DNA of 64,000 bases, from NCBI RefSeq assembly GCF_001194135.2, contig NC_068982.1:121110146-121174145 (forward strand), given 5' to 3'. The notes under the pieces were generated by a model. It was not told the DNA's origin and ran no database searches. It saw nothing but the letters and a program-made list of their open reading frames with translations. The position numbers and the translations under genes were made by a program. The DNA is from Octopus bimaculoides. Lineage: Eukaryota. Of the stretch, positions 1 to 64,000 are shown in pieces (the first letter of the stretch is position 1; each line of letters begins with the position of its first letter).

Positions 1-244
1 CCAGCAACCCTACAGAAACATTATTAAACAACATTACAACTATTTTAGACATTTATCACAAATTTCTAGCTCAACAAACCAATTTCTGGAATTTTTCTGA
101 CTCCTCCATTTTTTTTTTTTTTTCATTGAGTTTGATAAATTTTTATATATTTATTTTTACATGAACATTTTCAACTCAACATTAAACAATGAATTACTGT
201 CAGTTCACTAACTAGCCACTTAAAACTCTGCGTGTGTGTGCAAG

Positions 245-275
<31 letters not shown>

Positions 276-1209
276 GTGAGAGAGAGATACCTAGCAATGA
301 ATATTATGTCAACATAATCAAATATGAAATTATTCTGGATTGTAATATGTAAACAACAAGTAGACCAAACCATGACACTGTATCAACCAATAAGAGCTAT
401 ATAGTATTCTATATACACTAACCTTCTTCATCTTTGTCTCTAACACCCCCACACTATCAATATTTAAATGACACCAACCAATAAGACCTATATAATATTC
501 TACAGCAACTTTTTTTATAATGGTTTACTTTTGGCTTTTTACTTTAACGTGTGGCTCACATCGAAATATCAGACACGTCAAATCGTCCAACCCATGCTAG
601 CATGGAAAGCAGACGTTAAACAATGATGATGATGATAAGAATATGCCCTCATATCCATCACTGATAATGCTTATTGTAAGCAAACGTTAAACAAATTGTG
701 CTGCAAAACACTGTCTAAAAGTTATCAACAGCCCACAAATTCATGAAATTTGAAGATTTTTCTTTAGAAAAGTTCCTAGATTCACGAAGAGCACTTCAGA
801 GACCTACATATTTCTGACCATTACTGTACACAAAAATCCTCTACATTCTCTTCTATACAATAATTCTGCCACTAACAATATTTAAATAACATCAATTAAT
901 ACTAATGGTGTAATATTCTAAACACTGTAGCTCTTTTCTCAGTATTTAGATGACATTAACAAACATACAAACAGTTGTGGATGTTTTTGACCAGCAAACT
1001 TGAAAGATGTTTTATATATATTGCAGTTTTATAGAAGGTCATATTATATCAGATAAATTAGTATAGGATTGTGGGTATAATTTGTGAGGTAAAGTATTGG
1101 ATTGCTGGCACAATATGGGCGCAATACATTGTGAAATATGGGATTGTGGTAATGGTGAGGTGAAATTTTGGATCAAAGAATCCAGGGATTTGAGGACAAG
1201 TGCTTCAGA

Positions 1210-1500
1210 AGGCTGTTACACATGCTGTACACAGAGCACAAAACAAACAGCTTTATCAGGCAGTAAGCCACCAAATACACTGGCAGACTGGAATCACCCC
1301 TTGCACAGGTAAAAAGATGAAAGCTTACCTGGTATAGTCATGTTTCCCATTATAACTTCTTGTCCAAAACCATTCTTCAGAACACAGTTGAGGTTGGCAG
1401 ACAGAGAAAATCCTGGTTTGACAACATCAAGGACTGGACAGTGAACCTGCTACGCATAACAGAGATCAGTGGCGACAGTTAACTATGAAAGCCTCTAGAG
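1210..1500 (+). mobile_element. Decayed 3' fragment of an RTE-clade LINE
   Basis: GRQRKSWFDNIKDWT at 1396-1440 is a typical RTE C-terminus; the frame is broken. Confidence 0.65.
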
Positions 1501-1711
1501 TGGCATCTCTATGACTGGCTGCATCAGTTAAAGGATTTTGATGATGATGATGTTGTAGAGCAAAGTTTGTCTATATAGATGGGCCTGATATCTGGGGGGA
1601 AGTGTGAGCATATGAATGGACATGTGTTGATAGATACAACATCTGCAGTAAAGTAGGGGAGTTTGGGATTTTAAGAGGTATAAATAGCTTGTGATAGTGA
1701 TGTACAGTTAA

Positions 1712-1907
1712 CCATTTTGTCACCATGTTTCTGTTGAAATACTTTTCTTTATTTCAGTTAATTCTGAAAGTGAACTATATAAAATAACTTTGTCATTATT
1801 AAGCTAGTATTTAGAATAAAGTAACTGGAAATTTTAATTGAAGATTTAAATTTAGATTACTTTGAAACACTGCAGGGGCAGACTCAAGTGGGTTGGGATC
1901 AAAAGAG
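1712..1907. mobile_element. TTAA-flanked piggyBac-like MITE, degenerate copy
   Basis: TTAA at 1708-1711 and 1908-1911; internal similarity to 27797-28014. Confidence 0.6.
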
Positions 1908-1932
1908 TTAAGCAACAATAATAATAATAATG

Positions 1933-2144
1933 TTTTCTACTGGAAGCACAAGGCCTCAAATTTGTTGGGTGGGGACTAGTCGATTATATCAACCCCAGTG
2001 TTTCACTGGTACTTAATTTATCGACCCCGAAAAGATGAAAAGCAAGGTTGATCTCGGTGGAATTTGAACTCAGAATATAGCAACGAGCGAAATACTGTTA
2101 AGCATTTTATCCAGTGTGCTAATGATTCTGCTAGCTTGCCGCCT
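1933..2144 (-). mobile_element. tRNA-derived SINE, family A
   Basis: Reverse complement of the element at 2942-3156 and 50996-51212; (TAA)n tract follows. Confidence 0.85.
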
Positions 2145-2148
2145 TATT

Positions 2149-2195
<47 letters not shown>

Positions 2196-2636
2196 GAAGT
2201 AGAGTTGTTTCTAATATAGGCACAAATTTATCTCACCCTCCTTGGTGAAAACTAAGTTAACTCCATAGCTGTAACCACCCATTTCTCTGGATATATTCTC
2301 ACATCAACTGCAAGTCATATTTGTTTCTCTCACTCCAGTACTTTTGGTGTCCCCTCTACTTATTACTTTCTGTAGACAAACAGTAATAGGAGTAATGAAG
2401 TTCTGTCTTCTATAGTTGCAATAGATTTTATTTACACAGGTAAAGGGATCAGACTAATTCTATTTTGTATGTGGCTGTTGTAACATGCATTTGTTAGTAA
2501 TGAAAGATCAGGGTCCCAGTTTTGATGATTTAGTGATTACATATTTAATACATAGATGACCAAATAATCTAACTAGAAATGTATGTGGTGATACAGACAG
2601 GTAGTTAGGTTAGTGTTAATATATTTAACATGTGTA

Positions 2637-2850
2637 AGGCACCAAGCTGGCTGAATCGTAAGTAGACTGGGTAAAATGCATAGTGGCATTTTGTCCATCT
2701 TTATGTTGTGAGTTTAAATTCTGCTGAGGTCAACTTTATCCTTCATCCTTTCATGAGTCGATAAAATAAGTATCAGTTGAGTACTGGGGGTCAATGTAAT
2801 TGACTTACCCACTCCCCAGAAGCTGCTGGCCTTGTGCCAAAATTTGAAAC
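2637..2850 (+). mobile_element. tRNA-derived SINE, family A (older copy)
   Basis: gctggctgaatcg head; aggtcaactttatccttcatcc...gataaaataagtatcagttg core. Confidence 0.75.
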
Positions 2851-2941
2851 CAATATGTTTAATATGTGTAATATCATACAATCATTCTTGAAATATGTGA
2901 TAAGGAAAAATATATAAATAGCTAATATTATTTTCATTTAA

Positions 2942-3156
2942 GGCAACGAGCTGGCAGAAACATTAGCATGCTGGGCGAAATGCTTAGCGGTATTTCGTCT
3001 GTTTTTACATTCTGAATTCAAATTCTGCTGAGGTCGACTTTGCCTTTCATCCTTTCGGGGTCAATAAATTAAGTACCAGTTGCATACTAGGGTCAATCTA
3101 ATCGACTGACCCCACTCCCCCAAAATTTCGGGCCTTGTGCCTAGAGTAGAAAAGAA
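2942..3156 (+). mobile_element. tRNA-derived SINE, family A
   Basis: ggcaacgagctggcagaa head with A/B-box-like segments; central aggtcgactttgcctttcatcctttcggggtc...taagtaccagtt domain recurring across the window. Confidence 0.88.
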
Positions 3157-3845
3157 AAAATTATTTTCATTTTCCTGGCAAATGAGGAGATAATTTTAGA
3201 CATTGTTTTAGTCTTATTTGAACCTCTTTAGCTAAGTGTAGTCTTCCTGCACTTGCCAAATTAGTGATGAATAAAACATTGAGTAAATGTACAAAACTTT
3301 GTTTGTTGTTATAATGAAATACATTTGTTTCCTATGTTAACAATGTATAACTTGTATGGAAAGGCTGGGCGTAGCTAATTAGCTTAGATCAAGATTGAAT
3401 TATACAGTTGTTTATCATAATTACTGAAAGAAAGGAAATATTATCATTGATTGATTTTAACTATTTCTTGCCACTTTATTTATTTCTAATTATATATTTA
3501 ATGCTTTATCCATTAAATACGTCAACACTAACTTACCACTTGTTTTTCCACGTTGATGGCATCTCTAAATTATTTCAGTTTTGGTAGATTTTTGAAAATT
3601 ATATATGAAATGTTGATTGCAAAATGCTAATATATTGTATTATATATAATCAGTTTACACATGTATGTTTCTTATTTTTTTTTTGTTTCATTCACGAAGA
3701 AGAGACCATGCAAATAAATGTTTCCTTTGTTATGTTTTTTGTTTGTGTAAATATTATATATGTGTTATGTGAGTGTACATAAAATGTGTGTGTGGGTGCA
3801 TGTAAATCTGTCTTTATCACTTCTTTATAAACTATCTTTTTCTAG

Positions 3846-3908
3846 GAGTTTCTGCATGTGCGCCGAAATAATGCAGTGATGCTCCCTGGGAAATGTTCAC
3901 ACGGACTA
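3846..3908 (+). CDS. FNIP1/2: FNIP candidate exon, copy A (63 nt, phase 0-0): [21 protein letters not shown]
   Basis: tctttttctag acceptor and CTA|gtaagt donor; only frame 0 is open; phase matches the phase-0 exon at 14228; GKCSHG resembles the (A/G)KCCQ segment of vertebrate FNIP N-termini (recalled, not aligned). Confidence 0.7.
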
Positions 3909-6900
3909 GTAAGTGTATCCACTGTAGACACATGGGTCCTTTCTCACTCACCTATGTGCTTGGGCTTGGGCTTTTGTCTCTTCATGGACCCTCTCTCAAT
4001 CACCTTTGTGACTGGGTTTGGGCTTTTCTCTCTTCATTAACTAGTAGCTCATTTTCTGTCTTAAATTGTTGTTTGTGTTGTGTTGGTGTTATTATTTTTT
4101 TTTTTTGTTGTACTATGCTTTGGTGTTGGTATTGGCAGTAGTGGTGATGTTATTGGTGGTTGTTACCAATAGTGATGTTGATTGTGTTGGTGGTGTTGGT
4201 TTAATCAATAGGATTGGTGCGGTTGTTTCCCTTGTTATGTTTTTGTTTTGAGTAGATATCTGTGTGTTATGGGAGTACATAAAGTGTGTGTGTGTGTGTG
4301 TATGTGCATGTGTGCGTGTGCCTGTCTTTATCAGTGGTGCTGCTATTATCTTTTTCCAGGAAATTCTGCATGTGCACCAAAATAATGCAGTGACGCTTTC
4401 TGGGAAATGTTCACACGGACTAGTAAGCGTATCCACTGTAGACACATGGGTCCTTTCTCACCCACCTATGTGCTTGGATCAGTGGTGGTGGTGTGTTGGT
4501 ATCAGTAGGGTTGGTGGTGGTGTTGCCTTCAGTGGTGTCGGTGTTATTATTGTTGTCATTGATGTTTGTTGTGATGTAATTGTTATCTGTATTGAGAGTG
4601 GTGGTGGCAGTAGTTGTGTTATTGTTATCAGTGTTGTTATCATTAATAACAGTGTTGTCATTGATATCAGTGGTGGTGATGGTGGTGGTGGTATTACCAG
4701 TGTAATGGTACTATTTGTATCAATGGTGTTAGCCATGTTGTTTAGTGCCAAAATTTAGGACCAAAGGCTTTCATCTATGACTATCCCATGTTAAGGTTAT
4801 ACTACATGTTGGGTTACATTCTTCATCATGCCCTTTCTTTTTTTAACATGGATGGCTGCTATTTGTAGGAATTTTTGCTGCTGTTTATTAGTTGACCAAA
4901 TATCTATATAGAAGTTAGCTGGTGGTGGTAGTGGTGTTATCAACGATGCTGTTAGCTATGGTGTTACTGGTGGTGTGTCACCTTACTCATTCCTGATCAA
5001 GTTGTCTTGTGGCACTGAATAAATAGTGAGGCATGGCCCACATTTCTCTTCCCATTTCTACCATGTCACCGTCTAGCTAGCTAGGATGCAGCACCACATT
5101 CCGGACATATTTTCTCCATAGTCCTGCCTAATCTATTCTTGTACATCCCTAGATTTTAGTGGTTCCTCTAGTGGAGGGGGCAGTTAGAACACAACAGATG
5201 GTTACCAAGTGAAAAGAGGAGACAGAAATGCGGTGCAGATGGAATCATCATCTTGATTTAATATCAGTTATTCATGTTGATGCAGATTGGATGGTTTGAC
5301 ATGATCCAATCCACAAAGCTATGCTGGACATATTTTAGTTTTGGCATGATTTATATGACTGAATGTCATTCCTAATTCTAACCCCTTTACAATATATACT
5401 GAGTGCTTTGTTCATGTCACTGGCACTAGAGAGGTTGCCAAATATTTTGCAAGACAGTATAAAGAAAGGGAAAAGCAAAAGCCTCATTGACTGTGTGTGA
5501 GTGTATCTGAGAGAAGAAGCGGCTTTATGCCAAGTGTTGCTGGATAAAGTATGATGGAGGAACAAGCGAAGCTGTCTTATACTAGAGAAGATACAAGGCT
5601 ACCTTGTGTTATGTGAAGGTGGCTGGGAGCAGCTAGAAAGAAGACAGATGGTGGGGATGAGGTGCTAGAGCATACTCTCAAGGTACAAGAAGGTGAGTTT
5701 AAAGGAGACTGTAGACTGGATCAGGAGGGAAGGAAAGAGTGGGTAATTCCATAAGAGCATGGGAGGAGAGTGAGTGATGGTTAGAGATTGGGCTTGAGGT
5801 GAAAGTAGTGAGTGATGGTTAGAGATTGGGCTTGAGGTGAAAGTAGTGAGTGATGGTTAGAGATTGGGCTTGAGGTGAAAGTAGTGAGTGATGGTTAGAG
5901 ATTGGGCTTGAGGTGAAAGNNNNNNNNNNNNNNNNNNNNNNNNNNNNNNNNNNNNNNNNNNNNNNNNNNNNNNNNNNNNNNNNNNNNNNNNNNNNNNNNN
6001 NNNNNNNNNNNNNNNNNNNNNNNNNNNNNNNNNNNNNNNNNNNNNNNNNNNNNNNNNNNNNNNNNNNNNNNNNNNNNNNNNNNNNNNNNNNNNNNNNNNN
6101 NNNNNNNNNNNNNNNNNNNNNNNNNNNNNNNNNNNNNNNNNNNNNNNNNNNNNNNNNNNNNNNNNNNNNNNNNNNNNNNNNNNNNNNNNNNNNNNNNNNN
6201 NNNNNNNNNNNNNNNNNNNNNNNNNNNNNNNNNNNNNNNNNNNNNNNNNNNNNNNNNNNNNNNNNNNNNNNNNNNNNNNNNNNNNNNNNNNNNNNNNNNN
6301 NNNNNNNNNNNNNNNNNNNNNNGTGTTATTGTGATATGGGTGTGGTGTGACTTGTTTAATGCTAATACTGTTAATTACGCTGTATAAAAAATTACTAGTT
6401 TTATGGATTTTTTTTTTTTACATTTCCTTTTTCACTTGTGTAATTCTGATTATTGTACTTTTCTCTCTTTTTTTTTTTATGATAGCTATTTGTAGTATGT
6501 GTGTAGTTTTAAGGTTGTATTTCTTCCTATTGCATTTGTAAGATTTTTTTTTTAATTTTTTTTTTTTTTAGATGTGTGTATAATTATTTTGTTGAATGTA
6601 TGTACTGCACTGTCCATGCTGGTGATTTTTGATTCTGTTTCTTCGTGGAACTTGTTCCATAATTACTTTTTTTGACATTCATAAAAGTATTTTAGCTTTC
6701 TTCCTTATGTGCAAGTATGTTGTGATGATAATTGGTGTATAGTGTGAGAGAAAATGGGGAATTGTTTGCCAGTAGTTGTGATAGTTGGATGTGTGAAGCA
6801 GATGTGATGCCTGAGGAATAGTAGAGTTGTTAGTAGGCTTTGTATGTGTTGGTGTGGAGTATTCAAGAAACTGAATTTATCATCACCATCATTTAATGTC

Positions 6901-9900
6901 TGCCTTCCATGCTGGCATGGGTAGGGTGATTTGATGAATAACCAGTGAGCTATAGGGTTGTGATGAGCTCCAATGTCATCTTTACAGAGTGTACTGGGTG
7001 TTTTTCTTGTGCTACCAGCACTAATGAAGTTGCCCTGTAATTTCGAAGACAGAATTGAACAGAGGAGGAGGAGGAAAGGGAAGACAAAAGCTCTCACTAC
7101 TTTGAAAAAGTATTTGGGAGTGGGAGGTGGAGATGACTGGCTGTATACCAAGTGTCGAATGGCTGAAGTATGATAGAGGGACAAGTACATTTGTTTTGCT
7201 ATAAAGGAGATGAGAGGATAACAGTGATGGGTGCTAGAGCAAGCTCTCAAGGATCAGGAACGAGGTGAGCATAAGAGGGGATGAGGACAGTGGCTCATGG
7301 TAAGGGATGAGAGAATGGATGCTTTTATATGAGTGTAAGGAGGGAATAAACAGGTGGAAATAGAGGTTAGTGTAGTGAGTGAGGAACAAAGGTGGTGGTG
7401 CAGATGATGAGAAATACCAGTATGCAGAGAAGTGCAGTGGGTGACATAGGAGTGGCTCAGGAAGGAGAATAAACAGAAAGGAGTAGAAGGATGTGTAAGG
7501 TGTAGGATCTGTGAAGAGAGAGAGAGAGCGAGAGTGGAGGGGGGATACATAAGGGGTTAGGTGTTTAGAATAGAGTATCGGAGAGGGGAAATAGCACAGA
7601 AAGGAGGTTAATTGGTTGAAGACAGAAACGAGGTTGATTGGTTGAAAAGGTGTAAGTTGTGGTGATATAATCTATGTTCACTGAAAACCATGAGCTGAGT
7701 GCATTGAATCCTCTACCAGTGATGGTGTTTGTGAGACTATGGTTAAAATTTTCTAGCTTGGAATGGCTAATTTGTGGGATAGTTAATGAGAGTGATGGTG
7801 GGTGTATGCATATATTATTATATTAATGTGCTTCTGTGCTTCCTATTGCTAATTTTATTTTGAAAGCTTGCATATTTGTTTACAAATGTCATTTATGATA
7901 TCTGTATGTGTTGAATGCAATGTTTTATATCTGTTATAAGACCACTCCCATTGGGAAAAGGGTCTTTCAAATCTGATTTCAGTATAATTTGGAAAAGTGG
8001 GTGTTCAGTGTACTGATTGTAAGAATGGTTCCAGAATTATAGGTGTTTTTAAACAAGAAGCATTGTAAAAATTCAATATTTTGTATCATATTTCCAGAGT
8101 TTATTTTTCTGTGTGAAACGTTTATTTTCAGTATATTCTGTGCAGACTTACAACATAAGGAAAGGAAGTAATGGCACTTTCTGTTATATCATTATTGTTA
8201 CTGTCAGTGTTATTTGACCTGTAAAGTTATGTATTTTTTAAACACTCCACTTCACAAGATAAATAAGGCTTAAATGTTGTGTGAGTATTTTGAAGACATT
8301 GTAAGACATCATTGTTGGTGTCAGTGGTATTGACCATGTTGTTTAGTGCCAAGATTTAAGATCAAAAGCTTTATCTCTGACCATTCCATGTTAAGGTATA
8401 CTACATGTTGGAATACATGCTTTGTTCCAAGGGGTAGCCACTGTTGTTCTCTCACAGCATTTACATGCATAAGAACTATTTTCGTGTATCTATTCCACTT
8501 ATTTGACTTGCCTTCTTTTCTGAAATATATTCAGTATTGGTTTATTTTGTTTGTATCTTTATTGATAAATATTATAAAAAGAAAAGCAAAGAATTCACAA
8601 TTACACATCTTTAGCATCTAAGCCCAAACATTGGCAAGTTACAGTGCTAAAAATCGTTTGATGATACACATTGTCCATGTATGTTACGTGCTTTCAGTCA
8701 ATTAATCAATCATCATCATCATTTTTACAGTCACTTTTTCTATGTCTGCATGCATTGAACAAAATTTCTCGAGGCTTTATTCTACAGCTGGACACCCCTC
8801 TTGATGCCGACTGTTACTTGTTTTCAAGTGAGACACTTTATACCATGTCTTTGCATGTTGCATTGCTGGGGTACTGGACATTGTCCTTAAACAATGTTGC
8901 AATGATACCACTCCCTGAGTGGTATCGTTGAAGGGCATCCTACTGCAGAAACAAAGGCAAGACAAACTATAGAACCTGGTGTGGCTCCTGGCCTTGCCAG
9001 TTCCTCTCATGCTGTTCAACCCATGCCAGCATGGAAAATGGATGTTAAATGATGATGATGGTGATATATACAGTCAATCCCCATATAGTTTCCAGCTACC
9101 AAATTTCACTGATGAATCAGAAGTGAACCCATGGTTATAGTAGAAGACACATACCCAAGGTGCTCTGCTGTGGAATTGAAACTGAAACTAACCACATGCT
9201 TGTGAAGTAAAATTCTTAACTACACATCCTGCCAAAACAAGAAGTCTAATTACAAATAGAGAAATCAGAACCAGTGGGTACCATAGATTGTAGTATCAAG
9301 AGTCAAAGATTTTGTATACTGCATCTACATAGACTTTTGACCTCCTAGAAATAACAACCAAACTTCCTTCAAATTATATCTTGCTGTCTTAAATAAACTG
9401 GACATTAACTTTGTAGACAGGGCTGTCATGGCTGGAATGATTTTTATCCAGTGTCCATGGTGTATCTGTGACTGAAATCACAATATCCCTCCTAAACTGG
9501 ATGCCAGTCCATCACAGGGTCGGGTCACTCCGAGTGAACTGGCGCAGTGTGAAATGGAGTGCTTTGTTCTAAAACACAACATACCACTCAGTCTGAGAAT
9601 TGAAACCACGATCTTGCGATTGTAAGACCTTTAATCATAGTCCTGCTGAATCAGTGTTCACCTGGGACTAAACAACTGCTTAATTTCAAACTTCATCAAA
9701 GAATAAAATGCAAATATATTTGTGTGTACGTGCATGTTTGCATTCGTATGATGAATGAATATCTGTTTATGTAATTGTTTATAGACATACATTTAACTGT
9801 AGCCTTACTAAATTTCACTCCCACTCCTTCTTTTCTATTTCACTGCCCCACTTCTATTGTCTTTCTGAATTAGCTGTAATTTATTCATTGCACACTAATG

Positions 9901-12900
9901 ACTATAATAATGATAATTGCTGACTCTGGAGTGCTTTGTCCCATGTTTAAGAAATTATGAATGGGCTCATTGCCTATAAATTAGTGCTGATAATTATTTC
10001 TAACCTAAACTCAAGACCACTAATATAGAGAAGGAACAGTTGATCATTGATCACAGAATTGATATTCACATTGGAAGAAGTTGGATCCAGTAAGTAGGAC
10101 ATAACTAAATCATCATTATCATCAATTGATTAACATCTACTTTTCCATGCTAGCATGGATTGGATAGAATTAGTTGAAGCAGTCCGCCCCACACTCATGG
10201 TTGGATACCATCCCTGCTACCAACCCTCACCAGTTTCCAAGTAATGTAATATTTTGTGATAAGCAAGCAAGTTTTTCATTGAAGACTGGAAATGAACAAC
10301 ACTGCTTGCTTGTTTATAACCATTACATGATGTCAAGACAATGGTACATACATACAATCTCTGTCTACCTAGGGTATTCAGTTCACAGTCATAAGGTCAT
10401 GAGTTTGATTCCTGGTGGCATGTCGTGTCCTTGAGCAAGACACTTTATTTCATGTTGCTCCAGTCCAGTCAGCTGGCAAAAATGAGCAGTACTTGTATTT
10501 CTGTACCTTGTCGCATTCTGTGTCATGCTGAATCTGCGAGAACTACATTTAGGGTATGCATGTTTGTGAGGTGCTCAACCATTTGTACGTTAATTTCACT
10601 AGCAAGCTGTTCTGTTGATCGGATCAACTGGAACACTCATTGTCAGTGTGCATGTATGACAGAGTATAAGTGTCTTAAGAAAAGTTGGGCATAAGATGTA
10701 GTGTGTAGAAGAGATAGCTGTACTGGTATGATCATATGATGCATATGAACGAGGACAGATGTGTAAAGAAGTGTCTGTAACTGTGGAGGGAACCTGTGGA
10801 AGAGGTGGACCCAGGAAGACATGGGATGAGGTGTTGAAGCATGCTCTTCAAACATTGGGCCTAATGGAGGCAATGACTAGTGACTAAGACCTTTGGCGAT
10901 ATGCCGTGCTTGTGAAGTCCCATCATGCCAAATAAAATTGTAGTTGCAGCCGATGCTGGTGTCATGTAACTGGCACTTGTGCGAGTGACACATGAAAGGC
11001 ACCTCTTGAGCATTGGGCCTCATGGAGGCAATGATAAATAGCTGAGACCTTTGGCAATATGTTAATGCTTGAGTAGAAGACCCATCAAGCAAAGTGAAAT
11101 TGTAGTCATGGCAGATACTGGTGTTGTGCAACTGGCACCCGTGGCAGTGGCACATAAAAGTACCCATTGCACTCTTGGTGTGGTTGGCGTTAGGACGGGC
11201 ATCCAGCCATAGAAAACATGCCAAATCAGACTGGAGTCTGGTGTAGCCCCTCAGCTTACCAGTCCAGTCAAACCATCCAACCCATACCAGCATGGACATT
11301 GTTAAATGATGACCATGAAACAGAGTACCAGTTATATATATATATATATATATCTTTGCTATTATGTTAAACTGTCATATGTCCAAATTTAGCCAAAAGC
11401 ATTTTTTTTTTTTCAATATTTAATTTTGCTTGCAATAGCCAGTTCTTTTGGTCAAACTATTGTATCTCCAGCTGCTTCAGATGAAAATTGTCAAAGTGTA
11501 GTGCAATGGTTTAACATTTTTCAAAAGTGTAGTAAGTCCCACATACGACAATGCTAGCATGGAAGGCGGACGTTAAACGATGCATGGAGTTAGGATTTTT
11601 TGCACCTGACAAAGTATTATTGTTAAGCTGAAATTGTTACTAATGTAAAAAGAAATGGAATGGTGAAACTATTTTGTCGTTTTCTGAAAAAGCAATGTTT
11701 TGGACTTACGACACTTTTGCATAATAGCAACTATATATATATATATATATATATATACACGCACACTACACGAAACAAAAGTTGTGAGAAACTATAGGGC
11801 TTTTGTTATTCTCTTCTTCACTACCACATTTTCATTTTGATAACCATTTCGGAGCATTTTCTGACATTGCTATAGAATAATGTTTTTCCTGCCAATTGAG
11901 TTTTTACATTGTTTCTTTAAAACTCAAAGCATTATTTCTGTTTGGTACATCTACCTCTATAGACCATAGTTTTTTCTGTACCCATGTCTTTTATTTTGTC
12001 TTAGGTCGGCTATGGTCCAATAAAACACAAAAGTAATCCAGCCATGGCCTTTTTTTTTTTGTCTGGCTATAGCTTATCCTATATTTCCTTAGTTTGTATT
12101 ATTGTAGGATGTCTTAGCTGTTGTTTCTAAAAGTTTGAGCTTGTTGGCTCACATATTTCTTCATCTTTTTATAAATAACTATCTCATTTCTTCAAGTATT
12201 ATTCAAAAATAGTGGCTGAAAATCATTATAGTTTGTTGGTAAAAGAACTTTTGATAATTTGTAATTTGATACTGGTGCTTAGTGATAATTGTGTTTCATA
12301 GATGCTGTTTTACATTGTTAGGGGAATCAATCAAAAAAGAGTCAATGCATTTATCACTTAAAAACACTGACTTTACTTATCAACTAATTCCTATAAATCT
12401 GCTTGTCGATGTGACAAGGTATTTGTTGATTGTAGCTCATAAAGTTAGATGTATTTATCTGTAATATGTGTAAGATGTATAGCTTATACATACAACTTGG
12501 AAATAGATTTTTTGCCAGCCTGGCAAAAAATCTTTATTCAATTTAAATAGCTACTTTGTTTAGAACAGATGGAGATAACAATTGAATAATATTGTGAAGT
12601 GCGAGAGTTGTTAAGCTACTAAGATGAACCCTAGATGTACCATATCCATAATAGTACTCATGTGAATGCTATGTAGGAACTAACTAGACATTCAATTCTT
12701 TATTCATCTTTGTAACTTATAATCACTCCACTTACAATATTTTAGTTCTAACAAGCAACCACTAAATATTTCTGAAATTATTAAATACTCAGTGTTAGAT
12801 ATTACAGACTTAATCTATTTCTTTCTGTTTAGAAAATGTAGCTATTCTTGCATTATACTAATGTAGGCTTGGCTTAACTTTCCTGAACAACATTCTTCAA

Positions 12901-15261
12901 ATTCATTGTACCTACATATAGCTAAACTGCTATAACTGCTTTCTTACATTAAAGATCTCAGTCCCATTCCTAACTGCTAACATACAAATCTGATAAATTT
13001 CTTTGTAATTAAGTTCCATGTTATTATTCAATGTTCAATTATTCTTGTAATCTGTCCTCAGTTTTTCTCTTATATAAATTTCTTTAGTTTTTGATGAATA
13101 ACTTCAAATCCCAGGCTAACCTGTTTTGATTGTGAAAATGAAACATTCTTTAAAACTGGTGTGATTCTTCTCATTAGGTTTCTCAGTGGTTTACAAATAT
13201 TTGTTTCAGTTTGAGCGAAAGAGTAGGAGAGGGAAGTGGTTAAATGTTTTGTCTCTTTTCTCTGTCTGCCTTGTGTAATTTACAGAAAACACAAAAGACT
13301 TGAAAGAAAATTCATATCATTAACATGTCTATCTTGTTATAGTCTTCGTTTATTTATACACTAATTTTTAATTGTGATTTTGTTTGTTTTAGTTTTCCGT
13401 TTCATAATCAGAGAAGAGGAAACAAAACCAAATTTGGAAGTTTTAGTTAGTAATTCTGTTGATGTTTAGGATCAGCTCCATTGATGGCATGAATCCTACC
13501 CAATATTTATGAGCTATAAATCTTGGGAAGATTATCTGATAAGTCTATTGAGGGATTGCTTAGTAATTGTACCATTCACTGAGACATCTTTAACTAGAAT
13601 CAGCATAAGTTTCCATGTTTTTGTCCTTGATGATGCTCTCTTTTAGGTGATCTTTGATACAGAATTGTTAGACCTCTGCCAGTGGTGACAAAATCTTCAC
13701 CCAGCAAGTAGGATTGGCAAGAAATAACCTATAACATGATGTTATAGCCATTAAATTCTACTCTATCTGGAACACATATGTAATATGAATATAGTTTATA
13801 TAAACTCTTGTAAATATCATCATATTCCTCTGAGCCTTAAGGTTTAAACCTAGTTTCATTAGTTCATTTAAACTGATTCTTTCTCTTTCTTGTTATGAGT
13901 TGTTAGTATTTTATTTCAGCTTGAAGTCAACTGGACTGCTGGGTGTCATTGATCTTGGCATTGTCTGTTTATCTGTCTTAACTTTACTAAGGTTTACATT
14001 GAATTATTATTAATATGGCAGTTTCAGTTCTTTGTTGCCTCCTTACAATACTGTATGTGTGAGCGTGCACGTGCAATATATGTATGTAGATAAGTACATA
14101 ACATTACATATGTAGGTTTGAGTATGCACATGCACTATGTATTGTGAATCCTACACAGCCAATATCGACACCCTGCCCTCTTGCTTTCCTCACCTATTGT
14201 ATCACAATGTTTCTTCTCTCTTCACAGTATCCACGACCTGGCAGTGATGTTGAAATTCTGGAAGAGATGATATTTGGTTCTGTAGCAATGGCCTACAAGG
14301 GAGCCTCACTCAAAGTCCACATCCTTAGGTACATCTTCAAATCTTTAATTAATATATTCACTAATTGCTATAATTAGGATATTGTCCTTGATATCACCAA
14401 CTTCACTTATAACAATACTTTACTCTAAATGTAACATTTAAACTATTCAGTCTCAATAGTAAATCAGTGATCTTTATTATAATCACTATGAGTCCGCTAC
14501 CACCACATGCCATACCATCAACACCTGCTTCTATTGTAACTCCCATTATCACATATCCATACCACCGTCATCTATTCTAGCTTCAATTTCAATTTATCCT
14601 TCCATTAACCCTTCTTTATCTTCTCTCTTGTCTAATTTTGGACATCTTTATGAGAGTCACTTTTTAACTATTTCTTCTTCTTAAATTGATCTTCACACTT
14701 AAATTGTTCCATTACCATTTCCTAATTAAAGGCAGTAATTGTTGTACCACTGTTTATTGAAGTATTTTTCGATTTAGTGTGATATGTCCTTACTTCAACA
14801 TTAATTATGGGATTTATCTTTACAGATCTCCACATCAACTCATGTTAACCAAAGTTTTCTTACCTGAGCAAGAAAAGAAAGAAACTGGCAGGTATGTGTC
14901 AATAGCTAAACCATAGTGTGGAATTTTGTTGTTACAATGTCATCTTAGAAGAACAGCGGATAACAAATTTGGTAGAATGCTTGCTAAAACACTTTGTAGT
15001 GTGTTGTTATATGTTCCCCCATATTCCTGAACCCTTTCTGAGAAGTCTACTTTGTCCTTCAGCTTTTCAGGTCTACTAAATATTCAGGTATTGCCTGCCA
15101 TACCTCACCACCTTGTTTCATCGCACCATCATCATTTTAATATCCACTTTTCTATTCTGACTTGGTTTGATGGTTTTTATTGAGGCAGGTTTTCTATGGC
15201 TGGTGCTCTTCCTGCTGCCAATGCTTACCCGTTTCCATGCAACATGATAGTTATCTATCTA

Positions 15262-15320
<59 letters not shown>

Positions 15321-18300
15321 ATACACACACACTCACACACTGGTTCATTTCTACTCCTTTATTATTAGCCAGTTGGTTGAATGTCCAACAACTAACTAAC
15401 CAATTGACTAATAATAAAGGGAGCGGAATTGAACCAGTGCATGTGTTAATATTGACCTGTCGAATCTCCCTAGAAACAACAAAATTTATTCCAACACACG
15501 AATTCACATAAAGAATTTTGCAGACCAGATACAAAAAAACACACACACACACACACACACGCGCGTCAGCCTGTTAGCCATGCTGGCATGGGTTAGATGG
15601 TTTGACTGGGCTGGCACGCTGGAAGGCTGCACTGGGTTTCCTTCAGTTTCCATCTACCAAATCTCTACACACAATGTAGATTGAGCTTGCATAGAAAACA
15701 CTTGCCCAATGTGCCATGATGCATTGCAATTGAACCTTGTGTGGCTTGGAAGCAAACTTCTTAACTACACACCTATCCCTGCACTCTTCCTTCAAAAGTA
15801 TGGTTCTGTATCTCTGTTACATATATTTTTAAGCTAAAATGTTTGATCAACATTATCAGTTTTATGCCTGCTTTTTGTCATGCTGGCTTGTGTTAGATAT
15901 GACTTATTGAGGCAGTATTCTGTGATGCTTGCTGTTCCTATTACCAACTCTTGTCTTTTAAGTGAGGTATCATGTTCTACTGGTCTTCACATGAAACTGA
16001 TAGGCCATGAGATGTATTGTTTATGGAAGCAGTAAACATTTATACTGTTGTTCAAGTAGTGTCTGTGTGATGAAGCATCGTCATCACTATTTAGCATCCA
16101 CCTTCCCTGTTGGCATGTGTTGGAGGATTCGAAGAGCTAGAGGACTTCATCAAGCTTCAATATCTGCTTTGGTATGGCTTCTATGACTGGATGCTCTTCC
16201 TAACATTGTGCATACTGTGTGGTACACTTTGCAATCATGTGGTTTTGGCTTCAATTCTACTGCATGGCATCTTGTTTTCTGCTATATCTCTGTGTGAGTG
16301 AATTTGGTTGGCAGAAACTGAAAAGAATCCCATTGTGTTTGTGTGTTTCTGTTTCTGTCTCTATCTCCTTGTCTTGGCATTGTGTGCCAGCTGTAAACAA
16401 ATAACATTGTCATGCAACCAAGAAATGTGTGGAACCTATGGTAAACTAGTCAGTTTGAGGCAAGCACAATTATTTACTTTGTCTAGCAGCATATGAATAA
16501 TTGATTTCTTCTTTGTAGTTATTAAATTTCTTCATGTATTTCACATCAATATCTTTTGTGGCTCTTATTCAGGTCACAAGAACAACAATGTCAAATGAAA
16601 TCTTATTCATTCACTGGCCACAACAACTACAGTATGATTTGTAAAATCAGCATCGTTTCTTAGTTTTCAGTTACAAAGCAATATTCATGCTATTTGCTCT
16701 AAACATTGTATTTCAGAATCTGCAGGGCTATATTGAGGCTAAAAGTTCATGACACAGAACTGCCTATGAGAAATTATTCACATATACTGTTTCAGAAAAT
16801 ATATCTTCTGGTTTGTCTATTACAGCAGGTTTAATGTCACATCTAAAAACATTATAAGCCACTCTTTCTTTCTCTAATAAAGCACTAAGTATTTTTAAAC
16901 AGTGTGTATGGATCACTGTCATCTCTACCAAGTTCAGTAGCCCACATTATATGTGGCAAGAATTTACTGTTGAAAATGTCTCAACATTAATGACTATTGC
17001 AGCCTACTTGTTTAACACTCACAACTCTTTTGTTTTATTGTTTCAGTGAAGTTGATAGTGACTCCTACATCAGTCTTCCACCTGCAGATTTAAGTTCTTT
17101 GAAGTGCAGTAGTTCCAAAGGAAATATAGGTAAGTAACTCTTTTGAAGCTGCTGATGTGATAATGGTATGCCTGTTTTATTTCACATTTACTTGACCTTA
17201 TTACTTTGAGCTTTGAAGCTACTAATAATTTACAGTAGTATAATAACTGTATTCTATAGTTTGTAAAGTTAGATGGGGGTTAAAGTAGGAAATATACATG
17301 AAGAGTAAAGTGTTATGGATTATGGGAGGGTAAATAAAAGGTGAAACATAAAATATTTTAAAATTCCCAAAATTTTCTGTAAGGGATGATGTAAAGGGAG
17401 GCAACAAGGTAAATTTGATTGCGGCGGGGAGCGGGATAAATAAAAATTTTAATTTTGTGTAGTGTAGAAGAGACAGTAATTAATGCTTAAAAGTTAGTAA
17501 AATGAGGTCACTGAAATAAATTCATGAAGCACTTGGATTTTCCTAATGGATTAAGGTCTAAATGTTTGAATCCAGTAGAAATGGAGATAAAAATAGATGA
17601 AAAACAAGCAAATCTTTATTAGATTTACAAATGTTGTTGGGCTTGATATTCCAGTTACATTGAAATTAAGCTTAACTATGTTGTGAAAATAAATACATTG
17701 CTAACAAAGTATTTTTCAATGAATGTAGCAGCAACTAATTTAATTCTAAAGATAAGTAATTATTAAAAAGTAGAGTGAACAAGATTTCAACCAAAATAAA
17801 TATTTCACCCTACATTCATATTAAGTTCATTGTGTTAGTTGATGCCATTTATTTCAAGAAAATTATCATCATCATCATCATCTGTCTGCTTTCCATGCTG
17901 GCATGGGATAGATAGATTGTCATGATCCATGTAATCTCTTATTAGGGAGTCAGATCCCTCATAGAGAAGTAAGAGAGACATACATTTCTTTTTTGATTTG
18001 GTTTCTATGGTTGGATGTCATTACTATTGCTTACCAATTTACAGAGTGTACTGAGTGGATTTTTATCATGGCACAAGCCCAAGAAATGTTGCCTAGTACT
18101 CCGTAAGAAAAAAAGAGCATGTATGTTCAAGTTAACATGACTAAGGAGTTTTTTTGGAAAGAAAGCAATAACAGCAGAAGAGCCAGGATGGGTAGGTGAA
18201 TATAGTGGTAGAAACAAAGTTACAGGAGTGAAAAAGAGAGATATAACTGACACTACAGAAAGGGTGAAGGTTGAGTGTGATGCAGTCTCTTATATATAGA

Positions 18301-19008
18301 ACTTGTGATAATAAGAAAGAGAGATTGAGTGATGATGATAGTGATAGGGCATTTATGTGGGTGGGTCTCATGCCATCCCTTGTCATATGAATGGTCTGAG
18401 GATGAGGGTGCCAAAAATTATGGGGAGACAGTTCAAGCTGATTTAACTTTATGTGAGCATGCATATACACACCTCAGTTTCCATTTTTGCTAGCGCTTGA
18501 TTGACCATGCTTGCACTAATTGTCAATTTCTCCTGTGGCTGGTTCTTCTCCACCACATTTTGCCAATTAACACAGTGCATAGTCACCTTTCTCATAAGAT
18601 GCAATGTTTTGAGATCAATCCTCCAACACTTTGCTCCAAGTCTTTCTCAGTTTCTCTCTCCTCTACAGGTTTCACTTACTTTGAACAAACTGCACTTCCT
18701 TATGCAACTCGCATCCCTCATATGCATCACATTCATATATTAGCTAAGTTTTCTCTCTTACAAGCTACATCTGATTCCATTTATACCCAGAGATTCTCTT
18801 TGCCAGTACCGCCTGACTGGCCTTTGTGCCGGTGGCACGTAAAAGCACCCACTACACTCTCGGAGTGGTTGGCGTTAGGAAGGGCATCCAGCTGTAGGAA
18901 CTCTGCCAAATCAGATTGGAGCCTGGTGTAGCCATCTGGTTCACCAGTCCTCAGTCAAATCGTCCAACCCATGCTAGCATAGAAAGCGGATGTTAAACGA
19001 TGATGATG

Positions 19009-19048
<40 letters not shown>

Positions 19049-19133
19049 CGTTCAAGCTATGATAATTTCACACACACACACACACANNNNNNNNNNNNNN
19101 NNNNNNNNNNNNNNNNNNNNNNNNNNNNNNNNN

Positions 19134-19179
<46 letters not shown>

Positions 19180-20849
19180 TCATTTATACATTTAAAACTT
19201 TACTTCCTTATTCAAAATTTCTCTTCGTCTATTTTCCAAATTTTCCAAAATATTCCTTTTGCACGTGATTTTTTCCTGTTTTTTTATTAGTTGCAAATTA
19301 ATGAACAAACTCTGTTGAATATACTTGATACTCTCTCTTTATCTCTGTTTCTATCTTGTTTGCATAAACTGATGTCAAATTATAAAATTTCCATTATTTC
19401 TTTCCAGCCCATAGCCTGCCAATGGATATGCCTCTAAGGAACTATGATGCCGAAGAAGACAGTGGAAGGGCTTCAAGTAAGTTGAACTTTGTTTCTGATT
19501 TAATATTACATTGAAAGTATTTTAAACAATTTTATTTCAAATAAGGAAGTGTTTCTACATTGAAGCATTGAGTTGTCAGATAAATTTCTTCATTTTTTTT
19601 TTCTATTTAGTATTCTGTTGCCTTTATATCTTAAAAGAGGTATGATTTATTCAAATTTTAAAAACAATATTTTTCATGTTAATTCAAATAAGATTGGAAT
19701 GGATTAAAATAAATGAGGGAGGTAGAAATGAATTTATCTGGTAATCAGTATAAAGTGCCATATAGGTTGTAGATGTCAAGAAGGAAAGAATACCACAACC
19801 TTGAATTGAACTGCTTTCGTCAGTGTCGCTACAACACCACTTTAGCAGATAACAGACACCAAGGTGGTGGGTAAACAAAGAGACCAATTATTATGGAATA
19901 CTCACCACAGTTTCTCTGGTATCAGTCAATTAGTTTCAAATGTTTACTCACTGAACTCTTCCCCATATTTCGTTTTGGGATTTGGTTTGCAAGATTCTTT
20001 ATGTGAGTTCGTGTGTTGAAGCATATTCTGTTGTGTCTGGGGAGAGTCATTTTGTTTTTGTGCCTTATAATTTAACACACTCACCGGTAAAATTTCCCTC
20101 ATTCCTTTTTTATATTTTCCTAAAATTTTTGTTGCGTCTTGCAACCTTTTCAATAGACTTGACTTTGTTATTTACACTGCGTTCCTTTTTGTTTGTTTGT
20201 GCGCATGTGTGTGTGTGTGTGTGTGTGTGTGCCTATGCATGCATGTGTGTATGTATGTATATATGTGTGTGTATGCATATGTATGTATGTGTGTGCGTCT
20301 GTATGTATGTATTCTGCATATTCATGTGCTTGCATGTCCGTGTTTGTGTATTTTTTATGTATGTATGTGTGTGTGTGAGCGTGTGTTTGTATATGTATGC
20401 ACCTCTGTCTCCTTGTGTGTGTATATATGTGTTTTGCAACTATGTACTATGTTTGTATGTATGGATGTGCATCTCCATATGTGTCCTTGTGTGAAGTAAA
20501 GTGTGTGTGTATATATGGTCATGTGTTTCAGTTTCCATATAACCTATGTACCTATCCGTCTGTATGTTGATCTGTTTATTTTCATATCCATATGCTTGCT
20601 TACATGTGCATATACACATACATACATCTATCTACATAACAGCCCATTGTTTAATATTATGATTATTATTATTTTTTTGTTTTACTTGTTTCGGTCATTT
20701 GACTGCAGCCATGAAGAGTTTTAGTTTAACAAATCAACCCTGGGACTTTTTATTAGGCCTAGTACTTATTCTATTGGTGTCTTTTGCCAAAGTGATAAGT
20801 TATTGGGACTTAAACATACCAATATCAGTTGTCAAGTGGTGATAGGGGA

Positions 20850-20886
<37 letters not shown>

Positions 20887-21483
20887 TGGGCTTCTTTCAG
20901 TTTCCGTCTACCAAATCCACTCAAGGTTATAGTAGAAGACACATGCTCAAGATGCTATGCAATGAGACTGAACCTGGAACCATGTGGTTGAGAAGCAAGC
21001 TTCTTAGCACACAGCCATGCCTACTCCTGTATTAATTTTCTCTAAAACTTATAGACCCCCTCTACATACATTCACATACATACATCTATTCTCTAATCCC
21101 CCCCACTGTTATGAATTGGAAGAGTTTATCAAATTCCTTCATAAATGAAACAAAATCTGTTTAAGTCACTAAGCCATCATCCAACGCACTAAGTACTTCT
21201 CTACTAAGTGTCCTATAAGTTTAAGGTTTCAATTTCAGTGAACTCACCTTTTGATCATGTCTTCTTTATTTGTCAGTTACTTCTAGTGACAGTTTCACCA
21301 CCTCATTTCCATCACCTGGAAGCAGCACTGCCAGCAGCTACAACAGTCTTCATCGACGATGGATGCGTGCTCAGAAAACATCCTTGGAGTCACGAGGAAG
21401 GAAAGGGTCTCAAGAAATAGTTGGATCAGATGTAAGTAACAGCCTTGCTTTAATTTTGTCCTCTGTTCTTATCTAACTTATTA

Positions 21484-21531
<48 letters not shown>

Positions 21532-24500
21532 TTTTATCTAATGCCTTGTTTGTTGCTGTATGATAATACTGTATCAATAGTAGAACAGTTATTTTATCTG
21601 TGACACTGCTCTTGCTATCAATTATTTCTGATAGTTTTCTGATGTTATATCATTTCTATTCCAGACATCATCTTTACCAAGATCTAGAAGAAATAAACTT
21701 GGGATTGCTGTATTGTTTAATTTATGGAATGATGAAGAAAAAAATAGGTAGTTGTTTTGGGTTTTTTTCTTTTAAGCCGTATTTGTTTTTAAATGATAAA
21801 AAAGTATATTGATCAAAGAAAAATTCTTAATTATTTCCATAATTCACCTTCAAAAGAAAATTATTTACTTCCTTTTCTTTTCTAGCATGTTCTTGACTTT
21901 CTTCTTTGCCCACATTCCTTTATTTGAGGGCCACTTAGAGAAACTCAGTCAAACTGTCAACCATGCCTTCAATAACAAGAAATATTTTTTGTCCATTGTA
22001 ATGGAGGTAAGACTAATTCTCATCTACATTTTTACACCTTATATCTAGTGCTACAGTGAATAATTCTTGTTTTCAGCTAGAAATGATAAAAATTTCAGCA
22101 TGTTACTAGCTGGTGTTGTTTTGAAGTCTAAGATTTGTTTTTTGCCATATTCCTCTGTCGTTGACTCTAAAGCAGTGCTATTCACTCAACTCTTGTCTGA
22201 TTCAGAAATTTCTATCTTTGTTGTCATTGCTAAGTCTTTGAGACTAAGTGGTAGGCTTTATTCATAAGACTTCAACTCTGCGAATGTGATCATGTGATTT
22301 GGATGCAAAATGATCGCATTTCTAAAGCAATCTTTTATGGTCAGCTAGTAGCAATCATTCTCTCTGACACAATATATATACTCCTTGAAACAAGATCTGA
22401 TGTGCCATGTGAATGCAACTGATTTCGTTAACCCTTTTGAGACACATGATGTTTTGGTATGTGTAGCCAAAAAGACCGAAATTTTTATTTCTATTGAGAT
22501 ACATCTACTGAAAGGCGATCTCTGATTAGCTATTACACTTCAAAACCAACATTTGTTGGATTGGCTTCAAAGTCCTTTCAGCTTGTATCACTTGGACTGA
22601 TGAATTAACCTGGGTGTCTCAAGAAGGTTAATGGATACAGTGACTAATTGTGGTGTTTAGAGTATTCTCTCCATAAGGGGCACTGAACTCTTTGAGCAAA
22701 CTCATATTGAAGCCCTTGTGGAGAAAAGAAAAAAATATGCAAAAACATCCCAGCTAATTATATTCCTTTATAGTATTTTTGTTTTTTTAGCCATCCTATT
22801 GTCTCTTCCTAGTTGTATTATAGCTTCTAAAGTTTTGACATAGGATTTGATGTGTAATAACAGAAAATATTAGGTTTGGACATAGAATCACCGCTGCACC
22901 AAATTAATACAGCTAACTTTCAATCGCAACTTTTTGTTTATATTTCTATAGGGTTTGGAAATTTTACGAAGTGATCTGCATGACTTGTACACAGCCCCAC
23001 GACTCTCTGAACCAGTGTGGCTCAGTATGATGGCCCACAGCAATTATAAATATGTCCACTGCAATAAGTTTATGCAACAGTTCACTGCACTTGTAGACAA
23101 ATTTGAAAACAAAAATACACACTTGTAAGTTTTGCCTTTCATTTGTTATTGCACCTTACATTTTCCTTTTAGTTTTTCCTCTGTCCCTTCACCTGGATCT
23201 AAGAAGTACAGTTCTGTGAGATTATGGATAACAACTACAGATTTAAACACACATTGCTGCAGTTACTTCATTATGTTGCTCTGAAAAGATTTGCTCTCAA
23301 AGCTGCAATGAACTGAGATGAAATTAAAGAACAATTACCTGTTGTTACCAGCAAAGGAACCTTTACATGGCCACTTAAATTACTAGAAACAGCAACAGAT
23401 CTTTTCAGATCATACCCTATTGTCTTAAACAAAATGATCTGTTGACTTATGTAGATTTTATACTCTGAATAAAAAATTGTGTGGTCAGAGCTGGGTTGCT
23501 TCTGATCGTACATCTGCTTCAGTAGAGCTGCTAAACTACAACAGCATCAAACGGATCAATCATAGCAGTTTATTTGTATTTTCTCAAAAATCTGTTCTAT
23601 ATTAGTATTGGAAAGTTGAGAGTAAAAACATGTATAATCTTCAGAAAAAAATATTTTGTAAGAAAGAAATTTCTCCATTGTTCTACTTTCAGCAAATAGA
23701 TCAGATAACAAGAGAGCTATTGAGTAGATACTAATGTTTCAGTGTGTTACTGTTAGATGTGCCATTCCTAGCAAACCAAGATTCACTTTTGATTTTCCAA
23801 TTAGAACTGTTGTTCTTGATTGCTTGGAAAAGAATGAACCCTATTATACTGGTTCTTTTTCATACACTGTACACAGTCAAACTCCTCCATAGTGTCCTAA
23901 TGATCCAATGAATTATGTTTATGTGATGTGTGTTTGTGCATGTACCAAGTGAAATTGTTTGACTATTTCAGCTTTATAAGTACAGTAATCAGTGCTGTAC
24001 TCACATACCACCTAGCCTGGGTACCTACAGTCACTCCCACTGGAGGAACAACATCAAAAAAATACATGGACAAGCATTCAGCTAAATGGGTCAGTTTGTC
24101 TTTAATTCTTTCTTGTAATAATATTCATGTCTGTGTGTTTGTGAGTGTTGTACATCTGTTTGTATGCATTTATACTTTATTTCCTCCTCTTCCCTTTTTT
24201 ACCTTCTTTCTCCTCCTCTCTCTTTCTGCCTATGTTGACTGAAGAGATGGAGATAAATATAGAAAGGAAGATCAAAATCTTCATATCCTGTTTCTTTTGG
24301 TGTTATCATCTTATCTTCTTTACTACAGTTGGATGCCCTGGCCAGAACACACCCTTACAATCCCTTGTGGGCCCAGCTAGGGTAAGTAATAGACATCTAT
24401 TTCTCTATGCTCTCATGACAGAAACCTCAATGTGTATTTTAGTTTATATTACTTTCTTACAAGAAAAACTGCTGCAGTTGAGTAAATCAACAGGATGTTG

Positions 24501-27500
24501 AAGATATTTAACCGTTGCTACCGTTACCTTATAGTAAGTAAGTACAGGTCATTGTGGACATAATTGATGTAAAATACACACATCAAGAATTTAAAAACAA
24601 GTAAAAGTTTTTGTTCATTGAAACTTTATTTACATAACTAAGCACTTGGTCATGTATTAAAGAGAAGAAACATAGTAGATTGAATCAGTCCAATATTTTA
24701 CTGATACATAATTATAAGCTCGGGTGCTGTGAATGGTACTATTCTTGTAGGGGAAAGAGAGAGAAGGGACAGGATACTGGTAGCGTATGTGTATTTCTTA
24801 TTTTGAGATGTTTGTTAGGGATATTAAAATGTTTTTTTCCCTCTGTTTTCCAGAGATCTTTATGGAAGTATTGGAAATCCACTAAGACTCTCGCGGACTG
24901 TGGTCACCGGTAAAAAAGCTGATTTAGTTTCCAAAATATTACACGTTCTCAGCTATTTTATCCGCTGTAGTGAGGTGCATGAAAATATTGATTTATGCAA
25001 TGTGACTTCTGCCTTAGAAGGTGTGTCATTTGATGACACATCCAGCGAGTGCGAACGGACTCTCAGTGATATCATATCTATGGACCGTGAATCAATCATG
25101 GATGTTCAGATTAACAATTTAATTAATGAGTTTCGTACTAATGAAATAGAAAAGGATGATACTCTTCCTCCCCACGAAAAAGCGTGCAGCATGACAAGTG
25201 CTACTGTACAGGAGCACTTGCCATGTGAAAATACGCACATTGTTGGACATGCTACATCACTTGACTCTCATCAAACTGATGCTATAGTAACGGGAAGAAG
25301 GAGTAGTAGTAGTAGTAATAGTGATGCCACCTCATTGTGCCAAAATCAAAAAAAGAATCGTTCAAAATTGTCTGAGCAGCTAGCTCAGCATGACTTCCAG
25401 CAGTCCAGCTCCAAGTCCACTTCATCAATTTGTGATGTTCAGAATGGTTTTAAAGAAGATGTCAACAGTACATTTGATGAATACTTCACCAGTTCAGAAC
25501 CGAGGACCAAAGATGAAATTGTGGCCATCTCTGAGGTTGGATTGCCTATAGTTGACATTTTAAGTACTAGTAACTCTATCGCGACATCTGTGATAACGTC
25601 CTCAACATTTCCTGATGATGAGGATTCTCTGCAGGACGGCCAGCCTTCACTTTCTGCAACCAGTTCAAAAACCTCTCTTTCTAATGGTCAACCAGTCAGT
25701 GCTCCAACAAAAGTGTCTTTGGCACGCTCGGTGTAAGTTTTCTATTTTTTTAATTTCCTGTTCTAACTTGTATATATCTGATATACCTAACTTTTTGTAA
25801 ATATGTATGTACATATGTATGCATATAAATACGCACACACACATATACATGTGTGTGTGTATGTGTGCATACACTTAGTCCAACTCATGCCAGCATTAAA
25901 CATGGACGGTAAATGAAGATGAAAATATGTGTATTTATAGTTTGGAGATTATCTTTTTGAGTAGTATTACGTACAAACTAACTTTATAGAAAAGTCAAGA
26001 GAACTCAATAACTTAAGTAGTCATCATCATCATCATCATCATTTAACATCCATTGTCCATGCTAGCATGGGTTGGTCAATGTGACCAGAGCTGGCAAGCC
26101 AGGATGGGGTGGGGTGGGCTGCACCAAACTCCAGTCTGATTTGGCATGGTTTTTACAGCTGGATGCCCTTCCTAATGTTAAAGGTTTGTAGGTATGTGGT
26201 ACCTTGTTATGCAAACACAATATACTATAAGGTATACTAAATGTTTTCATAAGTCAGTATCACATTCTGTTGCATCAGTAGTGCTCTTACATTATTTTAA
26301 GGTTATTTCTACGAGATGTCTCAGTATGAAACATTGTAGCAAAAATCAGTGCTGGCTATAAGTTCTATAGAATATCTGTGGAAATAGCCCTTCCTAGCGC
26401 TAACCACCTTACAGACTGTACTGGGTGCTTTTCGTGGCACCACAGAGATGCTTTTACGTGATGTCACACAAGTCTAAATTTATTCTGTTCAATAGTTGAA
26501 GCCACTTTACATTTCATTACCTAGTATCATGCTGAAAGACAATTCTGAAACAGAAGTGACTGGTTGTGTGAACTTCAGAACAGTTATATAATACAACATT
26601 GGGCTGTATCCTTTAACTGTACCAAAGATATCACTACCAGCTACTTCTATCTGAGAACTGTCAGCGAACATGAAATGCTGAGTAACAAGATGTAAAGTGG
26701 CCTGAACAATACACACACACACGCATACACATATATACATGTATATATGTAGAGAGAGAAGTTAAAAATGTGATGATTTCTGAATGTGTGTGTGTTAGTG
26801 ATACTTTATCTACTACAATTCTGTCATTTCATCCCCATCAATATTATCGTTCATTACATCATTTTAAATGGTCCATTCAACAATATATTTCTTTGTTACT
26901 TCATTTCTCATATTTGAACCAAACTAACTGTTTTGTATGTGCAATTTAATAATAGTTAAGAGTTTTTGATAAATTGATTGAGAAAGCCACAGTAATACAA
27001 AATCAAAAACTTGCATTTTTACCTTATATTTCACACAACAAAAAAATGAAAATTCACACTTTTACTTTATATTGTGTAATATCAAAAGGTTTCCACTTTT
27101 ACTTTATATTTCAAATGATACAGGTTTACATTTTAGCTTATATTTCACAAAAAAAAAAAAAAAAAAAAAAAATATAAAGTTTACATGAAATATCTAAAGT
27201 AAAAAAATGTGTAAACCTTTGATTTTATTTTGCTTTCATGCTATTATTTCTAACTTATTTTGTGGGACACACTCACTGTCATTTATAACTAGTTGACAAT
27301 ACTTCAAATAAGCTACATTATTCTCAAAGATATATATAAAATAACAGTTTGGCTTGGCTCCACATTACTTAAAGTTTCTTGGGCATAGGACTCTTCCACC
27401 TCATCAGGTTTTCAGAGACAAACTCTTGTCAACCATTTTTTACTAGTGGATCCTCTTTGATTCCTATTTTACTCAGATGGAAACCACATAGCCATTTGAT

Positions 27501-30500
27501 GTTTAAAATATCATTTATAATTTGATAATTGAATATTATTAGGAATTGCATAAAAAGAAATTGTTAAAATAATTTGTGAATTGTAGAAGTAGAACCTATT
27601 TATTGCAAAAAAAATTTTAACACCAAAATCTTATATGGCCCCTGGTTGAGAACCACTGCTTTATGTAATGTGGAACTGAGTCAGACTTCTATTAAATACA
27701 TGTATCTCCAACTAAATGTGTTGAGTATCTCTTTCTTTAGTTTATTCACTCATTTGTGTGTGCATGTGTGTGTTGACGTATAAATTACACACTTAACCTT
27801 TTTGTTACCATATTTCTGTTGAGATGCTCTGTTTCTTTCAATTAATTTTAAATATAACAAAGAATTTAGTAAATTAACTTAGTTGCTATTAAGCTAGTGT
27901 TAGGAACATAAATTGTGACTAAGGTTTGGTGGAAGATTTTAATTCAGAACTTGAAAAGAAGATATTTGTACTATAGAGCCAGAGGTGGTTTCAACCAGGT
28001 TGGTATCAAAAGGGTTAAACTATACAATTATTATTTATAAAATAAGAAAAAATGTTGTTTCCTTAATGAGAATTGAACCATGTATCTTGTTTGTCAGTCA
28101 AGGTTAACTATTACATTATGTTGTTGGTGATATTTGCTGAAATAATGTATTTTGACTAATGTATTTGAGTATTTGAATTGTAGGCTTTATTCAAATGAAT
28201 GGCCATCTGGCTTGGTAAACTTTCACCACTTGCACACTGATGTGCTTTTTTTATGCCTTCTCTCTGTTTTTTCTTACTGCTCTATTAAACTAACAAGCTG
28301 TGTATCAAAATGCCCACCTCTTATACATAATGTCTCACCTACCCGATTTTACCACTTGTCATGCATAGTGTCTTACACACCCCACTCCACCTTTTATTGC
28401 ATATTCTGTCTCACTTCATCATCCCGCTCCTTGTCATATATATACAGCTCCTCACTCACCACCCTATTCCCCCACCTATTGTCATGCATACTGTTTCACT
28501 CACCCATCATCTCTTGTCATACACAATATCCCAAAGGCTCCACTCTACACTGAACACTTTGCTTGGTCCTTAACTTGAGCCTGAACTTCTGGAACTTTGT
28601 ACTTGTTCATATTATGGTTGTTTAACCCCTGGTCTTATAGAAACGTTTCACCTGTAACCATCTTTTCTTTTGTGCTTTTTTTTTTTGTTAAGATGATAGT
28701 GTGTGATTTGAGAGAGATGTGGTTGTTATTTCTAACAAGTTGAATGACCACTTATAGCTTCCTAGTTTTCCTTCTTTTTTTAATTTTCTCTCTAGCATCA
28801 ACATAGAGATGTTCAAACTGAGCAACCCCACTGTGAAGGATGCTTTGAAAAAGCTACAAGTGTGGCCCTTCCTGTTCTTTCTCAAATTACTGAAATACTT
28901 AGATATTTAAATCAATTATTGACGACCCCTATTCACTTTTGGAAAAGAGAGAAATGGAATAGCTTGAAGTAGGAGCCTGTATGAGATCACTACCTGCTAG
29001 AAATAACAACTCAATTTCCCTCAAATGGCATCTTCCCTCTTAAGAAAGGAAAGACACATTAGGTAGTTCTTGCTATTCCCAAATAAACAGGATGGTTATG
29101 GCCATTCTGTCTGTTTAGGGATTTCCTCAGTAAGAGTTGACCTTATTCCTAACAACTATAATAGGGTGACAGACTCCACTGCTCAAGAGACTTCACCTTT
29201 TGTTCTCTCGCAATACATCAAATAACAACTTAGATAATCCTGTAGGTGTGGTTTTACAAGCAAATTTCATTCATTGTTGTTATAATAGCTTCCTTTTACC
29301 ATTCACTGTGTTGTTGTTACTATTGTTGTAAGGGTGGGTTAACAGTCATGTCTTTCTCTCTTTCTATTCAATATTGTTGTTGTGAGTCAACAGACATGTC
29401 TTTTCCCCCCATTCAGTGTGTGTCTTGTTGTTATTGTAGGTCTAGCTTATCAGAAGCCAGTCGCTCGAGACACATGTCTTCAGCCAGTGCCAACACTCAT
29501 GATGTGGAACTTATTGACCCTCTATTCACCTGTAAAGAATTACCAATGCCAAAGTAAGTATATTTTTCTTTTCATACACACACAAATATACTCACATTAC
29601 TCACATAATTTATCTCTCATACTCTTCAGATATTTCAAATAATTTTTGTTTATTGTGCTGTGTTTTTATCATACATTCTAGAAGTGATTTTGTATCTACT
29701 GTGATGTCTACACTGTATATGATGATGCATCATTGAGTTGTTATACAGACCAGATGACTATAGCTTAATCACAGTAAGGAATAGCTGGCCAGAGAATTAT
29801 TAGATGTAGTTTATGATGTTATTTGTTTGATTCCATCATTCCAACATTTGCCATTGTGCCAGCTGGAAGCACAACCTTCATGTATTTTTGATATATGCTA
29901 TTCTTACAGGTCAGTTGTTAAAAAGTGTGGTGCAAACAGCATGTCTGTACAATTTCTATAGAAACAGTTCTTATGAGAAAAAGAATTATGATTGATAGTG
30001 GATGGACAGCATTATCAGTAGCGTTGGGTAAAATACCAGTGGTATTTGAAGTATTCCTTTATCCTCTAAGGTCACAATCTGAATCATACTGTTTTATTTT
30101 ATTCTTCCGGGGCTGATAGAATAACTATCAATGAAGTACTTCAAATACTGGCCACATGTATTGAGGTTGATATAATCAGCTTCAGGTTTGAAGGTGGTAG
30201 ATACTCTGGCATGGTGGCTGCGGTCTAGTGATCAAAACCAGTAAAGCACTAAAGGAACAATATCAGTATTCATTGACTTGTAATGGGTTTCATTTGATTC
30301 TTGTCAACAGAGTTATTAATTTCTGAATATTGGATTTATATTTTGGAATTTTGCAACACATTTCTCTGAAAAATCTAAGATTTTGTGCAATAACACCTTG
30401 GATTTTTATTATTCAATGTAAAGAATTATCCAATTTAATTCTTGTAACTCTATTCTATGCATTGTAATTTTATCTTTTTCAGGTGCAATAGTCAGGGAAC

Positions 30501-33500
30501 AAAAAAAGCGGTTAGCAGTTTTGCGAAGAATTTTGGCCGTTCCTTACTGGCAGATTTTTCCGACCATTATTTATCTGATTTTGTATTACATGGAACATCA
30601 AGTTCACACTTTCATCGAAAGATGAACAAAGACCTTCAACAAGCAGTTCAGGTAGTAACTACTATTGTGTATTTGTTGTAGTTGTATTAGTTATGTTACA
30701 GTAGAGTTTTAGTAGCTCTTGTTATTAGATATCTGTGGTAGTCGTGAGGTAATTGTGGTCAGTTTTTCAATAATGTAAATACTTGAGGTTATATTAGCTA
30801 CTGTAGACTTGTAGTAGTTATATTCCTACTGCGACAGATTTTGCTAATGTTTAGAAAGGTTCTATAGGCCTAGCACATTAATTGTGTCATTCTTTCACTT
30901 CAAGAAGTATGTTTGATAGAGCAGAGTAATAAAGACAGGTGTGAACTGTAGTGTGGTTGTCCTGATATGCTTGGGGTGTAGTGTGATATTGATGGCATGT
31001 GAATGTGTTAGTGTGGTCATACAGTACGAGAGGCAGTGTGGTGGTGATGGACATGTCTGGTGTAGTCTGGTGATAAGGACATGTTGTGTTGGGTGTAGTG
31101 TTGTAGTAAGGACTTGTGTGTTGGTGCAGTGTGATTAGTGTGGACATGTGGAATGAAGTGTGGCAATCAGAATACTTATGTTAAACTGATGTCTAGTAGT
31201 TTATCAATGTAACAGAACATTCAGTTTGTTATTCATTTTATCTTTATGTACCTGGTGGATTTAGTGGTGCTTGTATCAAGACTAGGTAATGTGGACTGTG
31301 CCAATTTTCTGATAATAATCAAAGGAAACACATAATTGTCATTAACTGAATAGAAATAGTGACAGTTATTGTCTCTTCGACAGCCAACTTACTTCTACTG
31401 CTGACTTGTTCTTCAACACTGAAGTCACCAGTAGAATTTCAACTCCTACTTTGATAGTAGCTCAGTATCACAACTATAATGCCATTGTTTGTTATACATA
31501 ATTTCTTCTGTTTCTTTTCAGCACTCTATCTTGGATGAACCTATCACAGAAGCTGTGTGTATTTTAGCAAACACTGATGAATGGTGCGTATAACTTCTGG
31601 CTCTTCATTATTGATTGTCATCATTTTGGCGCCAACTGCAGCACTTCTGTTGTTATTGTCATCATTATGTTCATTATTACTTATAAGTCATTACTGCTAC
31701 TAATGCAAAAATTGCTGAAACTACAGGAGATTTGGCCTTCTCTTTAGAACCAAGAAATATTCCAGCTTTAAGTTGTTGCTGACTCCACTCTTTCAGTTAA
31801 ATGAATGCAGTCTTATTGGGGCATCACCTTGTAGGGTTTTAATTAGTACTATCAACCCTGGTACTTATGTTTCAAAGCCTGTAACTTATCATATTGATCT
31901 GTATGTTGAGTTTCTAAGTTACAGAACATGAACTAGCAATGTCAGTGTAAAGACAGACATCATAACAGATACATAAACATACACATACAGCATCATCATC
32001 ATCATTATCATCATCATCATTATCATAATCATCATTTTACATTTGCATTCCTGGCTGGTATAGGTTGGATTGGTTGTTACAGTCCAAGTCATTTCATATT
32101 GGAAGCAAACACTCATAGACAGGTACTCATAATCATTTGGTTTGGTTTCTACAGCTGGCTGGCTGCTTTCCTATTGCCATCCACATTGTAGCATGTACTT
32201 CATGCATTTTCTCATGACACAAACAATAGAGAGGTTGAAACATTCCTCAGCAAACAAGGATCTCACAACCTTATGCTTTCTTTGTGCATTTTTCATCTAC
32301 TTTTACAGTGTATACAGCATGAATTTTATATATGGTGGGCTTCTACACAGTTTCTGTCTACCACTTTCTGTTTACAAGGCATTGATTAGTATGAGCAGTG
32401 AAACTCAACCAAAGACCGTGGTTATTAAAGAAACTTTTTAACCATACAGTCATGCCATATTCCAAATGAAGAACTATTCTCTTACTAGGTGGTGTAAATG
32501 ATTCACATGGTAAACAAACAATTGTCTTTGACAATATGGCCATTGTATTTTACCTACATTCTACCTGTTTTTACTACTACTACTACTACTAGATGAATCA
32601 ATTCACATATTAAAGAATTAAATGACATTTTAATATTGATGCTGTCAATATTGTTGTTTCTGTGTGTTGGCAGTAGAGTGTTGGACAAATGGTATTTATT
32701 CATATCTTCTTACATTCTGTGTTTAAATCCAGGTTCAATTTTACCTTTCATAATTCAGTATTCTCTTTATATTAGTTTAAAGTCTTTTGCATATGTTAGA
32801 AATCAGTATTATAGTATCTGTAACTGGTATGGTTTAGCCTAATGACACTATATCTCACCATGAGTACTTAATGTTGTACACAGATCCAGTCCCAATTGTA
32901 AGGGTCTTTGTGTTTCTTTTGAAGAGGTTAGGAGTATTTTTGGGAGAAACTTAAACTAATGAAGAGAAGTGGCTAGTTTACCTCCCTAACACTGAACTTT
33001 ATTCTAACTTCTGTCCAAACAGTCTTACGTTTTTGGTATTGAAAAAAGATATATTGTGCAGTTTATTTACCTTGATAACTACTGTAAATTATATTTTAGT
33101 TAATATTCCAGTCAGTTTTGGTAAGAATATAATTGTTTTTCATTTCTTGATTACAGGAATGTTAGCATTGCCAGTAGCTGCAGAATTGATAAATCTCCAA
33201 TCCCTTGCTCTGCTTCTCGCTTAGTCTGTGATATGGTTGAATCTGTGTCAGATCTGTGGAAACTAAAGATGAGCCCTGAATTTGTAAGTAGATTCGCTTC
33301 CTCCTTTTAAAGGAAAAAAAAATTTTGAGAGAAGGAATATTTTTGTACTAAGTTTTTTTTTTTTATAATCATCATTTTAACATTCACTTTTTCATGCCGA
33401 CATGGATTGAACACATAGACACTGTCTAAATCAGGGCTTATTTGGACCACATCTCACTTGTATGCTTTGTTTTTGGCATGATTTCTATCACTGGATGCTT

Positions 33501-35392
33501 TTCTTCTCACTAATCTATTCACAGAGTGTACTGAGTTCATTTTATCATAGCATCAGTTTTAGAGACAGCATTGTCTTCAACAAGACTAAAGACTTCTCTC
33601 TACCCTTTGTTGTGTATTCATTCATTCCTTTCTTTGTAAACCAACAGGATAGGAGAAAGTGAGAGTGATAGAAAGAGAGTAATATAGGAGAGCTTGTGTG
33701 ATAAGAACTAGTGGGGTGAGAGAGAGAGAGAGAGAGAGAGAGTAGTAGGTAGGTAGACTGCTATATGATGGTTGTTGGTGAGAAATAGAAAGAATACAAC
33801 TAAGGGTAATAAGACTGAGATTGTAATAGAGAGCTACATGATGGTTGGGTGATGACAGAGTGAAGGGTGTCAATACATGATAGAGAAGGGAGTGATAGAG
33901 GAGGAACTAATGAAGAGAGAGTAGTAGGGAAGGGAGTAATGGAGAGAGGGAGAGAGAGAGAGAGCAATAGGAGAAGGTTTGCTTTTTAATACTCTTTATT
34001 TTAAATATATCAAAACTTAATAGTAGGATAGATTAGTATGTATTCATATCCATATATAATTAGTCTCATTGCTAAATTAGGTCCATGTTAAGGCCACATG
34101 ATTTTTTTTTTCTGGCAGCTTTGAATGGGGCTCAAACTGACTGGTTTTGTTGTTAGTTAACAATTTATTAGCATTTCTTTATCCCTCCCTTCTAAACTAC
34201 CAGATAATATTATGGAAGGTTACTTATTAAAATGCCAACAAGATTTTAAATAGTACAAGTTATATAATCCTGATGAACTGTTAAAGAAAAAACAACAAAA
34301 ATGCTTTGTTCAGTTCTAATTCCAAGCTGCAATAAAGGCTCTCTGGTCTCATCATAATGCTTAATTTCATGACAAATCTAAATAACTAGATATGGCCCAA
34401 GCCATATTTGTCTATCTGTATAGAGCCCCCCCTCTCTTTTTGTCTATCCACACTTCAAGTATCTATTGAATAAGTTGTCTCTTACCATGAGACCAGACAT
34501 ATGAACAAGTTAATTTTTCTGTATGGTTTTAAAAGCTGTTACACTACATTTGTCTTTTGTTTTAGTCAGGAACCTTATTGTCTGTTTGTTTGCTTATTGG
34601 TAGTTGTCCACCTTAAACAGATGCTGCTTTTCTCTCTAGTGAACTTTCATTGATTTAGAACCAGTCTTCCTATATACTATCTATTCATTGTATATATTGT
34701 AACTCATTCCATATAGTATTCATCTGTCATAAGCTTAGATAGTAAATATATCACATTGTTGTTTATTATAATAGTGTATGATGCATCTTGAAGATCGTCT
34801 ACAAGAGATCTACTTCAAGAGTATGATGTTGGTAGAATATGCTCATGGAATTAACAAACCCTCTATGAAAGAACTGACAACAATGTTGGGGTAAGTATTC
34901 TCACCTTTACTAATTTTAGACACTATATAGATCTGCTCTTTAGAATCTCTTGCTTGCTGGCTTCAATCTTTATATCTACCTGTAAATGGTGTTTAGCTGT
35001 GGGGTTAACATACTAGATACTAATCTTTTTGCCTCAGTCTGTTTTACTCTACAACACATGTCCCATCTATCTCATACTTGAGTAAATGGCTTCTAAATTG
35101 TTATGGTTGTTCTAATAATTTATAACTAATTGCAAAATTAGCAAAACAGCTAATATATAAACAGCAACAATTATTAAAAAAACGGTAATTTAATTCGCTG
35201 CATATAAAATGAAAATTTGGGTATTTTTGCCTTTGTCGTAGTTGTCAAGTAACTCCAATCAGTTTTAATGAGCCCCACCCCCAAGCAAGAAGTTGCTTGG
35301 TCAGTTTCTAATCAAACTCATTCTGCTTTCCTTGAGGAGCTTCTGGTCCTTAAGCTCTTTACTCTTTAGCATTCAGATTATTCTGTCAAATG

Positions 35393-35435
<43 letters not shown>

Positions 35436-36079
35436 TTAACGTCCGCTTTCCATGCTAGCATGGGTTGGACGATTTGACTGAGGAATGGTGAACCAGATGG
35501 CTACACCAGGCTTCAATCCGATTTGGCAGAGTTTCTACAGCTGGATGCCCTTCCTAACGCTAACCACTCAATGAGTGTAGTGGGTACTTTTACGTGCCAC
35601 CGGCACGAAGGCCAGTCAGGAGGTACTGGCAACGGCCACGCTCGAAATGGTGTATTTTACGTGCCATCTGCACAGGAGCCAGTCCAGCGGGACTGGCAAC
35701 CTCATAGCTTTGAGAGTTCAATGATGTGATGGTTTTAAAATGATATTGTAGGGTAGGTGTTTGAGGCTAGATCTGGCCAGGTAGAATATTTTGGCCAGAT
35801 GTGGCTGGTTTAAATGCTAAAGGGTTAAAATGTGGTTCTCATTTCAAGAATAAGGTGTTTGTTGACAGTGATTTTGCTACATTAAAAAGACAAAATGTAG
35901 AAATTTTCTTGTTGACATATTTAATTTGTAGACATCATGTATAGTTAACCTCTACTTTTTGTCATCTTTTAGAATATATTTTAAAAATGCTTCTTTTCTT
36001 CCTTATTTTCAGGTTTGATGCCAGTGATATTCCATTGCTATTAGCTGTGGCATCAACTCATTCCAGCCAAGCTGCTTGA
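3846..36079 (+). CDS. FNIP1/2: Folliculin-interacting protein (FNIP1/2 orthologue), 5'-partial multi-exon gene: join(3846-3908 and/or 4360-4422,14228-14328,14826-14891,17047-17129,19408-19476,21277-21431,21665-21747,21886-22006,22952-23124,23972-24089,24329-24381,24854-25732,29440-29553,30483-30651,31522-31583,33157-33283,34775-34890,36013-36079)
   Basis: All exons are bounded by AG/GT and chain in one frame (2619 nt with one copy of the 63-nt exon, ending TGA). Recognisable FNIP motifs: [108 protein letters not shown]. Start codon and N-terminal exons not found. Confidence 0.95.
4360..4422 (+). CDS. FNIP1/2: FNIP candidate exon, copy B (63 nt, phase 0-0): [21 protein letters not shown]
   Basis: tctttttccag acceptor and CTA|gtaagc donor; 56/63 nt identical to copy A; open in frame 0. 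Confidence 0.7.
5770..5919 (+). repeat. 38-bp minisatellite, 4 identical copies running into an N-gap
   Basis: Unit gtgagtgatggttagagattgggcttgaggtgaaagta at 5770, 5808, 5846, 5884; no spacers. Confidence 0.95.
10690..11315 (+). mobile_element. RTE LINE 3' end joined to a family-B SINE-like tail
   Basis: Degenerate RxxWYxH...[12 protein letters not shown]...WRYAV at 10700-10915; internal sub-repeats; ends in the catggacattgttaaatgatga tail shared with family B. Confidence 0.75.
14228..14328 (+). CDS. FNIP1/2: FNIP exon [34 protein letters not shown]
   Basis: ttcacag|TAT ... CTTAG|gtac; 101 nt; FNIP_N motif GSVAMxYKG. Confidence 0.95.
14826..14891 (+). CDS. FNIP1/2: FNIP exon [22 protein letters not shown]
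   Basis: tacag|A ... GGCAG|gtatgt; 66 nt, phase 2-2; matches SPPQLMLSKVF. Confidence 0.93.
17047..17129 (+). CDS. FNIP1/2: FNIP exon [27 protein letters not shown]
   Basis: tttcag|T ... ATAG|gtaagt; 83 nt; needed to bridge phase 2 to phase 1. Confidence 0.85.
18802..19010 (+). mobile_element. SINE family B ((GAT)n-tailed), well-conserved copy
   Basis: gccagtaccgcctgactggc...ggcgttaggaagggcatccagctgt...catgctagcat...gttaaacgatgatgat; near-identical reverse copy at 35393-35700; fragments near 570-635, 26022-26180, 38515-38635, 53563-53630 and elsewhere. Confidence 0.9.
19408..19476 (+). CDS. FNIP1/2: FNIP exon [23 protein letters not shown]
   Basis: tttccag|CC ... TCAA|gtaagt; 69 nt; HSxPMDMP ... 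DSG motif. Confidence 0.92.
20887..21020 (-). mobile_element. tRNA-derived SINE family C
   Basis: tttcagtttccgtctaccaaatccactca...gaaccatgtggttg...; related copies at about 9075-9230, 15640-15780, 40735-40815 (minus) and 51555-51680, 53405-53500 (plus). Confidence 0.8.
21277..21431 (+). CDS. FNIP1/2: FNIP exon [52 protein letters not shown]
   Basis: tgtcag|TT ... GAT|gtaagt; 155 nt; FPSP, SSY, RRWxRxQxTSLE motifs. Confidence 0.92.
21665..21747 (+). CDS. FNIP1/2: FNIP exon [28 protein letters not shown]
   Basis: ttccag|ACA ... AATAG|gtagtt; 83 nt; phases 0-2 fit neighbours. Confidence 0.88.
21886..22006 (+). CDS. FNIP1/2: FNIP exon [40 protein letters not shown]
   Basis: tttctag|C ... GAG|gtaaga; 121 nt; FFFxHxPLFExH motif. 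Confidence 0.93.
22952..23124 (+). CDS. FNIP1/2: FNIP exon [58 protein letters not shown]
   Basis: ctatag|GGT ... CACTT|gtaagt; 173 nt; LYTxPRxxEPVWL motif. Absent from the ORF track. Confidence 0.94.
23972..24089 (+). CDS. FNIP1/2: FNIP exon [39 protein letters not shown]
   Basis: tttcag|C ... TGG|gtcagt; 118 nt; [13 protein letters not shown] motif. Confidence 0.95.
24329..24381 (+). CDS. FNIP1/2: FNIP exon [18 protein letters not shown]
   Basis: ctacag|TTG ... CTAGG|gtaagt; 53 nt; conserved [12 protein letters not shown]. Confidence 0.96.
24854..25732 (+). CDS. FNIP1/2: FNIP large exon [21 protein letters not shown]...LSYFIRCSE followed by a Ser/acidic low-complexity linker
   Basis: ttccag|A; 879 nt open frame overlapping the 278-aa ORF; donor GT|gtaagt at 25733 (an alternative GT exists at 25731). 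Confidence 0.93.
27797..28014. mobile_element. TTAA-flanked piggyBac-like MITE
   Basis: ttaa|cctttttgttacc ... ggtatcaaaaggg|ttaa terminal inverted repeats. Confidence 0.7.
29440..29553 (+). CDS. FNIP1/2: FNIP exon [38 protein letters not shown]
   Basis: ttgtag|G ... CCAAA|gtaagt; 114 nt, phase 2-2; ELPMP precedes the NFGRSL exon as expected; the 5' boundary is ambiguous (second AG at 29415-29416). Confidence 0.8.
30483..30651 (+). CDS. FNIP1/2: FNIP exon [56 protein letters not shown]
   Basis: tttcag|G ... CAG|gtagta; 169 nt; NFGRSLL, DFVL motifs. Confidence 0.95.
31522..31583 (+). CDS. FNIP1/2: FNIP exon [21 protein letters not shown]
   Basis: tttcag|CAC ... GAATG|gtgcgt; 62 nt; LDEPIxEAVCI motif. 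Confidence 0.95.
33157..33283 (+). CDS. FNIP1/2: FNIP exon [42 protein letters not shown]
   Basis: ttacag|G ... TTT|gtaagt; 127 nt; VxxASS ... SPxF motifs. Confidence 0.92.
34775..34890 (+). CDS. FNIP1/2: FNIP exon [39 protein letters not shown]
   Basis: aatag|TGT ... TTGGG|gtaagt; 116 nt; [14 protein letters not shown] motif. Confidence 0.96.
35393..35700 (-). mobile_element. SINE family B with long (ATC)n tail, nested in a TTAA-ended MITE
   Basis: Reverse complement of 18802-19010; flanked by ctttagcattcaga (about 35364) and aatgctaaagggttaa (about 35813-35828). Confidence 0.85.
36013..36079 (+). CDS. FNIP1/2: FNIP terminal coding exon [21 protein letters not shown]
   Basis: ttttcag|G; SDxPLLxAVASTHS C-terminal motif; TGA at 36077-36079. 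Confidence 0.95.
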
Positions 36080-36796
36080 ACTGAAGCCAAAACAAGACAA
36101 ATTGGCAACACAACGTTACACTTTTCTCCTGCCTCAAAATTAATGTTGCAGAAGGAAAGAAGTGCGCACACTCACACACACATGCATACATGTATACACA
36201 TACATGTTTGCATGCACATGAAAATACAAAAAGAGAATGAATGAATGAATGAATGGATGGATGGATGGATGGATGGATGAAGGGACAAAATGGCTAGAAG
36301 CCATATTGATTGAAATGATTTATTTATATCACCTTATTATCCCCAATTCCTTCCCACACTCTATTACCCCCACCCCTCCTTGGAGACAAAATCCTCAATG
36401 ACTGCTTTTTATTGCCCTGCAAGGCCAGCTTTTAACTGATGTGTGAGGACATTCACACACTAGCATGTGCACATACGCACACACGTGTGTGGGTATACAT
36501 ATGCATGTGCACGCACACACACACGTGTGTATCCATATATACACGCGCGCGCGCGCGTGTGTGTATGTATATATATACACACACATACACACAGGCCAGA
36601 AGAAAATGGATATTTTCTTTAGAGAGCCGAGACTGAAAGTTAGTGACTGGTCTTAATTCCCATTCACACTAACAATTACTCAAAATACATAGGTTCAGTT
36701 CTCAAATGGCTCTTCAATCATTTTCCATTTTCTTTCTGTCTATATATTTATAAATTTTTGGCTGAAGCTATCTATATATCTATATTTATCTGTAAA

Positions 36797-36855
<59 letters not shown>

Positions 36856-37039
36856 TTGCTGAAATTACTCTGTTGCTACTCTGAGTTTGTTTAGTATCCT
36901 TACCAAGTATAAATATGTGCTCAATAAGGATGCTTGCAAGACCCAGGGTAGCAGCAGAGCAATCTCAGCATTTCTATAATTAATAACACCCTATTTCTGA
37001 TTTGAGTATATTTTGCTTTTATTTGTAAATTCATATGTA

Positions 37040-37259
<220 letters not shown>

Positions 37260-37926
37260 AGTATGTGTGTATGCATATAAAATATATATGTGTATGTATG
37301 TATTTATATGCTGTTTTAATCCTAGGAAGGTTGTGTGGAAAATAAGCAGCTGCCCATACAATCAGTTCTTCTTCAAGCCCCTTATGTTTCCCAAAGGCAA
37401 GGGCTGATACAGTTTGGCACCAATGTTATGGTAGAAGTTTCCAGAATAAAAGAATGTAACAATCTAAGATTAGATTACCTTACAGACCTCACCTATGGAT
37501 TATGTCTCAGGTCAGTTTAGCTCCTGAAGCCTTTCACATGAACAAGTATGGCAAGGCATAAAGATTTGAGATCAGAGTTTGCACTCTCTCAGATGGACCC
37601 CCTTTGCAATCAGACCAGCTCCATCCACTTGAAGAACTGGTTTTATTTCACCAGCAACTACCTTCACCTCTTTTCCTGTCAGTATAAACAGTTCCTCTAG
37701 GCTTAGAGGCTTAGCTGCTTGAGAAGGCCACAAGTTGGTTGGGTTTGGTTTGTCAGAAGCTATTTATGACACACACCATGATGAGTACTTATTCCTTTTT
37801 TTTTTTCTGGAAGCTTGTGTCTGCTACCATTTCTTGGATTAACAACCTTGTAACCAGGTTTAGATATATGTACACACATGTACACACACACATCTAAACC
37901 TGTATATATATATATGTGTGTGTGTT

Positions 37927-37958
<32 letters not shown>

Positions 37959-37992
37959 TACACATGCTCATGTATACATATACTCATACATA

Positions 37993-38036
<44 letters not shown>

Positions 38037-39595
38037 TACATACACACACACACACATACATACACACACACACACATACATATATGGATGTTGAATATCA
38101 GATGAGCTTATTTTGCATCAAGATAAGATTGTCATAAGAGCTAAGCAGTCATTTGAAGGAAAGTTTTGAAACTTTGCCATCTCTCCCTCCCTTCCTCCTG
38201 TTACCATTGTTTTCTTCATCCACCCTTCCCTCCTTTGCACCTCCTCTTCCTTCTCCTCCTCCTCCTCTTCTCTGTTATGCTGAAATGGTTGCTTGATCTG
38301 TACGTTGGACATGTTTCATCTGTTGACAAGCAGGAACATGTCACAACTCTTTAGACTTTCATTGAAAAATAAATTGGATTCTTGCATCATCATATAAACA
38401 TGTGATTGTGGCGTTCATCTGCTCTTTGTCTCTTATTTGTTGAGGTGTTGGTGGGAATTAGGGGTCGTTTTAACTGTTGTGATGTTGGCAAGCTTGAGGG
38501 TTTTACTGGGTTCATCATCATCCTTTAACGTCCGTTTTCCATGCTGGCATGTGTTGGATCATTTGACCAGAGCTGGGAAGCTGCACTAGGTTCCCATCTG
38601 ATTTGGCTTGGCTTTTATGGCTGGATGCCCTTCTTATAGGGAGAATTGTTTGGATGAACTGAACAACAATATCAGACAGAAATATACCACCAACAAAAGA
38701 TGTGGCACCCTATATGATCACTGAAAAATTTCTAGAAAGTAGCAGCCAAATTTTGCTCAGGTCACACTAACACTTAAAAAAAGGATGGACACATTGGATA
38801 ATGTAATCTGTAATACTGTATGTCTAAATAAAAGACAAGATGGTCACAGCTGGAATTTTTTAGATCATAGATCTGCTGTTGTAGATTTGATTTGTGGTTA
38901 AACAATGATCAATAATAATAATTCCACTAATGCAGAGCTGTTAGAAATAGCAGTGCAATCTCCCTCAGCTACACTTTATCATCATTTTATAAAGAGAAAC
39001 CTTGACTGATACGGTCATAAATATATGCAAAAGAGGATGGTCACAGCTGGGATGTCATGGATTATAGGTCTGTTGGATCAGGGTTCATGTGGGGTTTACA
39101 AATACAGCATCAAAATATATTTGTTGAGATAAGAAAGATAAGAAAGAACTGAAAAATTGATTCTTGTAGAGGGAATGGTGTTAGTGATGGAAACGAGAAT
39201 AATAGGAGGAGGAGTTATGTACAAATATTTTAATCAGATGAGGAAGGTGATGAATATGATTTTTGCAGCCTAACCTTTTTCAAATCAGTGTGTACAGAGA
39301 TGGAATGCTTGCAACAGAATGAATTTCATTAAAGACAGCATCGATGGCAGTGCTAAAAACTAAGCGCTGTCTATTATTATTATCTGAGCTGATCACAAAA
39401 CAAAACAAAAGCAGGTTTGGCTGTGTTATTTGATCTCTTTAGCCTTGATTTTTCAACAGGTTATTCAGTTTGACCTCAAATTTCTCACCTTGATAGTTTT
39501 TGCCATGTTGTTGTCCAGAAGATACAACTAAACATAGGAATATAATGAGATATGTCAAGTTTTTATGGAGATTTCCAGAGATAGTTTTAACTTGA

Positions 39596-39798
39596 TAATC
39601 CTTTCTACTATAGGCACAAGACCTGGAATTTGTGGTGAGGGGCTAGTCAATTACATCAACCCCCAGTGTTCTACTGGTACTTATTTCATTGACACTGAAA
39701 GGAGATGAAAGGCAAAGAATACTTCAGTGGAATTTGAAAGATGGACAAAATGCTACAAAGCATTTTGTCTGGTGTGCTAACAGTTCTGCCAGCTTACC
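39596..39798 (-). mobile_element. tRNA-derived SINE, family A
   Basis: Reverse-oriented match to the family A core and head. Confidence 0.8.
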
Positions 39799-40872
39799 AT
39801 TTTTGTGTTAACTAAATGTTTTAAATTGTCAAACATAAATCAAGTTACTAATTCTCATTAAATGGTAAGAAACACTTTTTAAGTTCCATACTACTATTGC
39901 CATCACCATTATCCAGACTTTGTGGAGGAGTCTGTATGACAGATTTGTCTACTACAACAGCACAGTTTGAACCTAAAGTTACATGTTTCTAGATGTTTAT
40001 GCAGATATATGAAATCTGCTACTGCATGTGTTGTGATATGTGATTCTACTGGTGTTTGTTACGTTATACTGTGGATAAGGTCAAGAGGTAGAACAGACAA
40101 AAATCAAATTTAGATTTTCTATTGTAGATACTGATGGAAGGGATTTCCACAGTAAAAAAGTTTCCACATTGAAGAACTACTTAATGGTAGTTCAAGTTGA
40201 ATACATGGCATACCAACCAACTTTTGAAGAGCAAAATCTGTTATTATATGAAATAGACATATAGAAATGAAGACAACGATTAAAAGTGACCAGATTCAGA
40301 AGGTGGTTAACGGTAACCATATAAATGCTTTACTTTCAAATCTAGTCTAAGTTGTCTGTTATTACAGGAGGTATAATAACTGACAACTCCCTACCACCTG
40401 CTTACAGGAAACACTTTTCCATTTGGAATAGAATATATATTGTAGATGGTCAACTACTCAATGTCTGAATATTTCTTGACTCTGAAGAGAAAACCAAAAG
40501 CCTGTCTTTTTAGAGACATTTAGGACTCAGGACCTCTGAGACTTGTTGGAGGAAGTTACCCTCACTAGAGGCCTGGTTCAAATGCAACAGAGTGCCACTC
40601 TCCCCTCCCCACCACTTATGAGATCCATGTTGCCAGATACAAATTCTATTACCAAAAAAAACAAACAGAAAAAACAAAAACAAAATTCTTACAGCAGGCT
40701 TCCAAATTTTGCTCACAAGACTAAACTAAGGCTACAGCAGAAGACACTGCCTAAGGTATTATACAGTGGGACTGAACCTGAAACCATGTAGTTGTAAAGC
40801 TAACTTTTTACCCACATAACAAAACCTATGTTCATGAAAAGAGTGATATAAGGAATATTTGGCAGCTATCTC

Positions 40873-43290
40873 TTAGTATAAAAAACGTTTATTCAAACTG
40901 TAAATAACACACAAAAGTGTGTTATTTCTTATAAGGGGAGTTCCCTTCCAGAAATACTTCTGGTAACTGTCTTTTGAGGGTTTCTTCCCTTCTCTGTCTC
41001 TTTGGCTCAGGTAAATCTTTCTCTGGGGTTTCCTTTTTTCTTTCAGTAAAAACCTGTCCAATGTTAGTTGTTTTTTGCCTGCATTGTAAAATTTTTCTAA
41101 AATGAGACATGACATTATCATTGAAAAGGTTTACTGCTCTATTTGCTACCTCTGTATCAGGATGATCTTTTTCCACAAAACTTTGCACATCACCCCATTT
41201 AGCACAAATTTCTTTGATTAAAGAATTTGGGACATCCTCTTTCTCAGCCAAAGTCTTTTGCTATTCATTTTGAAGGTATACGAGCTCTTCGGTGGTAAGT
41301 TCAGTATGGTGGTCTTCCACCAGCTCTTCAATATTTTCACTGTCAACATCCAAGCCCATAGTTTTTTTCCCATAGAGACAATATCATCAACAATAGCAAT
41401 TTCCTTGACAGCAGCTGTACTTGTAGCTGTCTCAAATCCTTCAAAGTCTTGTTCTGGTACACAGTATGGCCAAAGTTTCCTCCATACTGAATTCATGGTT
41501 CTGTAACTCATTTGTTCCATGTATTATGAATAAGATTAACACAATTCAGGATATTGAAATGATTTTTCCAAAATTCTCTGAGAATTAACTGAGTGTCATT
41601 AATGACTTAAAACACTTTCGAAACAAGGCTTTTGTGTAAAGTTTCTTAAAGTTTGCAATGACCTGTTGATCCATTGGTTGTATTAGAGAAGTTGTGATAG
41701 GTGGCAGGTATTTTACCTGAATAAAATCAAACTCTTCAACTAAGTCATCCTCCAAACCTGGAGGGTGAAATGGAACATTGTCTAACATGAGAAAGTATTT
41801 TAGTGGCAAGATTTTCTTGCAGATATTTTTTAACACTCGGGGCAAAAACTTCATGAATCCACTCAATGAAAAATTGTCTGGTTACCCAAACCTTTGTATT
41901 AGCCCTCCGCATAACAGGCAATTTACTCTTCATAACATTGTTTCTTTTGAAAACCCTCGGATTATCGGAATGGTAAATAAGCAATGACTTGACCTTGAAA
42001 TCGCCACTTGTATTGCCGCATAGCAAAAGAGTGAATCTATCTTTCATTGGCTTGTGCCCTGGCAATGCTTTTTCCTCCTTAGTAATTATAGGTTGTATTT
42101 GGCATTCGTTTACAAAATAATCCTGTTCCATCCCTGTTAAACACCCGTTGGGGGAGATAACCTCCTTTCTTTATCAAGTCACTAAACTCAATCACAAATT
42201 TCTCAGCCTTTTCCTTGTTTGAACTTGCCGCCTCTCCATGCCTAATTACACTGTGTTATTTCACTTCTCTGTGGAGGCACAATGGCCCAGTGGTTAGGAC
42301 AGCGGACTCGCGGTTTCGATTCCCAGATCGGGCGTTGTGAGTGTTTATTGAGCGAAAGCACCTAAAGCTCCACGAGGCTACGGCAGGGAATGGTGGCGAA
42401 CCCTGCTGTACTCTTCCACCACAACTTTCTCTCACTCTTACTTCCTGTTTCTGTTGTGCCTGTAATTCAAAGGGTCAGTCTTGTCACACTGTGTCACGCT
42501 GAATATCCCCTGAGAACTATGTTAAGGGTACACGTGTCAGTGGAGTGCTCAGCCACTTGCACGTTAATTTCACGAGCAGGCTGTTCCGTTGATCGGATCA
42601 ACTGGAACCCTCGACGTCGTAAGCGACGGAGTGCCAACAAATTTCACTTCTCTTCTTTAAATTTCTCGAACCATCCTCTACTAGCTATCAATTTAAAAGT
42701 AATACTTTCAGCACTTGTACCAGGGGTTTTCTTTACTAGATCATTATAAATTTCTAATGCTTTCTCACAAATAAATGCTTTACTGATACTGTCACCTGCT
42801 ATTTCTCATTTATAAAAATAGGCAATGACTTATCTACTTCTTCGAGTATCTCTGGTCTTTGTTTATTACAGCAGCTTTTATCATTTCCTTATTTTTTAGA
42901 ATAGTAGATATTGTCGATTTTAAGTATATCGTACCGCACAGCGAAACTGACACACGAACACCATTTTCGTTTTTGCGACAATTTCTTTCTTCACTTCAAT
43001 TGTTTTTCTCTCAATTTTTCTTTTTCCTTTACCAGTATGACTGCTAGCTTTCTTTGGAGCCATGACTAAGGGTTAATGAAGAGGGGGAAAAAACCACAGT
43101 ACAATAAAGTTGGAAAAGAAAAGCACCACACAACACACGAATGTATACAAAACGGCGGTCGATTCAGAGCTGATTCCGTTTGAGTTAACTGAGTTCGGCA
43201 ATGTTGTTCGATAACCGAGGCATTTTCATCTCGAATTTTCTATTCGAAAACCGATTTGTGTGACATTCGAGAACCGAGATCGTTATGTAT
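40873..43290 (-). mobile_element. Tigger/pogo DNA transposon with decayed transposase (CENP-B-type HTH plus DDE_1)
   Basis: Minus-strand fragments KPMKDRFTLLLCGNTSGDFK, MLDNVPFHP, LPPITTSLIQPMDQQVIANFKKLY; several stops and frameshifts; degenerate terminal ctcggttctcgaa repeats near 43210-43290; boundaries approximate. Confidence 0.9.
42271..42640 (+). mobile_element. Full-length tRNA-derived SINE (family D) with 13-bp TSD, nested in the Tigger
   Basis: TSD atttcacttctct at 42258-42270 and 42641-42653; tRNA-like head ggcacaatggcccagtggttagg...ggtttcgattccc; degenerate relative at about 10360-10640. Confidence 0.9.
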
Positions 43291-43689
43291 TGTAATGTTA
43301 TTCTTATTGAGAACCCGTAGTTATTTCCCTTGGAGTATGCAAGTGCCGGAATTTTTTTCCACGTTTCTTCTGCTTTATTTATTTATTTCCTTTCTTTCAT
43401 AAAAGAAATTGTTGGCAAGAATGGAGGGTAATATAATATTTTACTTAAGGCTGGTATTAAAATATGTTTTTAAAGGTAGACTCAAAAATTTCGCAACTTA
43501 ACTAAGACAGCAGAAATATTAACTACTTCCAGCAGAGGGAGATAACTCTGTATTACTGTCATTTCATGAAAATATTCGTTTTTCTGTTAATTAAATGACC
43601 AATTTACTTTTCAATCTCTTGGCCTCATACACTTACTTTTAATATCTCTAAGGCAGTAGAAGCAGTCGTTAACAGTGCCTTGAATCTCT

Positions 43690-44810
43690 CTCTCTTCCCC
43701 TCTTTCTCCCTTCCTTGTCTTAGTGACCACAAGAATGGCTTCTCAGTCAAATCCACTCACTTATGTTACCAATGAAATCCCACAGCGTTAAAAAAAATGT
43801 TGCTCTAGATAACAGCAATGTCTTCAACGGTGTCTGGCTTATGAGATCTATTAATATTTTCTACCTTCTGACTCTACTCATCCCTTGAACTGGTAGCTTA
43901 TTAGACTGCATCACCGCGATATATAATGACGGAGATCCTTCTGTCTCTCTTCCAATCAACTCTGATGTGATCCACCCTACGAGTTCTGTTTTGTTCTCCC
44001 ATTGCTTCCTTCCATACATTAAAGATCTTGGCCACGACATCCAACAATACCCGCTTTTATGTAGATGATATGACCTCCTTCCTCTCTAACCTTCCCTAAC
44101 CATGCATAATCCAAATGCAGTCTCTTGCATTGATTTCATGAACAGATACCTCCAGTAGGGGCCATGCCAATTTTATCCCTTTTAACAGGAAAAAAGACCC
44201 TCAAGCACTACTTGTATAAAAAAAAACATCACACCACATCCAATCTAAACATGAAAGGTGTTCAGTTAAAACCCTCACAATCACTCCTGAAGATGAGTCT
44301 CACTATCACAGTGGATGGTAAAATACATCCTTAACACCACATGTCAAAGACTAGCCCGTCTCCTTAGGGGCTAGACTATATTGCAGCCTTGACAGCAACT
44401 GCAGCTCTACAATGCGGAAGTAGTGTCCATTATGGAGCATTGTTCTCACATCTGGGATGATGCTTTTGCTACACACATAGACATCTTGGATCACATCCAC
44501 AGAAAAGCCTCACGATTGATTGGTATTAAAGACACTTACAGACGCGTTCTAGCATCTGGCTCATAGGTGTACTGTCTCCCCCTCACCACTCTCTCTGTCT
44601 TTTCTATCACTACCAAAATGGGTCTGTTCCTCAGAGCTGGCTGGTCTTATATCTTTTCCACTTAGACATTCCTGATCCCCTTCTTGCTCGTCCTCACCCC
44701 TCGTCACCCGCCAATCCTAACGCTCACTCATATGCCCAATCTTTCTTTCCTAGAACATCGATCCCAAACAAGCTGAACCCAAACTGTGTGATGAAGAATA
44801 AAAGCAAGCT
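43690..44810 (+). mobile_element. Decayed CR1/L2-like LINE reverse-transcriptase fragment
   Basis: PINSDV...SVLFSP segment followed by YVDDMT at 44058-44075 (YADD-like motif); many disablements; clade assignment approximate. Confidence 0.6.
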
Positions 44811-45392
44811 GTTGTCTCTTCATTACATATCGATCGAGAGGTTTCTCTTCAAGATCCATTTTGGATGAAATCTTTCATTTCTGTAATAAATGGCCGTGAC
44901 GTCAACTGGAGTAGAAGAGCAACAGCTGACAAGTAGACTGCAAACAATCTTTAATTTTTGTTAATTTAGAATCTTGAAAGACACAACTACGAAGAGTACT
45001 AGACTTTGATGAAACAATATCCTTGAAAGTGAAGTGAATTATTTCCATGCTTCTGGGAAGCAGAATTATCTAGGGAAAGAACATATATATATATATATAT
45101 ATTTGCCATAAAGATATGTATCATAATTTCTTCTATATATATATTTATGAAAGATAAGACGATTATTTAGAATAACGATCATATCAAGTGGCTAGCATGG
45201 AAAAAATCGTATAGGTAATAATTCTTATAGGTATATGATAATATAAATTTAATTACAATTAAGAGTACTGAAGAGGCACCACCATGCCAGAAATAACAGT
45301 CAAAACTGACTCTGGAACCACATCATATGGTAAGAGGCATAATGGTGCTTCTTCGATACCCTTAATTATAATCTTATATATATGTATAAGTA

Positions 45393-46680
45393 TCAGGTCA
45401 TCCCATAAGTTCTGTCCGAATTTTGAATAAAGAAAGCAAGTGATCAAATGTTATATTTAATTGAAATTTAATCATCAATGTACTTTCCCTGATTACCTAT
45501 GACTTCCTTCCATCTATTTACAAGCTTTTTAATCCCATCAATGTAAAATTCTTTTGGTTTCAAAGCGAAGAACTCTGAAATGTCAGTTTCAACCTCCTCC
45601 TGGTTTGCGAAAGTTTTGTCTCCCAAATGATTCTGTAAACTACGAAACAGATGGTAGTCTGAAGGAGCAAGGTCGGGAGAATAAGGTGGATAAGGAATTT
45701 TTTCCTAACCACGCTCTTCGATCTTTGGTTGTGATGTGATCTTTGCAGTGTGGGGTCGCGCATTGTCCTGATGAAACATCACTCCTTTTCGATTCACTAA
45801 AGCGGGTCTTTTTTTCTTCAAAGCTTGGTTCAAACGCTCTAATTACTGACAGTAGACTTGAACATTAATTGTTGCGTTAGGTGGTAACAATTCAAAATGA
45901 ATTACTCCTTTGCAATCCCACCAGCTAGAGAGAACCTTTTTCCCATGAAGTTCCCTTCTCGGTTGTGATTGAACCTTTCCCCCTTTTACCAAGCGACTGT
46001 TTACGACGTTTAACATTTCGATAGAAGATCCATTTTTCGTCACCAGTCAAAAGTGTATCCAAAAAGAGTGAAATGAGTTCGTGAGAATGGCAGGAAGAGC
46101 AGATGTCAATTCGGGATTTGCGGTTGCTTTCGGACAATTCATGAGGCACCTATTTCTAAGTTAAGGAACCTTTCCAAGTTGTTGAAGATGACGATGAACA
46201 GTTGTATAGTTTGAACTAAGCTTTATTGCCAATTCGTCAACTGATATGGCAGGATTTTCTTCAAGTAATGCCTCACGGAGCTTATCATCAAACTCAACTG
46301 GGCGTTCTGTTCGATCTTCATCTTTAAGGCTGAAATCTCCACTTCTGAATTTTGTAAACCATCTTCTGCAAATTCTTTCATTCAAGCATTCTTCCCATAA
46401 ACTGAGTGTATGTTTCGAGTCGCTTCGGATGCAAAGTTTCCTTTTTTGTATTCATAAAGCATTATGTGCCTCAAATGCTCTTTGGATACTTCCAAGTTAG
46501 AAATGGTTTTAATCAAAGAAATTTTAATTCTATTATTCTGTAAAATAATATTTAATTAGTTTAAATGTACATAAGTGCATAAAAATAATTTTAAATTTCA
46601 TTAGACATTCTGAAATACTATTAAATTTCATTCAATTTAAAAAAAAAGTAAAATCGGACAGAACTTATGGAATGATCTGA
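45393..46680 (-). mobile_element. Full-length (1288 bp) mariner transposon with TA TSD
   Basis: TIRs TCAGGTCATCCCATAAGTTCTGTCCGA (left) and TCAGATCATTCCATAAGTTCTGTCCGA (right, reverse complement); TA at 45391-45392 and 46681-46682. Confidence 0.93.
45468..46495 (-). pseudogene. Mariner DD34D transposase pseudogene
   Basis: RRWFTKFRSGDFSLKD (HTH), PHELS, TGDEKWIFY, WWDCKGVIHFELL; start codon mutated to TTG; several frameshifts and stops. Confidence 0.9.
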
Positions 46681-47308
46681 TATATGTATGTATGTGTATG
46701 TGTGATTTTTGTTAAGATTGGAGTATCATACTATCATGTCTCTGACAAACATTAATACTAAAATTACCAGAAGGTTCGATGAAGTAGGGTTGGGTTAAGA
46801 AGTTTGAAAAGTATACTTTTGAAAATTTGTGTCAAATACAAATCTAAATAAGCAATATTTGATTCTAAAAATTAGATTAAAAACACGTCAATTTCTACTA
46901 CATTACACGGTTATATTTTAACCCATATTGTAGAGTAGTATCTAACTTCATGGCATTTTAATGTTATAATCTGTAAATAAAAACGGCTACCATAAAAATT
47001 TAATGCGTAGCATTGGTTAAAATTATAATTAACGCTAATTATTAAAAATTAGTAAGGGAGCAGTATATTTTTTATTCAAGCACTAAAACGAGAAAGGATC
47101 ATCCCGGGAAAGTTTTCAATAACGAAAGTTAAATTATGAGAGACGTGGCTTACAGTAGCGGAAAAAAAAACTAATTCAAAGATATTAGTAATGTTAGCGA
47201 AATTTGTATGTAGCCATTAAAAACGATAAACAAAATGAAAAAGTCCACAGGAACAATTTATAAAATTCTAATGACTTAAAAAAAAAAATTCTACTTGATC
47301 AGTATTTA

Positions 47309-47338
47309 CACCGGAAGTAATAATCTCTGTTTCCGGTG
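47309..47338. promoter_or_regulatory. Inverted pair of ETS-type sites in the PLD6 proximal promoter
   Basis: caCCGGAAGT at 47309-47318 and ttccggtg at 47331-47338, 30-60 nt upstream of the ATG; motif match only. Confidence 0.4.
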
Positions 47339-47369
47339 ATATAGACAACAACAACACAACATCTATAAA

Positions 47370-47781
47370 ATGACGTTCGTAACATCGTCTTTCTATTTAG
47401 GAATTTTAACAGGGACAATAATTTACCTGTATTTAATAAAGCAGGTAAAAAATAAACAGAAAACAAGGAAGAAATCACTTGGCAGTAAAGTGTTATTTTT
47501 CCCTGATAAGCAAATTGCCTGTAAATCACATTTTGTTGACGAGTCAGGTTGTACAAGCTTCCCGTGTCATTATTCGCATTCGCCTACAAGTCTGAGTTTT
47601 CTCTTCCAGTTGTTATGTTCAGCTCGTAAGTCAATTGATATATGTGTCTACATCATCTCGTGCCACGATTTGGTCGACATTCTCATCAAACTCAATGCAA
47701 TGGGAGTCGCTATTAGACTCATTACTGATGACGAGTATGAAGATGTAAATAACTCGTGGATTTGGAAACTTCGTAGTCAAG
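47370..47781 (+). CDS. PLD6: PLD6 exon 1 (membrane anchor, zinc wing, first half of PLD fold)
   Basis: ATG at 47370; 412 nt; donor gtaagt at 47782. Confidence 0.93.
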
Positions 47782-50700
47782 GTAAGTGATATTGGTGATG
47801 GCAATGATATAATAGACTAAAGGAACAAAATAGCGTTAACACATCTAAGCTGCTAATTAAATGAGAGCATCGCGATAATTTGTTAAATAATATAGTTTTA
47901 TTGTGGTACGTAGTTTAGAAGAACGGCGTGTGTGTTAAGTCTTTTATGTGCTATAAAAAGTGAAAATGAAATGCTATGACACTAGAGAAAACAGATTGTG
48001 TGTCTTATTTACTATCTTTTCTTGTAATATAGGTATTCATTTCTAGAACAAATCAGATAGTGTGTTTACATTTCCTAAGCTTATTTCCCCACGTGTAGTC
48101 ATACAGGTAGGATGTGAACAGAATCGCATGCCCCACGTTGGATTTTTTTTTAATTTTTTTATTTTGCACGTAACATTTCGTATATCACTTGAAATACTAT
48201 AAACTTTGTCTCTTGTGAATGCAGCAGGATTCCCAATGTATGAAGGAAATAATATGGGGCGGACGTAAAGAATGTGGACCGCACCCCCTTTCGGTTTTTA
48301 TTTTTTTTTACAGAATCCCCCATTTTCGAGTACGGAGATTCTGATTCTGCAAAAAAAAAAAAAAAAAANNNNNNNNNNNNNNNNNNNNNNNNNNNNNNNN
48401 NNNNNNNNNNNNNNNNNNNNNNNNNNNNNNNNNNNNNNNNNNNNNNNNNNNNNNNNNNNNNNNNNNNNNNNNNNNNNNNNNNNNNNNNNNNNNNNNNNNN
48501 NNNNNNNNNNNNNNNNNNNNNNNNNNNNNNNNTTTTTGCAGAATCAGAATCTCCGTACTCGAAAATGGGGGATTCTGTAAAAAAAAAAGAAAAAAAAAAA
48601 TGCAAGTGGGTCCATTCTTTACGTCCGCCATAATATGGAATCCACTTAATTTGTTCCTTGGTAAACAAAGTCAAAAACAATTTCAGGCTATTTGTGGTTT
48701 TAGGTACATATATCGGAGGGATTGAAAGTGAAAAAGAAATGATCCCGGTCAAAATACAAAAATTGACTTGGGTATCAATATTTAGTAGTATCAATATTTA
48801 TGTAGGCCTTTTCCTCCCATTCCTTCCCCAAATCAAAATAAGAATTATTCACTAACTCTCTGAATTCACATAAACAACATAACAGCTTGTTCCAATTTAC
48901 AAATTTGACCTGGTTATATATAATAAAATCTAAGTAACGAGAAGAATTATTAAAAAGCAGCAAGAAATATTGTCTTGCTTGAAAGCAGGTAAGGGTTGGT
49001 GGCAGGAAAGGCATTTAGCTATAGAAAATCTGCCTCAATAAAACTGTCCAACTCATGCAAGCAAGGAAGAGTGGACGTTAAAACAATGATGATGGGCACT
49101 GTACACAAACTAGTGTGGATTTCAAGAGCTGTAGGTAAATTTTGCTACTGGAGTCCAGCAAGGAATTCTAGGACTATGAGGCATATTTGAACGAGTAGTG
49201 TTTTTGAAATATTGCTCTTAGAATGCTGGTAAACTTTTCATCTGACTTGTATAAGGTCTTCAGGAATTAATCAATCATAAGTTAGAAATTAAAAGAAATT
49301 GTAGTCTGACTAGGATCAATTCTGTTTAGCCAGAGCTGTGGAATACATGCACTAAAATAATGGAAAAGACCATATTGTGAGAATAAAATAGGAACAATGA
49401 TCTTTGAAGGCTTTGAGATTGAGTAAACAGATCTTTTTTTTAAGCTGTATTGGAAATAGAAGTACTGAGCTCATCTTTATGATTAAACAGTGGATCTGTC
49501 ATTTGAGCAGTTTGTAGAAGGGCAATTTAAGATATGATCATGCTCTTAATTACTCTACAGCTTTTGTTCATCCATTAACTAGTGTATGTGTTAATAGAAG
49601 GGATTCCATGTGATCATTAGTAAAATGCAAGTCTTTCAACGGGACTTTATTGAAGATTATTTTCCGTAATTCATACAGACTCAGTATTTGGCAAAGAATC
49701 TTTTCACAAGTTTGTGACCAAGTTCCCTCTTCTAGCTATCCTTCGTAACATGAAATTGTTTTGTGTATATTAATTTTGTAAGAGTTTTCTAGTTGTAATA
49801 TACAATAATATGCAATAATGCAAATACTATTTTGTTAAAATTATTTCAATGTTTTATGTATTTTTTTATAATTGCATAAGGGTTCAATCCTTTTGATCTA
49901 TGAGTATGCTTTACTGGTACAGTTTTGTTAAGTTATACTCCAGTGAAACAGAAGTCGGGGCTCACACGGCTTGTGTTTATAGCTGAAAATAATCCAGTTT
50001 CTGCCAGTTAATGATCTGTAAAGATTAAAGAATGTGGGTACTCACTGTAGCACCTTCTAGTGGGTATAACCAAACGAAATTGTGCTCTCTAGAGTGTACT
50101 TGTGGGCTCAAAAAGTTGAATATTTTTACGATTTTTCTTATAACTGTTTTAGAAAAGATAAAAGTATGGCGAGGAAGATTTGACTGTTATTTCTAGTTAG
50201 TTAAATGACTACATTGAAGGTCTTGGACCATTCTAAGTGGATATAAAGCAAAAGTGAAGAGAAAAATAACTCGGGTGAAAAAAGTTAAACTGTTAGGTGT
50301 CAAACAAAAAGCAAATCAGTGAAGTGAAATCAGGAAGTTCTTATTTGGAGTTACTGCCCTTGATACAGTAATATGGTTTTTATGGCTGGATGCCCTTCCT
50401 AATATCAACTACTTCACAGAGTGTATTGAGTGCATTCTAATCTCCACATTTGAAATTACTTAAAAAAAGAAATAAATTAAAATTTCCAGTTTTGAGTAAT
50501 GGGTTCGTTTTCTTAAAATTTATTTTCTTTTATTCCAGGTATTATGGTCAGAACTGATAAAACACAATTCCTCATGCACCACAAATTTGTCATCATTGAC
50601 AGCAAAATCGTGTGTAGTGGCTCATTCAACTGGACTTCTGATGCAATCACAGTTAACCATGAACACTTGACCATCATTAGAGACTATGCTGTTGTCACAA

Positions 50701-50816
50701 AGTACTCCTCAGAATTTGCAAAATTGTGGAACTATTTTAAATATCAGTCCAATCCATCAGTGAATTACACATCCGAGGACTCACAAAGTAAAGAAATTAG
50801 ATTCAAGAGAAGATGA
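47370..50816 (+). CDS. PLD6: Mitochondrial cardiolipin hydrolase / piRNA endonuclease zucchini (PLD6, mitoPLD), join(47370-47781,50539-50816), 229 aa
   Basis: N-terminal hydrophobic anchor (YLGILTGTIIYLYLI), VLFFPD, Cys/His zinc-wing segment, ARKSIDICVY, single HKD motif HHKFVIID and GSFNWT; phase-1 intron CAAG|gtaagt ... ttccag|GT; 690 nt including stop. Confidence 0.95.
48258..48629. mobile_element. Foldback MITE with 9-bp TSD (Mutator-like) inside the PLD6 intron
   Basis: TSD ataatatgg at 48249-48257 and 48630-48638; termini GGCGGACGTAAAGAAT / ATTCTTTACGTCCGCC; about 50 bp of perfect inner inverted repeat around the N-gap. Confidence 0.88.
50539..50816 (+). CDS. PLD6: PLD6 exon 2 (HxKxxxxD catalytic motif, GSFNWT)
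   Basis: tattccag acceptor; IMVRTDKTQFLMHHKFVIIDSKIVCSGSFNWTSDAITVNHEHL; TGA ending at 50816. Confidence 0.95.
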
Positions 50817-50995
50817 TTTTCATTGATTTCATCTAAAACATATTTGTTTTCACAATTCTCATCTTCTCCGTCTTTCTCCATGTCTTTTTTCCTACACATA
50901 CTTTTACTCTCGTCAACTTCATTCTTCTTTCCATTGTTGCAACTATCCCTGTTGAACATAGCTAAAATTCCATCTCATTATCATAAAAATTGGTA

Positions 50996-51212
50996 AGGCG
51001 GTGAGCTGGCAGAATCGTTAGCACGCTGGGCAAAATGCTTAGCAGCGTTTCATCTGTCTCTACATTCTAAGTTCAAATTCCACCGAGGTTGACTTTGCCT
51101 TTCATCCTTTCGGGGTCAATAAATTAAGTACCAGTGAAACATTGGAGTCAACAGAATCGACTAGTCCTCTCCGCCAAAATTTCAAACTTTGTGCCTATGG
51201 TAGAAAGGATTA
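50996..51212 (+). mobile_element. tRNA-derived SINE, family A, about 180 nt after the PLD6 stop
   Basis: ggcggtgagctggcagaatcgttagcacg head plus family A core; another copy at 53023-53219. Confidence 0.88.
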
Positions 51213-51707
51213 TCATTAAAATCAGTGACACCATTACGGTCAGCTCTCATTTCATCTCTTTTTGGTGGTATCCAACAGAAAATCAACAATAGATTGACCA
51301 GAAATAAAGAAAAAATTATTCAAATTGTTAATCTTATCTATCCTCTGATTCACCAGTCAGCAATTCAGTGGGAATTATCTAAAATTATCAGCAAATATGA
51401 CAAACTGTATTCTACATACACACACATGCTCATTTCTGTGTCCGTCTGTATATATATATATATAAAATATATATATATATATAAAATATATGCATATATA
51501 GTTTATATAAAAGTATAGTTATATATATATGTATGTGTGTGTGTATGTGTATGTTTTCCCAACTACATGGTTCTGGGTTCAGTCCCTCTGCATAGTATTT
51601 TGGGCAAGTGTCTCCTACTAGAGTCCCAGGCTGACCAAAGCCTTGTGAGTGGATTTGGTAAACAGAAGCTGAAAGAAGACAGTTGAGTGTGTGTGTGTGT
51701 GTGTATA

Positions 51708-52539
51708 CAAGGGCGTATCCAAAAGAAACCAGAATTTTTGCAATATTATTTTATCTACTTAGTTTTACATGTTTACACATTTATCGCCTTCAAAGTATTA
51801 TCCGTTTGAAGCAATGCAACAGTCCAGATGCATTTTCCACTGTTCAAAGCAGTTCTGGAACTCTTGTGAAGTGATGCCTCCATCGTCTTTTTTCTTCTCC
51901 TCCACATCTGCAAAACGTTTTCCTTTTAGGAATTTTTTTATTCAGGGTAACAAAAAAAGTCACGGAGCAAATTCAACTTCCAACTGTTCTTTCTGTTCAC
52001 AACACACATTCAGTTGTAACTGCTTTTGATCTGTGAGCAAATGAAGCACAAATTTTGCTGCAACTCTTTTCATTGAGAATTCCTCATTCAAAATTCGTTG
52101 ACAGGAACTCCAGGAAACACAGTTATATCAGCAAGTTCATCAGTTGTTCAGCAGCGGTCCTCCAAGATCAGTTCATGAATTTTTGTGATGTTTTCATTCG
52201 TTCAGGGGGTCGATGGTTGCCCTGAATGAGGTTGGTCTTCAAGTGACAACTAACCATTCCTAAAACATGAAAACCACTTGTAAACTTGTGTTTTGGACAT
52301 GGCAGCATCCTTGTAAGCTGTTTGAAGCATGACAACTGTTTTGGCTGCTGTTTGCCCCTGCAGGAAACAATTTCACGGAAGCACGCTGTTCCTTTGTTTC
52401 AGCCAAAGACATGCTACATGGTAGTACGACTTCACATGATGCTGTCGGTTGGCAGACTGCTGCTCAAGGGTTGCATCAAGTGTCTTCTAGCGGTGGAAGC
52501 CTGAGAGAACGTTTCCAGTTACTTTAGGGTATCTCCTTG
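51708..52539 (-). mobile_element. Internally deleted, degenerate mariner element
   Basis: TA|CAAGGGCGTATCCAAAAG and TA|CAAGGAGATACCCTAAAG degenerate TIRs; minus-strand remnants SLEDQPHSG and KRVAAKFV; central catalytic region missing. Confidence 0.75.
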
Positions 52540-54484
52540 TATATATATTATATATATATATATATACACTCACTACATAGATACATGTGTGTGCACGTGT
52601 TTGAGTTTTCTTGTCTTGACAACACATGGTTGTTGTAAATGAGTGTCGCTTGTTCAAGCAGTGTCATTTGCAGTATTCTAAGAAAATATTACCTTGCTTG
52701 TAAACAGGTCAGTGTTGGCAACAGAAAGGGCATCTGGTTGTAGAAAATTTGTTTCAATAAACTCCAGCCCATGCAGGCATAGAAAAGTGGACATTAAGAC
52801 AACGATGTATATCTGAATATATATATGTGTGTGTGTATGTGTTTATATATATATATATATAATATATGTATGTGTGTGAATATATATTGTGGATGTATGC
52901 ACATGCACACAAAGTGATGAATGTAATGGTACAAAAAATTTTTTTACTATGTTTATAAAGTATCATTTGAACGATTGAGAAATGTCTTTCACCTCAATAT
53001 TTCATCCTTATTCTCAGAACCATTAGCAGACCGGGCAAAATGCTTAGCAGTATTTCATCTGTCTTTACGTTCTGAGTTCAAATTCCGCCAAGGTTGACTT
53101 TGCTTTTCATCCTCTTGGGGTCGATAAATTAAGTACCAGTTGCATACTGGGGTTGGTCTAATCGACAGGCCCCCTCTCCCAAAATTTCGGGTCTTGTGCC
53201 TAGAGTAGAAAAGAATATTTCATTCTTATTCTGCATATCTATTTTCTCATTGAAAGTTGTATTTTTATAATAAAGCCTTTTTGAAGAAAAATTTGTATTT
53301 TGCTTTGATTGTTTTAATGTTGATGTTTAAATTCAAGTCAGCCATGATGCAGCAGAAATATATTCCAGGGATGAGTATCCTATCTTTACTTTTACTTTCC
53401 AATTATGTGGGTTTGGGTTCAGTCCCCTGTACCTTAGGCAAGTCTCTTCTACTAAACTTCCAGCTGATCAAAACCTTGTGGATTCCATATGGAAATTGAA
53501 AGAAACCTATTGTGCATACATCATGTGTATATATGTGTGTGTATGTATGTATATATATATATCAGTACCGCCTGACTGGCGTTCGTGCCAGTGGCACGTA
53601 AAAGCACCCACTACACTCTCGGAGTGGTGTTACAGCTACGGCTATCTTGTTTCTTTTCAGAAATAATATAAGACTATTTCATTTACTGTAGTTATGAAAT
53701 TTCCAGTCGAGTGTTTCGTTAGCTTGTTGGATATCATGTCTGATGAATTAGATAAAGGGATGTAAGTGTAGCATAGTTTTTTTTCGGGACGGGTGGGGTG
53801 GGGATGGATTCTGAAATTACTACTAAAATCTGGAATAAAAGTGAAGTACCTTTGTGTATGTATGGAAACTAGTTAATCTAGCGCTGGAAGAAAAAGAAAG
53901 ATATAAGGGAGACAACTCATATTAAAAAGTGATTGTTGGGGTGAAGAATAGTCTGATATAAAGTAGACAGTGATAGTCTGATTGTTAATAAACCAGGAAT
54001 TAGGACAGGAGACAAGTCAGTACATACAACAAGTTGTTGCTGTTTAATTCCTGTGTCGATATGATCAAAGGTATTTCAACACTGACCACTCTGTCATTTA
54101 CAGCTATGTCTCGAATTAACTACCCAAGATGACCTTCCCTTTTAAGACAGTGGGGTGTATTTTGAGAAAGATTTGGTTGCTATTTCTAGGGATCACAGGC
54201 TCACGCTGAGTTTAGAATGTATATTACTAAAAATGTGGAGAACTTATTCAAATTATGTCTTGTTACCACCATTGCAATGTATCTATGTCATTGTCAATTT
54301 CTAAACAACTGTCTTGTAGATAGTTAACTGAAGGTACTGTTGTCCCTTTAATTGTGAAAGGTACCAATAAAGTAATACAATCATCTAAGTCGTATGTAGG
54401 TGATGCAGATAGTGTGGTTACTCTAGCTGTAAATAGATAGTGCAATCCACCTAGCTGTAAGTACTACAGGTAGTATAATCCACC

Positions 54485-55458
54485 GGCATAACTACAGAGT
54501 TGTACCCCCCCCCCCCNNNNNNNNNNNNNNNNNNNNNNNNNNNNNNNNNNNNNNNNNNNNNNNNNNNNNNNNNNNNNNNNNNNNNNNNNNNNNNNNNNNN
54601 NNNNNNNNNNNNNNNNNNNNNNNNNNNNNNNNNNNNNNNNNNNNNNNNNNNNNNNNNNNNNNNNNNNNNNNNNNNNNNNNNNNNNNNNNNNNNNNNNNNN
54701 NNNNNNNNNNNNNNNNNNNNNNNNNNNNNNNNNNNNNNNNNNNNNNNNNNNNNNNNNNNNNNNNNNNNNNNNNNNNNNNNNNNNNNNNNNNNNNNNNNNN
54801 NNNNNNNNNNNNNNNNNNNNNNNNNNNNNNNNNNNNNNNNNNNNNNNNNNNNNNNNNNNNNNNNNNNNNNNNNNNNNNNNNNNNNNNNNNNNNNNNNNNN
54901 NNNNNNNNNNNNNNNNNNNNNNNNNNNNNNNNNNNNNNNNNNNNNNNNNNNNNNNNNNNNNNNNNNNNNNNNNNNNNNNNNNNNNNNNNNNNNNNNNNNN
55001 NNNNNNNNNNNNNNNNNNNNNNNNNNNNNNNNNNNNNNNNNNNNNNNNNNNNNNNNNNNNNNNNNNNNNNNNNNNNNNNNNNNNNNNNNNNNNNNNNNNN
55101 NNNNNNNNNNNNNNNNNNNNNNNNNNNNNNNNNNNNNNNNNNNNNNNNNNNNNNNNNNNNNNNNNNNNNNNNNNNNNNNNNNNNNNNNNNNCGTACATCA
55201 AGGTATATTTGTAGAAAATTTCACGAAAAAATATTCATTTTCCTGGAAGTTAAGAGGAATTTAAGTGGACTCTGTTGGAATTTCCGAAAATTGTCCCCCA
55301 CCCCTATTCCAAAACACTTTCACCGAAAATTTTTGTATATTCGGAATCTACATAATAAATAATATATGCATAGAAAATTTCATTAAAAAATATTCATTTT
55401 TCTGAAAGTTATGACCTTCCAAAGTCGGGTGGGGTGGGTACAACTCTGTAGTTATGCC
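54485..55458. mobile_element. Non-autonomous DNA transposon with 23-bp TIRs and 9-bp TSD (Mutator-like)
   Basis: TIR GGCATAACTACAGAGTTGTACCC at 54485-54507, inverse ending at 55458; TSD taatccacc at 54476-54484 and 55459-55467; most of the interior is an N-gap. Confidence 0.88.
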
Positions 55459-56612
55459 TAATCCACCTAGCTGTGTGCAGGCAGGTATCACAAGTTGTAT
55501 CATCCACCTAACTTGTAGAGATCACAGAATAGTATAATTTACTACTGTGAGTAGGTGTCACAGAGAGGCGTAGCCCACCTACTTGAACCACAACATGGTA
55601 AAGTCTAAATGGGCTCTATTGAACAACAGAGTTTACCTAACATCAACCAAGAAACATAAAATGGGTTAGTTAATTTAATTGAAAGTGTAGGTGATTGGTA
55701 AAGTTCATTACCGTTAATAAGTGCTGCATTGAAGTAGAGTTTGCTAACGTTAATAGGTGCCGCATGGTAGTTGAGTTCGTGTAGGTCATGCAGGATGATA
55801 TAGTTAGTTTAACTGTATATACATAAGAGTGATGTAGTTTATCAAGCTGTAGATAACTACTACAGGATGCCTATTTTACAGAAACGTTACGTGAAAGATT
55901 GTCATTATGTAGTGGTTCATGCAGGCATGGCGTGGATTCGATCCTCGATAGCCAAATTTCACTTAACACTTTAACAGTAAAACAATAATTTTTCTGTGAG
56001 TTACAGCAGTTACATTTGCCAGATGTCTTCGCTAAGCAGAAAAATGTCTCTGCCACTTGACCCTTCTAACCTCTTCTAGGCCACCAAAAGCTAGAACAGA
56101 GATAACAGACCGCCAACGTAATCTATTGTTCTCAACAATATGTCTATTCTTCTGGCTAGTTTTGGATAGTTATAAAAACAAAAACTCCGTAAGTCAAAAG
56201 CAGTTAGTTAGAACCGAGTCTGGCTGACCGGCTAAACAAAACGCCATCTCTAAAGGAAAAGACACAAAGAGACAATTATGGTAACTTACCAACGAAGCAG
56301 TTGTTTCGTCCCACCATTCTCACTAGCTCACTTTCTTTTCTCTGTAACATTACTATAATCTCTCTCTATGTACTATTATGAGATTGTGTACGCACATACC
56401 GGCCGAAATTAACTCTTTTTACCTCGCATGCTTTTCCATTTACTAGTTATACATACCAACCCGTCGTGGTTTTGGATATATATTAAAGTAACGGTAAATA
56501 TCTCTTTACAACTTCAATCACTGTTCTGCTGCTATCTTGCACACTGGTAACCAACACCTTAACAACAACCGTTACAATTGGTGACCCTCGACTGCAACGA
56601 AGAACTAACCGT

Positions 56613-57151
56613 GGATCTTTTTTAAAACGGGGGCCACATTTTTCATTAACGAAACACTTTGAAACTTGGAACACTGGTAGAATGTGTCATATAAAACATC
56701 TTTTTCTCTTAGTCTTCTTAAAAAAAAAGAAATCCACAAATTATTCCATGTTAAAGTTGTCGTATTTCTGTAATTTCAACCAATCACTGACGTCCATTCA
56801 GCCGATATACATTAAGTGCCGACTACATAAACAAACGATTCTGAAACAATTAACCCTAACCCTAAGGTTAGGGTTAGGGTTAGGNNNNNNNNNNNNNNNN
56901 NNNNNNNNNNNNNNNNNNNNNNNNNNNNNNNNNNNNNNNNNNNNNNNNNNNNNNNNNNNNNNNNNNNNNNNNNNNNNNNNNNNNNNNNNNNNNNNNNNNN
57001 NNNNNNNNNNNNNNNNNNNNNNNNNNNNNNNNNNNNNNNNNNNNNNGAAGACTAAGAGAAAAAGATGTTTTATATGACACATTCTACCAGTGTTCCAAGT
57101 TTCAAAGTGTTTCGTTAATGAAAAATGTGGCCCCCGTTTTAAAAAAGATCC
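56613..57151. mobile_element. Foldback DNA element with 8-bp TSD and central telomeric repeats
   Basis: Perfect 105-bp inverted repeat (56613-56717 vs 57047-57151); TSD ctaaccgt at 56605-56612 and 57152-57159. Confidence 0.88.
56851..56884. repeat. Interstitial telomeric-type repeats (CCCTAA)2 then (TTAGGG)3, self-complementary
   Basis: taaccctaaccctaaggttagggttagggttagg immediately before an N-gap. Confidence 0.9.
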
Positions 57152-58499
57152 CTAACCGTTAGTTATATATAGGGAAATGTTAATTGTCTTGAATTTGGAA
57201 CGAGATTTCATGAGGCAATATTCTACAGCTGGATACTCTTCCTTTTACCAGTCTTTACTTGTTTTTCAAGTTATGTATTTTATTTTATGTCTTCACTCAT
57301 CAAGCTGAACGTTTTGTGTATATGTGACATAAGCAAGATCACTACCGAAACGAGGCCTATGGGGTCAAAATGCGCGCGCACGCACATATAGTAACCTCTC
57401 CTAGATCAGCGTTAAATACATTACATCTCTTCCAGAGGTTACGCAATTGCTATCAAAGAACAGTAGTAACTACTAAATACCTGACCTACAAGAGAGATAA
57501 GTATGCTTCTAGGTGTAGCAGAAGTGATTTACACTGTCGTTATGTGTGAGATGTTTTCGCTATGGGTTATCTAGGCTTAAATACCCAAATATCGGCTCTA
57601 CAAGCCTTTTTGTTCCAGCAGGTCACATGACCTCGTGATTAAACGAACCTGTTGTTTGTATTGGTCGGTTTCCAGCCGTCTAATCGTGTTGGCGCAACAG
57701 TTGATTTTTCTTTACACAGGAAATTAATCACCAGCTCCTGGGAGCCTACTATTCTCTATAAAGACAGCAGTTCTCGACTGCTCTAGGTCTTTGGTACACG
57801 CCACTGACCACACGCAACTCGTCTCCGGCAGCAATGTACCTGACACCAGCCAGTCTCAGCTTTCATATACACCAGACACCTGCCTTCATCGTAGCTATAT
57901 GAACATCACACAACCAACAGACCAACGGCTGCCTCTACGCACCACCAAACAGTACGTCAACTTTGCCTACAAGATCAGTCCAGCCTAACCATGAAGTCTC
58001 TCATACATCTTTGTTGTAACCTGTTACATTTATTTTATTTCATGTATGGCAATCATTGTATTTTATAATGGAGAATATATCGTCGCTTACCAGTTCATTT
58101 CATCTCAAGTCGTATATCATTTTCGTCCTTAGTCGAAAGACATCTGTTATGTCCTGTTTTATTATTTTTATTGTATTTGTGTAACATTGTTCGTTTTTCC
58201 CCCCGTCTTTGTTTTTGTATACATTCGCTGCTTTCTTCCAAGGAATCTAATGCTCTTAGCTTAGTTTTTACTTGGGGCTGGCCAGATTGGTGCAATATCG
58301 AGAATAACCAGCCGAAATTGCAAGGATAATCTGGATCTCGACTGAAGAGAGAAAACTCCGAATGACCTGTCCGTGTTTTCTTTGTATCGTCTATCTGTAT
58401 GGTTTGTCCCTTTCGTGTATCACCTAACTGTCTGCATGTTTTGCGTCCTTGTCTCATTTTGTATTATAAACATACAATGAACGAGAATACGCGATCGTT

Positions 58500-61400
58500 G
58501 ACGAAAATTCCAGCACAAGTTTAAACTACTCTGTCTGATTCTTCTTTTTCTGTTTACAAAATTATTGTGTATAAAGGTAAGGTGTTTCGGTATGTATATA
58601 CATATGGTATAGGCTATAATCTATAGATGTATTCTCTAATAAAGAAATGCTAACGTACCATCCATTTATTAATTTATCTCTATATATTCCTTCAGGTTCA
58701 GTGCTATGTCATGCAGGACATATAAAATTATCGAACACAGTGTGCTGCTTTCACTTCTCTGAATTTTATAGATATAACCTTAGTCTCTGTCAGTTGAAGT
58801 TGTTTTCACATGTATCCATGATGATTATTTATCAAAATTGATATCGATAATGATTGTTTACAGTTTATATTTATCTAATATGTCCACCAACAATGATAAC
58901 TTTTCCTCTGAAAGAACTATTTAGTTGAGAGGGAAATTTGTGCCCTGGCGAGAGAGAGAGAGATCTTCTCAGACTGGAAACACGGCCAAATGCTTGCATC
59001 ACAGTGGAATCTACTAAAAGCATCCAAGGTGTCAGGTGGTGTTGTTTAACTGAAAGACAGATTAAATTTTCCACCTCAGTAGGCCATAGCAATATTTAAA
59101 TTGAAAATGCAAAGAGCCGGAACAAATTCAGCAAGATATCCGGTCCGATGTTCTTACGAGTTCTGTCAATCCGTTGCCTTGATATTGTTTAAGCAACTTC
59201 CGAAAGGATAAAAGGCTAAGTTGACTTGGGCGCAATTTGAACTCTGAGCGCAGAGAGTCGGAACAAATACTGTGAGTCATTCTGTCCGATGCTTTAACGA
59301 CTCTGCCAGTTTGCGTTGACCTTCAAGTTTACATAAAATCTTTTAATTATCCAATGTTTCTAGACAGTAACAATGAAACATCAGTAACTCATCTCAAGTA
59401 ATGGTTTCTCGTTTACGCCAGCAATTTTAGGAAGAGGGATAAGTTGACACCATCGACCTCAGTATTTGACTGGTAATTTATTTTATTGTACTTGAAAAGA
59501 TGAATGGCAAAGTTAACCCTAGACGGATATTACACTCAGTAACATTGTTGACTGGATTGAATGAAAGGTTTAATGCGGAATGAGTTGTTCCCGCCACCTG
59601 AAAATAACAAAGGCTATTTCAAATCAAACACTTGCTACTGCATTGTTTCAGCTGTTTCAGCTCTTACAGGCATTATACAATGACACTATAATGAAATATG
59701 TTCAAGGACCCACCAGACCACAATAAAAAAATAACCCTAAAAATCTATGGATGTCAATAATATAAAATTGTCTATTTTATTCCTGGCAAAGTAGCCGTTA
59801 GTCTCATATTTAATTTGTCTACATATTCATTAAAATGTTTTTCTCTTTACTTTTTAAAAATATTTCTGTACAAATCTTTCTATAAGTCATCTTCAGTATT
59901 GTCACGGGTGAATAATTACGAAGATGGATTCATTTTCTCGTTATATAACTTCAAGCTTTTGCAAATTTTGCAAATTTTTATCATATGGAATGGGAGATTT
60001 CAGTTATCCTTAAAAGATGCATTTCATCCCACGAAAGTATTTATTCCTATACTCTGAGATTTCAGTAAAGAGCAGTGAGCAGAAAAGGTTTCGTAGTTGA
60101 TGCAGTGTCGTAGAAACATGAGCGTCGTCCATTGGTTGATAATGTTCACTATCATCCTCTGCTGAATCTATTTTGGCTGTAGTTTATTTTATTTTATCAG
60201 TAGCAAACACGTCCCCGTTAATAACACTTATACCTTCAAATGCAACTTTTGGAACGTGATGCAACAAAGCACTGAAATAGAAATGCTTCCGATCATTCCA
60301 ATGAAGCAGGTGTAAGTTTTTCCATCGTTTCACATTTTTCTACTTTATCTTGTCTAATTCTCTAGAAAATGAAGATAAAATATAGTATGTGTTTTGTAGG
60401 AAGCAGATGATTCATGGTTAATTTTCATCCATTCAGCTAGATAATCTGTTCTGTTTCTTCACCATTAAAATAAATAGATTGAATCATGAGAATTTGTGCA
60501 GGAGAATATAAACCATATAATTTAAACTCCAGCATTTTCATCAAGCTTCAAACGTTGAAACAAAGCGGCCATTTATATAATTAGCAATTTCATCTTTTGT
60601 CTTCATTTTTTTTTTTTAGAGCGTAGTTTCTTCCGTAATAATTACTTTTTACACAATCTTGACATTTAGGAATATATTTACTGATATATTTTAACACTCC
60701 AACAGTTGTACATACTTCTACATTGTTGTGCTTTTAACACTGAAATTTGGTAAATATTATACTACTAAGCAGTTATCAAAATTCACATTTACTTTCTTTT
60801 GAAATTTGAACCATTACTCTGACGATTATAATTCAAATATCTGTTAGTCATTGGGATTGCATTTTCCAAAAAACAAGGAGAAAAGTCTTTAGCATATTGT
60901 TTTCGACATTTGCCACCAACCAGGCATAACACGTTGGAGTTATCTCCAACACATAGACCAGTTAGCATACGTTTAGCGGCAATTTCGACTACGTTTCCGG
61001 ATTTGGTAATTCTGCATATAAAATTTCATCATTGTCTTCTGGATCTAGTATCCCTTTCTTTTAATATAATTAATATGTACAAAGGGGTATTACACATTTT
61101 TGAAACTCTATCATCCACATATAGACCGTAGCTTCTCTGAAAATGCCTTTTTTCAACATATCGTCAAATAAATCTTCAAGTTTACTATGGGAAACGCTAC
61201 TCGTTAAATTGTATCATTCAGTCACTACTTGTCCTTAATATATAGTTCGTCAGTGAATTTGTTTCCAATTCGGATTACGTGAAAGTGACCCCCCCCCAAA
61301 AAAAAACAGGCCTTTTTTTTCAACTTTCATGCAATTGTTAATGGAGTTTTGATGTAGCGTCTGCATCCATCGTGGGCGCTACTATGAAAGTTGATGGATT

Positions 61401-61940
61401 TGACCATTCTTCTGCTAATGTATTAAAGTCGATGTGATTATAAGTGGTTTGATACGATTCAACTCTAAGTTGTTTTTGTTTTTTATATATAAGATCTCAT
61501 GCGTTGTAATTTTATTTCTTCATTTTTAGAATGCATATGAAAAAAATACTTTTGGGATGACTTGAGTAGCGAAATTAACTGGAATTATTCTCAAATACTA
61601 TAGGCCTGTATATACAAGCACACCGTTTATGTAATTTTTCTAAGATTTTTTTTCTTCACAACGTCACATACTAAAATAACTTCCCAAATGGAAATAGCAA
61701 TGGGTTATAATTTAGATGGATAGATTTGATTGTTTGAAGTATGCTGTTCTTCCTACAACACTCAATTTTCGTAGCCTAAAATGTCGTTTTGGTTGTAGGT
61801 TTTCCAAGTTATTATCGAGGTAGTAATTTACCGCAACTTTTTTTCACAGTGGACCAGCTGTATTAAATATAGGAATTTCTTTATTTTCAGAAGTACTATC
61901 GAAAATCGTTTAATATTCTTGTATTCAATATCTAAGTATT
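58500..61940 (-). mobile_element. Decayed Helitron RepHel (HUH endonuclease plus PIF1-family helicase)
   Basis: Hand translation of the minus strand gives, in canonical order: YNPLLFPFG (about 61700), PSTF..PRWMQTLHQNS (about 61345-61410), EFQKCVIP (about 61080-61110), DEIANYINGRFVSTFEA (about 60545-60600), LLHHVP (about 60260), HQLRNLFCSLL (about 60070-60105), SGGxTTHSALNL (about 59560-59600), FRGKVIIVGGHIR (58871-58915). Many stops and frameshifts; interrupted by family A SINE pieces at about 59205-59535. Confidence 0.88.
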
Positions 61941-62867
61941 CTCGGGAAGGCGGTGAGCTGGCAGAATCGTTAGCACGCCGGATAAATTGCTTAGGGTATC
62001 GTCAGGTACCCACTAGTCGATGGAAGTTATATGGTAACAATTTATAGAAATCTAGTGGTGGATAAGAGCGATGACGTCCACGAGGATGAACTAGCTGGTC
62101 TGATTTGGAGTACTACCATGGATAACTTCCAGAAATATATATAATTTTTTTCTATCAGTATTTTGAAATAGAACGAGGTGAATTGGTTCTTTTCAAGGCG
62201 AAAGTCAGCGCTCTCATTGATCGCTAGTTATAGTAAATACATTTGACTTCTGCTGACCCCAAGAGTGTGAGGCCTCTCCCCTTATCGCACACGAATGCCC
62301 ATTGCTGATCCCCTCACCATCTGCTGAATGTATTAACAAACCTTTGGAATTTGGTCTATTCACCAAGCTACTTCTCTTCCTACTACTATTCCTTTCAACC
62401 CTCATATTTATGATTATACCAAATACAAGAAATATATATATACTGTTGTTCACATCGTTGAATTTTTGAATTCCTGAATTTAAAAAAAAAATTTCTTTTC
62501 TTTTTATAAGTTTTGCTCTGGTTTGTAGTTTTTGTAGTTGCGCAGTTTGTATATATTGGCTGGTGCTTACCTCGTTAATTTTTTTCTTTAATTGTGTTGT
62601 TGCAATAAAAAGTATGTCTACATATTTAGGTAATCAGGGAGAAAAGAAAGAAAAACATTTCGCACAAAATTGGAGATATTAAAGTTTTAAAATTTTCTAG
62701 AGATGTTCGTTTGTATGTCCAATCAGAGAAGACTAGTGTTTTTGCAATAAAAAGGATGTTTACATTTTCGAATACTCAGGGAGAAAGGAAAGGAAAGAAA
62801 AGGAGGGTAACATTTTCACAAAAAATTGTAGATATTAAAGCTTTAAAATTTACTGAAGATTATATCA

Positions 62868-62897
62868 TTATCGTTATTATTATTATTATTATTATTG

Positions 62898-62967
<70 letters not shown>
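62868..62967. repeat. (TTA)n/(TAA)n microsatellite, about 100 bp
   Basis: Direct reading of the sequence. Confidence 0.97.
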
Positions 62968-62968
<1 letters not shown>

Positions 62969-63590
62969 GTGAGTGAGCACTTCTGCTCTTTTCATTGATC
63001 ACAGCCTTCGTATTTTCCACTTCAAATCGTCATGGTTGTTTATTTTTTTCTTCTTCTTTCCCATTGATGCTTTTTTCACATTGATGTTATGTCGATCATC
63101 ATACAGGTTCTTTCTCTTTTATTCACCACAACAATGTCTGATTCCCGATGTCTGGTCGGGTGATCGCACTGGATCATTGCATCCTACAGGATTTTGCAAT
63201 TCTCATTTTCGCTGACTCTTTCTGGAGTTTGCTCATACCATGACTTTGTTCTTTGTAGGCCGTAATTTCCACAGATCTCCCAATGGATCATTCTTGCAAC
63301 ATTATCATGTCTTTTGTATTCGCGTTGTGCCAATTTCGGGCATTCACTAACGATGTGCCATACCATTTCACTCCTCTCACCACACATTCTGCATTGGTCG
63401 CTATCAGTAGTGTTGTCTATTCTGCACTTCACATAGTTGGTCCTTAACACTTGTTTCTGAACTGCGCATATGAATGCTTCTGCCTTCATCTTCAGGTCAC
63501 TTCTCCTCATCCATAGCCACCGGTCCTCTGTATCTGTCTTCACATCTCTTGCAAACTGACCGTACATTTTCTTTTCCTTCTATGAGGCTT
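62968..63590 (-). mobile_element. Fragment of a restriction-like-endonuclease LINE (R4/Dong-like), C-terminal region
   Basis: CRMCGERSEMVWHIVSEC CCHC knuckle, RHD motif (KRHDNVARMIHW), then a degenerate xDIVVVNK endonuclease motif; disabled; truncated at both ends. Confidence 0.85.
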
Positions 63591-63770
63591 CTTTTTTTTT
63601 TTTTGCGTGTGTGTGCTTTTCCTCTTTAAATTTTTTTCATTACATAATTCTCAGTTTTGATGACGCCGGTTTTCTTCGCATGTTTCAACAATGAGTTTGA
63701 TGACGCCGGCCGTCATTATTATTATTATTGTTCAGTAGTTTTATTTTTATAACGTGCTTTNNNNNNNNNN

Positions 63771-64000
63771 TGTATTCGCGTTGTGCCAATTTCGGGCATT
63801 CACTAACGATGTGCCATACCATTTCACTCCTCTCACCACACATTCTGCATTGGTCGCTATCAGTAGTGTTGTCTATTCTGCACTTCACATAGTTGGTCCT
63901 TAACACTTGTTTCTGAACTGCGCATATGAATGCTTCTGCCTTCATCTTCAGGTCACTTCTCCTCATCCATAGCCACCGGTCCTCTGTATCTGTCTTCACA
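63771..64000 (-). repeat. Identical second copy of 63315-63544 (LINE fragment), probably an assembly duplication
   Basis: 230 bp with no visible difference, starting right after a 10-N gap. Confidence 0.75.

What the first reader, a model, noticed from the sequence alone, without database searches (positions are those of the whole stretch)
3725..4477. Tandemly duplicated, frame-preserving 63-nt FNIP exon: candidate mutually exclusive exon pair
Seen: a unit of about 240 bp is duplicated (about 3725-3963 and 4230-4477). Each copy holds a 63-nt phase 0-0 exon with a pyrimidine-tract AG and a GTAAG donor, coding [21 protein letters not shown] versus [21 protein letters not shown]. The exons differ at 7/63 nt (5 non-synonymous, 2 synonymous), while the 55 nt after the donors differ at only 2 positions, so the intron flank is better conserved than the exon. 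Three differences are A (copy B) versus G (copy A): GAA/GAG, CAC/CGC (H/R), CAA/CGA (Q/R). Knowledge (recalled): vertebrate FNIP1/2 have a single K-C-C-Q segment just before the YxRPxSD/GSVAM exon in the N-terminal longin region. Inference: a lineage-specific exon duplication giving either/or or double-inclusion isoforms (the 451-nt spacer does not force exclusivity). The conserved downstream flank may be a splicing selector. The A/G changes could be CpG decay or could mimic A-to-I recoding.
Basis: partly seen in the sequence, partly recalled or inferred. Interest (0 to 1): 0.8.

Follow-up and report, generated by a model that had tools for sequence, protein, structure and literature searches.

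The report
Duplicated small FNIP exon in octopus
An old, well-conserved 63-base coding exon of the octopus FNIP gene has been copied once in tandem; the first copy is the real conserved exon, and the second is a younger, fast-drifting copy with no sign so far of being a working alternative.

Summary
The sequence observation is correct. Two homologous units (3719-3963 and 4223-4477) each carry a 63-nt, phase 0-0, exon-like open frame with a Py-tract-AG acceptor and a GTAAG donor. They lie on the coding strand of the Octopus bimaculoides FNIP gene, about 10 kb upstream of the "GSVAM" exon.

Comparison with Argonauta hians changes the interpretation.
- **Copy A is ancestral.** The argonaut has one copy in the orthologous intron. 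Its peptide is 21/21 identical to copy A, with only 2 synonymous differences. Splice sites are conserved, and so are unusually long intron flanks (62 nt upstream, 177 nt downstream).
- **The argonaut protein model skips this exon.** A homologous in-frame exon exists in scallop (KCYHGL) and is skipped in one snake FNIP2 isoform. Copy A is therefore a genuine exon, probably of cassette type.
- **Copy B is the derived copy.** All 7 exon differences, and the change at donor position +6, are on B's side. They are 5 non-synonymous and 2 synonymous, which is the neutral ratio. B's branch-point region is rewritten, it lacks most of the conserved downstream flank, and its donor is weaker and more tightly paired.
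- **Other claims.** No docking site was found. "Flank better conserved than exon" is not significant (p=0.17).

A mutually exclusive pair is neither shown nor excluded, because no RNA data were available. This is an ordinary tandem exon duplication of moderate to low interest.

The parts
3719..4222 (+). First duplication unit: upstream flank, exon A, conserved downstream flank and GT-rich minisatellite
   Evidence: blastn and MAFFT homology 3719-3963 vs 4223-4477; GT-rich repeat families D1/D2 follow both units
3784..3845 (+). Upstream intron flank of exon A (branch-point region and Py tract), conserved in Argonauta hians
   Evidence: 52/62 nt identical to L005 42363-42426. The TTTATAAACTAT...TTTTTCTAG stretch is shared by A and the argonaut but replaced in B
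3846..3908 (+). Exon A: ancestral 63-nt, phase 0-0 FNIP coding exon ([21 protein letters not shown])
   Evidence: 21/21 aa and 61/63 nt identical to L005 42427-42489; both differences are synonymous; AG and GTAAGT conserved
3909..4085 (+). Downstream intron flank of exon A, conserved across octopods; contains two predicted hairpin arms and the perfectly conserved CCTATGTGCTTGGGCTTGGGCTTTTGTC
   Evidence: 133/169 aligned nt identical to the argonaut. The blastn HSP overhangs the exon by 177 nt, against 40 nt or less for the other FNIP exons
3872..3926 (+). Predicted hairpin 1: 3' half of exon A paired with its 5' splice site and intron +1..+18
   Evidence: RNAalifold consensus of A, B and the argonaut, columns 27-81. 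Energy is -14.7 kcal/mol in A and -19.8 in B. Single-sequence z-scores are weak
3929..3958 (+). Predicted hairpin 2 in the intron (CACAUGGGU/ACCUAUGUG, 12-nt loop)
   Evidence: Nine pairs kept in all three sequences, with two one-sided pair-keeping changes; differences concentrate in the loop
3931..4034 (+). Old 52-nt tandem repeat within exon A's downstream flank
   Evidence: the repeat finder D4, 83% identity; both repeats are also present in the argonaut
4223..4359 (+). Upstream flank of copy B, strongly diverged, with TG-microsatellite expansion and a rewritten -13..-30 region
   Evidence: 30/124 mismatches plus 15 gap columns vs A; only 37/62 identical to the argonaut
4360..4422 (+). Exon-like copy B ([21 protein letters not shown]): derived duplicate
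   Evidence: All 7 differences from A are B-specific relative to the argonaut, 5 non-synonymous and 2 synonymous; open frame, AG and GT are intact
4423..4477 (+). Downstream flank of B (donor GTAAGC); homology with A ends at 4477, before the conserved GGGCTTGGGC block
   Evidence: 2/55 differences vs A; only the +6 T>C change is B-derived. GU of the donor has unpaired probability 0.07/0.11, against 0.60/0.52 in A
4478..4726 (+). GT-rich minisatellite after copy B
   Evidence: the repeat finder families D1, D2 and D5
14228..14328 (+). Next FNIP exon ([33 protein letters not shown]), with a phase-0 acceptor
   Evidence: Matches FNIP2 PDB 6ulg residues 127-159, E=9e-8; Pfam FNIP_N 45 bits; cag|TAT acceptor; 96/101 nt identical to the argonaut

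Best explanation
**What it is.** Exon A (3846-3908) is an ancient, functional, frame-preserving coding exon of octopod FNIP. It adds 21 residues (…GKCSHGL) between the 'LLFDS' exon and the 'YPRPGSD…GSVAM' exon of the N-terminal longin region. This is the counterpart of the K-C-C-Q segment of vertebrate FNIP1/2 and of the KCYHGL exon of scallop.

**How exon A probably behaves.** Its intron flanks are conserved far beyond what other FNIP exons show. Gene models and isoforms without the homologous segment exist in argonaut, pearl oyster and snake. It is therefore most likely a regulated cassette exon. This is inferred, at about 60%. The alternative is a constitutive exon that the argonaut annotation missed.

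**How copy B arose.** In the O. bimaculoides lineage a ~505-bp segment was duplicated in tandem inside a minisatellite-rich intron. The segment held the exon, about 125 nt of upstream intron, 55 nt of downstream intron and a GT-rich minisatellite. Unequal exchange or replication slippage is the likely cause.

**What copy B is now.** Since the duplication, B has taken all the exon changes, in the neutral non-synonymous to synonymous ratio. It lost the ancestral branch-point region, it lacks most of the conserved downstream enhancer-like flank, and it has a weaker and more strongly base-paired donor. B is therefore most likely a silent or rarely used pseudo-exon, not an equal partner in a mutually exclusive pair. 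The near-identity of B's 3' third and flank to A is best explained by gene conversion from A, or by residual RNA-level constraint (inferred).
For: **Shown**
- The window is O. bimaculoides, and FNIP lies on the + strand.
- A. hians has one orthologous unit, L005 42363-42658. Its exon is 21/21 aa and 61/63 nt identical to A, with conserved AG and GTAAGT. It is the only exon-like candidate in that 13-kb intron.
- The upstream exon in A. hians ends in phase 0. The GSVAM exon starts in phase 0.
- The annotated argonaut protein GAB1598979.1 joins …MEENNE directly to YPRPGSD.
- The conserved flanks overhang exon A by 62 and 177 nt. The other FNIP exons overhang by 40 nt or less.
- In the 131-nt core, 9 changes are B-derived, 1 is A-derived and 10 are shared by A and B (Tajima p=0.011). 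In the exon the split is 7 to 0.
- pN/pS between the copies is 0.82.
- B's upstream 62 nt are only 60% identical to the argonaut, against 84% for A.
- Donor accessibility is lower in B. Hairpin energy is -14.7 kcal/mol in A and -19.8 in B.
- Pecten has a separate 102-nt phase 0-0 exon starting with PKCYHGL.
- Two snake FNIP2 isoforms differ by exactly the 41-aa CCQ segment.
Against: - No transcript data were reachable, so neither inclusion of A nor silence of B is shown.
- B still has an intact frame, AG and GT. Simulation gives a 23-55% chance of this under neutrality, so it is uninformative.
- B-derived changes are very unevenly spread: 8 in 53 nt against 1 in 78 nt (p=0.003).
- Three B-derived changes all convert wobble or mismatch pairs into Watson-Crick pairs in the exon/5'ss hairpin. 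This could mean B is under some selection, not simply decaying.
- Polarisation rests on a three-taxon comparison. An older duplication with loss in the argonaut is disfavoured only by a rate argument.
- Pfam and an arthropod/vertebrate profile do not detect the A/B peptide.
Confidence: 0.62

Rival explanations
1. A and B are a working alternative pair, either mutually exclusive or either/both. They would give FNIP isoforms differing at 5 residues (F2I, R6H, R7Q, M12T, P14S). B's stronger 5'ss hairpin or the shared downstream flank would act as the regulatory switch.
For: - Both have equal length and phase, intact splice signals and an open frame.
- B's 3' third plus flank is almost unchanged, 1/78.
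- Three B-derived substitutions strengthen one helix over the donor.
- Tandemly duplicated exons are often spliced in a mutually exclusive way, and their flanking introns tend to be similar (PMC6071210; PMC9013439).
Against: - The non-synonymous to synonymous ratio in B is the neutral expectation, and A has no change.
- B lost the conserved branch-point region and most of the conserved downstream flank.
- No docking site beyond shuffled controls in 1-14300.
- The 451-nt spacer and a length divisible by 3 give no steric or reading-frame enforcement of exclusivity.
- No expression data.
Confidence: 0.13
2. Exon A is constitutive in octopods and the argonaut model simply missed a small exon. B is an unused pseudo-exon. 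There is no alternative splicing at this site.
For: - Exon A is conserved at the same level as the neighbouring constitutive exon: 61/63 against 96/101 nt.
- Small exons are commonly missed by annotation. The argonaut entry is a GenBank, not RefSeq, model.
- All three Pecten RefSeq isoforms contain the homologous exon.
Against: - Long conserved intron flanks are typical of regulated exons.
- Skipping is in-frame.
- One snake FNIP2 isoform lacks exactly the homologous exon.
- The Pinctada model also lacks it.
Confidence: 0.22
3. The tandem copy is an assembly artefact, for example two haplotypes or a mis-joined repeat in a short-read scaffold.
For: The window comes from a gapped short-read-based assembly with six N runs. 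The region is rich in minisatellites.
Against: - No gap lies between or next to the copies; the nearest is at 5920.
- The copies differ by 8% in the core and 24% plus indels upstream, far above allelic divergence.
- B has its own flanking sequence.
Confidence: 0.03

Closest known systems
Tandem exon duplication / mutually exclusive exon clusters (Letunic 2002 concept; Ivanov & Pervouchine, PMC6071210 and PMC9013439)
   Same: Two adjacent homologous exons of identical length and phase, duplicated together with part of the adjacent intron. The downstream intron stretch is similar between the copies.
   Different: - Only one copy (A) shows purifying selection.
- No docking/selector complementarity was found.
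- Exclusivity is not enforced by frame or spacing.
- No transcript evidence.
The exon carrying the K-C-C-Q segment of vertebrate FNIP1/FNIP2 and the 'PKCYHGL…' exon of Pecten maximus FNIP2-like (XP_033750947.1)
   Same: - Same position in the gene, directly upstream of the YxRPxSD/GSVAM exon.
- In-frame in octopus, scallop (phase 0-0 read at the DNA level) and snake (an exact 41-aa difference between isoforms).
- Shared K-C-[CSY]-[QH]-[GL] motif.
- Skipped in frame in a snake FNIP2 isoform.
   Different: - Exon length and boundaries differ: 63 nt ending in HGL in octopods, 102 nt starting with PKCYHGL in scallop, 123 nt in snake.
- Sequence similarity outside the motif is not detectable by profile methods.
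Conserved alternative cassette exons with conserved flanking introns and a 5' splice-site hairpin (MAPT exon 10 type; recalled from general knowledge)
   Same: A short exon with length divisible by 3, intron flanks conserved over long evolutionary distance, and a predicted stem that includes the donor site.
   Different: - Alternative use of exon A is inferred from annotations only.
- The hairpin has weak thermodynamic support (z = -0.1 to -2.2) and no compensatory changes.

Membership tests
Mutually exclusive exon pair from tandem duplication | Adjacent homologous exons of equal length and phase with their own splice sites | tested here: met
   Both are 63 nt, phase 0-0, with an AG acceptor and a GTAAG donor
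Mutually exclusive exon pair from tandem duplication | Both copies kept by purifying selection at the protein level | tested here: not met
   A has 0 non-synonymous changes vs the argonaut. B has 5 non-synonymous and 2 synonymous changes, the neutral ratio; pN/pS is 0.82; relative-rate test p=0.011
Mutually exclusive exon pair from tandem duplication | A mechanism enforcing exclusivity (steric, frame/NMD, or competing docking/selector structures) | tested here: not met
   The spacer is 451 nt and exon length is divisible by 3. Best duplex with the flank in 1-14300 is -43/-46 kcal/mol; shuffles give -39.3±3.0 with a minimum of -47.7. The intron upstream of position 1 was not searched
Mutually exclusive exon pair from tandem duplication | Transcripts contain exactly one of the two exons | not testable with these tools
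   No cephalopod transcript covering this region was found in the protein or contig collections
FNIP coding exon (N-terminal region, Pfam FNIP_N PF14636) | Lies in the FNIP gene on the coding strand, between the LLFDS exon and the GSVAM exon, with compatible phases | tested here: met
   The argonaut locus has exon 2 ending at 34335 in phase 0, the unit at 42427-42489 and the GSVAM exon at 47460. The window's GSVAM acceptor is phase 0
FNIP coding exon (N-terminal region, Pfam FNIP_N PF14636) | Peptide conserved between species under purifying selection | tested here: met
   21/21 aa identical, with 2 synonymous nt differences, between O. bimaculoides copy A and A. hians
FNIP coding exon (N-terminal region, Pfam FNIP_N PF14636) | Detectable sequence homology to FNIP proteins of other phyla | tested here: inconclusive
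   Motif match: GKCSHGL vs Pecten PKCYHGL, human GKCCQL/AKCCQG and whale shark GKCHH. Pfam gains only +1.2/+3.2 bits. A custom profile gives no gain over shuffles. Smith-Waterman against human gives p=0.065 (A) and 0.01 (B)
Conserved alternative cassette exon | Frame-preserving length and intron flanks conserved well beyond those of constitutive exons | tested here: met
   The exon is 63 nt. HSP overhang is 62 and 177 nt, against 40 nt or less for 13 other FNIP exons
Conserved alternative cassette exon | Isoforms with and without the exon observed | tested here: inconclusive
   The argonaut model lacks it. The homologous exon is present or absent between snake FNIP2 isoforms. No octopus transcript was seen either way
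ADAR recoding substrate (exon paired with intronic complementary sequence) | Stable exon-intron duplex around the candidate adenosines, and A-to-G mismatches in RNA | tested here: not met
   B's A16 and A19 lie outside the conserved exon/5'ss stem, which covers exon positions 27-63 and intron +1..+18. In the consensus fold A16 gives U-A in place of U·G in a short 5' stem, and A19 leaves a C-A non-pair there. They are G-to-A changes at CpG sites in B. RNA mismatches are not testable here

The most novel reading that the evidence does not exclude
Copy B is a newly recruited, regulated alternative to exon A. On this reading, three B-specific substitutions were selected to lock its donor in a hairpin, so that B is used only when the hairpin is opened (for example in one tissue or state). 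This would give O. bimaculoides a lineage-specific FNIP isoform with R6H/R7Q/M12T/P14S changes in the longin-domain linker. A-to-I editing of B's CAC/CAA codons could restore the ancestral arginines.
Probability: 0.08. Interest if true: 0.55.

Novelty: new member of a known kind. Interest (0 to 1): 0.3.

Why it matters
FNIP partners with folliculin to control Rag GTPases, mTORC1 and TFEB signalling. The exon lies in the longin region that forms that complex.

The practical results are small but concrete.
- A 63-nt exon with perfect amino-acid conservation between Octopus and Argonauta is absent from the deposited argonaut FNIP model. That model should be checked or corrected.
- The exon immediately before the GSVAM exon looks like a recurrently skippable, in-frame module across animals (snake, scallop, oyster, octopods). 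This is testable with public RNA-seq.

The tandem copy is an example of an early stage after exon duplication. One copy stays frozen and the other drifts. It is not yet evidence for a new splicing switch.

Tried and rejected
1. **Upstream FNIP exons in 1-3845.** Nothing found with Pfam on three-frame translations. An 'IRLILF' match at 2451 and an 'AKCC' match at 5520 are chance, with no usable splice sites.
2. **Cephalopod FNIP in the 5.8-billion-protein index.** The first search returned only long-exon ORF fragments.
   - One fragment led to L001, another cephalopod-like genome (ENA ERZ21867824). It covers only 10 kb upstream of the long exon, and its introns do not align.
   - Walking along that contig failed.
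3. **Exact look-ups of window ORFs over copy B.** Not on record.
4. **JGI metagenome scan with a degenerate GKCSHGL+GTRAG pattern.** Three chance hits.
5. **Profile tests of the A/B peptide.** Pfam FNIP_N and a custom arthropod/vertebrate HMM gave no gain over shuffled peptides.
6. **Docking-site scan for the 55-nt flank.** Not better than shuffles.
7. **Rfam on 3000-5500.** No match.
8. **An early idea I dropped.** I first thought the T/C differences at exon position 34 and intron +6 were CpG decay in A. The argonaut shows they are T-to-C gains in B.
9. **Reaching FNIP annotation through the neighbouring PLD6 gene.** The ±10 kb loci in O. bimaculoides and O. sinensis do not reach FNIP.
Full report
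**Observation.** The sequence is as described.
- Exon-like copy A is 3846-3908 (…ttctag|GAG…CTA|GTAAGT). Copy B is 4360-4422 (…ttccag|GAA…CTA|GTAAGC).
- They translate to [21 protein letters not shown] and [21 protein letters not shown]. They differ at 7/63 nt (5 non-synonymous, 2 synonymous). The first 55 intron bases differ at 2 positions.
- The repeat finder reports 3833-3963 vs 4347-4477 at 92% identity and 514-nt spacing.
- blastn and MAFFT extend the homology to 3719-3963 vs 4223-4477. No further copy exists in the window.
- Each unit is followed by a GT-rich minisatellite, so the duplicated segment was probably about 505 bp.
- The exon-like signals are not chance. With a YAG acceptor behind at least 10/14 pyrimidines, a 45-150-nt phase 0-0 open frame and a GTAAG donor, A and B are the only hits on either strand of the 64-kb window.
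- Divergence between the units is 24% upstream, 11% in the exon and 3.6% in the downstream flank. The upstream-versus-rest contrast is significant (permutation p=0.003).

**Context.**
- The window is Octopus bimaculoides. The two-exon PLD6/Zucchini-like gene at 47369-50813 encodes exactly XP_014777164.1.
- FNIP lies on the + strand. The 'YPRPGSD…GSVAM' exon is at 14228-14328 and starts in phase 0. Later exons run to about 36.1 kb.
- The first FNIP exons are upstream of the window.

**Cross-species evidence (decisive).**
- A full HMMER scan with the A+GSVAM peptide found GAB1598979.1, 'folliculin-interacting protein 1-like isoform X2' of Argonauta hians. Its genomic locus was retrieved as L005.
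- The argonaut protein reads …LLFDSKAFPQMEENNE|YPRPGSD…, so the model contains neither A nor B.
- In the 13-kb intron between those two exons there is one orthologue of the unit, L005 42363-42658.
- Its exon (42427-42489) translates to [21 protein letters not shown], which is 21/21 identical to copy A.
- Only two nucleotides differ and both are synonymous (CGA/CGC and CAT/CAC).
- The acceptor (tttttttctag|) and the donor (|gtaagtgtat) are conserved.
- It is the only exon-like candidate in that intron, and no second copy exists there.
- The upstream exon ends in phase 0 (GAG|gtatgg), so inclusion is in frame.
- Conservation around exon A extends 62 nt upstream (84% identical) and 177 nt downstream (79% identical). 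For 13 other FNIP exons the alignments overhang by at most 40 nt.
- A 28-nt stretch, CCTATGTGCTTGGGCTTGGGCTTTTGTC, is identical in both species.

**Which copy changed.**
- In the gap-free 131-nt core, 10 sites are shared by A and B against the argonaut. Nine are B-specific and one is A-specific (relative-rate test p=0.011).
- In the exon the split is 7 to 0.
- B's changes are 5 non-synonymous and 2 synonymous, with pN/pS 0.82. This is what 47.5 non-synonymous and 15.5 synonymous sites predict without selection.
- B's upstream 62 nt are only 60% identical to the argonaut, against 84% for A. The TTTATAAAC region is replaced by GTGGTGCTGCTAT.
- B's donor is GTAAGC instead of GTAAGT.
- B's homology with A stops at 4477, just before the conserved G-triplet block.
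- Caveat: three sequences cannot root the tree. An old duplication with loss in the argonaut would require a tenfold rate difference between orthologous A copies (1 against 10 changes), so a duplication or conversion after the split is favoured.
- B-derived changes are unevenly placed: 8 in 53 nt against 1 in 78 nt (p=0.003). I read this as gene conversion from A over 3886-3963, or as RNA-level constraint. This is inference.
- The retained frame and splice dinucleotides of B are expected in 23-55% of neutral simulations, so they carry no weight.

**Is the peptide FNIP?**
- Profile methods do not see it. Pfam gains +1.2 and +3.2 bits. A custom profile gives no gain over shuffles. Smith-Waterman against the human segment gives p=0.065 for A and 0.01 for B.
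- Gene structure and motif do support it. Pecten maximus FNIP2-like (three RefSeq isoforms) has …KRNVEPQ|PKCYHGLRKF…KFH|FTKPGSD….
- In Pecten the middle part is a separate 102-nt phase 0-0 exon, directly before the GSVAM exon.
- Human FNIP1 and FNIP2 carry GKCCQL and AKCCQG there (PDB sequences). A whale shark protein has GKCHH.
- Two Pseudonaja FNIP2 isoforms differ by exactly the 41-aa CCQ-containing segment. The Pinctada model lacks the segment.
- The exon before the GSVAM exon therefore looks like an in-frame, skippable module in several phyla.

**RNA-level ideas.**
- No sequence in 1-14300 pairs with the shared flank better than shuffled controls do.
- There is no Rfam match in 3000-5500.
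- A three-sequence consensus fold gives a hairpin joining the 3' half of the exon to its donor (3872-3926). It gives a second 9-bp hairpin in the intron (3929-3958).
- All six substitutions in paired columns keep pairing, but none is compensatory. Single-sequence z-scores are weak, from -0.1 to -2.2.
- Three B-specific changes (exon positions 34 and 38, and intron +6) turn U·G, C×A and G·U into Watson-Crick pairs. Hairpin energy goes from -14.7 to -19.8 kcal/mol. The unpaired probability of the donor GU falls from about 0.55 to about 0.1. This is suggestive, but it was noticed after the fact.
- The A/G differences are G-to-A in B. Two are at CpG sites, and they lie outside the conserved exon/5'ss stem, so editing mimicry is not needed.

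**Conclusion.** Exon A is a genuine, ancient FNIP exon and probably a cassette exon. Copy B is a young O. bimaculoides-lineage duplicate that evolves without detectable protein-level constraint and has poorer splicing context. A mutually exclusive pair is possible but unsupported. This is a new example of a well-known process, tandem exon duplication (PMC6071210 and PMC9013439).

Noticed in passing
window 47369-47781 and 50538-50813 (+): A two-exon PLD6/Zucchini-like gene (PLDc_2, HKD motif). Its spliced product is exactly XP_014777164.1 'mitochondrial cardiolipin hydrolase-like' of Octopus bimaculoides, which identifies the window's species and chromosome (CM046602.1).
   Followed up: yes
L005 42427-42489 (Argonauta hians BAAFZT010000005.1): The deposited A. 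hians FNIP model (GAB1598979.1) omits a perfectly conserved 63-nt in-frame exon. This is either an annotation gap or a skipped isoform.
   Followed up: partly
proteins P0246 vs P0239 (Pseudonaja textilis FNIP2, UniRef A0A670Y4K2 / A0A670YEH0): The two isoforms differ by exactly a 41-aa in-frame segment containing the CCQ motif, directly before YARPASD. The homologous vertebrate exon therefore appears skippable.
   Followed up: partly
window 41222-42170 (-), 45471-46451 (-), 63187-63579 (-) and 63688-63999 (-): Transposon remnants: a pogo-like DDE_1 endonuclease, a mariner/Mos1-like HTH with a C-terminal fragment, and two near-identical zf-RVT (reverse-transcriptase zinc-binding) ORFs on either side of a 10-N gap. 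The last pair may be a local assembly duplication.
   Followed up: partly
L001 (ENA ERZ21867824, ctg121125l, 272 kb): A 'metagenome' assembly in ENA holds large contigs of another cephalopod-like genome with an FNIP gene. Exons are 68-84% identical to the window and introns do not align. A 43-aa ORF there belongs to a repeat family with 93 protein clusters on contigs up to 558 kb.
   Followed up: partly
window 38094-38393 vs L005 65870-66153; window 9866-10016 vs L005 44600-44758: Non-coding stretches conserved between Octopus and Argonauta. One is downstream of the FNIP stop (78% over about 300 nt, probably 3'UTR). The other is inside the intron between copy B and the GSVAM exon (69% over about 150 nt).
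   Followed up: no
window 5511-5580 (+): An open frame reading [16 protein letters not shown] scores higher against the human AKCCQ segment than A or B do. It has no usable acceptor and is out of phase, so it is a chance match.
   Followed up: yes
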